Positions 1 to 64,000 of a stretch of 64,000 bases of DNA are shown in pieces. Every line of letters begins with the position of its first letter. Positions within the stretch are counted from its first letter, which is position 1. The position numbers were made by a program, and so were the translations under genes. The notes beneath the pieces were generated by a model. It saw nothing but the letters and a program-made list of their open reading frames with translations. It did not search any database and was not told the origin of the DNA. The stretch comes from Clostridia bacterium (GTDB taxonomy: Bacteria; Bacillota; Clostridia; UMGS1883; UMGS1540): NCBI GenBank assembly GCA_045531355.1, contig JAZSDW010000053.1, positions 85-64,084 on the forward strand, in the 5' to 3' direction.

Positions 1-1204
1 CTGCAGCTTCAAATATAGCAGTGTGTCCAACCATATCACAGTTAGCATAGTTTAAGATAATAGTATCAAATTCTTCACTCTTAATAGATTTAATAACACT
101 TTCAGTAACTTCATATGCACTCATTTCAGGTTGTAAATCAAATGTTGCAACCTTAGGAGATGCTATTAATGTTCTTGATGCTCCTGGTATTTCTTTATCT
201 ACACCACCATCAAAGAAGAAAGTAACATGTGCATATTTTTCTGTTTCCGCAATGCGAAGCTGCGTATATCCTTTTTCGGCAAGATAGTCGCCAAGCGTAT
301 TTTGCAGCTTCTGGGGTTTGAAAGCAATGTCAACATTCGGCATGGTGGCGTCATATTGCGTCATGCAAACATAGGTCAGCGGGAAGAACTTGCGGGTAAA
401 ACCGTCAAAGTCCGCATCGACAAAGGCGCGTGTGATTTCGCGGGCACGGTCGGGACGGAAATTGAAGAACACCACGCTGTCGTTTTTCTCGATTTTTCCT
501 GCATCGGTTGTGGCCGGCACGATAAACTCGTCCGTGACCTCTTCCTCATAGGAAACGCGAACATATTCGGCCGGGTTTGTAATTTTCTTTCCTTTGCCGC
601 TTGTCATACACTTGTAGGCCTTTTCTACGCGGTCCCAGCGGTTATCGCGGTCCATCGCGTAGTAGCGGCCCATAACGGTTGCGATTTCGCCCACACCGAT
701 TTTTTTCATCTCCGCCTCAAGGGCTTCCAGAAAGCCTGCGCCGGAGGTGGGGGAAACATCGCGGCCATCTAACAGGGCGTGTATATACACTTTTTTCAGG
801 TCATGGCGTTTTGCAAGCTGCAGAAGGCCGTAGAGATGCGTGATGTGGCTATGAACACCACCGTCAGATAAAAGGCCGATGAGGTGGAGCGCCGAGCGGT
901 TTTCCTTACAGTTTTCGATTGCAGACAAAAGCGCCTCATTTTCAAAGAAATCTCCGTCCTCAATCGATTTCGTAATCCGGGTCAGCTCCTGATATACAAT
1001 TCTGCCGGCGCCGATATTCGTGTGTCCCACCTCGGAGTTTCCCATTTGCCCCGCGGGTAGACCGACATCTAGACCGCTTGCCTGAATTTCCGTGTGCGGA
1101 TAGGCGGAAAAAAGCCGGTCTAGATTTGGCGTATTTGCCTTCTTGATGGCGTTGCCTTCGTTTGCAGGCGCATGGGCGAAGCCATCCATAATAATAAGCG
1201 CCAT
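1..1204 (-). CDS. gpmI: 2,3-bisphosphoglycerate-independent phosphoglycerate mutase (partial; C-terminus runs off the window)
   Basis: Minus-strand reading frame is open from the ATG at 1204..1202 to position 1. The translation (MALIIMDGFAHAPANEGN...LLDGRDV...KYAHVTFFFDGG...NYANCDMVGHT) matches iPGM family signatures. It is not in the ORF track because no stop codon lies inside the window. Confidence 0.85.
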   Translation of the reverse strand, partial: MALIIMDGFAHAPANEGNAIKKANTPNLDRLFSAYPHTEIQASGLDVGLPAGQMGNSEVGHTNIGAGRIVYQELTRITKSIEDGDFFENEALLSAIENCKENRSALHLIGLLSDGGVHSHITHLYGLLQLAKRHDLKKVYIHALLDGRDVSPTSGAGFLEALEAEMKKIGVGEIATVMGRYYAMDRDNRWDRVEKAYKCMTSGKGKKITNPAEYVRVSYEEEVTDEFIVPATTDAGKIEKNDSVVFFNFRPDRAREITRAFVDADFDGFTRKFFPLTYVCMTQYDATMPNVDIAFKPQKLQNTLGDYLAEKGYTQLRIAETEKYAHVTFFFDGGVDKEIPGASRTLIASPKVATFDLQPEMSAYEVTESVIKSIKSEEFDTIILNYANCDMVGHTAIFEAA

Positions 1205-1382
1205 AAGTTGTTTATCCAAAATAATCTTCCTTTCAGGGGGCGATACAGGCGACACCGGAGCGGATACCGCATGCTTTCTGCCCTTTCAATAAAAAAGCGG
1301 TAGAAAAACCAAAGCCTGTGCAAGGCCGGAGCCTTGCACAGGATATAGGGACAATCTACGCCTTTTTGATTTTGTAATGCAA

Positions 1383-2132
1383 TTAGCTATTTGCAATAAC
1401 CGTAAAGTCATCGGCCTTAAGGCTTGCACCGCCGACCAGACCTCCATCGATATCGCTGCAGGCAAACAACGCTTCGGCGTTGCCGGCATTTACGCTGCCA
1501 CCGTAAAGAATCCGGATTTCGTCTGCAACCTCGGCGCCATAAAGCTCGGAAACCAGAACGCGGATTGCGGCGCAAACTTCGTTGGCCTGCTCATTCGTTG
1601 CCGTCTTACCGGTGCCGATTGCCCAGATGGGCTCGTAAGCAATTACAACCGTTTTTGCCTTCTCGGCAGGTACATTCTGCAGTGCCTTTTTCAGCTGCAT
1701 GCGAATCCATTCGATGGTAATGCCGTCTTCGCGCTGGGCAAGGCTTTCGCCGCAGCAAAGGACGGGGCAAAGATCAACTTCGAGCGCCTTTAAGACTTTC
1801 TTGTTTACGGTTTCATCGGTTTCACCAAAGTATTCTCTTCTCTCGGAATGGCCGATAATTACATGGCTGACGCCCATTTCCAGAAGCATACCGGGGGCAA
1901 TTTCGCCTGTGAACGCACCCTTGTCTTCAAAGTGCATGTTCTGTGCGCCGACTGCAATTTTAGTGCCCTTTGCGGCCGCAAGAACGGCGTCGAGGCATAC
2001 ATACGGCGGGCAAACAAGAACCTCATTCTTTGCATTTGCGGCTTTTTCGGCCAGTTCCTTCATAAGTGCAGCAGCTTCGGCGGGCGTTTTGTTCATTTTC
2101 CAGTTGCCGGCTGCAATTTTTGTTCTGCTCAT
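1383..2132 (-). CDS. tpiA: triosephosphate isomerase
   Basis: 249 aa, [16 protein letters not shown]...; carries the TIM motifs ([21 protein letters not shown]). Confidence 0.9.
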
Positions 2133-2159
2133 TGACTTTGTTCCTTTCTTCGTTATGAA

Positions 2160-3356
2160 TTATTTATCTTGGAGACAGGCAATACCCGGAAGGATTTTGC
2201 CTTCTAAAAATTCGAGAGAAGCACCGCCACCGGTGGAGATGTGCGTCATCTTATCTGCAAAGCCGAGCTGCTCAACAGCAGCTGCACTGTCGCCACCGCC
2301 GATGATTGTAACGGCATCAGTTTCCGCCAGCGCCTTTGCAATTGCAATCGTGCCTTTTGCGAGTACGGGATTTTCAAATACGCCCATCGGCCCGTTCCAG
2401 ACAACAGTTTTTGCCGATTTTACAGCCTCAGCAAAGAGCGCCTGCGTTTTCGGCCCAATGTCAAGGCCCATTACATCTGCGCTGATTTTATCTGCGTCGC
2501 AGGCGGAAACAGGAATTTCAGCATCAATGGGATCCGGGAAAGCAGACGCTACCATCGTATCTACCGGCAGAAGCAGCTCAACGCCAGCTTTTTCCGCTTT
2601 TTCCAGAAGTCCTTTCGCAAGATCCAGCTTTTCGGCATCAAAGAGGGATTTACCGATTTCATAGCCTTTAGCCTTGAGGAAGGTATAGGCCATACCGCCA
2701 CCGATGATCAGTTTGTCTACCTTGCCGATGAGGTTTTCGATAACGGCAATTTTGTCCGAAACCTTTGCGCCGCCCAAAATGGCAACAAAGGGACGCTCCG
2801 GCGCGGAAAGGGCCTTGCCCATTACATCCAGTTCTTTCTGAATAAGGTAGCCGCATACACCCGTCAGATAGTCCGCAACACCGGCGGTGGAAGCATGGGC
2901 GCGGTGCGCCGTGCCGAACGCATCGTTTACAAAAATGTCTGCTAAAGACGCCAGTTCCTTTGCAAAAGCGGGATCATTCTTTTCCTCTTCTTTGTGGAAA
3001 CGGACATTCTCTAAAAGAACAACATCGCCGGTAGCCATGTTGGCCGTCAACGCCTTTGCGCTTTCGCCGATAACATCGCTTGCCATCTTCACTTCCTTGC
3101 CGAGAAGCTCGGAAAGACGCTTGGCGACCGGAGCGAGGCTATATTTAGGATTAAATTCACCCTTTGGACGGCCGAGATGCGAGCAAAGAATTACTTTTGC
3201 ACCTTCCTCTATGAGGTACGAAATGGTGGGAAGAGCACCCAGAATTCTAGTTTCGTCCGTAATGTTCTTGTCTGCATCTAAGGGGACATTAAAATCGCAG
3301 CGGACAAGAACCTTTCTGCCGGCGAGAGTAACATACTCAATGGTTTTCTTGTTCAT
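2160..3356 (-). CDS. pgk: phosphoglycerate kinase
   Basis: PGK motifs (RCDFNVP, hinge GGGMAYTF). I prefer the ATG at 3356, which has an AGGAGTG RBS, over the GTG at 3365 used by the ORF track. Confidence 0.9.
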
Positions 3357-3464
3357 ATTTTTCACTCCTACTCAATTTTTCTATTATTTTACACCAAAAA
3401 GGCCTTAAAATCAAGTGAAATTTGAAAAAAAGAGAAAATGTGGGAAATTTTCTGGAAACGGTGC

Positions 3465-3494
3465 TTGACACCATGGGGATTTTTGCGGTATAAT
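3465..3494 (+). promoter_or_regulatory. sigma-A type promoter upstream of recA (TTGACA, 18-nt spacer, TATAAT)
   Basis: TTGACA at 3465-3470 and TATAAT at 3489-3494, about 25 nt upstream of the recA RBS. Confidence 0.5.
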
Positions 3495-3519
3495 TAAGGT
3501 AGAAAAGGAGCGTGCGAAC

Positions 3520-4536
3520 ATGTCAGAGAAGAAAAAAGCCCTGGAAGCGGCAATGGGGCAAATTGAGAAACAATTCGGCAAGGGTGCCGTTATGAAGATG
3601 GGCGAGAATACACATTTAAATATTGAAGCGATTCCGACCGGTTCGCTGTCCCTCGACCTGGCGCTGGGCATCGGCGGTGTTCCGCGCGGAAGAATTGTAG
3701 AGATTTACGGGCCGGAATCCTCCGGTAAAACCACGGTTGCGCTGCACATTATTGCGGAAGCACAAAAACGCGGCGGTGAGGTGGCATTCATCGACGCCGA
3801 GCACGCGCTTGACCCGCAATATGCGAAAAATTTAGGCGTCGATGTTGATGAACTGATTGTTGCCCAGCCGGATACCGGCGAGCAGGCGCTGGAAATTGCG
3901 GAAGCGCTCGTTCGAAGCGGTGCGTTGGATGTTCTGGTTGTCGACTCGGTAGCGGCGCTCGTGCCGAAGGCTGAAATTGAAGGCGAAATGGGCGATTCCC
4001 ATGTAGGCCTGCAGGCGCGCCTCATGAGCCAGGCGCTCCGTAAGCTTGCCGGTGTTGTTAATAAATCGAATACGACCGCGATTTTTATAAACCAGCTTCG
4101 TGAAAAGGTGGGCGTGATGTACGGGAATCCCGAGGTAACAACCGGCGGCCGTGCACTGAAATTCTATGCTTCCGTCCGCCTGGATGTACGCAGAATTGAG
4201 GGCATTAAGGTCGACGGAAATATCGTCGGCAACCGCACCCGCATCAAAGTTGTGAAAAACAAGGTGGCGCCGCCGTTCAGAGAGGCAGAATGCGACATTA
4301 TGTATGGCCAGGGCATTTCCAAAGCCGGCAACATTTTAGACCTTGCGGCAGACTATGGCCTTCTGGAAAAAAGCGGGGCGTGGTATTCCTATGAAGGACA
4401 GAGAATCGGCCAGGGCCGCGAAAACGCGAAGAAATTCCTCATCGACAATCCGGAAATCATGGAAACGCTCGATAGAAAGGTGCGGGAGAAGGTCATCGCA
4501 GCTACTGCCGGCCAAAAGGAAGCCGCGGAGGAATAA
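3520..4536 (+). CDS. recA: recombinase RecA
   Basis: 338 aa; Walker [10 protein letters not shown] and the canonical RecA core sequence. Confidence 0.95.
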
Positions 4537-4550
4537 TTTTCAAAAAAGCC

Positions 4551-4579
4551 TTGCAAATATGGGCTTTTCATGGTATACT
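4551..4579 (+). promoter_or_regulatory. promoter of the pheST leader (TTGCAA, 17-nt spacer, extended -10 TGGTATACT)
   Basis: Hexamers sit at 4551-4556 and 4574-4579, with TG at -15/-14. Confidence 0.55.
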
Positions 4580-4585
4580 AGGAAA

Positions 4586-4830
4586 AAAGCGAGGAACGGG
4601 AGAGTAACCGGAAGGTACCTTTTCGAGAGAGAAAACGCCGTGGGCTGGAAGCGTTTTTAAGGGAAATCCGGCGAAGTTCACCCGGGAGCTGCACCCTTGA
4701 AAAAGGAGTAGGGGGTGCCGGAAGAGGCCCGTCAGCCTTTTATGAAGCGCCTGCCAAAACGAGGTAGGAACTAGGGTGGTACCGCGGAAGAAATTTCGTC
4801 CCTTACAAGAAATTGTGAGGGACTTTTTTT
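4586..4830 (+). promoter_or_regulatory. T-box riboswitch leader (tRNA-Phe responsive) with intrinsic terminator
   Basis: The conserved T-box sequence AACTAGGGTGGTACCGCGG lies at 4769-4787. A terminator hairpin GTCCCTTA...TGAGGGAC at 4797-4823 is followed by a T7 run. A UUC-containing loop sits in the 5' stem region, and the element is directly upstream of pheS. Confidence 0.75.
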
Positions 4831-4874
4831 GTGTCCCTATTCTGGAGACAGGCTAAAAAGAAAGGAAGAAAAGT

Positions 4875-5894
4875 ATGAAGGAGCAACTGCAAACAATTCG
4901 CACGGCGGCTGAAAAAGCGCTTTTAGAAGCGGCCGACCTTGCGACACTGGAAGAAATTCGGGTGCAATATCTGGGGAAAAAGGGCGAGCTTACGGCTGTG
5001 CTTCGCGGCATGGGGGCGCTTTCGCCGGAGGAGCGACCGGTAATTGGACAGGTCGCAAACGAGGTGCGCGCTCACATTGAAAGCATTCTGGAAGAAAAGA
5101 AGGCCACGCTTTCTAAAAAAGCGAGAGAGGAAAAGCTTAAAGGAGAGCGAATTGATGTTACGCTTCCCGGCACCGATACGCCGCTTGCACGGCGTCATCC
5201 GCTCGTAATGGTGCAAAAAGAGGTGGAAAATATTTTCATAGGCATGGGCTTTACTATCGGGGAAGGGCCGGATATCGAAAGTGACTACTATAATTTTGAA
5301 GCCTTAAACCTCCCGCCGGACCATCCGGCACGCGACACGCAGGATACCTTCTATATTAGCGATAACATTCTGCTCCGCACGCAGACTTCGTCCGTGCAGA
5401 TTCGTACGATGGAGAAGGAAAAACCGCCGATTAAGATGATTTCGCCGGGGCGCGTATACCGTTCGGATGCGCTGGATGCCACCCATTCGCCGGTGTTCCA
5501 TCAGATTGAGGGCCTTGTGGTAGACCGCGGCATTACGATGGGCGATTTAAAGGGCACTTTAGAGGCATTTTTGCAGAAATTATACGGCGAGAGCGTCCGC
5601 GTACGCTTCCGGCCGCATCACTTCCCGTTCACCGAGCCGAGCGCGGAGGTGGATATTTCCTGCTTCGTCTGTGGCGGCGAGGGTTGCCGTGTTTGCAAGG
5701 GCGAGGGCTGGATTGAGATTCTGGGCGCCGGCATGGTGCACCCGAAGGTGCTGCGCGGCTGCGGGATTGACCCGGAAATTTACAGCGGCTTTGCCTTTGG
5801 CGTCGGTCTTGAGCGTATTGCGATGCGCCGCTTTGGTATTGATGATATTCGTCTGTTTATGGAAAACGATATTCGTTTCTTAAAACAGTTTTAA
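4875..5894 (+). CDS. pheS: phenylalanine--tRNA ligase alpha subunit
   Basis: 339 aa with class II aaRS motifs ([19 protein letters not shown]). Confidence 0.95.
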
Positions 5895-5915
5895 GTAGGA
5901 AGGAAGGGAAAAGGA

Positions 5916-8276
5916 ATGAAATTACCGCTGAGTTGGATTCGCGAATATGCGGACATTGAAGATATAAGCCCGAAGGCGTATGCCGATGCGCTGACGATGT
6001 CCGGCTCGAAAGTCGAAGGCCTTGAAGAGATGGGCGCCGAGATTCAAAAGGTTGTTATCGGCAAAATTCTGACGAAGGAGCACCATGAAAATGCGGACAC
6101 GCTCTGGATTTGCGGCGTGGATACCGGGGAGGAAGAACCGTTGCAGATTGTAACGGCAGCGCAGAATATGAATGTGGGGGATACTGTGCCCGTTGCGCTT
6201 TCCGGCGCAAGCCTTATAGGTGGCATCCGCATCAAAGCCAGCAAACTGCGCGGTGTATTAAGTCAGGGTATGTTCTGCTCGCACGAGGAGCTGGGGCTTG
6301 CGATGGAAGATGTGCCGGGCGCATGTGAAGACGGCATTATTCTCTTTCCAAAAGCGCACAAGCCGGGCACAGATGTCAAAGATGTGTTAGGGCTTCGGGA
6401 TGTTGTGGTGGATTTTGAAATCACCTCCAACCGCCCCGATTGTCTCAGCGCTATCGGCCTTGGCCGTGAAACGGCGGCAACCTTTGGCGTGCCATTCCAT
6501 AAGAAAGCGCCGGCTGAAACCGGAAACGCCGAAAACGCGGCCGATTTTGTATCGGTCGACATCCGGGACAAGGCACTTTGTACCCGCTACATCGCGCGCG
6601 TTGTTAAGGACATTAAAATTGCGCCCTCGCCCAAATGGATGCGCGACCGTCTAGCCGGTTGCGGCGTCCGTCCCATCAACAATATTGTGGATATTACAAA
6701 CTATGTTATGCTGGAATACGGCCAGCCGATGCACGCCTTTGACAGAAACTTTTTAAAAGGGCAGGAGATTATCGTGCGCCGTGCCGAAAATGGCGAGAAG
6801 CTGACAACGCTGGACGGCGTAGAGCGCCAGCTTACAGCGGACATGCTCGTGATTGCAGACCGCGATCGGGCGGTGGCTGTTGCCGGCGTTATGGGCGGTG
6901 AAAATTCAGAAATTCAGTCTGATACAAAAGAAGTTATTTTTGAAGCTGCCATGTTTGACGGCGCCAGCGTTCGCAAAACGGCGAAGGCGTTGGGGCTTCG
7001 CACGGAGTCGTCAGCCCGGTTTGAAAAGGGGCTTGATAAGGAGATGCCGCTGGAAGCGGTCAACCGCGCCTGCGAACTTGTGGAACTTTTAGGGGCAGGC
7101 ACCGTGGTGGGTGGCATGATCGATATTTATCCCGAAAAGGCAGAACGGCGGCGCCTTCCGCTCTGCCCGGAGAAAATCAATGCGTTTTTAGGCACCGGGA
7201 TTCCGAAGGCGAAAATGGAAGAAATTCTGACGGCAATTGGTTTTGAGATAGACGGCGAAGCGGTGCTTGTGCCGACCTATCGTGCAGATATCGAAGAATT
7301 TGCAGATGTGGCGGAGGAAATTGCCCGTTTTTATGGGTACAACAACATTTCGTCCACGCTGATGCGGAGTGTAAGCGGCGTAGGCGGCAGAAGCCGCACG
7401 CAGCAGCTCGAGGAAAAAATTGCCGACACCTTGGCGGGACTCGGCTTTTATGAAACGATGACCACCTCGTTTGTTCATCCCGATGCGCCGAAGATGCTGG
7501 GACGCGATGAAGCGTGCATCCGGATTTTAAACCCGCTGGGCGAAGAAAATTCGGCAATGCGCACCTCGCTTTTAAACGGAAGCCTTGAGGTGTTGGCGCG
7601 AAATGCCAATCAAAGAGCACCGCGTGCATTGATATTTGAAATCGGCAAGGTCTATAAAAACCTTGCAGAAGATACGCTTGCCGAGGAGCCGAAGATGCTT
7701 TCCGTCGGTGGCTATGGGCTGGACTTTTTCCAGCTGAAAGGAAGCGTAGAGGCAATGCTCGGCGCTATTGGCGTTACGGACTATGCCTTTGAAAGAGCAC
7801 CGGAAAACGCCACCTTCCACCCTGGCAAAACGGCGGTCTTGAAAATTGCAGGACAGGAAGCAGGGCTTATCGGCGAAATCCATCCGCTTGTGCGCGAACG
7901 CTTTGCACTTGAGCAGGAGGTATATCTCGGCGAGTTTACGCTTTCGGTACTGCTTGAGGCGGCAAGTGCAGAAAAAACCTATAAACCGCTTGGCCGGTAT
8001 CCGGCAGTAAATCGCGACCTTGCGGTTCTTGTCGATGCAGAGCTGGAAGCGGCGAGTGTGGAAAAGGTTATCCGCCAGTATGCCGGCGGCAAAGCCGAGG
8101 AAATTCGTCTTTTCGATGTCTATTGCGGCAAGCAGGTGCCGGAAGGCAAAAAGAGCATGGCCTATACAATTACCTTCCGTGCGGCGGACAAGACCTTAAG
8201 TGATGAAGAGGTCACAAAAATTACAGATAAAATTCTCAGGATGCTGGAAAAAGAGCTGGGCGCCGTTCTTCGCTAG
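5916..8276 (+). CDS. pheT: phenylalanine--tRNA ligase beta subunit
   Basis: 786 aa with B3/B4, tRNA-binding and B5 domain sequence. It follows pheS after a 21-nt gap. Confidence 0.95.
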   Translation: MKLPLSWIREYADIEDISPKAYADALTMSGSKVEGLEEMGAEIQKVVIGKILTKEHHENADTLWICGVDTGEEEPLQIVTAAQNMNVGDTVPVALSGASLIGGIRIKASKLRGVLSQGMFCSHEELGLAMEDVPGACEDGIILFPKAHKPGTDVKDVLGLRDVVVDFEITSNRPDCLSAIGLGRETAATFGVPFHKKAPAETGNAENAADFVSVDIRDKALCTRYIARVVKDIKIAPSPKWMRDRLAGCGVRPINNIVDITNYVMLEYGQPMHAFDRNFLKGQEIIVRRAENGEKLTTLDGVERQLTADMLVIADRDRAVAVAGVMGGENSEIQSDTKEVIFEAAMFDGASVRKTAKALGLRTESSARFEKGLDKEMPLEAVNRACELVELLGAGTVVGGMIDIYPEKAERRRLPLCPEKINAFLGTGIPKAKMEEILTAIGFEIDGEAVLVPTYRADIEEFADVAEEIARFYGYNNISSTLMRSVSGVGGRSRTQQLEEKIADTLAGLGFYETMTTSFVHPDAPKMLGRDEACIRILNPLGEENSAMRTSLLNGSLEVLARNANQRAPRALIFEIGKVYKNLAEDTLAEEPKMLSVGGYGLDFFQLKGSVEAMLGAIGVTDYAFERAPENATFHPGKTAVLKIAGQEAGLIGEIHPLVRERFALEQEVYLGEFTLSVLLEAASAEKTYKPLGRYPAVNRDLAVLVDAELEAASVEKVIRQYAGGKAEEIRLFDVYCGKQVPEGKKSMAYTITFRAADKTLSDEEVTKITDKILRMLEKELGAVLR

Positions 8277-8299
8277 AGCGGCGGCCAAAGGGGCAGAAA

Positions 8300-10021
8300 A
8301 TGAAACAACTGTTGGCTTTTTTAAAGTATTATAGGCCTTACGGCTGGATATTGGCGGCGGATTTATTTTGCGCCACTTTTTCCAGTTTGTGTGAACTTGT
8401 GTTCCCGGTGCTCGTCCGCGAAATTACGGATATGGCGGGCGCGGGTACGCTGGTGTTTTCTGTAATTCTCCGCATTTCCGCCTTTTATTTGTTTTTGCGC
8501 CTTCTTGATACGCTTGCAAACTATTATACGAGCAATATGGGCCATGTGATGGGTGCCAGAATGGAAACGGATATGCGGCGGGATCTCTTTGCACATCTGC
8601 AGAAGCTTTCCTTCCGCTTTTACGACAATGCCAAGGTCGGACAGATTATGTCCCGCATTACGCATGACCTTTTTGATGTTACGGAATTTGCACACCATTG
8701 TCCGGAAGAGTTTTTTATTTCCGGCATTAAAATTATAGGGTCCTTCCTTATTCTATTGCGCGTCAATGTTCCGCTGACACTTTATCTCTTTTTGCTTTTA
8801 CCGTTGATGCTGATTTCCCGTATCCTGCTTCGGAAGCGGATGAAAGCGGCCTTCCAAAAACAAAGAGAAGAGGTCGGGGCACTCAATGCGGCCATAGAGG
8901 ATAACCTTCTGGGGATTCGCGTTGTGAAAAGCTTTGCGAATGAGGCGTACGAAAAAGAAAAATTTGCGGATGGAAACCAGCGGTTTTTATCCGTAAAACG
9001 CATGGCATATAAATATATGGCGCTTTTCCACGGCGGGATTCGCTTTTTTGATGGTGTTATGTATATTGCCGTGATTTTGCTGGGCGCGCTGTATCTTTTA
9101 AATGGAAAAATTTCGGCGGGCGATTTTATGGCGTATCTTTTGTATATCCAGGCGCTGATTGCCTCTTTGCGCCGGCTGGTGGAATTTACAGAGCAGTTCC
9201 AGCGCGGGACAACCGGAATTGCACGCTTTTTTGAGATTATAAACGAGCCTGTGGAAATTGCGGATTTGCCTTCTGCGGTGCCGCTTTCGAATGTAGAGGG
9301 GCGGGTGGAATTTGTCGATGTCAGCTTCCGGTATACACCGGAGGGACAAGAAGTCCTTTCCCACATCGACCTTACGGTAGAACCCGGCGAACACATTGCG
9401 CTTGTTGGGCCGTCCGGCGGGGGAAAAACGACATTTTGCAGCTTGATTCCGCGATTCTATGAAACGATGGCGGGGAAAATTTTAATTGACGGCAAGGATG
9501 TGCGGGAAGTTACGATTGCGTCCCTTCGCAAGAATATCGGCGTGGTGCAGCAGGATGTATATCTATTTAGCGGAACGGTGGGCGAAAACATTCTGTATGG
9601 CCGGCCAACTGCCACCAGAGAAGAAATGCAAGCGGCCGCGCGTGCAGCCGGGGCTGACGGATTTATTGCGGAGCTTCCCGACGGATACGATACCTATGTC
9701 GGCGAGCGCGGCGTCAAGCTTTCCGGCGGCCAGAAGCAGCGGATTGCGATTGCACGATTGTTTTTGAAAAACCCGCCGATTCTCATTTTAGACGAAGCAA
9801 CAAGCGCGCTTGATAATGAGAGCGAACGCCTCGTACAGGCGTCTCTTGACAGGCTTGCCAAAGGAAGGACGACCTTCACGATTGCACACCGCCTGACAAC
9901 GGTGCGCGGTGCTGACCGCATTCTGGTGCTCACAGAAAACGGCATTGAGGAAAGTGGTACGCACGAAGAACTTTTGGAAAAAAAGGGAATATATTCCCAT
10001 TTGCATCGTTTATACACCTAA
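8300..10021 (+). CDS. ABC exporter, fused permease/ATP-binding protein (homodimeric type)
   Basis: 573 aa. The N-terminal half has 6 TM segments; the C-terminal NBD carries Walker A GPSGGGKTT, signature LSGGQKQR and Walker B ILILDEATSALD. Confidence 0.8.
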   Translation: MKQLLAFLKYYRPYGWILAADLFCATFSSLCELVFPVLVREITDMAGAGTLVFSVILRISAFYLFLRLLDTLANYYTSNMGHVMGARMETDMRRDLFAHLQKLSFRFYDNAKVGQIMSRITHDLFDVTEFAHHCPEEFFISGIKIIGSFLILLRVNVPLTLYLFLLLPLMLISRILLRKRMKAAFQKQREEVGALNAAIEDNLLGIRVVKSFANEAYEKEKFADGNQRFLSVKRMAYKYMALFHGGIRFFDGVMYIAVILLGALYLLNGKISAGDFMAYLLYIQALIASLRRLVEFTEQFQRGTTGIARFFEIINEPVEIADLPSAVPLSNVEGRVEFVDVSFRYTPEGQEVLSHIDLTVEPGEHIALVGPSGGGKTTFCSLIPRFYETMAGKILIDGKDVREVTIASLRKNIGVVQQDVYLFSGTVGENILYGRPTATREEMQAAARAAGADGFIAELPDGYDTYVGERGVKLSGGQKQRIAIARLFLKNPPILILDEATSALDNESERLVQASLDRLAKGRTTFTIAHRLTTVRGADRILVLTENGIEESGTHEELLEKKGIYSHLHRLYT

Positions 10022-10278
10022 AAAAGAACCCTCGTCCCGTTCGGCGCAAGATTTGGAAGGCGATTGCTTTTTGCCTACCATACCTTGTGAGAAATGCAGA
10101 TTTGTAATAGAATTGTAAAAATAATGCTGGCTTTTTGCGAGGAAAAATGGTATACTAAATATACAAGGTGGGCGGCTCGTGTAGTCGCCCGTTTCTAACC
10201 GAAAAAATAGGCAGTGCCGCAAGACGGCAGCGCTTTTTCTGTTGCAAAAAGAGAAGAAGGGAAAAGGAGTCTCCCCTT

Positions 10279-11268
10279 ATGGTAAGTTACAAACTTGCAA
10301 GCCCCATGGGCCTTCCGGCCTTCCCGGTGGCAAGCGCATTTGTAGATAAATATATGGTGACGGCAAACGCGACCTTTGTAAAGGTGTATCTTTACGGGCT
10401 GCGTCTTTGTTATGCCATTGGGACAAAGCCGGACAATGCGCAGATTGCCCGCGCACTGGATTTGCTCGAGTCGGATGTGGTACAGGCCTGGAATTATTGG
10501 GAGAAAAAGGGTGTCATCCGAAAAGGGAGCGATGGGGAAATTTCGTTTGTGGATTTAACGCTGGAATCGCCCGCACCACCGAAAGTGGAAGAAAAGCCGC
10601 AGTACAAGGCGCGCGAGGTGGCTGAAACGGTCGGTACCGATAAAAAACTTTCCATGCTTGTCTCTTTTGCACAGGATGTATTCGGCAAAACGCTTTCCAC
10701 CTCGGAACTGACAGTGCTTTTTAGCTTTTATGATTGGCTGAAGCTGCCGCTGGAGGTCATTATGATGCTTTTAGAGCATTGTGCAGCGCTGGAAAAATGC
10801 AACATGCGGTATGCCGAGAAAATAGCAATTGCGTGGGCAGATGAGGGTGTAGACACGATTGAAAAAGCCGAAAAGCATCTGCAAAACGCCGATAAGCGAG
10901 TAAAGCTTTCCCGCAAATACAAGCGCATTTTAGGCATTGTCGGGCGGGACCTTTCCGAAGCGGAGTATGCGCATATTCTGCAATGGACAGAAGAAATGCA
11001 AATGCCGCAGGAACTGATTAAAACGGCATACGAAAAGGCAGTTTTAGCGACAGGACACGCCTCGTTCCCTTACATAAATGCCATTTTGCAGTCCTGGCAC
11101 AAGCAAGGCATTGTCAAGATAGAAGACCTTGTGCGCGATGTGGCACCGGCGGCAAAAAACGCGCCGAAAAAAACGAATAAATTTTTAGATTACCAGCAGA
11201 CGGCCGTGTACGATTTTGAAGAGATTGAGCGGCGGGCGCTGGAAAAAAGGATAAACGAGCATGGATGA
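10279..11268 (+). CDS. DnaD-domain replication initiation/membrane attachment protein
   Basis: Start taken at the ATG at 10279 after an AAGGAG RBS; the ORF-track start at 10168 is an upstream extension. The DnaD-like C-terminal region reads YAEKIAIAWADEGVDTIEKAE. The gene precedes a DnaC/DnaI-like loader. Confidence 0.65.
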   Translation: MVSYKLASPMGLPAFPVASAFVDKYMVTANATFVKVYLYGLRLCYAIGTKPDNAQIARALDLLESDVVQAWNYWEKKGVIRKGSDGEISFVDLTLESPAPPKVEEKPQYKAREVAETVGTDKKLSMLVSFAQDVFGKTLSTSELTVLFSFYDWLKLPLEVIMMLLEHCAALEKCNMRYAEKIAIAWADEGVDTIEKAEKHLQNADKRVKLSRKYKRILGIVGRDLSEAEYAHILQWTEEMQMPQELIKTAYEKAVLATGHASFPYINAILQSWHKQGIVKIEDLVRDVAPAAKNAPKKTNKFLDYQQTAVYDFEEIERRALEKRINEHG

Positions 11269-12247
11269 AAAGAGCTTACTCGGCGTAAACCGAAAATTTA
11301 ACGAACGGAAAAAGTCGAGAGATGCCCTCCTGGCCGCGCGGCGGGAAGAGGTGTATCGGGCGGTGCCGAAAATTATGGAAATTGACAATGCAATTTTCGG
11401 CGGCGGCATGCAAATGCTTTCGGCCATCTGGGACGGGAACGCAACGCCGGAAAAAGCGAGCCTCGACTATGCCCGGACCATGGAAGCCTATACGGCGGAA
11501 AAACGCCGTCTCCTCGTGGAAGCAGGGTTTCGTGCCGATTATCTGGAGGTGCCCTACACCTGCCCGCATTGCAAGGATACCGGCATGCAGGACGGCAAGC
11601 TTTGCGGCTGTTATCTTGCTCTGGTAGCGGAGGCGTGCAGCGCCCAGTCCGGCATGGGAACGCTTCTTAAAAAGCAGACCTTTGATGCGTTCGACCTGCG
11701 GTTTTATGATGATAAGCCCATGCAGGGAAAGCCGCTTTCTCCGCGAAAAAACATGGAGTCTGTTTTGCGGGAATGCCGGCGTTTTGCCGACACCTTTGAA
11801 ACGCACGCAGAGAATCTCCTTCTCTACGGAAGCCCCGGGCTTGGAAAGACCTTTTTATCAAGCGCAATTGCTAATGCGCTTTTAAAGCGCGGCATTTCGG
11901 TTTTATATCAGAGCGCGGCGCAGATTACGGAGCTTTTAGCAGACGCACGCTTTGGCAGGGGCGAAACAGAAACCGTTGCGTTTTTAAAGGAGCAGCTTTT
12001 AAAGGCAGACCTTTTAATCATTGATGATCTGGGCACGGAATTTATGAATTCCATGACCGACTCGGATATGTTTTATATTATCAACAGCCGGATTTTGGCA
12101 GAAAAAAGCACAATTATCAGCACCAATTTATCGCTTCCGGATATCGGGCGGATGTATTCCGACCGCCTTTTGTCCAGAATTTTGGGGCATTATCATACGC
12201 TCTCGGTTTATGGTGCGGATATCCGGAATATAAGGAGTATGCGATAA
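11261..12247 (+). CDS. DnaC/DnaI-like helicase loader ATPase
   Basis: N-terminal Zn ribbon (CPHCKDTGM...CGC), Walker A GSPGLGKTFL and Walker B LLIIDDLGTE. Confidence 0.75.
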   Translation: MDEKSLLGVNRKFNERKKSRDALLAARREEVYRAVPKIMEIDNAIFGGGMQMLSAIWDGNATPEKASLDYARTMEAYTAEKRRLLVEAGFRADYLEVPYTCPHCKDTGMQDGKLCGCYLALVAEACSAQSGMGTLLKKQTFDAFDLRFYDDKPMQGKPLSPRKNMESVLRECRRFADTFETHAENLLLYGSPGLGKTFLSSAIANALLKRGISVLYQSAAQITELLADARFGRGETETVAFLKEQLLKADLLIIDDLGTEFMNSMTDSDMFYIINSRILAEKSTIISTNLSLPDIGRMYSDRLLSRILGHYHTLSVYGADIRNIRSMR

Positions 12248-12778
12248 ATGTATACATTTACGGAGCCGTCCGAGGTCAAGCTGATTATTCTGTATATCAT
12301 TGAAAATTTTGGCGAGGCCATTGACAACGGACAGATTACCGATTTATTTATGGACTACGAATTTGTAGATTATTTTACAATGCAGCAGTATCTGGACGAG
12401 CTGGTTGCCATGAAGCTTGTGGAAATGGATACGCCGGACGGCCTGCGCCTTTATTTTCTAACGGCGCACGGGCGGGAAGCGTATGATGCGTATATGAAAA
12501 ATATCCCGCTTTCCGTGCGGGAAAAACTGCTTTCCGGCATCAAGGCGTATAAGAAAAAGGAACGGCGGGAAAACGACATTTCCGCGTCCTTCCGCCAGAT
12601 TAACGAGCTATCCTATGCGGCAGAGCTTTCCATCCGCGAAAGCGGGTTTCCGCTACTGGACATCCGCCTTTGCGTAGGCAGCAAAGAAACGGCGCGGGCG
12701 GTGTGCCAGCGGTTTAAGGAAGACCCGCAAAAATCTTATGAAGCACTTCTTCAAAGTTTAATAGACGAAGAGAAATAA
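12248..12778 (+). CDS. conserved hypothetical protein (DUF4364-like)
   Basis: 176 aa. The start abuts the stop of the loader gene. Family assignment is from memory only. Confidence 0.45.
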   Translation: MYTFTEPSEVKLIILYIIENFGEAIDNGQITDLFMDYEFVDYFTMQQYLDELVAMKLVEMDTPDGLRLYFLTAHGREAYDAYMKNIPLSVREKLLSGIKAYKKKERRENDISASFRQINELSYAAELSIRESGFPLLDIRLCVGSKETARAVCQRFKEDPQKSYEALLQSLIDEEK

Positions 12779-12785
12779 AAAGGGG

Positions 12786-12826
12786 CTGTAAATTAACTGC
12801 GTGTTAATTCACAGCCCCTTTTGTTT
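12786..12826. terminator. bidirectional intrinsic terminator / palindromic repeat element, copy 1
   Basis: GGGGCTGTAAATTAAC-TGCGTG-GTTAATTCACAGCCCC followed by TTTT. It lies between convergent genes. A near-identical arm recurs at 47091-47130. Confidence 0.6.
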
Positions 12827-12833
12827 TGTGGTG

Positions 12834-15305
12834 CTATTTTGTAGCGACCAGAATCCGGATTTTTCCGCCGGAAGCAGGCGTTTTATCGTAGTAGGCGCGG
12901 ATGGTGTAGGCGGAAGCGTCTATATCTGCAATCTGTTTTTGCATATAGGTATAGTCGCTGTTTTTGACATAGAGAACGGCGTCTTGTATGGGATAAAAAG
13001 TTCCGTCAGCGAGGCGAATTTGGCTATCCGTCAGGACTGTTACTATGCCGGAAAGCATAGTCAGACGCGAGATGCTCTGTATCTTGCCATTGCTTTGACT
13101 AAACCGGGCCGGTGCACCGGAGCCGACAGAAAAGGCGTGGCCGTTTGTTTGCAAAACGCCGGGCGTACTGCCGATAATATACTCGTAGGCGCCGGAAACA
13201 GAAAGGCCAAGGGAACGGGTTTCGGCCTTTGTCACAATGCCGTATTGATGCAGGTCGCCGGTTACATCGGAAAGAAAGAGTGCGGAAATCCGGTTTTTAC
13301 TATCACGCGCGGCATAGAGGATTTGGCTACTGGTTAGCTTGACGCCGTCCAGCCGTTGCAAAAAGACAGAGCCGGTTATCCCAGCAGTCAAGGTATCCGG
13401 TGCATAGACCTCTACAATGTTTATCGAGGGGGAGAGCGCAAGACCGCCGAGCGTCAGCGCGTCGGCATCTATCGTGCCGGACAGGCTGTTTCCTTCTATA
13501 AGCTTTGCGATGGCCTTTCCATTGGAGAAGGAAAGCGACACCACGCGGTTTAAAAGTGTATCATAGTCCTGTGCGGCTTCAAAGGCATGCACCTTACCTT
13601 CTGCGTCGGTCAGGGAAAGGGTATAGCCGGTATAGGTGTCTCCCCATTCTGTTTCATAGGTCGCAGTACCTGCTGCGGACAAGATACCGACCATATTCGC
13701 GCTTGCGTCCACAGGCAGTACATCGGCCACGGCGCCGGTACGGCCCAAAAGAAGCGTGACCGTATCCCCAAAGGCAAAGTCCCCACCGGTAGCCAGCTTG
13801 TGGAAGGCCGTGAGACTTTCAATGGCGTACTCTTTTCCGGAAACGGTGACCGTATTGGGTGCATCTTTGGAGGGCGATGCGGCTTTATAGATGCCCTGTA
13901 CTGTATCCGTATACGCCAACAGCATGTCGAGCGTCTCCGCATAATAGAGAATGTCATAGGTTTCAATTTCGTTCGGCGTTATCTTTCTGCCGTCGCGCAG
14001 AATGAGCGTAGAGGCTGAAATCGGGAAGGCGGATTGCCAGGATTCGTTTAGCACCGTAAAGGGCTCGGAAAAACCATCAGACGAGAGTACAACATAGTCG
14101 ACCTTCTGTTTCGCATCGTAAACAATATTTAAAAGGTCGCCCATTTTAAGGCTGGCTTTGGAAAGCGTTCCAACACGCGTCTCATTTTCGTAAAGCGGAA
14201 CGCCGTCGGAAAGAGGAATTTTTTGGAGTGAGCCGTCCTTGTAGGTGATGATTCCATCCTCTAAAACAGAATATACTGCTACTGTTTCAACCAAGAGCGT
14301 GGTATTTTCCGAATGACGCGGGTTTTGTAAAAGGGCATATTCCGCCACATCGCTTTGCCCAAAAAAGACGGTGAAGGTGGCACCGACCTCTGCTTCGGAT
14401 GCAATTTGACTATAGGGCGTGATGCCGGATTTGAAATAGACAGGCATATTCGCCGCCCAGTTATACGCCTTTCCTTCCAAAAGGAGGGCGCTTCCGGCCG
14501 TGCCGGTGACAGGGAAAGCGCATACCTGCTGCGTATCCGGTACAAAGGCGACTATGGTGTCTTTGTTCTTGATAAAGAGCTTGCCGGATCTCCCCACCCA
14601 ATCTGCGCGGAAGGCTTCGCCCTTTTTGTAGGTGCCCGCTGAGGTCAGAACGCGTCCGTCACTTATCGTGCTATCTTCTGCGCTTGTGGCCTGAATCACT
14701 GCATCTTCATAAGCGGTACAATCTAAAAGTGTGACATATTCCGTTAAAGAACCTTTTATGGGCGTTCCAAGAAGGTTATATAAAAGCGTGACGGCATCAC
14801 CCCGCGGAAGCGGCGCATCATATGCAAGCTGGATGCCGGTAAGCAGGCCGATATCCTCGGCAAGCGTCATATGTCCCCGGGGCCACGCGGCACCGAAATC
14901 GCTGCTTGCGTATCCTAAAAGCCGCAGGAAAACGGCCGTCGCTTCCGCATAAGTGATGGGGGCATCAGGACGGAAAGTGGAATCGAGATACCCGGTGACA
15001 TACCCTTTTTGGGCCGCAAGATGGATATAGGGGGCTGACCAGAGCGTGTGGGGCACATCGGAATAGGGGGACACGGCGAGAGCGGCAGAAACGGCCTTCC
15101 GGTTTTCAGAAGCGGCTACCGCAATTTTTGTAAATTCCGCACGCGTCAAGAGTGCCTCCAGTCGGTAGGTACCATCTTCATAGCCATCTAAGATAGAAAG
15201 CTGATTCAAAAGCAGTACCCGTCCGTCCGGCGATTCTGCCAGGGAAGCGATGCTGGGGCAGCACAGACAAACAACGAGGAATAGGAGCAAAAGTTTTTTA
15301 AACAT
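12834..15305 (-). CDS. SLH-domain cell-wall-anchored protein, large (823 aa)
   Basis: Signal peptide MFKKLLLLFLVVCLCC followed by three SLH repeats (FTKIAVAAS..., YIHLAAQKGYVTGY..., FRPDAPITYAEATAVFLRLLGY). The C-terminal ~600 aa is uncharacterised and beta-rich. The gene starts 30 bp after the upstream ABC permease and has its own RBS. Confidence 0.8.
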   Translation of the reverse strand: MFKKLLLLFLVVCLCCPSIASLAESPDGRVLLLNQLSILDGYEDGTYRLEALLTRAEFTKIAVAASENRKAVSAALAVSPYSDVPHTLWSAPYIHLAAQKGYVTGYLDSTFRPDAPITYAEATAVFLRLLGYASSDFGAAWPRGHMTLAEDIGLLTGIQLAYDAPLPRGDAVTLLYNLLGTPIKGSLTEYVTLLDCTAYEDAVIQATSAEDSTISDGRVLTSAGTYKKGEAFRADWVGRSGKLFIKNKDTIVAFVPDTQQVCAFPVTGTAGSALLLEGKAYNWAANMPVYFKSGITPYSQIASEAEVGATFTVFFGQSDVAEYALLQNPRHSENTTLLVETVAVYSVLEDGIITYKDGSLQKIPLSDGVPLYENETRVGTLSKASLKMGDLLNIVYDAKQKVDYVVLSSDGFSEPFTVLNESWQSAFPISASTLILRDGRKITPNEIETYDILYYAETLDMLLAYTDTVQGIYKAASPSKDAPNTVTVSGKEYAIESLTAFHKLATGGDFAFGDTVTLLLGRTGAVADVLPVDASANMVGILSAAGTATYETEWGDTYTGYTLSLTDAEGKVHAFEAAQDYDTLLNRVVSLSFSNGKAIAKLIEGNSLSGTIDADALTLGGLALSPSINIVEVYAPDTLTAGITGSVFLQRLDGVKLTSSQILYAARDSKNRISALFLSDVTGDLHQYGIVTKAETRSLGLSVSGAYEYIIGSTPGVLQTNGHAFSVGSGAPARFSQSNGKIQSISRLTMLSGIVTVLTDSQIRLADGTFYPIQDAVLYVKNSDYTYMQKQIADIDASAYTIRAYYDKTPASGGKIRILVATK

Positions 15306-15335
15306 GGACAGAAATCTCCTTTCAAAAAACTGATT

Positions 15336-16508
15336 TTAGTCATACCGAAGCGCATCAATGGGGTTAAGACGGGACGCCTTTCGGGCAGGGAAATAGCCAA
15401 AACCGATCCCGATAGCGGCCGAAACGGAGAAGGCGACCAAAATCGAGAGAATAGAGAGGGAAAAAGGAATGCCGATGGCGCGCGTTGCCAGGGATGCACC
15501 TCCGATGCCGAACAGGATCCCAATGATTCCACCAATGCCGCTCGTAACGGAGGCTTCTACAAGAAATTGCCCTAAAATGTCCCATGGGGTGGCACCCAGA
15601 GATTTACGGATGCCGATTTCGCGGGTGCGCTCCGTTACCGAAACGAGCATAATATTCATTACGCCGATACCGCCAACCAAAAGCGAAACGGCGGCAATGC
15701 CAACCAGCATTGTGGTCATCATGCCAATCAGTTTATTTAGCTCCGAGATGATGGCCGATTGGTCGATGCGCGTAAAATAGTCGCTGGATTCGAAGATGTC
15801 CAAAAGAAAGTTATCTATAATTGCATTGGCCCTGGGAATGGTATCCTTCGTTTTGGCACTGATGCTATAGCTTGTGACAGTGCCGCCGGCAAACAGCCTT
15901 GCGACTGTATAGGGAAGGAGCAGCGTGTTGTCGGCGCTGGAAGCGGTGCTGTCGCCCTGTTCCTCCAAAACGCCGACCACCTGCATTTTATGGCCGTTTA
16001 TCATAATCGTCTGTGAAAGCGGATTTATACCGCCAAACAGTTCTTTTACAAGGTAAGTACCAATCACGCAGTTATGACAGCGATTTTCCACATCGATATA
16101 GGAGAGATGACGGCCGGCCTGCACGGAAAGCTGCTTGATTTCGTCGTAGTATTCATTAACACCTTGCGCCCGCACGACTACATTTTCGTTTTCTACTTTA
16201 GCAGTGACGCTGGCGGAAAGGGTAGGTGAAACATAGCCGATTTCGTCCGGATACTTTGTCATCAGCGTCTGCATCTCGGCGGGACTGACGCTTCTGTTGC
16301 CGCCACGGCCGGAAATGTTGACCGTAATCAGATTGGCGCCCATGTCCTCAAAGGTGGCAATCACATAGTTTGTAAGACTGGACATGAGACTGACGATAAT
16401 AATCACGGCTGCGACGCCGATAATGATGCCCAGCATCGTTAAAAAAGAGCGGAGTTTGCTGGACGCGAGACTTCGAAAAGCCAGGCGGAAGGATTGCCCG
16501 ACATTCAT
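15336..16508 (-). CDS. ABC transporter permease, MacB/FtsX family
   Basis: N-terminal TM helix, a large extracytoplasmic domain, then the C-terminal FtsX 3-TM bundle. The start overlaps the ATPase stop (ATGA-type coupling). Confidence 0.8.
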   Translation of the reverse strand: MNVGQSFRLAFRSLASSKLRSFLTMLGIIIGVAAVIIIVSLMSSLTNYVIATFEDMGANLITVNISGRGGNRSVSPAEMQTLMTKYPDEIGYVSPTLSASVTAKVENENVVVRAQGVNEYYDEIKQLSVQAGRHLSYIDVENRCHNCVIGTYLVKELFGGINPLSQTIMINGHKMQVVGVLEEQGDSTASSADNTLLLPYTVARLFAGGTVTSYSISAKTKDTIPRANAIIDNFLLDIFESSDYFTRIDQSAIISELNKLIGMMTTMLVGIAAVSLLVGGIGVMNIMLVSVTERTREIGIRKSLGATPWDILGQFLVEASVTSGIGGIIGILFGIGGASLATRAIGIPFSLSILSILVAFSVSAAIGIGFGYFPARKASRLNPIDALRYD

Positions 16509-17191
16509 ACGCGCTCCTCCCCTCGTACATCCTCGATAATCTGGCCGTCGCAAATGCGCACAATGCGTGGAAGCGACGCGGCAATGGAATTATCGTGCGT
16601 AATTAAAACGATTGTGGTACCGTCGCGGTGCAGGCGGTGCATAAAGTCGAGAACTTCAAGGCCGGTTTTAGAATCCAGCGCTCCGGTTGGCTCGTCAGCT
16701 AAAAGCACCGGCGGCCGCCCCGCAAGTGCGCGGGCAATCGAAACGCGTTGTTGCTGACCGCCGGAGAGCTGCGCCGGCAACTTCTTATAGCGATCTGCAA
16801 GACCGACACGGTCAAGCGCGTCCATAGCATGGGTGCGCCGCTCGGAAGCGGACAGGCCGCGGTATAAAAGCGGGAGCTCCACATTTTCCAGCACAGAAAG
16901 CTTTGGAATCAGGTTGTACTGCTGGAAAACAAAGCCGAGGCTGCGGTTTCGTACATGTGCCAGTTCCTTTTCGTGCATGGTGCTGACATCCACACCGTCT
17001 AAAAGGTAGGAGCCGCTTGTCGGTACATCGAGGCAACCGATTATATTCATGCAGGTGGATTTTCCCGAGCCGGAGGTGCCGACAATGGCTACAAATTCCC
17101 CTTTTTGGATATGGAGTGATATGCCGTTCAAAGCCCGGATTTCGCTTTCACCGTCCGTGTAAATTTTATAGATATCGAGGAGTTGTATCAA
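16505..17191 (-). CDS. ABC transporter ATP-binding protein (MacB-type NBD)
   Basis: 228 aa with Walker A GTSGSGKST, signature LSGGQQQRV and Walker B VLLADEPTGALD. Confidence 0.9.
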   Translation of the reverse strand: MIQLLDIYKIYTDGESEIRALNGISLHIQKGEFVAIVGTSGSGKSTCMNIIGCLDVPTSGSYLLDGVDVSTMHEKELAHVRNRSLGFVFQQYNLIPKLSVLENVELPLLYRGLSASERRTHAMDALDRVGLADRYKKLPAQLSGGQQQRVSIARALAGRPPVLLADEPTGALDSKTGLEVLDFMHRLHRDGTTIVLITHDNSIAASLPRIVRICDGQIIEDVRGEERV

Positions 17192-17206
17192 AAGAATCCC
17201 GCCTTT

Positions 17207-18901
17207 CTATCGACCGGAAGGCCGGCTTCCCATGCCACCGGCGGGCATGCCGCCCATCATGCCGTGCATGCCACTCATGCCACCCATCTGCATGCCCGTA
17301 GCGTCCGGCGTAAACTGCATGGCGCTGTTTTCGCTGCCGACAGAAGCAGGAACAAGCAGCTCATCCCCTTCCAAAAGGCCGGAAAGCACTTCGATGTGTT
17401 GGCCGTCGGTAATGCCGGTTTCAATGCGGACATAGCAGTAGCCCTTCGGCGCTTCCAGCTGGGAGGCTTCGGTCTGATCTTTTCTACCTTCTCCTTTGAC
17501 AAGCACCATATTGCCGCGGCGGACGGCGGCGGTGGGGATAACGAGAATGTTTGTTTTTTCGGCAATCACAATCGTCGCACTTACATTCATACCGGGAAGC
17601 AGCGCCGCGTTTTCTTTGCCGTCTAACACGACGGTCACCGGATAGGTGGTAACGCCGTTTGCCGTTGTACCCATAATGCTGACCGTTTCCACATAGCCGG
17701 TAAAGGTCTTTCCGGGAACGGCGTCAGCTGTGATGCGCACCTCTTGTCCTGCGGCGATATCGGCGATGTCCAGTTCGTCTACCGCCATTTCAAAGGTGAG
17801 CGTAGAGAGGTCTGCGATGACCGCCATGGAGGAGGCGTTGCTGCCGCTTCCGTTTTCCAGCTTGTCGCCGGCCTTTACGCTTTTTTGAATCACAGTGCCG
17901 GAAATCGGTGCTTTAATCTGGTAGTCTTCCAGCTGGTCGTAGGTATTTTCGAGACTGCGAAGGGAATCGGAATAGGAAAGACGGCTGCGTTCTGTGCTTC
18001 TTGCTGTGGAATCGCTTTCCAGCGTAAAGAGAAGCTGTCCCTTTTCTACCCGGTCACCCATTTGTACTGCGAGGTTCCGCACGATGCCGCCGGCCTTCAG
18101 GAGAATGGACTCTGTGGCTTCGTAGGAAAAAGAGCCGGGTGCATGGCAGGCGTAAGAACCAACGGTGGCGGAAGCCATCGTATCCGCTAAAAGAGCGCCG
18201 GGATTTTCCACCCAAATCTCCACCGACGACACGAGCGCACCAATCGAGCTTGTAAAAGTGCCGGTAGAAATACTTTTGACTGTGCCGGAAATCGTTTGCG
18301 AGGGTGCACTTTCAGGAATAACAGTAGCTACATCTCCCGGCGAGATTCCCTGCGCGTCCGTTTTTAAAAAGGGGAGAGTGAGGAGCATCCGCGAGGCATT
18401 TGTAACTGTGCCGACGCTTTTTCCTGCCGAAAGGGTTTCCCCGTTATGTACAGAAAGGTCCGTGATTACGCCGGCAATCGGCGCGGTGACTTGCAGATTC
18501 GCCTGCGTTTCGAGCGCTTCGTCATACGCAAGACGGGCGGAGGCTACGCCGGATTTCGCTTTTTCGATATTATAGTCCATCGTCGTGCTGTCAATTACAT
18601 ACAAAAGCGCATCTTTTTCAACGATGTCCCCTTCCGAAAAGGTGTCGGACAACACTTCTCCCGTTACGAGAGAACGGATGGTATACTGCTCACCGGCTTC
18701 AATTACACCGCTTCCCTCGATGGTGCGGACAATATTGCCTTGCGCAACCATTGCCGTTTGCATATTATCGGCAGGCGTTTCCTTGCCGAATACGCGAAGT
18801 AGAAAAACGAGGAGAAGCACCATTGCGACAGCGGCCAGCGTGAGAAGAAGCCAGAAGCGCTTCGGCTTCTTTTGAGGAAGTAGGGAAGGGATGCGTTTCA
18901 T
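17207..18901 (-). CDS. efflux transporter periplasmic adaptor (HlyD/MacA family) with a Gly/Met-rich C-terminal tail
   Basis: 564 aa. An N-terminal TM anchor is followed by biotinyl/lipoyl-like and beta-barrel regions. The C-terminus reads TGMQMGGMSGMHGMMGGMPAGGMGSRPSGR. Confidence 0.75.
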   Translation of the reverse strand: MKRIPSLLPQKKPKRFWLLLTLAAVAMVLLLVFLLRVFGKETPADNMQTAMVAQGNIVRTIEGSGVIEAGEQYTIRSLVTGEVLSDTFSEGDIVEKDALLYVIDSTTMDYNIEKAKSGVASARLAYDEALETQANLQVTAPIAGVITDLSVHNGETLSAGKSVGTVTNASRMLLTLPFLKTDAQGISPGDVATVIPESAPSQTISGTVKSISTGTFTSSIGALVSSVEIWVENPGALLADTMASATVGSYACHAPGSFSYEATESILLKAGGIVRNLAVQMGDRVEKGQLLFTLESDSTARSTERSRLSYSDSLRSLENTYDQLEDYQIKAPISGTVIQKSVKAGDKLENGSGSNASSMAVIADLSTLTFEMAVDELDIADIAAGQEVRITADAVPGKTFTGYVETVSIMGTTANGVTTYPVTVVLDGKENAALLPGMNVSATIVIAEKTNILVIPTAAVRRGNMVLVKGEGRKDQTEASQLEAPKGYCYVRIETGITDGQHIEVLSGLLEGDELLVPASVGSENSAMQFTPDATGMQMGGMSGMHGMMGGMPAGGMGSRPSGR

Positions 18902-19042
18902 AGGGGACCTCCTTATTTTGTATGCCCCGAAGGGCTTGCCTTTACAAGTACGCGTATACTTTATAATAAAAATCTCCCCATGTCAAGCGGAGAAGGCAAG
19001 GATTTCCACTTTGTTAAAGGGAGATTTACAAATTGTTAAAAA

Positions 19043-19816
19043 TTAAAAACGGAAGGTGACAAAAAGCCGCCCTTTCCGACTTGTTCCGCCAATTTCCTCG
19101 AGAACAAAGCGGCCTTTGCCTTGCCAGCGGAGTTTATCCTGCACATGGAGAAGCTTGTCGGCCTTTGTCAGCGGAAGGTTATTTAGATACACACGCTGCG
19201 CCGCAATGGCCGAGAGCGCCACAGTGCGCGAAACGGAGAAGGCGGCGGCTAAAACGGCATCGGCGCGAAGCGAAGCGAGGGAAGCTGTTTTAAAAACCGG
19301 CTCGGTGGCCGGGATGGAAAGCGAAGAAAGCGGAAGCGTGGAAACGGAAAGCTGCACGCGCCCGGCCTTTGTATACTGCGAGAGAAAGAAATCGGAAAAG
19401 GAAGAACGAATCAGCACTTGCGCTTTTTGCGTCTCGACCAGAATATCACCGACGCCTTCTCTTTTCACGCCGAGACCTAAAAGGCTTCCAAGATAGTCCC
19501 GGTGCTGGAGCGGACGCGTATCCCGATGCGTGAGGAGCAGAAGCGAAATGGCGTCCTCGGGTGGGGATTCCATATAGTCCGGCAGAAAAAAGACCATTTT
19601 TCGTTCTGCATCCGGGTAGCCACCCCAAAGCGTGGGGGGCGTGGGAAGGTGCGATGCTATGGCCAGCGTGAGGGCTTGCTGGTGCGGGTCGAGAAAATCG
19701 CCGCAGATGGGAATGTTCTTTCCCATACAAAGCGTGGACTGATCGAGAAGGTGTGACAGAAAGAGCGCATCGTCATTCGTTTTGGCATACCGATTTAAAA
19801 GCTCGGCTTTCTGCAT
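19043..19816 (-). CDS. ylmH: YlmH-like RNA-binding protein (S4 domain)
   Basis: Start chosen at MQKAELLNRY (ATG at 19816 with an AAGGAGGAAG RBS). The C-terminal S4-like region reads RVYLNNLPLTKADKLL. Confidence 0.6.
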   Translation of the reverse strand: MQKAELLNRYAKTNDDALFLSHLLDQSTLCMGKNIPICGDFLDPHQQALTLAIASHLPTPPTLWGGYPDAERKMVFFLPDYMESPPEDAISLLLLTHRDTRPLQHRDYLGSLLGLGVKREGVGDILVETQKAQVLIRSSFSDFFLSQYTKAGRVQLSVSTLPLSSLSIPATEPVFKTASLASLRADAVLAAAFSVSRTVALSAIAAQRVYLNNLPLTKADKLLHVQDKLRWQGKGRFVLEEIGGTSRKGRLFVTFRF

Positions 19817-19877
19817 GGTGCTTCCTCCTTTCGGTGCGCGGATAGGAAAAAACCGCATTGCAGGTGCAATGCGGTTT

Positions 19878-19953
<76 letters not shown>

Positions 19954-19969
19954 GTGTAAACACTCGTAT

Positions 19970-19998
19970 AGTATAGCATTAAAGAGAGGCGTTGTCAA
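19970..19998 (-). promoter_or_regulatory. promoter for tRNA-Thr (TTGACA, 17-nt spacer, TATACT on the minus strand)
   Basis: Reverse complement of 19993-19998 is TTGACA, and of 19970-19975 is TATACT. The -10 ends 16 nt before the mature tRNA 5' end. Confidence 0.55.
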
Positions 19999-20055
19999 GC
20001 CTTTTTCAGAAAAAATATAAAAATCCGTAAAAGCGGACGCAGAATGCACGAAAAA

Positions 20056-20086
20056 AAGCGGGTGAATAAAGATTCACCCGCCATTT
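20056..20086 (-). terminator. intrinsic terminator of the rpsF-ssb-rpsR operon
   Basis: Minus-strand hairpin GCGGGTGAATCTTTATTCACCCGC followed by a T7 run. Confidence 0.55.
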
Positions 20087-20091
20087 GTCTC

Positions 20092-20340
20092 TTATTCAGC
20101 CGTGTAGGGCAAAAGTGCAATGTGTCTTGCTCTCTTGATTTCCGTTGTAAGCTGACGCTGATGCTTTGCGCAAGTGCCGGTCATGCGACGGGGAAGAATC
20201 TTTCCTCTGTCGGAAATGAAGCGGCGAAGACGCGCAACATCTTTGTAGTCAATATGTTCTACTTTATCAGCACAAAAGACGCAGACCTTTTTCTTGGTCT
20301 TACGGCTGCGATAGGGTCTTTCTGTTCTTTCCTTATCCAT
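20092..20340 (-). CDS. rpsR: 30S ribosomal protein S18
   Basis: 82 aa, ...[36 protein letters not shown]... Confidence 0.9.
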
Positions 20341-20417
20341 GGAACAAATCTCCTTTCCTAAAACCTACGCCGCCTTTTCGGGCGGGCAAGTAATAAAATG
20401 GCTACAGCAAAGCTGTT

Positions 20418-20834
20418 TTAGAAGGGCAAGTCGTCATCCGTAGCATCCGGGCCGAACTCCATAGGAAGCTCTGCGCCGCCCATAGCGGGTGCGCCGCCGG
20501 ATGTGGCACTATCCTTCTTACTCTCCACAAAATGCGCTTCATTTACGATAACCTCGGTTACCCAATGGCGCTTTCCCTCCTGGTCATCCCAGGTGCGGGT
20601 CTGGATGGAGCCGTCCACCGCAATCATATTGCCTTTCGAAAAATAGCGGGAGATAAAATCTGCCGTGTTCCGAAATGCAACGCAGTTGATAAAATCGGTT
20701 TGCCGTTCCTCGCCCTGCCGCGCGTAGCTTCTGCTGACGGCAACAGAGAACGAAACAACGGAAACACCGCTTTGCGTCGAACGAAGCTCCGGGTCCTTGG
20801 TCAGCCGACCGACTAAAATTGCTTTGTTCAGCAT
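20418..20834 (-). CDS. ssb: single-stranded DNA-binding protein
   Basis: 138 aa with an OB-fold N-terminus (MLNKAILVGRLTKDPELR) and an acidic C-terminal tail (DDDLPF). Confidence 0.9.
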   Translation of the reverse strand: MLNKAILVGRLTKDPELRSTQSGVSVVSFSVAVSRSYARQGEERQTDFINCVAFRNTADFISRYFSKGNMIAVDGSIQTRTWDDQEGKRHWVTEVIVNEAHFVESKKDSATSGGAPAMGGAELPMEFGPDATDDDLPF

Positions 20835-20846
20835 TCCAACACCCTC

Positions 20847-21146
20847 CTATTCTTCTTCGCGACGGACGATAATGGTACGGAGCACACCTTCGGTAATCCC
20901 ATACACACGGTCAAGCTCCTTCGGGAAATCTGCCGGTGCCGTAAAGTTTACGAGCACATAGTAGCCTTCCGTTTTGTAGTGGATCGGGTACGCCAGGCGT
21001 CTCTTTCCCCATACATCTACATTCTCCACCTCGCCGGCGCCTGCGATAAGAGCTGTGAACTTTTCCTGCAGCGCTGTGAGTTCTTCCTCGGAAAGAGTAG
21101 AATCCAGGACAAAGATTGTTTCGTACTTTTGCATCATTTCTGCCAT
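20847..21146 (-). CDS. rpsF: 30S ribosomal protein S6
   Basis: Start at MAEMMQKYETIFVL (ATG at 21146 after an AGGAGGTG RBS). The ORF-track start at 21227 is an upstream extension. Confidence 0.85.
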   Translation of the reverse strand: MAEMMQKYETIFVLDSTLSEEELTALQEKFTALIAGAGEVENVDVWGKRRLAYPIHYKTEGYYVLVNFTAPADFPKELDRVYGITEGVLRTIIVRREEE

Positions 21147-21274
21147 AATTACACCTCCTTTTGGTCTTTGGCCCCTTTCGGAGCAAGGATACCATAATAT
21201 TATAAACAAACACACGCATTTTGTCAAGAAAAAATGGAAAAAATTTTTAAAAGCCCTTATTTACAGTCTAAAGA

Positions 21275-21303
21275 TTGACAGCAAACAGAAAAAAGGGTAT
21301 AAT
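21275..21303 (+). promoter_or_regulatory. consensus sigma-A promoter for trxA (TTGACA, 17-nt spacer, TATAAT)
   Basis: Perfect hexamers at 21275-21280 and 21298-21303 inside an AT-rich divergent intergenic region. Confidence 0.6.
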
Positions 21304-21335
21304 TATGGTAACAAAATGGAAAGTGAGGAATTAAA

Positions 21336-21653
21336 ATGGCACAAATTATAAACACGGCAGAGTTTGAGGAGAAAGTTTCAAACGGAAAGGGCGTGGCCCT
21401 CGTTGATTTTTATGCGGACTGGTGCGGCCCGTGCAAAATGATGAGCCCGGCTGTCGATAAGCTTGCGGAAGAATTTTCTTCCCGCGCGGCAGTTTATAAA
21501 ATCAATACAGATGCAGACGGTGCGCTGGCGGCAGGCCTCGGCATCATGAGCATTCCCACCCTGATTTTCTTTAAGGATGGCGAGGAAAAAGACCGCGTTA
21601 TCGGCGTGGTGACCGAGGATGTCCTCCGCGGAAAGCTGGAGTCGCTATGCTAA
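21336..21653 (+). CDS. trxA: thioredoxin
   Basis: 105 aa with the WCGPC active site. Confidence 0.9.
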   Translation: MAQIINTAEFEEKVSNGKGVALVDFYADWCGPCKMMSPAVDKLAEEFSSRAAVYKINTDADGALAAGLGIMSIPTLIFFKDGEEKDRVIGVVTEDVLRGKLESLC

Positions 21654-22600
21654 ATACGGAATGGACAAAAGTCTCTATCGAAACGACCAGCGAGGGGATA
21701 GAGCCGCTATACGGCATGCTTCTCTCTATGGGGATTGAAGGGGCCGAAATTGAAGATACGGCTGATTTTGAAAATTTTCTGGAAAACAACAAGCGATACT
21801 GGGATTATGTGGATGACGAGCTCCGTGCGGCAAAAAAAGGGCCAACACGCGTCAGCGTCTATCTAAGAGCAGACGAAAACGGAAGGGAAACGCTGCTTCT
21901 TCTCCGGGAAAATCTGCGCCGGCTAAAGGCCGAGGACGCTTCGCTCGGCTCTCTTTCAGTTACACTTGACCAGATTGACGAAAACGATTGGTTTGAAAAA
22001 TGGAAGCAGTATTATAAACCCTTTACGGTTGGCGAGGCGATTACGGTGGTGCCGGCGTGGACGCCGTACGAGAGCGAAGGCGTGCTACTCCGCATAAACC
22101 CCGGCATGCTTTTCGGTACGGGAAGCCATAATACCACCCGGCTTTGTATCACGATGCTCGAAAAGATTGTAAAAAAGGGTGACAGGGTGTTTGACATTGG
22201 ATGCGGAAGCGGTATTTTATCAATTCTAGCCCTGCTTTTAGGCGCAGAGCACGCCGCTGCGGTAGATATTGATGCAGCCGCGCCGCGCATTGCGTATGAA
22301 AATGCTGCGCTTTCCGGCATAACGCCGGAAAAGTATACGGTTACCTGTGGAAATGTCCTGGAAGAGACCGTGACGGACGAAAGATTCCATGTGGTAGTGG
22401 CAAACATTGTGGCCGATGTAATTATTCCGCTTTCGGCCGTAGTGGAGCGCTATATGGAGCCGGAAGGCCTTTTCCTTTGCAGCGGCATTATAAATGACAG
22501 ATTGGAAGAAGTTCTGACGGCTTTGGAGAAAAACGGCTTTACAGTGCTCGAAAAGCGGCAGGATGGAGAATGGTGGGCCATTCTTTCCAAAAGGAGATGA
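21647..22600 (+). CDS. prmA: ribosomal protein L11 methyltransferase
   Basis: 317 aa with a SAM-binding DIGCGSGILSI motif. It overlaps the trxA stop by 7 nt. Confidence 0.85.
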   Translation: MLNTEWTKVSIETTSEGIEPLYGMLLSMGIEGAEIEDTADFENFLENNKRYWDYVDDELRAAKKGPTRVSVYLRADENGRETLLLLRENLRRLKAEDASLGSLSVTLDQIDENDWFEKWKQYYKPFTVGEAITVVPAWTPYESEGVLLRINPGMLFGTGSHNTTRLCITMLEKIVKKGDRVFDIGCGSGILSILALLLGAEHAAAVDIDAAAPRIAYENAALSGITPEKYTVTCGNVLEETVTDERFHVVVANIVADVIIPLSAVVERYMEPEGLFLCSGIINDRLEEVLTALEKNGFTVLEKRQDGEWWAILSKRR

Positions 22601-22603
22601 GGT

Positions 22604-23320
22604 ATGGCGAGATTTTTCATTACCCCGGCGGATATCGCGGGCGATGCGGTGCACATTACGGGTGAGGATGCCAAACACATAGCGCGCGTGCTCCGCATGC
22701 GGGAAGGCGACACCTTTACGGCGTGTGACGGAAGCCTCGGGGAATATCTTTGCGAGATTACGAAGATGGACAAGCTTTCTGTCCAGGCGAAAATTCTGGA
22801 GAAGAAGGAAAGTGAAGCCGAGCCGGCCGTTTCCGTAACGCTCTATCAGGGCGTACCCAAAGGAGCAAAGCTCGACTACATTGTGCAAAAATGCGTGGAA
22901 ATCGGCGTTTGCCGTATTGTGCCCGTGCGTTCGGCGCGTACTGTGCGCGAGGGTGAGGTGAAGAAAGAGCGTCTTTCCCGGATAGCCATGGAAGCGGCCA
23001 AACAGTCGGGCCGTGGGATTATCCCCATCGTGGAAGAAGCAGTTCCGTTTTCCGACGCACTGGAGCGGGCAAGCGAGGCAGACCTTGCGATTTTTCCGTA
23101 CGAATGCGAAAGAGAAACAACGCTCAAAGCGGCACTTGCGGGGAAAAAACCGGTCACAGTTTCCGTAATGATTGGTCCGGAGGGCGGTTTTGAACCGGAA
23201 GAGGTGGAAGCGGCGAGAAAAAAAGGGTTTCTAATCGTTTCGCTTGGCAAACGGATTTTACGGACGGAAACGGCAGGGCCTGTAACCTGTGGCAATATTT
23301 TTTACGAATTCGAAGCATAG
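22604..23320 (+). CDS. rsmE: 16S rRNA (uracil1498-N3)-methyltransferase
   Basis: 238 aa. N-terminal MARFFITPADIAG and a SPOUT C-terminal region. Confidence 0.85.
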   Translation: MARFFITPADIAGDAVHITGEDAKHIARVLRMREGDTFTACDGSLGEYLCEITKMDKLSVQAKILEKKESEAEPAVSVTLYQGVPKGAKLDYIVQKCVEIGVCRIVPVRSARTVREGEVKKERLSRIAMEAAKQSGRGIIPIVEEAVPFSDALERASEADLAIFPYECERETTLKAALAGKKPVTVSVMIGPEGGFEPEEVEAARKKGFLIVSLGKRILRTETAGPVTCGNIFYEFEA

Positions 23321-23332
23321 AGGAGTAGAATT

Positions 23333-23980
23333 ATGCAGTACAAGGCAGCGATTTTTGATTTGGACGGCACACTTTTGGATACGCTCGAAACCCTGGCGTA
23401 TTATGGCAACCGGACGCTTGAAAAGTACGGGCTTGCACCGTACGAAAAAGACGCATATCGCTATATGATCGGAAACGGCGCGAAGGTGCTGATTCAGCGT
23501 ATGCTGGAGGGAAGAGCGCGCGAAGATTTGTTTGATGCGGCCTATAAAACCTACATCGACGCCTACCATGCCGACACGCTCTATAAAACGGAAATTTACC
23601 CCGGCATCGAAAAGATGCTGGTGGCGCTACGGGGAAAGGGATTGCAGCTTTCGGTTCTTTCCAATAAACCGCATGAGGCAACGGTTCCCATTTTAAAGAA
23701 CTTTTTTGGTGCGGATACTTTTGCGGAGATGCGTGGCGCGATGGAGGGCGTTCCGATCAAACCGGACCCGACGGCGGCACTCGAGATTGCAGAGAAGCTC
23801 GGCGCATTGCCTGCGGAATGTTTATACATAGGGGACACGGCGGTGGATATGGAAACCGGAAAGCGCGCCGGCTTTTACACAATCGGCGTTTTGTGGGGCT
23901 TCCGGGACGAAGAAGAGCTTCGGTTGGGCGGTGCTGATAGAATTATTACAAATCCGGCAGAAATTTTAGACTGCCTTTAA
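23333..23980 (+). CDS. HAD-superfamily hydrolase (phosphoglycolate phosphatase-like)
   Basis: 215 aa. HAD motif I FDLDGTLLDT and motif IV GDTAVDMETG. Confidence 0.7.
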   Translation: MQYKAAIFDLDGTLLDTLETLAYYGNRTLEKYGLAPYEKDAYRYMIGNGAKVLIQRMLEGRAREDLFDAAYKTYIDAYHADTLYKTEIYPGIEKMLVALRGKGLQLSVLSNKPHEATVPILKNFFGADTFAEMRGAMEGVPIKPDPTAALEIAEKLGALPAECLYIGDTAVDMETGKRAGFYTIGVLWGFRDEEELRLGGADRIITNPAEILDCL

Positions 23981-23989
23981 GGAGGAACT

Positions 23990-24667
23990 ATGCCGAAAAT
24001 CGGAAATGATTGGGACCGCATCATCGGAGCGGAATTTCAAAAGCCGTATTATGCGGAACTTCGAGCTTTTTTGAAAGAAGAATACGCGACGCAAACAGTT
24101 TATCCGGATATGTATGACTTGTTTTCGGCACTGAAGGCCACGCCGTATGAGAAAGTAAAAGTTGTCATTTTAGGGCAGGATCCCTACCACGGCGCTGGGC
24201 AGGCGCATGGGATGAGCTTTTCGGTGCGCCCCGGCGTGCCTACGCCGCCGTCGCTTGGGAACATTTATAAAGAAATCATAAGCGAGCTTGGCGGAAAGGT
24301 GCCCAATAACGGCTATCTGATGCCTTGGGCCGAGCAGGGCGTACTCCTTTTAAATGCGGTTTTATCCGTGCGTGCCGGGCAAGCAAATTCCCATAAGGGG
24401 CAAGGGTGGGAAACTTTTACCGATGCCGTGGTGGACGCACTGAATCAGCGCGAAAAACCAATGGTGTTTCTTCTCTGGGGCGCCGGAGCACGCCAAAAAG
24501 CGGCGCGCGTAGACAGAAAACGCCATCTTTGCCTGGAAGCGCCGCATCCAAGCCCCCTATCTGCCTATAACGGTTTTTTTGGATGCGGGCATTTTGAAAA
24601 AGCCAACGCATTTTTGATGGAGACGATTCAGAGCCCCATCGACTGGCAAATCCCGGATTTGAAATAG
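23990..24667 (+). CDS. ung: uracil-DNA glycosylase
   Basis: 225 aa. Water-activating GQDPYHG motif and the HPSPLS leucine-loop region. Confidence 0.9.
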   Translation: MPKIGNDWDRIIGAEFQKPYYAELRAFLKEEYATQTVYPDMYDLFSALKATPYEKVKVVILGQDPYHGAGQAHGMSFSVRPGVPTPPSLGNIYKEIISELGGKVPNNGYLMPWAEQGVLLLNAVLSVRAGQANSHKGQGWETFTDAVVDALNQREKPMVFLLWGAGARQKAARVDRKRHLCLEAPHPSPLSAYNGFFGCGHFEKANAFLMETIQSPIDWQIPDLK

Positions 24668-24697
24668 CCAAAGTATGGAAAAAAGTGAAAGAGATGT

Positions 24698-24726
24698 TTG
24701 ACAAAGAGTGCGATTTGTAGTATAAT
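24698..24726 (+). promoter_or_regulatory. consensus promoter upstream of carD (TTGACA, 17-nt spacer, TATAAT)
   Basis: Hexamers at 24698-24703 and 24721-24726. Confidence 0.55.
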
Positions 24727-24769
24727 AAAACCATACAAGACTGATGAGTCAGGCGGGAGGGTAAAAGAT

Positions 24770-25255
24770 ATGTACAGCATCGGAGACAAGGTGGTTTACC
24801 CTATGTACGGTGCAGGGATTATCGAATCCATCGAAGAACAGGAATTTCAGGGCGAGGTCAATAAGTATTATGTGATGAAAATGCCTATGGGAGACCTGAA
24901 AGTTATGATTCCCATGCTCAATGCGGAAAAAATCGGCATCCGGGATGTGATTGACGACAAGGAGGCCGACGAGGTAATCGGCAAATTTTCTTCTCTGGAA
25001 ATCGAGTGCTCGCTCAGCTGGAACAAACGGTACAGAGAAAATATGCTGAAGATTAAGAGCGGAGATATTTACGAGGTGGCTGGCGTTGTTAAAATGCTGA
25101 TGTGTCGGGACCGAGAAAAGGGGCTTTCCACCGGAGAGAAGAAGATGCTCACAAACGCAAAGCAGATTCTGGTGAGTGAGCTTGTGCTTGCCAAAAATAT
25201 GGCACAAGAGGAAATTGAGGCGCTGTTTGAAGAAGCGCTTGTTTGCGAATCCTGA
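24770..25255 (+). CDS. carD: CarD/CdnL-family RNA polymerase-binding transcription factor
   Basis: Start at MYSIGDKVVYPMYGAG (ATG at 24770). The RNAP-interacting Tudor-like N-terminus and the position before ispD/ispF are both typical of carD. Confidence 0.8.
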   Translation: MYSIGDKVVYPMYGAGIIESIEEQEFQGEVNKYYVMKMPMGDLKVMIPMLNAEKIGIRDVIDDKEADEVIGKFSSLEIECSLSWNKRYRENMLKIKSGDIYEVAGVVKMLMCRDREKGLSTGEKKMLTNAKQILVSELVLAKNMAQEEIEALFEEALVCES

Positions 25256-25304
25256 AAAAGGCAGGGCCGTCGGATTTTAGAAGGACGGCAGAGTCGGAGG
25301 CGTG

Positions 25305-25997
25305 ATGAAGGAAAAAATTATAGCCATTTTACCTGCTGCCGGTCATGGCTCGCGTATGGGCGCCGGGCAAAACAAATTGCGGCTCGCGCTTTTGGGGCGG
25401 CCGGTGCTGGCATATACGCTGGAGGCTTTTGAGAATTGTCCTTCCATTGACGAAGTGATTCTTGTTGCAAATGAGCAGGATATTTTTTTATATAGAGAAC
25501 TCGTAAAAGATGCGGGTTTCCAAAAGGTAAAGACTATTTTGCGTGGCGGCGAGACGCGGGCGCAGAGTGTACATATAGGTGTTTTGGCGGCAGAAGATGC
25601 CTCTGTTGTGGTGATTCACGACGGGGCGCGGCCGCTTGTAACACCGGAGATTTTGGAAAAAACAATAGCAGGGAGCCGGGAAACCGGGGCGGCAATTGCA
25701 GCCGTTCCTGTTATTGATACCATCAAGCGTGCCGAAGGGGGCACCATTTGCGAAACGCCCCGGAGGGAAGAACTCTGGCAAGCACAAACGCCGCAGGTCT
25801 TCCGACGGGAACTTCTTCTTTCTGCACTGGAAAACGCTTCAGACGCAGTGACAGATGATGCAAGTGCTGTAGAGCTGGCTGGCGTGCGCGTGCGGCTGGT
25901 GGAGGCAAATCGGGAAAACATTAAGCTTACAACTCCCTTTGACCTTCTGGTGGCCGAAGCGGTGCTGCGAGCAAGGGGGAGAGAAGCATGCGAATAG
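25305..25997 (+). CDS. ispD: 2-C-methyl-D-erythritol 4-phosphate cytidylyltransferase
   Basis: 230 aa, ...ILPAAGHGSRMG... Confidence 0.9.
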   Translation: MKEKIIAILPAAGHGSRMGAGQNKLRLALLGRPVLAYTLEAFENCPSIDEVILVANEQDIFLYRELVKDAGFQKVKTILRGGETRAQSVHIGVLAAEDASVVVIHDGARPLVTPEILEKTIAGSRETGAAIAAVPVIDTIKRAEGGTICETPRREELWQAQTPQVFRRELLLSALENASDAVTDDASAVELAGVRVRLVEANRENIKLTTPFDLLVAEAVLRARGREACE

Positions 25998-26473
25998 GTC
26001 ACGGCTTTGATGCACATCGATTAGAAGCGGGGCGGCGCCTATATCTTGGCGGCGTGGAAATCCCGCACGAAAAAGGACTTTTAGGCCATTCGGATGCTGA
26101 TGTTCTGCTCCATGCGCTGATGGATGCGCTTTTGGGCGCGGCGGCGCTCGGGGATATCGGGAAGCATTTTCCGCCCTCGGATATGGCGTATCGGGACATT
26201 CGGAGCACCGTGCTTTTAAAGGCTGTAGCGGAGAAGATTGCAAAAGCAGGCTTCTGTCTCTGTAATGCGGATATTACCGTAATGGCTGAGCGACCGAAGC
26301 TAGCGCCCTATATTGAAAAAATGCGGCAAACGGTGGCCGATATACTGGGAACCGGACTGGATTCTATCAGCATCAAGGCAACAACAACGGAAAAAATGGG
26401 GTTTACCGGGCGTGAAGAAGGCATTGCTGCAGAAGCGGTTTGCCTTTTATATAAAATGCAGGAGGTAAAATAG
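25988..26473 (+). CDS. ispF: 2-C-methyl-D-erythritol 2,4-cyclodiphosphate synthase
   Basis: 161 aa with Zn/substrate motifs ([15 protein letters not shown]). It overlaps ispD by 10 nt. Confidence 0.9.
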
Positions 26474-26474
26474 A

Positions 26475-27800
26475 ATGCACTTTTCGAGGATGTATTCGAG
26501 AACTTTTCTTGCAGAAGAAGAAATGCAGGCGCTTTATGCAGAAACTGAGCGCGCACACCAGATGTTACACGAAAAAAGGGGCGCGGGTAGCGCCTTTACG
26601 GGCTGGCTCGACTGGGCCGGAAATTTTAGCCGTGTGGAATTGACCCGCATCGAGGAAGCGGCAACAAAAATCCAAAAAACGAGTGATCTTCTTATTGTCA
26701 TTGGCGTTGGTGGCTCGTATCTTGGTGCAAAGGCGGTGTTGGAGATGCTCCGGCCGGCTTTTGAAAAGCCCGCTTTGGAAATCATATTTGCGGGGCAGAA
26801 TTTCAGCGGCCCCTATCTTTCTTCCCTCTTGGAAATGGCAGAAAAACGAGAGGTATCGGTAAATGTCATCTCAAAATCCGGAACGACAACCGAGCCGGCC
26901 GTTGCATTTCGCATTTTCAAGCAGTTTATGGAAAAGAAATATGGGAAGGAAGGCGCCCGCGAGCGCATTTATGTAACGACCGACCGGGAGAAGGGTGCGC
27001 TCCGCGCGCTGGCAGAAAAAGAAGGCTATGCCAGGTTTGTGATTCCTGATGATATTGGCGGCCGTTATTCGGTTTTGACATCGGTGGGGCTTTTGCCGAT
27101 TGCAGCGGCAGGCATTTCTGTTTCGGAAATGCTGCGGGGAGCAGAGGATGCCCAAAACACATATTCGGAGCCGGATCCGGCAAAAAATGAATGCTATCAG
27201 TATGCGATTGCACGAAATGTGCTTTATCGGAAGGGAAAAACTATAGAAATTCTTGCCAGCTATGAAGAAAGACTGCATTATCTGGCCGAGTGGTGGAAAC
27301 AACTGTATGGCGAGAGCGAGGGGAAGGATAAAAAAGGAATTTTCCCGGCTTCTGTTGATTTTTCCACCGATTTACATTCCATGGGACAATATATTCAGGA
27401 CGGCCGGCGCGATTTGTTTGAAACGATTTTGATGGTGCAGAAGCCCATGGCCGATGTGGAAATTCCCCCGATGGAAGACAATGCCGACGGACTTGCCTTT
27501 TTAGAAGGCAAAACGCTTGGATTTGTAAACCAGAAGGCGTTTTTGGGTACAGTGCTTGCGCATACAGACGGCGGCGTTCCGTGCCTTGTGCTGACTTTGG
27601 AGCGGCTGGATGCCTTTTCCGCGGGCCAATTGATTTACTTTTTTGAGAAAGCGTGCGCTATAAGCGCCTATCTGCTGGGCGTAAATCCCTTTGACCAGCC
27701 GGGTGTGGAGGCGTATAAACGCAATATGTTTTCCCTTTTAGGGAAGCCCGGATATGAAGAAGAGGGCGAAAAGCTTTCAAAAAGGCTACAGGAATTTTAA
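26475..27800 (+). CDS. pgi: glucose-6-phosphate isomerase
   Basis: 441 aa. Bacterial PGI signatures ([26 protein letters not shown]). Confidence 0.85.
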
Positions 27801-27855
27801 ACAGTTAAAAACAGCGAAAGCTGTTTAAATAAACGATGAAAGGTTGGCGAAAAGT

Positions 27856-28263
27856 ATGATTAGAGTCATTCTTGGTGAAAAAGGAACAGGAAAAACAAAA
27901 ATGCTGCTGGACAGCATGCACGCGGCAGTAGAAAGCGAAAAAGGCTGCGTGGTATTTATTAATAATGGTGGCCAGCATATGCTGGATGTAAGTCACAGAA
28001 TCCGTCTCGTGGATTCTTCGGAATTTGCCATGGAGACCTTTGCAGAGTTTTATGGATTGATTTCCGGCATTCTGGCACAGAATTTTGATGTTTCCTACAT
28101 TTTCGTAGACAGCATTACCAAAATTGCAAAGGGAAGCGACGCGGAACTGGAAACGATGCTGGAGAAGCTGGATGCCCTTTGTAAGAAATTTGAAGTGCAG
28201 GTTGCAATGACAATCAGCATGAGTGCGGCCGCGGCCAGCGATAAAATCCGGTCATTTGCATAA
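27856..28263 (+). CDS. hypothetical small protein with Walker-A-like GEKGTGKT motif
   Basis: 135 aa counted from the ATG at 27856; the ORF track begins at a TTG at 27844. P-loop-like sequence near the N-terminus and no recognisable Walker B. Confidence 0.4.
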   Translation: MIRVILGEKGTGKTKMLLDSMHAAVESEKGCVVFINNGGQHMLDVSHRIRLVDSSEFAMETFAEFYGLISGILAQNFDVSYIFVDSITKIAKGSDAELETMLEKLDALCKKFEVQVAMTISMSAAAASDKIRSFA

Positions 28264-28296
28264 GGATAGGCCGAATTAAGAAAGGATAGCAAATAC

Positions 28297-29778
28297 ATGA
28301 AATATCAGAGCACCCGCGGTAGTGCGGCCGTTGAGGCTTCACAGGCAATTGTAAAGGGGCTTGCGCCGGATGGCGGTTTATATGTACCGCAGTCGTTCCC
28401 GACTGTAGGGGAAATTAAAACACTGCTCCCGCTTTCCTACACGGAAAGAGCAAGACGCATTTTATCTTCCTTTTTGGGGGATTTTACAGATGAGGAAGTG
28501 GAGGCCTGCGTTCAGGCAGCCTATACGGCGGAAAAATTTGGTTCCGATGCGATTGCGCCGATTCATTCTTTAAGCGAAACGCTGCATATTCTGGAGCTTT
28601 GGCATGGCCCGACCTGCGCATTTAAGGATATGGCGCTACAGATTTTGCCGCATCTTCTCACCGTTTCCATGCGGAAAAACGGCATAGAGGACACGGTGGC
28701 TATTCTGGTTGCCACGAGTGGCGACACCGGCAAAGCGGCATTGGAAGGCTTCCGGGATGTGGAAGGAACCCGCGTTCTCGTATTCTTCCCGCGTGACGGT
28801 GTAAGCCAGATTCAGCGCAAGCAGATGGTAACGCAGGAAGGAAACAATGTTGGTGTTGCCGCGGTGTGTGGGAATTTTGACGATGCACAAAACGGCGTAA
28901 AGGCCATCTTTACCGATGCGGAATTCGGTGCATTCTTAAAAGAAAACAAGATTGTGCTTTCCTCTGCAAACTCCATAAACTGGGGCAGACTTGTGCCGCA
29001 GATTGTATACTATGTTTCTTCGTATGCTTCTCTCGTAGCAAAGGGAGAACTCGGGGAGGGCGAAAGCTTTAATGTTGTCGTACCGACAGGGAATTTCGGC
29101 AATATTCTGGCTGCGTATTATGCAAAGAAAATGGGCGTGCCGATTGGCAAGCTGATTTGCGCCTCCAACGCAAACGATGTTTTGACGGAGTTTATAAAAA
29201 CCGGCGTTTATAACAAAAACCGCGCGTTTCATCTGACGATTTCGCCTTCAATGGACATTTTGATTTCTAGTAATCTGGAGCGTTTTCTCTACGATGTTTC
29301 GGATGCGGACACGGAGAAAGTCAAAAGCTGGATGGAGAAGCTCCGCAAGGAAGGTCAATATACAATTGACAGCGCTACGCTTTCCAAAATGCAGGAAACG
29401 CTTTGGGCGGGAAGCTGTGATGATGTAAAAACAAAAGAAACGATAAAGAAGACCTGGGAAGAACACCGGTATCTTGTGGATACACATACAGCCGTCGCGC
29501 TTTCCGTATACGAAGCATATGTAAAGGAAAGTGGCGACACGCGCAAAACCATTGTGGCATCTACCGCGAGCCCGTATAAGTTCGGACAAAGCGTTTTAGA
29601 AGCTTTGGGAGAAGAAATCCCTTCCGATCCGTTTGCGGTGCTGACGACGCTGGAAGAAAAAAGTGGCCTTCCCATTCCGAATGCCCTTTCCGGTCTTCGC
29701 GAAAAGGAAGAACGGTTCCAGGCGTTTTGCGAACCGGAAAAAATGCCCGAGATGGTGCGGACGCTGCTCGGTATATAG
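28297..29778 (+). CDS. thrC: threonine synthase
   Basis: 493 aa. The PLP-lysine region reads HGPTCAFKDMALQ. Confidence 0.9.
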   Translation: MKYQSTRGSAAVEASQAIVKGLAPDGGLYVPQSFPTVGEIKTLLPLSYTERARRILSSFLGDFTDEEVEACVQAAYTAEKFGSDAIAPIHSLSETLHILELWHGPTCAFKDMALQILPHLLTVSMRKNGIEDTVAILVATSGDTGKAALEGFRDVEGTRVLVFFPRDGVSQIQRKQMVTQEGNNVGVAAVCGNFDDAQNGVKAIFTDAEFGAFLKENKIVLSSANSINWGRLVPQIVYYVSSYASLVAKGELGEGESFNVVVPTGNFGNILAAYYAKKMGVPIGKLICASNANDVLTEFIKTGVYNKNRAFHLTISPSMDILISSNLERFLYDVSDADTEKVKSWMEKLRKEGQYTIDSATLSKMQETLWAGSCDDVKTKETIKKTWEEHRYLVDTHTAVALSVYEAYVKESGDTRKTIVASTASPYKFGQSVLEALGEEIPSDPFAVLTTLEEKSGLPIPNALSGLREKEERFQAFCEPEKMPEMVRTLLGI

Positions 29779-29786
29779 AAAGAAAC

Positions 29787-29813
29787 CGCCCTGCGGGAGT
29801 TCCTGCAGGGCGG
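29787..29813. terminator. bidirectional terminator between thrC and the DUF1540 gene
   Basis: Palindrome CCGCCCTGCGGGAGTTCCTGCAGGGCGG with T-rich flanks on both strands. Confidence 0.5.
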
Positions 29814-29827
29814 CATCTGTTTGCTTT

Positions 29828-30010
29828 TTAGGAGCAGGTGCCACAATTTTTTCTGTCCACAAAGGTGGCACAGAGTGTGCCTTCACAGCCTTGCCCCGAG
29901 CAAGCGCTAACCTCGATGGCGTCTGCGGTACACTTTCCGTCGCAATCATTAAAGTGACAGTTTTTTACGCTGCAGGCAACATCCCGAAGCGCTTTGTGCG
30001 ATTGTTCCAT
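29828..30010 (-). CDS. DUF1540-family small cysteine-rich protein
   Basis: 60 aa with a duplicated C-x-V-x-N-C...C pattern (VACSVKNCHFNDCDGKC / ACSGQGCEGTLCATFVDRKNCGTC). Family assignment from memory. Confidence 0.55.
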   Translation of the reverse strand: MEQSHKALRDVACSVKNCHFNDCDGKCTADAIEVSACSGQGCEGTLCATFVDRKNCGTCS

Positions 30011-30107
30011 ACTAAAAACCTCCTACCTAAAAGAATGCAAGGCGTAGTATTTGCAAAAATGAAACACTTTATGCGGCACATTTCAAAATTTATAAAATGT
30101 AGGGAGA

Positions 30108-30788
30108 ATGGCTATGGCTATTTTTGCCATGTCGGATTTGCATCTTCCGCTGGGGATTGATAAGCCGATGGATGTATTCGGCGCCGGATGGGAGAATTAT
30201 GTAGAGCGCATTTCCGAAAATTGGAAACAAACGGTAACGGAAAATGATACCGTTTTAATTGGCGGCGATGTTTCCTGGGCCACCTATCTTGAGGAGGCGC
30301 TGGCGGACTTTCAGTTTATTGAGGCATTGCCGGGGAAAAAGGTTATCGGAAAAGGCAACCATGATTATTGGTGGACAACGGCTGCAAAGCTCCGCGCTTT
30401 CCGCGAGAAAAACGGCCTTTCCACGATTACTTTTTTACATAACGATAGCGTGCTTTGCGAAGGATATGCCATTTGCGGATGCCGTGGCTGGCGTTCTCCG
30501 TTTGAAAGTGATTTTTCCGGTGAGGACCGGAAAATCTATGAGCGGGAGATGCTCCGGTTGGAGCTTTCGCTTAAGGCAGGCGAAAAAATGAGCGAAAACA
30601 GAATTGTTATGATGCATTATCCGCCGGATGTAGGCTTTGCCGAGCTGCTCGAAGCATATGCGGTAAAGATTTGCGTATACGGGCATCTGCACGGACGCGC
30701 GGCGTGGGATAAATTTGCACAAAGCGAGCGGGACAGGCTGGTTTCAGCAGATTACCTGCAGTTTTCCCCCTTGCGGATTGTAGAATAA
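30108..30788 (+). CDS. metallophosphoesterase
   Basis: 226 aa with calcineurin-like motifs (AMSDLHL, GGDVSW, GKGNHDYW, GHLHG). Confidence 0.75.
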   Translation: MAMAIFAMSDLHLPLGIDKPMDVFGAGWENYVERISENWKQTVTENDTVLIGGDVSWATYLEEALADFQFIEALPGKKVIGKGNHDYWWTTAAKLRAFREKNGLSTITFLHNDSVLCEGYAICGCRGWRSPFESDFSGEDRKIYEREMLRLELSLKAGEKMSENRIVMMHYPPDVGFAELLEAYAVKICVYGHLHGRAAWDKFAQSERDRLVSADYLQFSPLRIVE

Positions 30789-30806
30789 ATGAGAGGAGCG
30801 GATGGT

Positions 30807-31094
30807 ATGGCAATTACCATGCAGGAAATTGAACATTTAGCGAAGCTTTCAAAGCTTTCCCTGGGCGAGGAAGAGAAGACACGCCTTGTCGGAGAAATGC
30901 AGGATATTTTGGCATTTGCGGACAAGCTTTCGGCGCTCGATACAGACGCGGCAGAGCCAACGATGTTTGCTGCGGAGGGACAAAATGTGTTTAGGGAGGA
31001 CGAAATTCGTCCATCTCTTTCTCCGGAAGTAATTCTGCAGAATGCACCCAAGGCAGATATGGGCTGCTTTGTGGTGCCGAAAACCGTGGAATAG
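30807..31094 (+). CDS. gatC: Asp/Glu-tRNA amidotransferase subunit C
   Basis: Start at MAITMQEIEHLAKLSKLSL after a GAGAGGAG RBS. Confidence 0.85.
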   Translation: MAITMQEIEHLAKLSKLSLGEEEKTRLVGEMQDILAFADKLSALDTDAAEPTMFAAEGQNVFREDEIRPSLSPEVILQNAPKADMGCFVVPKTVE

Positions 31095-31109
31095 AAAGGA
31101 CGAAGCAAT

Positions 31110-32560
<1,451 letters not shown>

Positions 32561-32564
<4 letters not shown>

Positions 32565-33994
32565 AATACGAAACCGTAATCGGACTTGAGGTGCATGCAG
32601 AGCTTGCAACAAAAACAAAAATTTACTGTAGCTGCGAAAACAGCTTTGGCGGGGATACGAACACAAGATGCTGCCCGGTTTGTATCGGGCTTCCCGGGGC
32701 GCTTCCGGTTCTCAATAAGAAGGTAGTGGAGTACGGCATTCTGGCGGGGCTGAGCATGCACTGCGACATTGCTTCCCATTGTAAGCAAGACCGCAAGAAC
32801 TATTTTTACCCCGACCTTCCGAAGGCGTACCAGATTTCCCAGTTTGATTTGCCGCTTTGCGAGCACGGCTATGTGGAGATTGACACCGAGGACGGTGTAA
32901 AAAATATCGGGATTACCCGCATCCATATCGAGGAGGACGCCGGCAAGCTTTTGCATGCCGAAGGCGCGAATTTCTCGCTTGTGGATTATAACCGCGGCGG
33001 CGTGCCGCTCATTGAGATTGTCAGCGAGCCGGACATGCGCTCGCCCGAAGAAGCCATGGCGTTTTTAGAAACGATTAAATCCACGCTGCAGGCAATCGGC
33101 GTTTCTGACTGCAAGATGCAGGAAGGCTCGCTTAGGTGCGATATCAATGTTTCTGTCCGCCCGGTCGGGCAGAAGGAATTCGGCGTGCGCAGTGAGTGCA
33201 AGAATGTTAACTCGTTCCATGCCGCTGTCCGTGCCATCCGCTTTGAGAGGGACAGACAGATTGCCATTTTGGAAAGCGGCGGCACCGTCGAGCAGGAAAC
33301 GCGGCGCTGGGATGATAGCCGTGGCGAAAGCTTTTTGATGCGCTCGAAAGAAGAATCGCACGATTACCGCTATTTCCCCGAACCGGATTTGATGCCCATT
33401 TATGTGGAAGACGCGTGGAAAGAAAGGCTTTCCAAAGTCCTTCCGGAATTGCCGCAGGAGAAAAAGAAGCGGTATGTCGAAGACCATGGCCTCCCGAAAT
33501 ACGATGCAGGGCTTATCGGCGCGTCGCTTGGCCTTTCCAGACTGTTTGAAGAAACGGTGGCGGCCGGGGCAAAGCCGAAGACTGCGGCCAATTGGTTACT
33601 CGGCGAAATCAGCAAAATCTTGAACGAAACCATGCTGGATGCAGAGGCGATTCCCTTCGATGGAGCGGCGCTGGCAGAGCTTGTCGGCATGATTGAAAGC
33701 GGCACCATTTCCGGCACGATTGCAAAGCAAGTGCTTCCGGAAATGTTCCAGTCCCAAAAACGCCCAAAAGCCATTGTCGAGGAAAAGGGACTTGCGCAAA
33801 TCAGCGATGCAGGCGCAATTTCGGCGATCATTGCCGAGGTGCTTGCCCAAAATCCTGCGGCGGTCGAGGATTTTAAGGCCGGCAAGGAAAAAGCGATTGG
33901 ATTTTTAACAGGGCAGACGATGCGTGCTTCCAAAGGAAAGGCGAACCCCGGCGTCATTCAGAAGATGCTGCGAGAAGCGCTGGAAGCGTTATAA
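32561..33994 (+). CDS. gatB: Asp/Glu-tRNA amidotransferase subunit B
   Basis: Start at [15 protein letters not shown]; the ATG overlaps the gatA stop (ATGA). Confidence 0.95.
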
Positions 33995-34003
33995 AAATCA
34001 TAA

Positions 34004-34040
34004 AGAGGGCGTGGCAAAAGATTGCCACGCCCTCTCTTTA
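34004..34040 (+). terminator. intrinsic terminator after gatB
   Basis: Hairpin AGAGGGCGTGGCAA-AAGA-TTGCCACGCCCTCT. Confidence 0.55.
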
Positions 34041-34180
34041 TGACACAAAAACGCCGCTTGCGCGGCGCCTTCGTGAGAAAAATGAAAAAGAATTGGTTTT
34101 CGGGAGCTTTGCTCCCTAGAAGAAACTATACCATAATTTTATGAAGGAAAGATAGAAAAAGAATGAATGTTCTGTGAACT

Positions 34181-35338
34181 TTACGCACCTTTTCCTCCGG
34201 CACACCAGCGGGCAAAGAGTGCGGAAAGCACACTACCAAAGGTTTTCCGTTCAGCTTTTTCGGCCGTAACAAGCGGGGCTTCGCCGAGAAGGGCTCCTTC
34301 GAGATAAAGGGAAACCTTTCCGGCCTCGGTGCCGACTTCTATCGGTGCCGTCAGTTTTTCAGCGGGCGCAACGCGCGTTTCCACCTGCGAGGCCTTTGCC
34401 TTTTCCACAAGAACCTCCAGCGGCGCACCACATACAAGCGGGATGGATTCTTTCGTTCCCTTTTCAACCGGCAGCATGCAAAGTGGGGCTGCGGTATCCT
34501 CCAGTCTTACAAGCGAATAGGTCGCAAAGCCGGCGTCAAGCAGAGCCCGTGCGCCGTCGAAACGCTCTTTTGTACTTGGTGCCCCCAAAACAACGGCGAT
34601 AAGCTGCATGCCGTCACGCACGGCCGAGGCCGAAAGACAGTAAAGTGCGTCATCAGTCGAGCCGGTCTTAAGACCATTTGCACCCGCATAGAACCGAATC
34701 AATTTATTCGTATTGGCAAGCCCAAAAGCACCGCCGCGAAGCGAATCTACCCAAATGGTTGTAAACTGGAAGATGTCCGAATGTGATAAAAGCGCGCGGC
34801 TCATCAGCGCAATGTCATAGGCACTTGTGACATGGCCCTCCTCGTCCAGCCCATTACAGTTTTTAAAGTGCGTATTTTCCATGCCAAGCTCTGCCGCGCG
34901 CTCGTTCATGCGGTTTACAAAGGCTTCTTCGGTGCCGGCGAGATGCTCCGCCATCGCTACGCAAGCATCGTTGCCGGAGGCAACGGCAATGCCCTTGAGA
35001 AGGTCGTGCACGGTCATCTCCTCGCCCGTATCCAGAAAAATCGTTGAGCCGCCCATGCGTTTGGCGTTTTCGCTTGCCACGACAACGGTATCATAGGAAA
35101 TCTGTCCGGCATCGATTGCTTCCATAATAAGGAGCATAGTCATAATTTTGGTGACCGAGGCCGGCGGGAGCGCTTCATGGATATTCTGCGAAAACAGAAC
35201 CTCTCCGGAGGACGCCTCCATTAAAATCGCGGACTTTGCGGAGATAGAAAGCGGCGGCATTTCAGCACGCGCGGGGAGTGAAATAAAAAATGGTAATAAA
35301 AAGAAAGCGAGAAGCTTTTTCAAGGAACAGGCCTCCAT
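34181..35338 (-). CDS. D-alanyl-D-alanine carboxypeptidase (serine-type, DacB/DacF-like)
   Basis: 385 aa with a signal peptide. Motifs: SxxK (ASVTKIMT), SGN (ASGND) and KTG (LKTGST). Confidence 0.8.
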   Translation of the reverse strand: MEACSLKKLLAFFLLPFFISLPARAEMPPLSISAKSAILMEASSGEVLFSQNIHEALPPASVTKIMTMLLIMEAIDAGQISYDTVVVASENAKRMGGSTIFLDTGEEMTVHDLLKGIAVASGNDACVAMAEHLAGTEEAFVNRMNERAAELGMENTHFKNCNGLDEEGHVTSAYDIALMSRALLSHSDIFQFTTIWVDSLRGGAFGLANTNKLIRFYAGANGLKTGSTDDALYCLSASAVRDGMQLIAVVLGAPSTKERFDGARALLDAGFATYSLVRLEDTAAPLCMLPVEKGTKESIPLVCGAPLEVLVEKAKASQVETRVAPAEKLTAPIEVGTEAGKVSLYLEGALLGEAPLVTAEKAERKTFGSVLSALFARWCAGGKGA

Positions 35339-35501
35339 TTCTAAAGGGATTTTGGTAGTATCCTATTCCCGGATTTTTGCAATTATGCTTAAAAATAAAG
35401 GGGATGGACGAAAAACGGAGAAAGTTAGTGAAAACAAAAGGCAATAAAAAAGGGAAGAATTCGTCCAGCGAGGATTCTTCCCTTTTTAACCGGGGGTGCT
35501 T

Positions 35502-36362
35502 TTATGCGCGCGGATGGGTTTTCTGATATACATCCATAATTTTATTTTCGAGAATTTTCGGATAGACGGCCGTCGAGGCGGGGTCAGAAACGCCGAGGAG
35601 TTCGCCGATGGTGGCAAGGTCTGCGCCATTTTCCAAAAGATGTGCCGCGAAAGAATGGCGAAGCGTGTGCGGTGTGATTTCCTTTTCAATGCCGGCCTTT
35701 TCTTTATATTTTTTAACGAGCTTCCAAAGCCCTTGTCGAGAAAGGCGGTGGCCGGTATAATTTAGGAAGAGAGCAGCTTCTGCGCCTTGTGGTAAAAGGA
35801 GCGGGCGTGCCGTCTTGATATAAGCACCGAGTGCCTCGCTGCAGGGACGACCAAAGGGCACGACGCGCGCTGCAGGACCGCGCCGGATTGTCAGAAGGCG
35901 GCGGCGCAGATTTATGCTATCAATATTCAGCGCCAAAAGGGCAGAAGCGGTGATACCGGTTGCATATAAAAGCTCTAAAATTGCACGATCGCGAAGCACC
36001 ATGACCTCGCGGCCATCCGCGGCAGAAAGAAGGCGAATCATCTCAAATCCGGAAAGCACAACGGGAAGCTTTCGGTCCATCACCGGTCGCGGCAAAGTCT
36101 GTAAGGGGTTTTGCTGAATCCGTCCACTTTCGACAAGGAAGGTATAGTACGCACAGAGAGAGGAAAGAATGCGCCGGACTGTAGCGACCGACCGGCCGCT
36201 ATTTTGCAGATGGCGAACATAAGCCGCCGCGTCTTCTTCCGTTGCCCTGGGAAGCGGACAAGAGAGGAACGCAGAAAAGAGACGGACATCCTGCAGATAA
36301 GCGCGCCGAGTTCCTTCGGATACCGGCCGCGCGGTCTCTAGATATGCGGCAAAACCTTCCAT
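35502..36362 (-). CDS. xerD: site-specific tyrosine recombinase XerD/XerC-like
   Basis: 286 aa. C-terminal catalytic region HTLRHSFAAHLLENGADL...GH..STAVY. Confidence 0.8.
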   Translation of the reverse strand: MEGFAAYLETARPVSEGTRRAYLQDVRLFSAFLSCPLPRATEEDAAAYVRHLQNSGRSVATVRRILSSLCAYYTFLVESGRIQQNPLQTLPRPVMDRKLPVVLSGFEMIRLLSAADGREVMVLRDRAILELLYATGITASALLALNIDSINLRRRLLTIRRGPAARVVPFGRPCSEALGAYIKTARPLLLPQGAEAALFLNYTGHRLSRQGLWKLVKKYKEKAGIEKEITPHTLRHSFAAHLLENGADLATIGELLGVSDPASTAVYPKILENKIMDVYQKTHPRA

Positions 36363-36374
36363 AAAAAAACTCCT

Positions 36375-36929
36375 TTATAGATGCGCCCCTAAAATGGATT
36401 TCAAGAGGGGCGCCGAGATGTAGCCTTCCACAAGACAACCGAGAAGAAGGGGGAGGGAAAGCAAAAGAACGGTCAGACTGTATTGCCAGAGCCCGCAAGA
36501 GCGAGCAGTGCCTTTTTCGAGCGAGAATCGCAAGGCATAGAGTGCCAGAATGCCGAGAAGGGGAATGTAAAAAAGATTGTGCGGAAAAATGCCGCAAACG
36601 GCGGCGAAAAAGCCACGAAGCCCAAACGAATGGACCAGAGCGCCCACGGCATAGCCGATGGAAAAACCACGCGCACCGGAAAGAAAAAGCGTGGGGAGAC
36701 CGCCGAGCACCGTTGTACCGCATACCCAAAGAAACACGGCGGCAACAGCGTGATGCCCGAGTGCCTTTAAAAAACTATCGAGGCACATCGAGGGCGAGTC
36801 CATACTATGTCGGGCGGCCACAAAGAGCGCGGAAACATCGCCGCGGCAGGCGGAGGCTGCGCCGAGACCAATGCCGACGAGGAGGGCCGCAAGAAGTGCG
36901 ATACATAAAAAACGGATTTTGGTTTGCAT
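36375..36929 (-). CDS. spoIIM: stage II sporulation protein M-like membrane protein
   Basis: 184 aa with about 5 TM segments. The FPHNLFYIP segment resembles the SpoIIM family motif, and the position next to xerD matches Bacillus synteny. Confidence 0.45.
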   Translation of the reverse strand: MQTKIRFLCIALLAALLVGIGLGAASACRGDVSALFVAARHSMDSPSMCLDSFLKALGHHAVAAVFLWVCGTTVLGGLPTLFLSGARGFSIGYAVGALVHSFGLRGFFAAVCGIFPHNLFYIPLLGILALYALRFSLEKGTARSCGLWQYSLTVLLLSLPLLLGCLVEGYISAPLLKSILGAHL

Positions 36930-36999
36930 ACAAATCCTCCTTTGTATCCAATGTATGCGCAGAGAAGGACAAGTATGCCGATTTTGGAAGCGGGACGCG

Positions 37000-37785
37000 C
37001 TATTTCTTCAGCAGAGAACTTTTCGCCGCACATTTGCGCTCGGCCTCTAAAACGGCAGCGGTAAAGCCGCAGGTTTCCAGCGCTTCCACGGCGGCAATCG
37101 TTGTTCCGCCAGGAGAGCAGACCTTATCACAAAGAACGGACGGGTGTTCGCCTGTCTCCAAAACCATTTTTGCGGCACCATACACCGTCTGGGCGGCTAA
37201 AAGAAGGGCATCCGCTTTGGAAAGACCGCCCACTACGCCGCCCTGTGCCATTGCGTTAATCAGCATATAGGCATAGGCGGGGCCGCTGCCGCTGACGGAA
37301 ACAACGGCATCCATCAGGCTTTCCGGCACATGCAGACATCGACCGAGGGACGAAAAAAGAGTTTCAACCGTTTCCGCATCCAGTGCAGTTGCCGGCGGTG
37401 CAAAAGAAATGGCAGTCATCCCGGCACCGACGAGCGCCGGTGTATTCGGCATCAGCCGCACTACACGCGCCCCCGGCAAAAGTCCGGCAACAAAGGCGAT
37501 GGTAATGCCGGCCGCGATGGAAACAACAAGCTTTCCCTTCGCAAAGGGTGCGATTGAAGGGAGCGCCTTTTCGTATATGTTTGGTTTCACTGCGATGATA
37601 ATCAGGTCTGCAAAGGAAGCAGCTTCCTCGTTTGTACCGGTTTTCACCCCTTGCGCAGCGAGGGGTTTCAGCTTTTCTTCCGAAATATCGCTGACAAAAA
37701 TATCACCCGGCGCTGTGTGGGCAGAAAGAAGACCTTTTGTGATTGCGCCCGACATGTTTCCGGCGCCGATAATTCCAATTTTCAT
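37000..37785 (-). CDS. proC: pyrroline-5-carboxylate reductase
   Basis: 261 aa. N-terminal Rossmann motif MKIGIIGAGNMSGAI. Confidence 0.9.
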   Translation of the reverse strand: MKIGIIGAGNMSGAITKGLLSAHTAPGDIFVSDISEEKLKPLAAQGVKTGTNEEAASFADLIIIAVKPNIYEKALPSIAPFAKGKLVVSIAAGITIAFVAGLLPGARVVRLMPNTPALVGAGMTAISFAPPATALDAETVETLFSSLGRCLHVPESLMDAVVSVSGSGPAYAYMLINAMAQGGVVGGLSKADALLLAAQTVYGAAKMVLETGEHPSVLCDKVCSPGGTTIAAVEALETCGFTAAVLEAERKCAAKSSLLKK

Positions 37786-37835
37786 TTTATTCTTCCTCTC
37801 CTTTAGTTCTTAAACCCCGCATAGCGGGAAAAGTG

Positions 37836-38723
37836 CTATAGAATGCGCTTGCTTTGAATCGATTTTGCATAGGCGGAGGGCGTCATTCCGGTTCGGACTT
37901 TGAAAAGCCGCGAAAAGTAATGTACGCTCGAAAAGCCGCACGCCTCTGCCACCTCACTGAAGGTGGCCCCACCTTCGCTGATCATGCGCTTTGCGGCAGA
38001 AATCTTCAGCGTGATAAAATATTGAATAATGCTGGTGCCTGTCCGGCGCCTGAAAAGCGATTTTATGTAGGTTTTACTGAAACAGAGCCGGGCACAAATA
38101 TCGTCTAATGTGACCTGGTCTGCAAGATGCTGATGCAGATAGTCGATAATAACCCCCACGATTTTGTCCTCATTCTCGTCCGCTGCGGCAAGAGAAAGCC
38201 TCTCTTCGTGCGAGATGGCGGAGTTTTTCCGCGCAAGGCCAATAAGAAGCGCTTCTATAAAAAGGCGCGTTCTCTGTGCGGCACCCAAAGGCGCATCACG
38301 CCGCTCGGTCATCCCCGGCAGGTCAACAATATCCAAAGGCTCCGAAAAGGCAAGCTTTGCCTCGTCGATAATACTTCGCAAAAGAAGCTTATCCGCATCG
38401 TCCAGCGTCAGAATTTTATTTTTAAAGAAGGACATCATAGGACTCTCTGACGAAAAAGACAAAATCAGAACATGGGCATATTTTCCGTTTGCCCAGATGT
38501 TATGGTACTCCATCGGCTTGTGAAAAATGGCTTCGCCTTGCTGGAGTGTATAGCCGGTACCGTCCGCCACAACACCGACATCGCCGCTGTCAATATAGGC
38601 CATTTCCCAAAAGTCATGTCTTTCGCCTGTAAAAATAAAATCCTTGGCGTATGCAAAATAGTGAATCGTATAAAGCTTATCAATCACGAGTGCATTTTTC
38701 GGGATGATCGGTTTAAATTCCAT
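37836..38723 (-). CDS. AraC-family transcriptional regulator (cupin sensor + HTH)
   Basis: 295 aa. The C-terminal dual HTH region reads ...LCFSKTYIKSLFRRRTGTSIIQYF... and ...GFSSVHYFSRLFKVRTGMTPSAY. It is divergent from the sugar-kinase operon. Confidence 0.8.
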   Translation of the reverse strand: MEFKPIIPKNALVIDKLYTIHYFAYAKDFIFTGERHDFWEMAYIDSGDVGVVADGTGYTLQQGEAIFHKPMEYHNIWANGKYAHVLILSFSSESPMMSFFKNKILTLDDADKLLLRSIIDEAKLAFSEPLDIVDLPGMTERRDAPLGAAQRTRLFIEALLIGLARKNSAISHEERLSLAAADENEDKIVGVIIDYLHQHLADQVTLDDICARLCFSKTYIKSLFRRRTGTSIIQYFITLKISAAKRMISEGGATFSEVAEACGFSSVHYFSRLFKVRTGMTPSAYAKSIQSKRIL

Positions 38724-38843
38724 TGACCTCTGTCCTTTTGTGCAAAAATTAAATCCTTCTCTCTAAAGATTTTTTTGAGAAACCCTAGTATACTTACAGT
38801 ATAGCACACTTTCAAAAGAATTACAAGGGGGCTAATTGTAAAA

Positions 38844-39962
38844 ATGAGTACAGAAATTCGCGTTTCCACACCCAGCCGTTTGTGCCTTTTCGGGGAACAC
38901 CTCGATTATCTGGGCCTTGAGGTAATTGCTGTTGCGATTAACCTTCGTTTTTCTGCAAAAATTGCGCTCCGGGAGGACAAAAAGATTCAGATTCGGATCC
39001 GGGATGCTTCCATTGACACTTTGAATGCAGAAAACCGGGCGGGGCTTTACACAAAGTATACCATTGACCTTACAAATCCGATTGTCTATGAGAATAAGCG
39101 TGACTACTTAAAGAGCACGGTAAATGTCCTTCTTCGTGCGGGCTATCCGCTCGCTGGCGCAGATGTGCAGCTGGATTCAGAAATCCCGATTGGTAAGGGT
39201 ATGTGTTCTTCTTCTACAATGATTGTTGTTTTCACAAAGGCGCTCCTGGCTTCAATTGGCCATCCGGACGCGGAAGATCCGGAAAAAATTGCGCATCTGG
39301 CTTTTGATGCTGAGGTAACCGAGTTTGGGGAGCCGGGCGGCATGATGGATCATTACGCTTCGGCATTGGGCGGCCTTGTGAATCTGTCCTTCCCGGACGG
39401 GAAGTCGGAAGTCTACCGCCTTGACGGCAAGCTGGGCGGCCGGTTTATTTTGTTTGATTCCTTGCAGCAGAAGGATACCACGCGCGTTTTGGGCAATGCG
39501 AAAGCGCCGGCGCTCGAAGCAATTGCCATGCTTTCGGAATATGGAATCCGGAGCGTGCGCGATTTTGTGGATGATGCAAAGCTTCCGCTTTTGGAAAAGC
39601 TGGATGAAACACATCGGCGTGTGCTTTCTGCGGCCGTAGATAACTACAGGATTCTTTTGGAGGCGAAAAAACTTCTTTCGGCAGATGCGATTGATGACGA
39701 AGCGATTGGCAAGCTCATTTCCCGCCATCATGCGAACCTGCGAGACGGCCTTAATATTTCCACGCCTCGCATCGAATCGATTTTGGATGCGGCGATGGCA
39801 AACGGCGCTTTGGGCGGAAAGATTAACGGCTCCGGCGGCGGTGGATGCGGTTATATTTATGCAAAAGAGGAAGATTGCGAGGCTATTATGAAGGCCATCG
39901 AGGGACTGGGGTATCCGACGAAGATGCTGATGCAGGATACCGGTGTGAGAGAGGAGAAATAA
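38844..39962 (+). CDS. GHMP-family anomeric sugar kinase (galactokinase-like)
   Basis: 372 aa. N-terminal galactokinase-type signature SRLCLFGEHLDYLGLEV, GHMP motif PIGKGMCSSSTMIV, and a C-terminal glycine-rich GSGGGGCG. Confidence 0.7.
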   Translation: MSTEIRVSTPSRLCLFGEHLDYLGLEVIAVAINLRFSAKIALREDKKIQIRIRDASIDTLNAENRAGLYTKYTIDLTNPIVYENKRDYLKSTVNVLLRAGYPLAGADVQLDSEIPIGKGMCSSSTMIVVFTKALLASIGHPDAEDPEKIAHLAFDAEVTEFGEPGGMMDHYASALGGLVNLSFPDGKSEVYRLDGKLGGRFILFDSLQQKDTTRVLGNAKAPALEAIAMLSEYGIRSVRDFVDDAKLPLLEKLDETHRRVLSAAVDNYRILLEAKKLLSADAIDDEAIGKLISRHHANLRDGLNISTPRIESILDAAMANGALGGKINGSGGGGCGYIYAKEEDCEAIMKAIEGLGYPTKMLMQDTGVREEK

Positions 39963-39963
39963 C

Positions 39964-40704
39964 ATGAAAGCGATCGTATTAGCAGCAGGAAAGGGAACAC
40001 GCCTGCAGTCTGAAAAATTCAATTTGCCTAAAGTTTTGCGCGAGCTTTGCGGCAAGCCTTTAATCCGCTATGTTCTGGATAATGTATCTTTTATTAAGCC
40101 GGAGGATACGGCCATTGTCGTTGGTTATATGCACGAGAAGGTGGAAGCGGAAATCGGCGGTGCCTATCCGTATGCCCTGCAGACCGAGCAGAAAGGCACG
40201 GGCCACGCGGTTATGGCGGCCGAGAAATACTTTGAAGGGTATGACGGCGATGTCATCATTTTGTTTGGGGACATGCCGATGTTTACGCGTGCCATCTACG
40301 AAGACACAATTCAGAAGCACAAAGAAAGCGGCGCAGACCTCACGATTCTGACGGCGATTTGCGAAGCTCCGCTGCCGTACGGCAGGATTATCCGCGATGC
40401 CGAGGGCAAGGTTTCCGACATTGTGGAACAGAAGGATGCAACCGAGGAGCAAAAGGCAATCCGCGAACTGAATGTGGGCATTTTTGTAGCAAAGAGCCGC
40501 GTTCTGTTTGAAGCATTACATAAAATTAACAATCAGAATGCGCAGGGCGAATATTATTTAACGGATGTTCCGAAAATTTTAATCCGCGAAGGCAAAAAGG
40601 TAGACACGCATACGATTCGGGACGATGTGGCCATTGTCGGCGTTAACACAATGGAAGATTTGGAATTTTGTGAAAAGCATACGAAGGAGAGAATGGGGAA
40701 ATGA
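39964..40704 (+). CDS. sugar-1-phosphate nucleotidyltransferase
   Basis: 246 aa. N-terminal MKAIVLAAGKGTRL NTP-transferase signature. It abuts the kinase stop. Confidence 0.7.
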   Translation: MKAIVLAAGKGTRLQSEKFNLPKVLRELCGKPLIRYVLDNVSFIKPEDTAIVVGYMHEKVEAEIGGAYPYALQTEQKGTGHAVMAAEKYFEGYDGDVIILFGDMPMFTRAIYEDTIQKHKESGADLTILTAICEAPLPYGRIIRDAEGKVSDIVEQKDATEEQKAIRELNVGIFVAKSRVLFEALHKINNQNAQGEYYLTDVPKILIREGKKVDTHTIRDDVAIVGVNTMEDLEFCEKHTKERMGK

Positions 40705-42101
40705 TTAAGTTCGGAACCGGCGGCTGGAGAGCCATTATAGGAGACGACTTTACGAAAGCAAATGTGCAATACCTCTCGCAGGCGATTGCCGACGAGATGC
40801 TGGAAACGGGCTGTGATAAAATTGTAATTGGTTATGACCGGCGCTTTTTATCCGATGTAGCGGCAAAATGGGCATCTGCCGTATTTGCTGCAAACAAGAT
40901 CACGGTATATTTTATCGGGATTGATGCGCCCACGCCGCTGATTATGTTTGGCGTAAAGCAGCTTGGCGCAAAATACGGCATGGCCGTGACGGCCAGCCAT
41001 AACCCGGCCGCATATAATGGCATCAAGGTATTTACCGAGGGCGGAAGAGATGCGGCGGCCGAGGTGACAAAGCTATTTGAGGCGCGCATGGAAAAAGGCG
41101 TGGAAGTCAAAGAAATTTCCTTTGAGGAAGGCCTTTCTGCCGGCAGCATCGTCGACTACGATATTGCAAATGATTATGTAGATAGCATTCTCGCGATGAT
41201 TGACATTGAAAGCATCAGAAAACGCCGCATGAAGGTTTTGCTCGACCCGATGTTCGGTGTATCCAGGACGAGCCTGCAGACCATTTTGATGACGGCGCGG
41301 TGCCATGTGGATACGATTCATGACCGGCACGACACGCTATTTGGCGGAAGGCTTCCTGCGCCTACGGCGAAAACACTTTCGCGACTTCGCGATATGGTGG
41401 TTGAAGGCGGCTATGATATCGGCATTGCAACCGATGGCGATGCAGACCGCATCGGCATTATTGATGACAAGGGGAATTTCATTCACCCGAACCAGATTCT
41501 GGCGCTTTTGTATTATTATTTAACAAAGTATAAAGGCTGGGAAGGGGATTGCGTTCGCAATATTGCCACCACCCATCTTCTGGACCGCATGGCCGATTCG
41601 TTTGGAAAGACCTGTCATGAGGTGCCGGTAGGCTTTAAGCACATTAGCGCAAAAATGGAAGAAAGCGATGCGCTGATTGGCGGCGAATCCAGCGGCGGGC
41701 TGACAATTCGCGGACATATCCGTGGCAAAGACGGTATTTTTGCATCTGCCCTTTTGGTCGAGCTTGTTTGCGTAACCGGCAAAAAGCTCAGCGAGGTGCT
41801 GGAAGAAATTTATGCAGAATACGGAAAACGCGAGATGCACGAAACCGATTACAGCTTCTCCGAAGAGAAAAAGGCAGCTCTTAAAAAGCTTTTGTTCGAA
41901 GAGAAACAGCTTCCGGATTTGGGCGAGAAGGTTGCACGCGTAAGCTACATGGACGGCCTGAAGGTCTATTTTGAAAACGACGGCTGGATTATTGCACGCT
42001 TCTCCGGTACAGAGCCGCTGATTCGTATTTTCTGCGAAATGGAGAATAAGGAAAAAGCCAGAGAAATTTGCGATAAAATGCGCGTCTTTTTAGGGCTTTA
42101 A
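40701..42101 (+). CDS. phosphohexomutase (phosphoglucomutase/phosphomannomutase family)
   Basis: 466 aa. Active-site serine loop TASHNPAAYNGIKV and Mg loop ATDGDADR. It overlaps the upstream gene by 4 nt. Confidence 0.8.
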   Translation: MIKFGTGGWRAIIGDDFTKANVQYLSQAIADEMLETGCDKIVIGYDRRFLSDVAAKWASAVFAANKITVYFIGIDAPTPLIMFGVKQLGAKYGMAVTASHNPAAYNGIKVFTEGGRDAAAEVTKLFEARMEKGVEVKEISFEEGLSAGSIVDYDIANDYVDSILAMIDIESIRKRRMKVLLDPMFGVSRTSLQTILMTARCHVDTIHDRHDTLFGGRLPAPTAKTLSRLRDMVVEGGYDIGIATDGDADRIGIIDDKGNFIHPNQILALLYYYLTKYKGWEGDCVRNIATTHLLDRMADSFGKTCHEVPVGFKHISAKMEESDALIGGESSGGLTIRGHIRGKDGIFASALLVELVCVTGKKLSEVLEEIYAEYGKREMHETDYSFSEEKKAALKKLLFEEKQLPDLGEKVARVSYMDGLKVYFENDGWIIARFSGTEPLIRIFCEMENKEKAREICDKMRVFLGL

Positions 42102-42188
42102 TGTGTACAAGCAAAAAGGGTTGCCGAAAAAGGCAGCCCTTTTCTTTTTGACAAAAGAGGAAAATTCAGGGGTTTTCGCGGTGTGGGC

Positions 42189-42217
42189 TTGACGGACGGA
42201 TAAAAATACTGTATAAT
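42189..42217 (+). promoter_or_regulatory. promoter for nadK-argR-recN (TTGACG, 17-nt spacer, TATAAT)
   Basis: Hexamers at 42189-42194 and 42212-42217. Confidence 0.5.
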
Positions 42218-42253
42218 TATAATATCATTTTGTATAAAAAGGAAATGCAGACT

Positions 42254-43096
42254 ATGAAAATCGGTGTCATTGCCAACACGGGGAAGGACGAAGCGCTGTC
42301 TATCGCAAGACGCGTGGCACAGCAGGTGGCAGAAACAGAAACAGTTTTTATAGAAAAAAAGCTTGAAAGAGAGCTGGCAGAATTTGTCGCGCTGGATGGA
42401 GATGCGCTCTTTCGGGAGCCAGACATGCTGCTGGCACTCGGCGGAGATGGAACACTTTTGGAAGCGGCGCGAAAAGCCGCGCCATTCGGGACACCCGTTC
42501 TCGGCATCAATTTAGGGCAGGTTGGTTTTTTAACCGGCGTGGAAAAGGACGCGTTTTTAAGCGCTGATGTCTATAAAATGCTTCGACAGGTGCGGATTGA
42601 AAACCGCATGATGCTGGAAGCCGATGTATACAGGCAAGGTGAGAAAATTGCTTCGTTTTTAGGGCTCAATGATGCGGTCATCCGCGGCGAGGCAACGGCA
42701 CCGCTTCTTCGGCTGGAGGTCTCGGCTGACAGAAAGCCGCTCGGACGCTATGTGGCAGACGGGATTGTGTTTGCAACGCCTACGGGGTCAACTGCGTATT
42801 CCTTCTCTGCAGGCGGCGCACTGGTGCATCCGGAAATGGAAGCGCTTCTTATTACGCCCATTTGTCCGCACATGCTGCACGCCCGACCGCTCGTTTTGCC
42901 GTCTACAAGTGTTCTGCAGGCAGAATTTCCGGAGGGAAGGGCTTTGGCGGCATATCTGAATGTAGACGGCGAAGATAAGCTCGCGCTTCAGAACGGGGAC
43001 CGGATTTTAATCTCCCGCGCCCCGATACCGGCCAAGGTAGCCACCTTGCAGGAAAAGGCGTTTTTGGAAATTTTGAAAGAGAAACTAAAGGGGTAA
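42254..43096 (+). CDS. nadK: NAD kinase
   Basis: Start at MKIGVIANTGKDEA. Carries GGDGT and NDAV motifs. Confidence 0.9.
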   Translation: MKIGVIANTGKDEALSIARRVAQQVAETETVFIEKKLERELAEFVALDGDALFREPDMLLALGGDGTLLEAARKAAPFGTPVLGINLGQVGFLTGVEKDAFLSADVYKMLRQVRIENRMMLEADVYRQGEKIASFLGLNDAVIRGEATAPLLRLEVSADRKPLGRYVADGIVFATPTGSTAYSFSAGGALVHPEMEALLITPICPHMLHARPLVLPSTSVLQAEFPEGRALAAYLNVDGEDKLALQNGDRILISRAPIPAKVATLQEKAFLEILKEKLKG

Positions 43097-43099
43097 ACC

Positions 43100-43546
43100 A
43101 TGAAACAGAGAAGACAAAATGCCATTTTACAGATTATTGAGGCAGAGTGCATTCGCACGCAGGAGGAGCTTTCAGAAGCGCTGATGCGCCAGGGATTTGA
43201 GGTAACACAGGCCACGGTGTCGCGTGATATCAAGGAACTCCGGCTTTTGAAAAAGCCGACCGCTGGCGGCAGCCGATACACCTCGCCGCGCAAGGAGGGA
43301 TACGGAGAAAGCATCGGCAGAGCCCATGCGATTTTCCGCTCGGCCGTTAAAAGTGTAGACCTTGCGATGCACACCATTGTGATGCACACGATGTCCGGCA
43401 TGGCAGACGCCGCGGCAATTTCTTTGGAAACAATGGAATGGCCGGAAATTTTAGGCACAATTGCCGGTGATGATACCGTTTTGATTATTGCGCGGGACCC
43501 CAAAACGGCCGAAACAGTCTACGGAAGGCTTCGGGAAATGTTGTAG
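43100..43546 (+). CDS. argR: arginine repressor
   Basis: 148 aa with a winged-helix N-terminus (QEELSEALMRQGFEVTQATVSRDI) and a C-terminal oligomerisation domain (GTIAGDDTVL). Confidence 0.9.
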   Translation: MKQRRQNAILQIIEAECIRTQEELSEALMRQGFEVTQATVSRDIKELRLLKKPTAGGSRYTSPRKEGYGESIGRAHAIFRSAVKSVDLAMHTIVMHTMSGMADAAAISLETMEWPEILGTIAGDDTVLIIARDPKTAETVYGRLREML

Positions 43547-43565
43547 ACTATAAGGAGAGAAAAGT

Positions 43566-45188
43566 ATGCTTTGCAGACTAGCGATATCCAATATAGCTGT
43601 AATAGAGAAAGCGGAAATTACTTTCGGGGAAGGCTTTACGGTGCTGACAGGCGAAACCGGTGCCGGTAAGTCGCTTATTATGGATGCCATTACGATGGTT
43701 CTAGGCGGCAGAACCGGGCGAGATATCATTCGCGCCGGGCAGAAATGTGCAATTTGCGAAGCTGCGTTCTTTGGACCGCATCCGCTTGCGGACGAGACGG
43801 AGATGCTACTTCTTCGGCGCGAGCTCTACGCGGACGGGCGGAATTTGTGCAGCATTAACGGCAATATGGTAACGGTGGCGGGGCTTCGGGAAGCTGCAGA
43901 ACCGCTTCTGGCGATGCACGGCCAGCACGATACGGAGCAGCTTTTGCATAAAAGCAGCCATCTTATTTATGTAGACAAGTTCGCCCATGCCGATGCCGAG
44001 CGGGAGGTATATACGCAGCTTTATGCAGAAAAAAAGCGGCTTCTCGCTGAAATCGATGCGCTGGAGGCAGACGCGGGTGAAAAAAGCCGGCGGCTGGAGA
44101 TGCTTACCTTTTGGACAGAGGAAATCCGTGCCGCGGCGCCTGTGCCGGGCGAGGACACAGAACTTGAGGGAAAACGCGAGATTTTACGGCATAGTGAAAC
44201 CATTCGCCGCGCGGCAATGGGCGGATATATGGCGCTTTGTGGGGAAGACGCCGCGGCGCGTGACAGCCTTTCTGCGGCTGCAAGGGCGCTGGACGGCGGC
44301 GGTGTACATGATGCACGGCTTATGGAAGCAGCCGAAAAAATCCGCGACGCACAGTATCAGATTGAAGAGATTGCGGCGCTTCTTTTCGACATCAGCGAAG
44401 AGGAGCACAATGGGGCGGCGCTGGAGGAAATTGAAGACAGACTTGATGTTTTGCAGAAATTAAAGCATAAATACGGTGGCAGTATCGAAGCGGTGCTCCG
44501 CTATGCAGACGAGGCAGAGGAAGAAAAGGCGCGGCTGGAAACGGCGGATGAAACACTTGCTGCGTTACAGATTTCTCTGGCTGAAACAGAGAAAAAGCTT
44601 ATGGAAGCGGCAAAAGCACTTTCGGCAAAACGCGCGATTGCGGCCGGAAAAATTGCAGATGCGGCGGAAAAAGAGCTTAAGGCGCTGGATATGGAAAAGG
44701 TTCGGTTTTCTGTTTCCGTGCAAGAAAAGGCGTATGGCGAAACCGGGGCGGACGAGGTGGAGTTTTTCATTTCCACCAATCCTGCGGAAGGCGTAAAGCC
44801 GCTTTCTAAAATTGCGTCGGGCGGCGAGCTTTCGCGCGTTTGCCTTGCTTTGCAAACGGTGCTGGCAGAAAATGCTATAGCCCCGCCGGCTGTTATGATT
44901 TTTGATGAGATTGATACCGGAATCAGCGGACGCGCGGCGCAGAAAACCGGTGAAAAGCTACGGGCGCTTGCGAGAAACCGGCAGATTCTTTGTGTGACGC
45001 ACCTGCCGCAGATTGCCGCAAAAGCTGATGCGCAGTTCCTGATTGAAAAGAAAGAAAAGGATGGTGGATTTTCCACCATGGTTCGGCCGCTGGATAAGGC
45101 TGGACGCATTGAGGCTATCGCCCGCATGATAAGCGGAGACAGTTTAACAGATAAAACAAGGGAAACAGCGGAGGAAATGCTGAAATAA
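43566..45188 (+). CDS. recN: DNA repair protein RecN
   Basis: 540 aa. Walker A GETGAGKS at the N-terminus, long coiled coils, and signature/Walker B (SGGELSRV...IFDEIDTG) at the C-terminus. Confidence 0.9.
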   Translation: MLCRLAISNIAVIEKAEITFGEGFTVLTGETGAGKSLIMDAITMVLGGRTGRDIIRAGQKCAICEAAFFGPHPLADETEMLLLRRELYADGRNLCSINGNMVTVAGLREAAEPLLAMHGQHDTEQLLHKSSHLIYVDKFAHADAEREVYTQLYAEKKRLLAEIDALEADAGEKSRRLEMLTFWTEEIRAAAPVPGEDTELEGKREILRHSETIRRAAMGGYMALCGEDAAARDSLSAAARALDGGGVHDARLMEAAEKIRDAQYQIEEIAALLFDISEEEHNGAALEEIEDRLDVLQKLKHKYGGSIEAVLRYADEAEEEKARLETADETLAALQISLAETEKKLMEAAKALSAKRAIAAGKIADAAEKELKALDMEKVRFSVSVQEKAYGETGADEVEFFISTNPAEGVKPLSKIASGGELSRVCLALQTVLAENAIAPPAVMIFDEIDTGISGRAAQKTGEKLRALARNRQILCVTHLPQIAAKADAQFLIEKKEKDGGFSTMVRPLDKAGRIEAIARMISGDSLTDKTRETAEEMLK

Positions 45189-47083
45189 TGGCAGTTTTAC
45201 AAGTACAGAATCTTGCAGTTGGTTTTGGCGAGCGAACGATATTTTCATCCGTCAGCTTCCAGGCAGAAGCGCAGGATAAAATTGGAATTATTGGCGGGAA
45301 TGGCGTGGGGAAAACCACGCTTTTTCGCGTGATAACCGGTGCGGTGCGTGCAATGGAGGGGCAGGTGGCTCTGGCGGGAGACTGCAAAATCGGCTATCTC
45401 GAGCAGCACGCCATGGCCGATAGTGATGAAACGCTCTACGAAGCCGTCGAATCGGTATTTGCGCCGCTTTATGAGATGGAAAAGGAACTTGCCGCTATTG
45501 CGGAGGCGATTGACAGAGGCGAGAATCTTGAAAAACTGACGGCGCGCCAGCATGTATTGACAGAAAAGTATCAGGATAGCGGTGGACTTACTTATAAAAA
45601 TCGCTGTCGCGCAGCGCTTTTAGGCGTAGGGTTTACGGAGGAGATGCTCGCGCGTCCTGTGCGCGTGCTTTCCGGTGGCGAGCGGACGATGGCGAGCCTT
45701 GTGCGCCTTCTCTTAAGCGATGCCAATCTAATTCTGCTCGATGAGCCGACGAACCACCTCGACATGGAGGCGTGCGTGTGGTTGGAGGAATATTTAAGGG
45801 CGTGGCGCGGCGCCGCGCTGATTGTATCGCATGACCGCTATTTTTTAGACCGCGTTACAAACAAAACGGTGCTTTTATCCGGCGGTCGCTGCACCTGCTT
45901 TTCGGGCGGCTATACGGAATTTATGAAAAAGCGTGAGGCGGAATATGCCTTTGAAAAACGCCAGTATCAAAAGAAGCAGCAGGAAATCCGCCGCATTGAG
46001 GGGATTATTGAAACGCAGCGGCGCTTTAACCGCGAGCGGAATATCCGCATGGCGGAAAGCAAGCAAAAACAGATTGACCGCATTGCGCAAACGATGGAAG
46101 AACCGCCGGAGGACGAAAAAGGTATTTCGTTTTCCTTCCGGCCGGCAAAGGATAGCGCGCATGAAGTGCTGCGAGCGGACAGGATTTCAAAGGCTTTCGA
46201 CGGCGAGACATTGTTTAGAGGGATTGACCTTAAAATTTTTAAAAACGAACGCGTGTTTTTACTCGGCCGAAACGGATGCGGCAAAACGACGCTCTTTTCC
46301 ATTTTGCGTGGCGTGCGGAAGCCGGATAGCGGCATGGTGACAATTGGAAACCGTGTGGAAATTGGCTATTATGACCAGACACAGAGCGACCTTGCGCCGC
46401 AGAAGACGGCACTGGAAATTGTGCGGGATGCCTTTCCGCAAAAAACGGAGACGGAGCTTCGCTCGGCACTGGCGGCGCTGGGGCTGCGCGGGGAGGCGGT
46501 GCACGAGACAATCGGTACACTTTCCGGCGGCGAGCGTGCAAAGGTGGCGCTGACGCGGCTTTTGCTCGGAGCGCCGAATTTTCTTCTCCTGGACGAGCCG
46601 ACGAACCACCTCGACATTGATGCCAAGGAAGCCCTTGAGACCGCGCTGCTTGCCTATGGCGGCACGCTGCTTGCCATTTCGCATGACCGCTATTTTATCA
46701 ATAAGCTTGCAAGTCGGGTTGTAACACTTTCTGAAGATGCCGTCAAAAGCTATGACGGAAACTATGCGTATTACCTTGAAAAACGGGAAACGGCACCGCC
46801 GCGAGAGGCTTGCGCGGCGCCGAAAAAGGAAAATACCTACCGCGAGGAAAAGGCCATGCGCGCAGAAATCCGAAAGAAGAAAAATCGCTATGAGAAGCTA
46901 GAGGGAGAAATCACCAAAACAGAAGCGGCGATTGCCGAAAAGCAAACGCTCCTTTCGGCGGCCGGCTCTGATTACCAGAAGGCCATGACGCTTTCAAGTG
47001 AGATTGAAGACCTGGAAGAAAAGCTGGGGGCGCTTTATACCGAGTGGGAAAGTGTTGCTACGGAACTCGAAGCAGAAGAATAA
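45188..47083 (+). CDS. ABC-F family ATPase (tandem NBDs, no TMD; Uup/YdiF-like)
   Basis: 631 aa. Two NBDs (GGNGVGKTT / LSGGERTM / LLDEPTNHLD and GRNGCGKTT / LSGGERAK / LLDEPTNHLD) plus a C-terminal coiled-coil extension. The start overlaps the recN stop. Confidence 0.85.
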   Translation: MAVLQVQNLAVGFGERTIFSSVSFQAEAQDKIGIIGGNGVGKTTLFRVITGAVRAMEGQVALAGDCKIGYLEQHAMADSDETLYEAVESVFAPLYEMEKELAAIAEAIDRGENLEKLTARQHVLTEKYQDSGGLTYKNRCRAALLGVGFTEEMLARPVRVLSGGERTMASLVRLLLSDANLILLDEPTNHLDMEACVWLEEYLRAWRGAALIVSHDRYFLDRVTNKTVLLSGGRCTCFSGGYTEFMKKREAEYAFEKRQYQKKQQEIRRIEGIIETQRRFNRERNIRMAESKQKQIDRIAQTMEEPPEDEKGISFSFRPAKDSAHEVLRADRISKAFDGETLFRGIDLKIFKNERVFLLGRNGCGKTTLFSILRGVRKPDSGMVTIGNRVEIGYYDQTQSDLAPQKTALEIVRDAFPQKTETELRSALAALGLRGEAVHETIGTLSGGERAKVALTRLLLGAPNFLLLDEPTNHLDIDAKEALETALLAYGGTLLAISHDRYFINKLASRVVTLSEDAVKSYDGNYAYYLEKRETAPPREACAAPKKENTYREEKAMRAEIRKKKNRYEKLEGEITKTEAAIAEKQTLLSAAGSDYQKAMTLSSEIEDLEEKLGALYTEWESVATELEAEE

Positions 47084-47090
47084 AGGGGGG

Positions 47091-47130
47091 GGTGTAAATT
47101 AACGCGCAGTTAATTTACAGCCCCTAGCAT
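47091..47130. terminator. bidirectional intrinsic terminator / palindromic repeat element, copy 2
   Basis: GGGGGGTGTAAATTAAC-GCGCA-GTTAATTTACAGCCCC. The arm is near-identical to the element at 12786-12826. It lies between convergent genes. Confidence 0.6.
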
Positions 47131-47174
47131 TTTCATTGCCTTTTGGCGGTCTGAACTTTTTTACAGCCCCCATT

Positions 47175-48422
47175 TTATTTTTTCTTTTGGAAAAGGAGAA
47201 ATACCCCGTGCACGCAAAGCCCGACGGCAATCGCCACCACAAGGTCAAAGATTACGGTCAGGGCGAAGGTCAAAACTAAAACGAGAATGTCCGTTACCTT
47301 CTTTTCGCGGCAGATGGCCGTAAATTCCCGCCATTCGCTCATGTTATAGGCCACGATAAAGAGAATTGCGGCAATAACCGGCATTGGAATCCGGGCGGCA
47401 AGCGGCATGAGTAAAACCAGCACTAAAAGCAAAACGAGTGCATGCACCATGCCGGCGACGGGCGTTTTGCCCTCATTTTTGATATTGGCGGAGGTGCGCG
47501 CAATGGCGCCGGTAGCTGGAATGCCACCGAAAAGAGCCGAGCAGATGTTGCCGGCACCCTGGGCAATCAGCTCCATGTTGGAATTGTGCTTATCGCCCGT
47601 CATACCATCTGCAACGACGCACGATAAAAGCGATTCTACCGCTGCGAGGAGCGCAATCGTCACTGCGTCCGGGAGCATCTGTCGGATGCTTTCCAGCGAA
47701 AAACCGGGAAGCGTGGGACGGGGGAGCGCAGAGGAAACGGTGTATAAATCTCCGATTGTGTTGACACGAAGGCTTGTCAGTCCCACAAAAAGCGAGCAGA
47801 AAATAACGGCAACGAGCGAGGGCGGAATTTTGGAAAAGCAGCGGATGCGCGGCAGAACAATCAAAATGGCCAGCGCCGCGAGCCCCACCAAAAGCGCGAG
47901 GGGATTCATCGTGCCGATGCTTTCGAAAACGGCTTCCAGCTTCTCCATGGTTTCTACAGGCGCCGAGGAGAAGGTAAGACCCAGGAAGTCTTTGATCTGC
48001 CCAATAAGAATGGTGACGGCAATACCGGCCGTAAATCCGACGGTAATCGTGTGCGGGATAAAGCGAATCAGGCTACCAAAGCGACAAAGCCCCATGAGAA
48101 TGAGAAGCAATCCGGCCATGACCGTCGCAAGGGCCAGCCCTTCGAGCCCATTTTGCGCGACAATGCCGGCCACAATTGTGGCAAAGGCGGCTGTGGGCCC
48201 TGCAATCTGCACGCGGCTCCCGCCTAGAAGCGAAATCACAAAACCGGCAAAAATCGCAGTATAAAGGCCTTCTTCTGGACCGACGCCGCTGGCAAGCGCC
48301 AGCGCAATCGAAAGAGGCAGGGCGATGATGGCTACAATGATGCCGGCAATCAAATCCTTTGCAAAGGTTTCCTTGTTATAGCCTTTCAGGCACGAAAGGA
48401 GCTTCGGCTTTAAAGTTTCCAT
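47175..48422 (-). CDS. SulP-family anion transporter, apparently lacking a C-terminal STAS domain
   Basis: 415 aa; the membrane domain spans the whole protein. N-terminal SulP signature FAKDLIAGIIVAIIALPLSIALALASGV. The ORF stops straight after the last TM segment. Confidence 0.7.
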   Translation of the reverse strand: METLKPKLLSCLKGYNKETFAKDLIAGIIVAIIALPLSIALALASGVGPEEGLYTAIFAGFVISLLGGSRVQIAGPTAAFATIVAGIVAQNGLEGLALATVMAGLLLILMGLCRFGSLIRFIPHTITVGFTAGIAVTILIGQIKDFLGLTFSSAPVETMEKLEAVFESIGTMNPLALLVGLAALAILIVLPRIRCFSKIPPSLVAVIFCSLFVGLTSLRVNTIGDLYTVSSALPRPTLPGFSLESIRQMLPDAVTIALLAAVESLLSCVVADGMTGDKHNSNMELIAQGAGNICSALFGGIPATGAIARTSANIKNEGKTPVAGMVHALVLLLVLVLLMPLAARIPMPVIAAILFIVAYNMSEWREFTAICREKKVTDILVLVLTFALTVIFDLVVAIAVGLCVHGVFLLFQKKK

Positions 48423-48514
48423 AAATAATCCTTCCTTTGTGTAATAAAATAAAAACGCACGGACTTAAGTATACATCAAATCCGTGCGTTTTGCAAGCAA
48501 AATATTTACAGAAT

Positions 48515-49093
48515 TTACGCTTTTTTCCGCAAAGAGAGAAGGCGGACAAGCGTGGGGGATAGGACAATGTTTGAGCCAAGCTCAAAGAGAAAATTCCAGC
48601 CGACGAGGACGAATATCATATATTCGGTAATATTCGAGCTGAAACCGAGCCCTTCTGCCCAGATGGCAAGCGTATCCATAAAAAATGCGAGACACCCTAA
48701 GAGGAAGACGCCGGTATTTACAACGGGACAAACGAAGGCGGCTGCCAAAACGGCAATCCAAACATTTTTTTTGGAAAGAAGACGGTAGACGCCGCCGGCG
48801 GCAATCCCGCAAAGAAAGCCTTTTAAGAGAACGGTCAAAATTGTACCGGCCGCATTTACTGCCAAAAAGGCCGCGGCATCACCGCTCAAAAGAACAACCA
48901 CGCCGAATACGAGCCCCAGCCATGCGCCGAGCGCCATGCCGCCCAGTGAAGCACCCAACACAATCGGAATCAACACGAGCGAAATGGAGAAGGGGCCGAA
49001 ACGGATAAAAGCGCCCATGAATTGCAGCACGACCACGAGTGCGGTCAGTATGGCGCCGAGCACCACCGTCTTTGTGTCCATTGTTTTTTTCAT
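48515..49093 (-). CDS. ECF-transporter substrate-specific (S) component, probable pantothenate transporter
   Basis: Start at MKKTMDTKT (ATG at 49093 with an AAGGAGG RBS). About 6 TM helices. It lies immediately downstream of coaX. Confidence 0.5.
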   Translation of the reverse strand: MKKTMDTKTVVLGAILTALVVVLQFMGAFIRFGPFSISLVLIPIVLGASLGGMALGAWLGLVFGVVVLLSGDAAAFLAVNAAGTILTVLLKGFLCGIAAGGVYRLLSKKNVWIAVLAAAFVCPVVNTGVFLLGCLAFFMDTLAIWAEGLGFSSNITEYMIFVLVGWNFLFELGSNIVLSPTLVRLLSLRKKA

Positions 49094-49200
49094 AATCAAT
49101 GCCTCCTTGCTGTCGTTCGCACGAGGGAAAAGAGGACGGCTTTTCCTTCGCTGGCGATACAACGCGAAATCTATCTGCACTTTCCCAGTGGAAAGAGAGA

Positions 49201-49974
49201 TTACTTTACATTTTTTTCGTATATTATGCGAAGACCATCTAAAACAAGATGCGGATCCAGCGTAATTTTATGTGTGAGATGTGGCACAACTACCTCGGCA
49301 AGACCGCCGGTAGCATACACCGGAAGCGCAAGGCCGGATTCGGCGGAGAAGCGGTCAATCATGCCGTCCAGCATGCAGGCGTGTCCCAACACAACGCCGG
49401 CGCGCATGCAGTCCGTCGTGTTTTTTCCGATAACGGATTTTGGCGCAGAGAGACTGATTTGCGGCAATTGCGCCGTGCCGCTCGAAAGCGCGCGAAGACC
49501 GATGCCGACGCCCGGAATAATCGCGGCGCCGACAAAAGCACCCGTTTCATCCATCAGCATCAGTTTCGTTGCGGTGCCCATATCGATCAGGAGCGAGGGG
49601 CTCCCATATTTATGATGCGCAGCTACACAGGCGCAAATCAGGTCTGCTCCGACGCTTGCGGGCGAATCGCAGCGAATTTGAATGCCAGTTTTAATGCCTG
49701 GTGCCACAAAAAGCGGCGTTTTCCCGGCGATATAGCGTATCGCCTTTTCCACAATGCCGTTTTGCGGCGGCACGACAGAGGCAACAATAGCGCCCTCTAT
49801 GTCGGCGGCATCCACGCGATGCAGCGCAAGAACATTTAGAAGCTTTGCGGCATATTCATCCTCGGTTCCGATGGCGCTTGTGCTCATGCGGGCAACAAAC
49901 TGGAGCTTGTCTCCGCAAAATCCGCCCAGAACAATATGGGTGTTGCCGATATCGATTGTCAGGAGCATAGTCAT
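49201..49974 (-). CDS. coaX: type III pantothenate kinase
   Basis: Start at MTMLLTIDIGNTH with a GGAAGAGGG RBS. Acetate/sugar-kinase fold motifs (DIGNT, VDMGTATK). Confidence 0.85.
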   Translation of the reverse strand: MTMLLTIDIGNTHIVLGGFCGDKLQFVARMSTSAIGTEDEYAAKLLNVLALHRVDAADIEGAIVASVVPPQNGIVEKAIRYIAGKTPLFVAPGIKTGIQIRCDSPASVGADLICACVAAHHKYGSPSLLIDMGTATKLMLMDETGAFVGAAIIPGVGIGLRALSSGTAQLPQISLSAPKSVIGKNTTDCMRAGVVLGHACMLDGMIDRFSAESGLALPVYATGGLAEVVVPHLTHKITLDPHLVLDGLRIIYEKNVK

Positions 49975-50069
49975 TCCCTCTTCCTTCGTCTTAATGTATA
50001 ACAGTATACCATAAGTGGGAAGAATATACAAGAGAAAGATAGGAAAACTTTCAGAAAGGAAGCGAGAGA

Positions 50070-51773
50070 ATGGCAAATCGACTTGCGGGCAGTAAAAGCC
50101 CTTATTTATTACAGCATGCAGAAAATCCGGTGGATTGGTACCCTTGGAGCGCAGAGGCTTTTGAAAAAGCGGAAGCGGAGGATAAACCTATTTTACTCAG
50201 CGTTGGCTACAGCGCATGCCACTGGTGTCATGTGATGGCGAAGGAAAGTTTTTCCGATCCGGAGACGGCAATGCTGATAAACCAAAGCTTTATTCCGGTG
50301 AAGGTCGACAGAGAGGAGCGGCCGGATGTAGACAAGGTGTATATGCAGGTGTGCCAGGCGATGACGGGAGCGGGCGGGTGGCCACTCAATGTCCTCTTAA
50401 CGCCCGGGAAAAAGCCTTTTTTTGCAGGCACTTATTATCCGAAGAAGGACAGGAAAGACCTTATTGGATTTGATACCATTTTGAAACGCGCAGCTGAAGC
50501 ATGGAGCGACCGGCGGCAGGAAGTGGTCGATACGGCGGGGAAAATCACCGATGCTATGGGGCGCGAGGCGTCGGCCCTTTATACCGAAACAATTTCGGCA
50601 GATGCCGCAGAAGAGGCGGCGAAAGTTTTGGACGAGGCGTTTGATGTACAGCATGGCGGCTTCGGCGGCGCCCCCAAATTTCCAATGCCGCATCTTTCCA
50701 TGTTTTTGACAGTATATGGCCGCAAATACGCTGATGCCCAGAGTCGGCTTCTGGCAGAAAAAACACTCCGTAAAATCCGTGACGGCGGCCTTTGTGACCA
50801 TGTAGGCGGCGGCTATTTCCGCTACACGGTGGACAGGGGCTGGAGACGGCCGCATTATGAAAAAATGCTGTATGACAACGCACTTTTGGCGCTGGCCTAT
50901 TTCGAGGTCGGTGGCAATTTTCTGGAGTACGGCGAGGAAATTCTGGCGTTTTTATTACGCGAGATGCGTAGTGAGGGGGGCGGATTTTTCAGCGCAATCA
51001 GTGCAGAAAGCGTGGAAGGCGAAGGTGCATTCTATTTATGGGATGCGGCCGAGGTGCGGGGGACACTTGGGAAAGAGGCAAAGGAGTTTTGCCGCGTTTT
51101 TCACATTACCGAGGGTTCTCTCCCTTATGTGGAACGAGAAACGGCAGGCTTCCGGAAGCACCTTGCGGCGCTATATAAAAAGCGGCAGGAACGGCCCAAT
51201 CCGCCGATAGACCGCAAAATTCTGACAAGCTGGAACGCTTTGGCGGCAGTCGCCTTTGCAAAAGGTGGCCAGGCGCTCGGGAAAGAAGAATATACCGAAA
51301 CGGCAAAAGAAATACTGGCGTATATTGATGCAGTGCATCGCACACCATCCGGCCGCCTGTATGCCAAAAGCTTTGGCGGTGAGGCCGGCACAATGGCGTT
51401 TTCAGAGGATTATGCGTATCTTTTGTGGGCACAGCTTACTTTGTGGGAAACGACGGGGGAAGAAGCGTATCTGACGCGCGGGAAGGAGACTTGGGGTGAT
51501 ATTGTCCGCCTTTTCTGGAGCGAGAAGGGCGGCGCGTGGCACACACCGCGGGACGGCGAACAGATGATTTTTAGTTTGATGGAGGGGGACGACGGCGCCA
51601 CACCGCCTGCAAACGCTGTTTTGGCGCTGTGCCTTTATAAATTGTTTCAGGGGACGGGGGATGTGCAGTATAGGACCGATATGGAAAAAATCTTCTATGC
51701 GTTTGGCGGACAAGTCAACGCCGACCCCGCCGCTTTTTGCTTCATGCTTTATGCGAAACTGCAGACGGAATGA
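50070..51773 (+). CDS. thioredoxin-domain protein of the YyaL/DUF255 type
   Basis: 567 aa. N-terminal thioredoxin-like region with CHWCHVMA, followed by a six-hairpin glycosidase-like (alpha/alpha toroid) region. Confidence 0.8.
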
Positions 51774-51795
51774 CCGAAATTTCAAGCCAAAAGGG

Positions 51796-51825
51796 ATTGA
51801 CAAGAAAATACGGCGTGTGGTATAC
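51796..51825 (+). promoter_or_regulatory. near-consensus promoter of the giant NTPase cassette (TTGACA, 18-nt spacer, extended -10 TGGTATACT)
   Basis: TTGACA at 51796-51801, TATACT at 51820-51825, and TG at -15/-14. Confidence 0.55.
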
Positions 51826-51883
51826 TCTGTTTAAAGAATAAGAGTACGGAAGCGCTATTTATTGTTTGGGAAGCAGCTTTGGA

Positions 51884-51919
51884 AAACTGCCGGACAAATT
51901 CTTTGCCCGGCAGTTTTTT
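51884..51919 (+). terminator. perfect 10-bp hairpin plus T-run between the promoter and the giant-gene start codon (leader attenuator or end of a small RNA)
   Basis: AAACTGCCGG-ACAAATTCTTTGC-CCGGCAGTTT followed by TTTCG. It sits about 60 nt downstream of the -10 and about 30 nt upstream of the ATG at 51951. Confidence 0.5.
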
Positions 51920-51950
51920 CGTAGATAAAAGAAGGAAGGGAACGATCAGG

Positions 51951-54900
51951 ATGCACAATGCCGGAAACGCAGAATACATGCAAAAACTATTCGATCTTAT
52001 GGGCAAGACGGCGAAGATAGAAAGAACGGACGGACAAGTGCTGGAAGGCGTTGTGCGCAGTGTCTCGCTTGACGGGGCGGAGCTTCTACAGGACGGGGCT
52101 GTCGTGGCGATTTCGTTTGACGAGATGAAGACGCTCCATGTCCCTGAAGCAGAGAAAAAGGCGGAAGCGGATTTCAAAGCCAATGCGCTTGAAAATTTAA
52201 TTTTATCGGGGCCGGCAGGAAAGGTGCAGGCAATTTTAAAAAATGCTAATTTTTGTAAAAAAGTCGGTCTTTCGGCGAAAGAAGCCGACGAAATTTTGGA
52301 GCGTATTCAAAAGGGAAAACTCCCGTGGGATATGGATCCATGCTCCATGGCCTTCCGGTATCGCGTGCTTTTGAGGGAAAAGGGGAATCCGGAAAACATA
52401 GAGGCGCTCTATAGGAAAGCTATCGAAAATGGCTCGCCGTCTAAGGCGGTGGCGATTTTAGAGCTGCTTCGCCTTTACATAAAGAAAGAAGCGTATTTAG
52501 AAGCGGCTGCACTTTACGAACAGGAGGCGGCTTTTTTAGGCGAGGAAGCATATGCACATATGACGGCGTATGGCACGGCTTTGGCGCATACAAAAGGAAA
52601 AGCGGCGTTGGAGGCGTTTTTAGCGGCGCATCCCGATTTACAAACCTATTCGACAAACAAAAACTATTTCCAGAAGCTTTTGCAAAAGCTGGAGGAAGAG
52701 GCCGGGATGGAAGCGGCGGAAGCGTTGCCGGAGGCGAACTTTACAGAGGAGCCTGTCCGCGTATGGCGCCGCGCAGATTATATGCGAAGAGCCGCGAAAA
52801 GCGGGCAAGAGGATGCGTATCTTGCCTTTTATCAGTTTTTGTATGAAACCGGCGAGAGCGATGCGCCAATTTTGGCGGCATTGATGCTGCATAGCAGCCG
52901 GATCTGGACCTCTGCAAAGGCCAGAGAGGATTTCCGCACGCTTTGCCGTGCACACTATCCAACAGATGTAGAGACGAGTCTTGCCGGTGCTTTTTCCGAA
53001 GTGCTCACAGGGGCAGACCCCGAAGCCGGTATCCGCTTTCTGAAAAAGTGGCACCCCATTATGGCGGGCGAGCAGGATACGGCACTGAAGATATTAAACC
53101 GCGAAGGGCATGATGCGGAAAGTCCGGAAATCGTGGCGGCGATGGTCGGCGCCTGTCAAATGCCGGAAGCGTGGAGACGCCTTCGGACATTTTATCAGTA
53201 TAAAGGAATCGAGTGCGAGGGCAACATTTTGTATGCTATCGCGTATTATAGCCCAAATGCGCAGGATTTGTACCTTTTGCAAACCTTTGCAAGAGAAAAC
53301 GGGCAAGCTGTGCTCGGGACGAGTGCGGCAATGCTTCGTATGTCCCGGGATGTACATAATCCCGTTACAGTGCGAAATGCCTGCCAAAGTCTTGTAAGTC
53401 TAGGCGAAGCAGATGCGCCGGTTCCTGCGGCGACGGCGGAAAGCTTTTTCCGAACGCTTTCAGCCACGGCGGACAAAAATCCGGCTTTCGCGGTGGAAAT
53501 TCTCCATGCCGGGCAGCAGTTTGCCTTGCGTCGGGGCGAGACGGAGGCGTTTATAGCGGCCTGTGGGTCCAATCTTTCCAGGGCGCCGAAAAGCTTTGCG
53601 GTGTTTGCGCTGGAGGCTTATCGTATTTGTCCGGAAGAAGAAGAAACCATGCAAATGACAAAGCACCTTCTGGAAACTGCGCCGTCTTTTCGCGGCAAAG
53701 TGCCCACACAGGCGCTTTTAGAAAATCCGGAGTCCCTGTCGAAAAAAGGGGCGGAGAGTCATCTTGCGAGGCAGCTGATTCGCATGCTTACCGGCCTAAA
53801 TGTGCGAAAAATGTACGAAATGATTACCGAGGCGGTTGCCGACCCTGCAGAGACGGGGCTTTCGTCTGCCATTGAAGGCGGGCGTTTGCTGCTTGCGCAT
53901 TTCCCAGGGGAGGGACTTTTATTTGAGGCCATGTATTATTTGCTCGCGGCACGGGGCGATATGGGAGATGCCGCAGAGATGTATACGATGTTGTATCAAT
54001 ATCTGACCAATACGAAAAATGAGCCGAATTTGTTCGTGCATTACGCAAAACGGCTATACTGCGGCCTTGTTTATTTGGAAAGAAAGGGCATAGAGATTAT
54101 AGATGCACCAAAGGATGCAGCTGCACTTTTAAGGTTTTTTGAGCGGGGGAATACAGATGCAACGCTTGCAGAAGAATTTTCCGCTTTCCGGCATCGCGTT
54201 TTGATGCTGGATGGGGAACCAGCGCGTTTTTCGGCGCTTTTGTTTGCTGGCCTCACCGGCACCTGGAAGCCGTTTATGGATTTGTCGGTAGAAGAGACCG
54301 ACGGGACTTTTTTGACAACCGAAACCGACATGTTCATGCACGAGGTGGGGCGGTATAATTTCCTGCGAAGCCTTGCAGCAAGGATTCTGGAAAATGAAGA
54401 GTGGCAGCATTTTATCGGCCTTTTAACCGAAACAGAGCGTGCACAGATTGAGGCGGTGGAGGCCACTGGCTATGGTGAGGCCGAAAAACGGATGGCTCTC
54501 TCACTTTTGCGGTGCAAGATTTTAGATAAAACGGGGAGTGAGTTTCTGGCAGAAAAGATTTTTGCCACAACTTCACCGGAAACCTTCGGCGCGCTTTTAC
54601 CGGTTGTGCGGACGCTGATGCTAGACAGCGTGCTCATTGAAGGTATGCGCAAGGTGCCTGCCGCGTTTTTGGAGGAAGCAGCACGGACTGTGATGGAACA
54701 AAAGGAAACGGTGCCGCATCAGATTTTAAATAAGACCTACCGCGACTTTTTGCGGGCCTTTTCCAACCTTCTTTTCTCGCGCGGCCTTTACAAGGAAGCA
54801 GACCCTATTTTGGGACTTCTTTTTACGACCGACGAGAGCGCGTATCGGCATAGCCCCGAAAACCGATATGCAAATTTAACACATGCCATCTGCCGGCAGC

Positions 54901-57563
54901 GGCAAAAATTCTGTAAGCTTGTATGCCGCGATCCGGAAGAAGTAGAAAAGTTTCATACCACAACGGAATATAAAAAGCTGATTAACATTTTTGCGGTACA
55001 ATTCGCTTCCGACCGGCAGAGGGATTGGGCAAAGATTGCGCCGCTGATGACGGTTTTGCAAAAGCGGCTTTGCGCCGGGATTTACTATGTCCTTGTTGGC
55101 AAAGGCGAGGAATTTGAAGCGCAGGCGCTGGCAATACAGGCGCAGAATCCCGCTATGGCGGAGGCGCTCTTTTACTATGCGGAGCGAAAGTTCCGCGATG
55201 CACGCTGGCGGGAAAGATGCCGGCAGTATCTGCCGCCGACGCGTGACGACGAAGAGACGATGTATTTTATGAGCCCCAAAGAGCATGGAAGCGTGCGCCG
55301 TCTCCCGATTTTAGAGATTTTAGAGCTCGGCGAAAACCCGGCAGATGGTGCTGAAGCGGGCGGCGCAGCCGTAAAGCCTGCGACAGGTGGCGAAAAAATC
55401 CGCCGTGCCATCCGCGGAGAGGAATTTCTGGAAATGGCACTTGGAAAGTATGTACTTTCGTTTGCTACGGAAACGGAAGCGCTTATGCCCTGCCGCGAAG
55501 CGTTGCCGCTTTATATGAATGAACCGACGATTGAAAACGGCGTAGCGGTTCTTCGTGCGAAGGACTTTCTGGACACGGCCGATGCCCTTCTTCGGGCGTT
55601 TTACGCAAACTTTGCGCTTTATATTTATAAGGAAGCGGAGAATATGGATGATCACGAGGCATGCTTTGCCTTTGTGCCGGATCTTTTGACCTGTCTCTCG
55701 GCAGTTTCGGCAATTCCGCCGCATTCTGCTGAACTTTTCGACGATGTGATTCGCAGTATTTTAATGCGCTTTGAAAGCTTTGAGGATTATAGACGCTACT
55801 TTTTAAAGCATGCAGGACACATCAGCAAGCTTTTACAAAGCGCAGATGCAGAAGCCATCCGCGATGTTGAGCTTTACTTTGCCGTTGCAAAAAACATTCT
55901 GGATATGGAGGAAAACTGGGACGGCGAAACGAAACTGGGAATAATCCGCGAGCAGAACAGGCTGATTGCGGCGCATGGTGCAGGTGTGGACGAGGCGTTT
56001 GTTTCTGATTTAATCCTGAAGGTCGGCGAAGTGGAGGATTTCTTAAAGGACCAGCCGCTTCTGACAATTCACATTGACCAGGAGACGCTTTCTGCAGGGA
56101 GCCCCCTGACCGGTTATATCGAAAACAGTGGCCACGCGGCGGCGGAGAAGGCGATTTTAAAATTTACGGCGGCCAGCGGCGAAACGAGGACCGTGCAGAT
56201 GCGCACCTTGTTTGGAGATTACCACGCGCCCTTTGCATTTCCGCTGGTGAAAGAGGCGGGAGAAAGCATTTCGGGCACGCTTTGTGTGAGCTATATCTGG
56301 AATGAGGAAGAAAGAAGCCTTACAAAGCGCGTGGGAGAGATTCCGGTTCTGCCGCGTGCGGCGTTCCCTTTAAATACGATGCCGGGCTTTGCTATTCCGG
56401 TCTCTGAAACGGAAAAATATTTTATTGGCCGGACAGAAGAAATCGAGAGCTTCAAAAATGAATTTTACACGCTTAAAGCGGGCGAAGACGGCGAAGTTGT
56501 CCGCGAAGTCCGGGACCCGAAAGAGGTGCCGGTCATGGTTGTGAACGGCCCGAAGCGCGTCGGGAAATCTTCTCTTTTGCACCGTGTGGAAAAAATCGTG
56601 GAAACCTTGCCTTCGCATTGGGTATATGTCCATTTTGATGCCCAGGGGGTGCGGTCGCTCCACGAAGCCTTTGTCAAGGGCTTTTATATGAGCTGGAAGA
56701 TAGACGGCGTGTCTATTGACGAGATGGAGGCGTACGAGAAGGTGCGGCATCTCGAGCCGGCGGAGGACGCACAGATAAGCGCTTTGGAACTTGGACGGTA
56801 TTATGCGGCTTGCCGCGATGTCTTTGCACCGGGGAAGCAGATTTTGTTCCTGATTGACGAGATTGAGGCTGTTATCCGGCACACCACGCCGGAAAATCTG
56901 TTCAACATGCTGCAATTTGCCATGAAAAACTTAAACGATGTGATAAGCTTCCTCATCTGCGGCTCGGACGATCTGACAAATCTCATGTTTGAAATGGAGA
57001 ACAAAACGCAGTTTTTCCAGCTCGCCAAAAATTTCCCTGTCGGGAAAATGCCGCGGCATGAATACGATGCACTTTTAGATGCGTTCTCTGTGCGAACCGG
57101 CCTTGTGCCGGATGTGCAGGCGCGGGAGGCACTGTGGCTTTTGACGCGCGGGCAGATTTATTATACGCACCTCATTTTCAATAAGCTTGTTGATTTATAT
57201 CGCGCAGAGCCTGTGCGCTGCACGCGGTGCGACATGCGCCTTTACGATGTCTATTTCGCGTTTGATGCTTTACAAAGCGGAAGTGAGATGTTCTCCGGAC
57301 TTACCGGGATGTTTGATCATTACCAGTCCGGCGAAAAAGAGGTAATTGCCTGTATTGCCCAACATGCGCCGGCGCCGTCTGCGGGGCTTCGTCTTGAGGC
57401 GATTCAAAGGCGCTGCACGGTGCCGGATGTAGAAAAGGCACTCTCGCGGCTGGAGGCAAGAGGCTTTGTCCGTCTCCAGGGCGGACACTATATGATGTCC
57501 TCGGAAATGTATCGCGTAGCGTTTGGCAAATATGCGGCCGCCGCGCTTTACTTCAGAGAATAG
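51951..57563 (+). CDS. giant (1,870 aa) alpha-helical-repeat protein with a C-terminal ORC/Cdc6-like 'archaeal-type' P-loop NTPase and winged-helix domain
   Basis: Start at the ATG at 51951 after a GAAGGAAGGG RBS; the ORF-track start at 51879 lies inside the leader hairpin. About 70 aa of beta-rich N-terminus, then about 1,400 aa of TPR/HEAT-like helical sequence. The C-terminal module has FIGRTEEIE, Walker A VMVVNGPKRVGKSSLL (nt ~56545-56580), Walker B ILFLIDEIE (nt ~56841-56867), an LTRGQIYYTHL motif, and a wH-like tail. Confidence 0.75.
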   Translation: MHNAGNAEYMQKLFDLMGKTAKIERTDGQVLEGVVRSVSLDGAELLQDGAVVAISFDEMKTLHVPEAEKKAEADFKANALENLILSGPAGKVQAILKNANFCKKVGLSAKEADEILERIQKGKLPWDMDPCSMAFRYRVLLREKGNPENIEALYRKAIENGSPSKAVAILELLRLYIKKEAYLEAAALYEQEAAFLGEEAYAHMTAYGTALAHTKGKAALEAFLAAHPDLQTYSTNKNYFQKLLQKLEEEAGMEAAEALPEANFTEEPVRVWRRADYMRRAAKSGQEDAYLAFYQFLYETGESDAPILAALMLHSSRIWTSAKAREDFRTLCRAHYPTDVETSLAGAFSEVLTGADPEAGIRFLKKWHPIMAGEQDTALKILNREGHDAESPEIVAAMVGACQMPEAWRRLRTFYQYKGIECEGNILYAIAYYSPNAQDLYLLQTFARENGQAVLGTSAAMLRMSRDVHNPVTVRNACQSLVSLGEADAPVPAATAESFFRTLSATADKNPAFAVEILHAGQQFALRRGETEAFIAACGSNLSRAPKSFAVFALEAYRICPEEEETMQMTKHLLETAPSFRGKVPTQALLENPESLSKKGAESHLARQLIRMLTGLNVRKMYEMITEAVADPAETGLSSAIEGGRLLLAHFPGEGLLFEAMYYLLAARGDMGDAAEMYTMLYQYLTNTKNEPNLFVHYAKRLYCGLVYLERKGIEIIDAPKDAAALLRFFERGNTDATLAEEFSAFRHRVLMLDGEPARFSALLFAGLTGTWKPFMDLSVEETDGTFLTTETDMFMHEVGRYNFLRSLAARILENEEWQHFIGLLTETERAQIEAVEATGYGEAEKRMALSLLRCKILDKTGSEFLAEKIFATTSPETFGALLPVVRTLMLDSVLIEGMRKVPAAFLEEAARTVMEQKETVPHQILNKTYRDFLRAFSNLLFSRGLYKEADPILGLLFTTDESAYRHSPENRYANLTHAICRQRQKFCKLVCRDPEEVEKFHTTTEYKKLINIFAVQFASDRQRDWAKIAPLMTVLQKRLCAGIYYVLVGKGEEFEAQALAIQAQNPAMAEALFYYAERKFRDARWRERCRQYLPPTRDDEETMYFMSPKEHGSVRRLPILEILELGENPADGAEAGGAAVKPATGGEKIRRAIRGEEFLEMALGKYVLSFATETEALMPCREALPLYMNEPTIENGVAVLRAKDFLDTADALLRAFYANFALYIYKEAENMDDHEACFAFVPDLLTCLSAVSAIPPHSAELFDDVIRSILMRFESFEDYRRYFLKHAGHISKLLQSADAEAIRDVELYFAVAKNILDMEENWDGETKLGIIREQNRLIAAHGAGVDEAFVSDLILKVGEVEDFLKDQPLLTIHIDQETLSAGSPLTGYIENSGHAAAEKAILKFTAASGETRTVQMRTLFGDYHAPFAFPLVKEAGESISGTLCVSYIWNEEERSLTKRVGEIPVLPRAAFPLNTMPGFAIPVSETEKYFIGRTEEIESFKNEFYTLKAGEDGEVVREVRDPKEVPVMVVNGPKRVGKSSLLHRVEKIVETLPSHWVYVHFDAQGVRSLHEAFVKGFYMSWKIDGVSIDEMEAYEKVRHLEPAEDAQISALELGRYYAACRDVFAPGKQILFLIDEIEAVIRHTTPENLFNMLQFAMKNLNDVISFLICGSDDLTNLMFEMENKTQFFQLAKNFPVGKMPRHEYDALLDAFSVRTGLVPDVQAREALWLLTRGQIYYTHLIFNKLVDLYRAEPVRCTRCDMRLYDVYFAFDALQSGSEMFSGLTGMFDHYQSGEKEVIACIAQHAPAPSAGLRLEAIQRRCTVPDVEKALSRLEARGFVRLQGGHYMMSSEMYRVAFGKYAAAALYFRE

Positions 57564-57579
57564 GAAAGGACGGGAGAAG

Positions 57580-58932
57580 ATGAGAAATCCGTTTGAAGGC
57601 GAAAGCTATTATACGGCAAAACGCGAAAAACTCAGGGAGCGGATGGATGACTGGATGGAACTGGCGGAGAAAAACCATGCCGCAGTTTGCTGCGGCATCT
57701 ATGGACTTGCAGGCACGGGGAAAAGCCGGTTTTTGCAGAGTTACTTTACAGAGGAAAAAAGAATGGAGCTCGCAGCGCGTGGCCAGCTTTATCCTATGGT
57801 AATTGCGGCCGTGGAACCGGATCCGGAGCAGATGTTCGACGAGATACAGATGTCCATCGCCGCGTATGCAGAAAAATATGTGCCGGCAGAAAAATGCCCC
57901 GCGTTTCCAACGGCCGCAGAGGAGCCGGTCAGCCAGTACCGCCTGAAAAAAACGGTGCGCCTTTTGCGGGCAGCCGGCTACAGGGTGTCGGTAGTGATTG
58001 ATGAGTTTCACCGGATTTCCCAGAGCGAAACGCTTGGGAAAGGGCATTATGATGCGTTCCGCAGGCTATATGCGGATCCGGAAACCCATATGCGGTATGT
58101 GGTGGCGACGGATAGCGATTTCGACCCTGGTAACCGTACACACGCCGAGACTTTTACCACTTCCTTTTTCGTACATATTTTTGAGTCCAGCTTCATAACG
58201 GCAGGGGGCCTTAGCCGCGAGGAATGCACACGGTTTTTAGAAGGCTTTTTATGGGGCGGCGAAACGCTACCCTTTTCCGACGAAGAGCTGGAACGAATTT
58301 ACACCTTATCCGGCGGCATTCCGGAGCTCGTGCGCCGTGCGGCGAAAAATTTGTTTGACTTAAAGCAGGGCATGGGGGAAGAATCCGAGCTTGAAAAATG
58401 GTTGCTTGAGGATGGTCGCGCACAGATGCAAAGCTGGTCACACACATTGTCCGCGGTGCAGAAGGCGCTTTTAGTTAAAGCGGCAGGCGAGGGCATCAAA
58501 ACCTTCTATGAAGGGAATGAGCATTCGGCAAGCGATATTCTTACAAAACGCGGCTTTTTTTCACAGCGGGGCGAGGGCACAACTTACGGACAGATGCGGA
58601 AGAAACATTTTGTTTGCACCTTGTTCCGGCAATATGCGGAGAAAAATTTTGCGGAAGAGTATGCGTCTATCTATGGCGCCGAGGGGCAGAACCTGCTGGG
58701 GGAGGAACAACGCTTTGTTCTGGAGCTTGTGCGGAAAACGAAACAGGAATATGAGGCAGAGCTCCGCCGGCTTACGGCAGAGGACCGGCGCGTTTTTGCC
58801 ACGCGTCCCCGGCGGGAGCGGGACTACGAAAAGCTATGCAAAATGGAAGAAAAGCTGGCGGGCGCACCGCTGGAAACATGGGAAATCCGCACGATAGAGA
58901 TGGAATGCGAAAAGCTGTCGGCGAAATTATAG
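57580..58932 (+). CDS. stand-alone P-loop NTPase paralogous to the C-terminal module of the giant protein (ORC/Cdc6-like 'archaeal ATPase' type)
   Basis: 450 aa from the ATG at 57580. N-terminal NPFEGESYYTAKREKL, Walker A GIYGLAGTGKSRFL, Walker B RVSVVIDEFHRI, and an LSGGIPELV motif. The C-terminal ~150 aa is charged and helical. Confidence 0.7.
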   Translation: MRNPFEGESYYTAKREKLRERMDDWMELAEKNHAAVCCGIYGLAGTGKSRFLQSYFTEEKRMELAARGQLYPMVIAAVEPDPEQMFDEIQMSIAAYAEKYVPAEKCPAFPTAAEEPVSQYRLKKTVRLLRAAGYRVSVVIDEFHRISQSETLGKGHYDAFRRLYADPETHMRYVVATDSDFDPGNRTHAETFTTSFFVHIFESSFITAGGLSREECTRFLEGFLWGGETLPFSDEELERIYTLSGGIPELVRRAAKNLFDLKQGMGEESELEKWLLEDGRAQMQSWSHTLSAVQKALLVKAAGEGIKTFYEGNEHSASDILTKRGFFSQRGEGTTYGQMRKKHFVCTLFRQYAEKNFAEEYASIYGAEGQNLLGEEQRFVLELVRKTKQEYEAELRRLTAEDRRVFATRPRRERDYEKLCKMEEKLAGAPLETWEIRTIEMECEKLSAKL

Positions 58933-58941
58933 GAGAAAACG

Positions 58942-59421
58942 ATGAATAAAAGCATGATGGAAGAACTTCGGGCAAGCCGGTGGGACCTATACAGACGGCA
59001 GCCGCTTTTTTGGCGGTTGCTTTGCTCGCTGGCGTGGCATGACCCGGATTACAGTATGTTTATCGCCGGTATTTTGTCCGGCTTTCCGGCAACCTTCCTT
59101 TTAAATTTGGTTACAATGCAATTTTCAGAAATCCGCCGTCCGGCCCTTTATATGTCCTTTTATGCTGTGTGCATGGTTTGCTCGGTGGTGTTCTGCTGGG
59201 CGGGCTTCCGGCTCTCTGTTCTGCACGCCGAGGTGCACCGGAAAGCGCAGAAAATGGCTGAAAAAGGATTTGGAACGAGCGAGGAAAAACGAAATGAGCT
59301 TGTTGTTGCCTTCGCGGCGCTCTATCCGGAGAAAATCCGGAAAAATGCGATATTTTTCTTCGTAAGTGCAGCGGTGACAGTCCTTTCCATTGTGGCGATT
59401 TGCCTTGTGCAGATTCTGTAA
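58942..59421 (+). CDS. small polytopic membrane protein (159 aa, 3-4 TM), third gene of the cassette
   Basis: Hydrophobic segments LFWRLLCSLAW, FIAGILSGFPATFLLNLV, LYMSFYAVCMVCSVVFCWAGF and IFFFVSAAVTVLSIVAICLVQIL. It starts 10 nt after the preceding stop and has an AGGAG RBS. Confidence 0.6.
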   Translation: MNKSMMEELRASRWDLYRRQPLFWRLLCSLAWHDPDYSMFIAGILSGFPATFLLNLVTMQFSEIRRPALYMSFYAVCMVCSVVFCWAGFRLSVLHAEVHRKAQKMAEKGFGTSEEKRNELVVAFAALYPEKIRKNAIFFFVSAAVTVLSIVAICLVQIL

Positions 59422-59443
59422 ATTAAAAATTTTCAAAAAAAGC

Positions 59444-59472
59444 TTGACAAAGACCGGGAAAGTGTGTATACT
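59444..59472 (+). promoter_or_regulatory. promoter of the ylxM-ffh operon (TTGACA, 17-nt spacer, TATACT)
   Basis: Hexamers at 59444-59449 and 59467-59472. Confidence 0.55.
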
Positions 59473-59520
59473 CTTTATCTGTAAACGATTTTTACTTTAC
59501 ACCTAAAGGAACGGGTGCAC

Positions 59521-59850
59521 ATGAAAAAGAATCTGAGTGCCGGCTACCTTCTCGATTTTTATGGCCCGCTTTTGACCGGGCGGCAACGGGAAGCGCTGGA
59601 TATGTATTATAATATGGATTGCTCGCTGGCAGAAATTGCAGAAACCTTCGGCGTCACGCGGCAAGGTGTGCGCGGCTTTATTCTGCAAGGGGAAAAGCGG
59701 CTTTTGGAAATGGAAGCGGCCATTGGCCACGCGGCGCTTTATCAGGCTGCGGCAGAGATGCTTCCGGCCGCAGAGGAAGGCGGCGAACGGCTCCGGAAAG
59801 CGGCAGAAGTTTTGCGGGCATGTCTGGAAAGGGAAACGGATGGCGTTTGA
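59521..59850 (+). CDS. ylxM: YlxM/UPF0122 putative DNA-binding protein upstream of ffh
   Basis: Start at MKKNLSAGYLLDFYGPLLT. HTH-like segment CSLAEIAETFGVTRQGV. The position is conserved before ffh. Confidence 0.75.
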   Translation: MKKNLSAGYLLDFYGPLLTGRQREALDMYYNMDCSLAEIAETFGVTRQGVRGFILQGEKRLLEMEAAIGHAALYQAAAEMLPAAEEGGERLRKAAEVLRACLERETDGV

Positions 59851-61168
59851 AAGCTTAGGCGAGAAACTACAGAATGTGTTTAAGTCGCTTCGCGGCAAAG
59901 GGCGCGTGAGCGAAAAAGATATTAAGGATGCCATGCGGCAGGTGCGTCTGGCTCTTTTGGAGGCGGATGTTAATTTCAAGGTGGCGAAGGATTTTATCGA
60001 GGCCATTCGGGAGAAGGCGCTGGGAACAGATGTTCTGGAGAGTCTGACGCCCGGGCAGCAGATTATCAAAATCGTCCGGGATGAGCTGGTGGAGCTGATG
60101 GGCGGTGCGCAGGCAAAGCTTGCCGTATCCTCAAAGCCGCCGACGGTTCTGATGATGGTAGGCTTAAACGGTGCCGGTAAAACAACGACGAGTGCAAAGC
60201 TCGCCGGCCTTTTGAAAAAACAGGGCAAGCGGCCGATCTTAGCCGCGTGCGATGTCTACCGGCCGGCGGCGGTAAAGCAGCTGATGGTCGTAGGCGAGCA
60301 GGTGGGCGTGCCGGTGTTTGCAAAAGAAGGGGCTACGGACCCTGTGGAGATTGCAAAAGAAGCCGTCTTGGGGTGCGATACTTCGCGCTTTGACACGGTA
60401 ATTTTAGATACAGCGGGGCGTCTGCAGGTAGACGAAGCGCTGATGGATGAGCTGGTGCGGATGAAAGCGGCGGTGCATCCAACGGAAATTCTACTGGTTG
60501 TAGACGCGATGACCGGGCAGGACGCAGTGAACATCGCAGAGGGTTTTGCTTCGACCGTTGGTATTGACGGCGTGATTCTGACAAAGATGGATGGCGATAC
60601 CCGCGGCGGCGCAGCGCTCAGCGTCAAGGCCACTTGCGGCGCGCCGATTAAATTCTCCTGTATAGGCGAAAAATTGCAGGATATTGAGCCGTTTTATCCG
60701 GACAGAGTGGCTTCCCGCATTCTGGGCATGGGCGATATGCTCACGCTGATTGATAAGGCGCAGGAAGCGTTTGACGAAAAGAAGGCCGCGGCGCTGGAAC
60801 AAAAAATCCGGCAGCAGCGGTTTGACTTACAGGATTTTCTTGACCAGATGGAGCAGATGAAGGGCATGGGGCCCCTCTCCGGGCTTGCACGGATGCTGCC
60901 GGGCGTAAATGCCAAGGCGCTTGAAGGCGCGCAGATTGATGACCGGCAAATGGAGCGCACGGCGGCGATTATTAAATCAATGACGAAGCGTGAGCGGGAA
61001 AATCCCCAAATTATGGATGCTTCCAGGAAACGGCGCGTTGCCGCCGGAAGCGGAACACAGGTGCAGGACGTAAACCGGCTTTTAAAGCAGTTTGATGATA
61101 TGCAGAAGCTGATGAAGCAGTTTATGGGCAAAGGGAAAAAGCATAAGCGGTTTCCCTTTGGGTTATAA
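59840..61168 (+). CDS. ffh: signal recognition particle protein Ffh
   Basis: Start at MAFESLGEKLQNVF; the ATG at 59840 overlaps the ylxM 3' end. GTPase motifs (GLNGAGKTTT, DTAGR, TKMDGD) and a Met-rich M-domain. The ORF-track start at 59636 is an upstream in-frame extension. Confidence 0.95.
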   Translation: MAFESLGEKLQNVFKSLRGKGRVSEKDIKDAMRQVRLALLEADVNFKVAKDFIEAIREKALGTDVLESLTPGQQIIKIVRDELVELMGGAQAKLAVSSKPPTVLMMVGLNGAGKTTTSAKLAGLLKKQGKRPILAACDVYRPAAVKQLMVVGEQVGVPVFAKEGATDPVEIAKEAVLGCDTSRFDTVILDTAGRLQVDEALMDELVRMKAAVHPTEILLVVDAMTGQDAVNIAEGFASTVGIDGVILTKMDGDTRGGAALSVKATCGAPIKFSCIGEKLQDIEPFYPDRVASRILGMGDMLTLIDKAQEAFDEKKAAALEQKIRQQRFDLQDFLDQMEQMKGMGPLSGLARMLPGVNAKALEGAQIDDRQMERTAAIIKSMTKRERENPQIMDASRKRRVAAGSGTQVQDVNRLLKQFDDMQKLMKQFMGKGKKHKRFPFGL

Positions 61169-61186
61169 TAAAGGAGGTGAAAGAGA

Positions 61187-61432
61187 ATGGCAGTAAAGAT
61201 CAGACTGAGAAGGATGGGTGCGAAAAAAACTCCGTTTTACAGAGTGGTTGTTGCAGATTCCAGATACCCGCGTGATGGTAGATTCATCGAAGCAATCGGA
61301 ACCTACAATCCGATGACGGAACCTTCCGAAATCAAGATTGACGGCGATAAGGCAAAGAAATGGATCGCCACGGGCGCACAGCCCACAGACAGTGTGAAGG
61401 CACTTCTGAAAAAGAGCGGCATTGTAGAATAA
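61187..61432 (+). CDS. rpsP: 30S ribosomal protein S16
   Basis: 81 aa, [24 protein letters not shown]. Confidence 0.95.
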
Positions 61433-61456
61433 TTTTGAGGGAAAGGCGGACAAGCT

Positions 61457-61684
61457 ATGAAAGAGCTGCTGGAATTTATTGTTAAATCTCTGGTTACCTG
61501 CCCGGACGATGTCGTCATTGAAGAAAAGACGGAAGGCGATATAATTACGCTGGAAATCCATGTAAATGAATGTGACATGGGCAAAGTAATTGGGAAGCAG
61601 GGCAAGATTGCCAAAGCAATCCGTTCGCTGATGAAGGCGGCCGCTGCACGGCATAATGTCAAAGTCAATGTTGACATTCTCTAA
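61457..61684 (+). CDS. KH-domain RNA-binding protein (YlqC-like)
   Basis: 75 aa with the KH motif VIGKQGKIAKAIRSL. Confidence 0.8.
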   Translation: MKELLEFIVKSLVTCPDDVVIEEKTEGDIITLEIHVNECDMGKVIGKQGKIAKAIRSLMKAAAARHNVKVNVDIL

Positions 61685-61771
61685 ATGGTGACGATACAAG
61701 CGGTGGGAAGCCGGACGGTTTGGTCCGGCTCCCCGCGCTTTGCGCCAGAGGGGGATGAAGGAGGAATTTTT

Positions 61772-62266
61772 TTGCTGGAATGCGGCAAAATTGTAAATAC
61801 ACACGGATTGCGGGGCGAAGTAAAGGTTGTATACTATACGGACGCCCCTGATTTTTTTAATACGATAAAAACCCTGTATGTGCCGTCCGGCAGGTCTTTT
61901 CAGCTCCAGAGCTATCGCCGGAATAAGGGGAGCGTACTTTTAAAGCTTAAAGGCGTGGACACGGTGGAGGACGCCGAGAGGCTGGTTGGTGAGACGCTTT
62001 CTGTAGCCCGGCGCGATTTACCGCCGCTTCCGGAAGGACGGTATTATATTGCAGACATTCTGGGCATGGAGGTCGTAACCGATGCCGGGAGGAATCTCGG
62101 CAAGGTTGTAGATGTGTTCAAAACCGGAAGCAACGATGTGTATACCGTGCGCGGGGATAAGGAGTATTTAATTCCTGTAATTGACGAGGTCATCTGCAAG
62201 ACGGACCTTTCGGCAAAGCGCATTACTATAAAACCTTTGAAGGGACTTTTAGAGGATGAAGATTGA
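61772..62266 (+). CDS. rimM: ribosome maturation factor RimM
   Basis: Probable TTG start at 61772 after a GGAGGA RBS, giving [19 protein letters not shown]. The ORF-track start at 61685 has no RBS. Confidence 0.75.
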
Positions 62267-62951
62267 TGTACTGACCCTGTTTCCTGCGATGTTTGAGGCC
62301 GTTTTGGGCGACAGCATCATCGGACGCGCTGCGAAAAAAGGGCTTTTACATTTAGAATACATAAATATACGCGATTTTTCCGAAGATAAGCATAGGCGGG
62401 TGGATGATTATCCCTACGGCGCCGGCGGCGGCATGGTTATGGCGCCCGAGCCGATTTATAACGCCTGGAAGCATATCACGGCGCCGCTTTCCTATCGGCC
62501 GCATGTGATATATCTTTCACCGCAGGGGCCGGTGTTCACGCAGGAAAAGGCAAAAGCGCTAGCCACCGGATACGAGCACCTGATTCTCCTTTGCGGCCAT
62601 TATGAGGGCGTAGATGAACGGATTTTAGAGGAAATTGTAGACGAGGAGATTTCGATTGGTGACTATGTTCTCACCGGCGGCGAAATTCCGGCCATGGCAG
62701 TCATTGACGCTGTAGCGCGGATGGTGCCGGGCGTGGTGCAGCATGGGAACAGCGACTGCGAGTCGCTTTCTGACGGCCTTTTGGAATATCCGCAGTACAC
62801 AAGACCGCCCGAATTTATGGGGCGGCGCGTGCCGGACATTCTTTTAAGCGGCCACAGGGCGAATATTGCAAAGTGGCGTGCAGAGATGGCGCTGGAAAGG
62901 ACGCGACAGAAGCGCCCGGACCTTTTGGAAAGGAAGAAAAACAATGGATAG
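62256..62951 (+). CDS. trmD: tRNA (guanine37-N1)-methyltransferase
   Basis: 231 aa. [10 protein letters not shown], and the SPOUT knot region [10 protein letters not shown]...GDYVLTGGE. Confidence 0.95.
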
Positions 62952-64000
62952 GAAAAAGGCATGGCGAATTGGCGTTGTGGCGTTTGCGGTTATCCTTACG
63001 CTGTTTCTGACGGTGTGGTGCTTGCCGCGGCTGCTTCTTTGGTTTTTGCCATTTGTGCTTGCGTATTTACTGGCGAAAATCATAGAGCCTCTGGTGGCGT
63101 TTCTGGAGAAGAAACTTCGGCTTCCCCGCAAAATCGGCGCAGGGATTACGGTGGTGCTTGCAATCGGGATTTTAGGGGGCGTTGTGGCGGCGCTTGTTGC
63201 AAGACTCTGGGAAGAGATGAATGACATCATCACACATAGCGATTCTATTTTGCGTGGCATCGAGGCGGAATACAGGCTATTTCGCGATTCCCACGCGGCG
63301 CGGCTCGGGCTTGCGGAGGAGCTGGACCGCATTTTTCAGGGCTTTGGGACCAAGATTTCGGAATATATTGCTTCCAATACACTTCCTGCCATCCGGGGGG
63401 CTGTGGATATGGTACGGGCGGTGCCGTCTGCAATCATTTTTACAGTTTCCTTTGTTTTAGCCACCTATTTTATGAGTAGTGACAGAGAAACCATCCGCGC
63501 AGGGGTGCGGCGCGCCGTGCCGGCAAAGGTGCTGCATGTGACGGACGGAATTGTGCATCACATTATTTCGGCACTTGTTGCGTATGTGCAGGCGCAGCTG
63601 GTGATTATCTGTATCACCTTTTTCGAACTGACCATTGGCTTTCTGATTATCGGCGGTACGGTGGCAAACTATGCGCTTTTATTTGCGTTGATTATCAGCA
63701 TCATTGATGCAATTCCGATTTTAGGCACGGGTACGGTGCTGATTCCGTGGGGTGTCTATGCGCTGGCGGCAGGGGATACGCGGCTCGGCATTTTGCTGCT
63801 CGTTCTGTATCTCATTTGCCTTGCTGTCCGGCAGATGACCGAGCCGCGCCTCGTGGCGCACCGCATCGGGCTTCACCCCTTGCTTATTCTAATGGTTATG
63901 TATATCGGCCTTCGCCTGATTGGCATTTTCGGTATGATTTTAGGCCCGGTACTGGCGCTGGTGGTAAAGCAGCTTCATGCAAGCGGCGCCTTTCGTGCGA
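62944..64000 (+). CDS. AI-2E family transporter / sporulation integral membrane protein YtvI-like (partial; continues past the window end)
   Basis: ATG at 62944 overlaps the trmD stop. The frame stays open to the window end with multiple TM segments ([22 protein letters not shown]...). Confidence 0.65.

Follow-up and report, generated by a model that had tools for sequence, protein, structure and literature searches.

The 64,000-nucleotide stretch of Clostridia DNA analysed here (the window) carries a cassette of three closely spaced genes that we read, with a probability of roughly one half, as an ATP-dependent conflict module of the anti-invader, abortive-infection type, with swappable effectors and a previously undescribed architecture. 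The broader proposal, that such cassettes form a new class of prokaryotic immune system in which a giant "inverted NLR" hetero-oligomerises with an effector-swapping paralogous ATPase, is a tentative one whose chances we place somewhat short of even. The first-pass annotation had likened the block to conflict modules; effector-like variation, fast evolution, copy-number variation and rarity speak for this claim, while the lack of a match to any known defence system and the housekeeping flanks speak against it.

Organization of the Locus

The cassette consists of three intact open reading frames, all on the plus strand. Gene 1 (51951..57563) starts with ATG and encodes a predicted cytoplasmic giant of 1,870 aa, gene 2 (57580..58932) encodes an ATPase of 450 aa, and gene 3 (58942..59421) encodes a 159-aa membrane protein with three transmembrane (TM) helices. 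The genes are separated by 16 nt (gene 1–gene 2) and 9 nt (gene 2–gene 3). The upstream flank is YyaL (Thioredox_DsbH, E = 1e-75), and YlxM, Ffh, RimM and TrmD are encoded downstream. It should be noted that these flanks are housekeeping genes and that the window shows no defence island.

A promoter-like site (TTGACA-18-TATACT, TG-extended; 51797..51826, plus strand) matches the consensus at 11 of 12 positions, and its −35 and extended −10 elements are kept in the closest orthologous locus, L001. The reading frames, the flanks and this near-consensus promoter confirm the earlier description of a three-gene block with its own promoter between yyaL and ylxM-ffh. On the 3' side, the cassette ends at a separate promoter-like site of the ylxM-ffh operon (TTGACA-17-TATACT; 59444..59472, plus strand), also with 11 of 12 positions matched.

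At 51883..51922 (plus strand), 29 nt ahead of the gene 1 start, the leader has a terminator-like hairpin with arms of 16 nt and a U run behind it, a possible attenuator. The L001 leader has the same hairpin layout, with one compensatory change from G:C to A:T that preserves pairing; the hairpin is missing in L002, L006 and L010, and an Rfam scan of the leader gave no family match.

The G+C content is 0.49–0.54 throughout the cassette, equal to that of the flanks, in line with the native composition claimed earlier. Tandem, flanking and terminal repeats were not found at the cassette; the lack of tandem and flanking repeats leaves no sign of a mobile-element boundary or of a DGR-type template.

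Domain Structure of the Giant Protein

Full-length gene 1 orthologues range from 1,743 to 2,734 aa. The small N-terminal domain (aa 1–70; 51951..52160, plus strand) is conserved in six orthologues and is possibly, on tentative grounds, a Sm/SH3-like beta-barrel, the matches being all sub-significant (SM-ATX at E = 0.034 in two of six sequences, an LSM chain at E = 1.4). It is followed by a single copy of a helical module of ~150–180 aa (aa 79–250; 52185..52700, plus strand) whose copy number varies in relatives: two copies are present in L001, four in each of L002, L010, L006 and L018, none in L017, and 0–5 across the wider family.

A conserved helix-rich central region spans aa 271–1370 (52761..56060, plus strand). 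It shares 33–48% identity with orthologues, with conservation peaks at aa 651–730 and 931–1050, and Pfam and PDB sequence searches gave no recognisable domain in it. The helical part had been called TPR/HEAT-like; the composition is compatible with a helix-rich region, the Pfam repeat families are unmatched, and the demonstrable repeat is the ~150–180-aa module. The helical part is separated from the ATPase by a possibly beta-rich region of ~110 aa (aa ~1371–1480; 56061..56390, plus strand), which is conserved in orthologues, shows strands in a low-confidence model and is enriched in glycine plus proline and in beta-branched and aromatic residues.

Identity to orthologues is 27–41% for aa 1–270, compared with 41–64% for aa 1371–1870. 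The N-terminal part is less conserved and its module copies vary, so that most of the variability falls at the proposed sensor end of the protein.

The ATPase module (aa ~1483–1780; 56397..57290, plus strand) contains the FIGR helix, Walker A (G1533–S1540, with K1539), Walker B (D1636–E1637), ICGSDD, TQFFQL and LTRGQ. All four motifs quoted for gene 1 in the first-pass annotation (FIGRTEEIE, GPKRVGKSSLL, ILFLIDEIE and TRGQIYY) were found, and they are conserved in orthologues. A winged-helix-like domain follows at aa ~1790–1860 (57318..57530, plus strand), with the pattern H-H-H-E-E and a model pLDDT of 70–88; the AF2 single-sequence model of the C-terminal 501 aa has a pLDDT of 40.7 and is confident in this domain alone. 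In hhalign, it aligns with the winged-helix region of gene 2.

Pfam models AAA_14, ATPase_2, AAA_22 and AAA_16 match the gene 1 ATPase, every one below threshold. For PF01637 (ATPase_2), gene 1 scores 18.6 and gene 2 24.1 bits, both below the gathering score of 33.2; the orthologous giants, aligned to profile positions 23–224 of 225, score 18.7–26.4 bits, and the best relative (P0022), at 32.0 bits, also stays below it. A profile of 12 giant-ATPase sequences matched three structures: the archaeal ATPase 2fna_A (230 positions, E = 3.2e-4), Cdc6 (7jgr_G, E = 1.8e-3) and 2qen_A (E = 0.016). Together, these data support a P-loop ATPase of the ORC/Cdc6 and archaeal-ATPase (PF01637) neighbourhood followed by a winged helix. 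The earlier assignment to ORC/Cdc6-related archaeal ATPases therefore stands by anatomy and profile matches, but not by the Pfam threshold for PF01637. In alignments judged by eye, for which a reliable structure would be needed to make an assignment, no invariant arginine-finger candidate lies between ICGSDD and TQFFQL of gene 1, and the expected segment of gene 2 has no invariant arginine for a finger or sensor 2.

A word-indexed protein search with full-length gene 1 returned the self-match alone, and with the C-terminal 491 aa it missed even that; these blanks reflect the limited sensitivity of the method, since phmmer on all representatives found 55 relatives. In the PDB, sequence searches with gene 1 and with alignments A1, A2, A3 and A4 gave nothing significant.

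The Paralogous Partner and the Membrane Protein

The gene 2 protein comprises an ATPase with Walker A at G42–S49 (K48), Walker B at D141–E142 and an SGGIP motif, then a lid, a winged helix (aa ~313–356) and C-terminal coiled-coil helices (aa 368–449); its AF2 model has a pLDDT of 72.6. The motifs NPF, GLAGTGKS, VVIDEFH and GGIPELV, cited before for this protein, are present and conserved in orthologues. In a fold search with gene 2, the ATPase fold was Orc1/Cdc6-like, and the immune relatives ZAR1, BrxC, MalT and RdrA as well as NRC2 also matched. An AAA+ base, a lid and a C-terminal winged-helix fold are present. The short gene 2 at one locus (L016) is not a disruption but results from the start codon that the gene caller picked.

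The proposed paralogy of gene 2 and the gene 1 ATPase was borne out. With richer profiles, the ATPase plus winged helix of gene 1 aligned with gene 2 over 293 columns at a probability of 99.3% and E = 7.8e-21, which supersedes both a BLAST comparison that found no similarity and a thin-profile hhalign of the two ATPases with 2% probability. The Walker A lysine and the Walker B D-E pair are kept in both proteins.

Gene 2 also matches Pfam TniB at 25.4 bits, above the gathering score of 22.4, which would fit a target-selection system of the transposon type, with AAA+ regulators like TniB/TnsC/MuB, of which the cassette would be a remnant or an accessory. We consider this origin very improbable, given that the match covers profile positions 14–133 of 189 alone, the generic Walker A/B part, that no transposase (TniA/TnsB), TniQ or integrase gene occurs in or beside any cassette examined, and that terminal repeats are lacking and the chromosomal position is conserved.

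Gene 3 encodes hydrophobic helices at aa 39–57, about 70–94 and 137–155, conserved in seven orthologues, so that the 3–4 TM helices suggested previously come to three. The first carries a conserved F[IV]AG..[SA][GS].PAT motif. The protein has no family match in Pfam, NCBIfam, PADLOC or PHROGs.

Distribution and Evolution

We found the cassette at no fewer than seven distinct loci in related Clostridia; its genes there lie a short distance apart or overlap slightly. Six of the seven clade cassettes adjoin ylxM-ffh, upstream and in the same orientation, with three different upstream flanks, and one lies elsewhere. Among the tests set out in the first-pass annotation was co-occurrence of the three genes with varying flanks; because they co-occur in at least seven loci, these tests failed to refute it.

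All three genes have dN/dS values in the range of 0.06–0.14, indicating purifying selection: 0.09 for gene 1 (C-terminal 821 codons, against a close relative), 0.07 for gene 2 and 0.06 for gene 3. The cassette is thus a three-gene operon under purifying selection, and the fact that genes of 5.6–10 kb stay intact under such selection implies an important function. A pseudogene or artefact was ruled out by these dN/dS values together with intact reading frames in at least eight genomes.

Compared with L001, genes 1–3 share 50–54% identity, whereas YyaL, RimM and YlxM share 76–80% and Ffh and TrmD 87–89%, the cassette genes diverging 2–5 times faster than the flanks. The cassette is also very rare and patchy, being found in two of 185,579 species representatives, and phmmer recovered 55 clusters among 1.84 billion representatives. 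No relatives were found in plasmids and phages (tblastn), viral contigs or metagenome contigs. Mobile-element-type neighbours occur at two loci, namely HTH_17 and DUF960 at L006 and DUF3801 at L012. Members of the family occur only in gut Clostridia that are poorly cultured, and current defence annotation misses them.

The fixed position upstream of ylxM-ffh resembles long vertical residence, and a cellular role could be conceived. The cassette would then encode a lineage-specific cellular machine with no part in defence. In it, the giant, anchored at the membrane by the partner's coiled coil and the three-TM protein, would act as an ATP-regulated scaffold or as an organiser bound to nucleic acid, and could serve chromosome, envelope, secretion or sporulation functions of Oscillospiraceae-like Clostridia. 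Such a role fits the location of six of seven cassettes upstream of ylxM-ffh-rpsP-rimM-trmD, although the upstream flanks vary, as well as the purifying selection on all three genes, the native G+C without mobility signatures or flanking repeats, the lack of a defence-database match, and the classical role of winged-helix ORC/Cdc6-type ATPases as DNA-bound organisers. This main rival is nevertheless less likely in our estimate, because the distribution is extremely sparse for a role of this kind, one clade member lies in a mobile-element-like context and the wider family away from ffh, the cassette outpaces all its flanks in evolution, and replacement of the partner tail together with module copy-number variation is typical of conflict genes.

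The Wider Family and Its HEPN-like Partners

About 45 further clusters of giants at 50% identity, mostly of 2,300–3,360 aa, share the same layout. Among the 50 listed relatives with a Walker A, every one has it 332–402 aa from the C-terminus except a single member that is probably truncated, and all repeats are N-terminal.

At each of the five wider-family loci examined, none of which adjoins ffh, the giant pairs with a longer partner ATPase of 706–827 aa whose C-terminal domain carries invariant E-x3-[KR] and RN-x3-H motifs. In the alignment of these domains (A3), E54, [RK]58, R152, N153 and H157 are conserved, RN-x3-H being present in four of five sequences and R-x3-H in one. HEPN RNases are defined by R-x4-6-H, with a polar residue after R, and an upstream E-x3-[KR] (PMC3710099). 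From these motifs alone, the partner tails of the sister clade are putative HEPN-like RNase domains; Pfam DUF4145 matched one of five sequences at a non-significant E = 0.084, and a PDB profile search with the A3 tails gave no relevant match. NCBIfam HP0729_fam matches three of the five tails at E = 2e-4, and a literature search on HP0729 found it uncharacterised.

The gene 2 protein of the window ends exactly where the HEPN-like domain starts in the sister partners, and gene 3 comes in its place. One wider-family locus (L012) has an additional CorA-like membrane protein (PADLOC E = 2.8e-10). The partner at the distant locus L015 passes Pfam nSTAND1 with 37.8 against 27.1 bits, a clade defined in counter-invader systems (PMC8195603). 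The relatives thus retain the pair of giant and partner, and the sequence after the partner ATPase changes.

The sister-clade motifs also bear on whether the cassette could be a large ATP-binding transcriptional or signalling regulator of the MalT/LAL kind, with the helical region sensing a metabolite or protein, the terminal winged helix binding DNA, and the partner and membrane protein acting as co-regulators. Winged-helix domains in both ATPase proteins and the AAA_16 matches agree with this, and signal transduction had been proposed in the first-pass annotation. However, the HEPN-like motifs would be superfluous in a regulator, the domain order is the opposite of that in MalT/LAL, lengths of 1,900–3,400 aa far exceed known regulators, and no target operon is conserved except ylxM-ffh, which has its own promoter; we regard a regulator as improbable.

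Proposed Mode of Action

If the cassette is a conflict module, the variable N-terminal modules of the giant would respond either to a ligand that comes from the invader or to a disturbance within the cell. Recognition would license nucleotide-dependent assembly of the giant's ATPase with its paralogous partner, as in ORC/Cdc6, TnsC and STAND proteins, and both winged helices may dock the assembly onto nucleic acid. The assembled partner would then engage the effector. In the clade of the window, the three-TM protein would play this part, with the coiled-coil tail of the partner as the contact and membrane damage or growth arrest as the outcome; in the sister clade, the partner would carry its effector as the fused HEPN-like RNase domain, to which one locus adds the CorA-like membrane protein. 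The terminator-like hairpin of the leader may hold expression low.

Should this conflict reading hold, an unrecognised layout would be added to the NTPase-based immune repertoire, with very large single-chain sensors, a C-terminal switch, a paralogous ATPase as obligatory partner and effectors that alternate between a fused RNase and separate membrane proteins. As a new class, it would connect sensing of the NLR type with DNA-bound assembly of the ORC type. Should the family instead have a cellular role beside the SRP operon, Oscillospiraceae-like bacteria would possess a new kind of giant scaffold regulated by ATP.

Comparison with Known Systems

A search of PADLOC-DB v2.0.0, one of the checks suggested earlier, gave no significant match to a known or candidate defence system: the sole hit was PDC-S01 (E = 1.3e-4), over ~70 residues around the gene 1 P-loop, and genes 2 and 3 had none. 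PHROGs likewise gave no match. Relatives in the wider family gave, besides the CorA-like protein at L012, weak matches to mad8, PtuA and PDC-S27.

Close in anatomy are PF01637 ATPases (2fna, 2qen) and archaeal Orc1/Cdc6, with which the cassette ATPases share the order of motifs: the F-x-G/D-R-E helix, Walker A, Walker B with D-E, the h-h-h-G-S-D/E strand, the 'L-x-P-h-s-x-x-E' segment, the lid and then the winged helix. The cassette differs in that 1,500–3,000 aa precede the ATPase in the same chain and that a paralogue accompanies it; neither feature is known from PF01637 or Orc1/Cdc6 proteins.

STAND/NLR-like proteins (Avs, bNACHT, nSTAND1, MalT) resemble gene 1 in combining a variable repeat region, a P-loop switch and a winged helix. 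In gene 1, however, the order is inverted, with N-terminal repeats and a C-terminal ATPase, as claimed at the outset and upheld by the distance of Walker A from the C-terminus in relatives. Gene 1 also carries G-Q where STAND proteins have G-x-P, the giant has no fused effector domain, and STAND Pfam models, including nSTAND1, match neither window ATPase. Predictions also exist of two-gene systems with a STAND ATPase encoded by either gene (nSTAND2; PMC8195603).

RADAR RdrA, an 'archaeal ATPase', has a different architecture, and the cassette lacks the RdrB adenosine deaminase and a PADLOC match to this system. BREX BrxC (with BrxB) and DUF499 proteins likewise combine an ORC/Cdc6-type AAA+ domain, a winged helix and a coiled-coil extension. 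They are thought to scaffold an immune complex alongside a second STAND/ORC-like protein, and some variants of DUF499 are fused to HEPN (PMC12839542). The BrxC ATPase is N-terminal, unlike that of gene 1, and the cassette has no PglZ, methyltransferase or other BREX genes and no match to PADLOC BREX models.

In sequence and fold, the family lies on the border between ORC/Cdc6 initiators, PF01637 'archaeal ATPases' and STAND/NLR proteins, and because of this position it could reveal how DNA-bound AAA+ assemblies gave rise to NLR-like switches.

Organization of the Locus

The cassette consists of three closely spaced genes on the forward strand: gene 1, an intact ORF of 1,870 aa (51951–57563); gene 2, an ORF of 450 aa (57580–58932) starting 16 nt after gene 1; and gene 3, an ORF of 159 aa (58942–59421) starting 9 nt after gene 2. 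On the 5' side lie genes for an ECF S-component, a type III pantothenate kinase and YyaL (Thioredox_DsbH), and on the 3' side those for YlxM, Ffh, RimM and TrmD. The G+C content is even throughout the cassette and equal to that of its flanks, in keeping with the native composition claimed by the first-pass annotation, and neither tandem repeats nor flanking direct or inverted repeats were found there. A role as a transposition accessory is very improbable, since any transposase is missing.

A near-consensus sigma-70-type promoter-like site (TTGACA, 18 nt, TG-extended TATACT; 51797–51826, forward strand) serves as the candidate cassette promoter, and a second near-consensus site of this type (59444–59472, forward strand) is located in front of ylxM. 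The 120-nt leader contains a terminator-like hairpin with 16-nt arms followed by a U run (51883–51922, forward strand), 29 nt 5' of the gene 1 ATG. The closest orthologous locus, L001, has the same promoter–hairpin–RBS arrangement, with the hairpin at about 3392–3428, where a single compensatory change replaces G:C with A:T; the hairpin is absent from three more distant loci and matches no Rfam family. It could act as an attenuator that keeps the operon switched off; alternatively, it could be the terminator of yyaL, sited past the next promoter.

Across the whole window, only two features reach the Rfam gathering score: a T-box leader (4583–4806, forward strand, 133 bits) and a tRNA gene (19881–19953, reverse strand). 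A 540-aa SMC_N/AAA_23-type ATPase ORF (43566–45188, forward strand) and the 631-aa ABC-F-type protein right after it (45188–47083, forward strand) are unrelated to the cassette.

Kinship of the Two ATPases

In Pfam, gene 1 gives only sub-threshold AAA-type matches at aa 1502–1678 (AAA_14, 23 bits; ATPase_2, 18.6 bits) and no match outside this region. The orthologue alignment reveals invariant motifs, F-[IV]-G-R-x-x-E-I, GPKRVGK[ST]S, I-D-E-I-E and ICGSDDL, then TQFFQL, G-x-M-P-x-x-E-Y and L-T-x-G-Q, and a conserved C-terminal block R-L-x-A-R-[GT]-F ... SEMYRV. A 12-sequence profile of the ATPase region matches the archaeal ATPase 2fna_A motif by motif over 230 positions (E = 3.2e-4), Cdc6 (E = 1.8e-3) and 2qen_A (E = 0.016). 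The proposed kinship with PF01637 stood in part: orthologous giants cover the model almost end to end, but their scores are under the Pfam threshold. The single-sequence AF2 model of the C-terminal 501 aa of gene 1 is poor (pLDDT 40.7), except that the last ~70 residues are predicted to form a winged-helix-like H-H-H-E-E unit.

The gene 2 model, built from 7 sequences (pLDDT 72.6), predicts an AAA+ base and a lid, then additional helices and a winged helix, with two long helices at the C-terminus. In fold comparison, archaeal Orc1/Cdc6 ranks first (14.1), with eukaryotic ORC/Cdc6 right after it, followed by TnsC (12.1), ZAR1 (10.7), BrxC (10.3), MalT (9.3), RdrA (8.9) and 2qen (8.8).

BLAST detects no similarity between the gene 1 ATPase and gene 2. 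The first-pass annotation had called them paralogues, and this holds because profiles of 51 giant C-termini and 15 partner N-termini align with 99.3% probability (E = 7.8e-21); the 293 aligned columns run from Walker A to the winged helix. Gene 3, expected to be a small membrane protein with 3–4 TM helices, indeed has three hydrophobic helices, with a conserved TM1 motif; no family match was found in Pfam, NCBIfam, PADLOC or PHROGs.

Distribution and Divergence of the Cassette

Only 8 relatives of gene 2 were found among 5.8 billion clustered proteins. Of 185,579 species representatives, just 2 encode such a relative: one MAG from Clostridia and one from Faecousia (Oscillospiraceae). The complete cassette occurs in L001, L002 (also L003–L005), L010, L006 (also L007–L008), L017 and L018; in L016, a close relative, it is partial, the contig beginning inside gene 1. 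The anticipated co-occurrence outside the source genome is thus borne out by distinct cassettes with varying upstream neighbours, at least seven in all. In six of the seven, ylxM-ffh lies immediately 3', and the upstream flanks of these linked cassettes vary (YyaL, transglutaminase, FeFe-hydrogenase cluster). The L006 cassette is sited elsewhere, beside HTH_17, DUF960 and DUF6198 genes. Given the stable position beside the SRP operon, a cellular scaffold or organiser is a possible, though less likely, alternative.

Identity between the window and L001 is 53% for gene 1, 54% for gene 2 and 50% for gene 3, versus 76–80% for YyaL, RimM and YlxM and 87–89% for Ffh and TrmD; in more distant cassettes it falls to 35–41%, 41–45% and 34–41%, respectively, with Ffh still at 89–90%. 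Against L016 (87.5% nucleotide identity to the window), dN/dS and dS are 0.09 and 0.64 for the C-terminal part of gene 1, 0.07 and 0.77 for gene 2, 0.06 and 0.66 for gene 3, 0.135 and 0.26 for ylxM, and 0.03 and 0.37 for ffh. Judged from these values, the cassette genes are evidently functional and constrained, but evolve faster than their surroundings. Over 55107–60742, cassette dS (0.64–0.77) is about twice that of adjacent ylxM and ffh (0.26–0.37); weaker codon bias, or a recombination history peculiar to the cassette, could account for this.

Variation of the Giant and Its Partners

The N-terminal 270 aa of gene 1 are its least conserved part (27–41% identity, versus 41–64% at the ATPase end). 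An HMM of the module at aa 79–250 finds one copy in the window giant, two in L001, four each in L002, L010, L006 and L018, none in L017, and 0–5 in more distant giants outside the training set. The L017 giant (49–5280; 1,743 aa) has neither the module nor the conserved ~70-aa domain at the N-terminus, yet retains the remaining cassette and the ylxM-ffh position; these parts therefore appear dispensable or replaceable.

A phmmer search with gene 1 aa 671–1870 against 1.84 billion representatives (E below 1e-3) returned 55 matches, one of them the query. Six others are full-length orthologues, and the rest are mostly giants of 2,300–3,360 aa. In relatives bearing Walker A, it lies 332–402 residues from the C-terminus, with one exception, probably truncated. 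With the repeat module N-terminal, this confirms the inverted order noted earlier relative to STAND-type NTPases.

All five distant loci read (L009, L012–L015) contain a giant followed by a 706–827-aa gene 2 homologue, one of which passes Pfam nSTAND1. The ~200 additional C-terminal residues of these partners (for example, aa ~530–734 in L009, gene 10001–12205) carry an invariant E-x3-[KR] and, ~95 residues on, I-R-N-x3-H; motifs of the E-x3-[KR] and R-N-x3-H types define HEPN RNases (PMC3710099). None of the five tails has a statistically supported HEPN profile match, and three give weak matches to NCBIfam HP0729, an uncharacterised family (E = 2e-4). Window-clade gene 2 stops exactly where this HEPN-like domain starts, and gene 3 comes in its place; the distant loci have no gene 3 homologue. 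In L012, the third position is held by a 423-aa CorA-like membrane protein with C-terminal TM helices (11163–12434; PADLOC E = 2.8e-10).

A DUF3801 gene (13711–14085) lies near the CorA-like gene. In L015 (13229–16711), the giant–partner pair is directly 5' of Tad/Flp pilus genes (T2SSE, T2SSF, Flp1_like), probably by coincidence.

Interpretation and Comparison with Known Systems

An NTP-dependent conflict system is the reading that the anatomy fits best, at roughly even odds (about 0.5): a proposed sensor end that varies is joined to a conserved switch, the paralogous partner is obligatory, and the putative effectors are interchangeable. The family is also extremely sparse, and two of its loci have neighbours of mobile-element type. 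Its sensing, assembly and effector steps are ones that we infer. On the other side, the window cassette is flanked by housekeeping genes, and nothing among the window genes and their relatives matched a known defence system in PADLOC.

The cassette ATPases are predicted to work like the ORC/Cdc6, PF01637 and STAND switches, but both window ATPases fail Pfam membership of PF01637 and STAND, and the giant inverts the STAND domain order. A MalT-like regulator is unlikely because its domain order is likewise the reverse of the giant's. We found no description of the family in the searchable literature. The nearest functional analogue of gene 2 may be BREX BrxC, a proposed scaffold with an ORC-type ATPase, winged helix and coiled coil that has a STAND/ORC-like partner alongside (PMC12839542); none of the other BREX genes is at the cassette locus. 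We regard the family as a candidate member of the NTPase-centred conflict modules.
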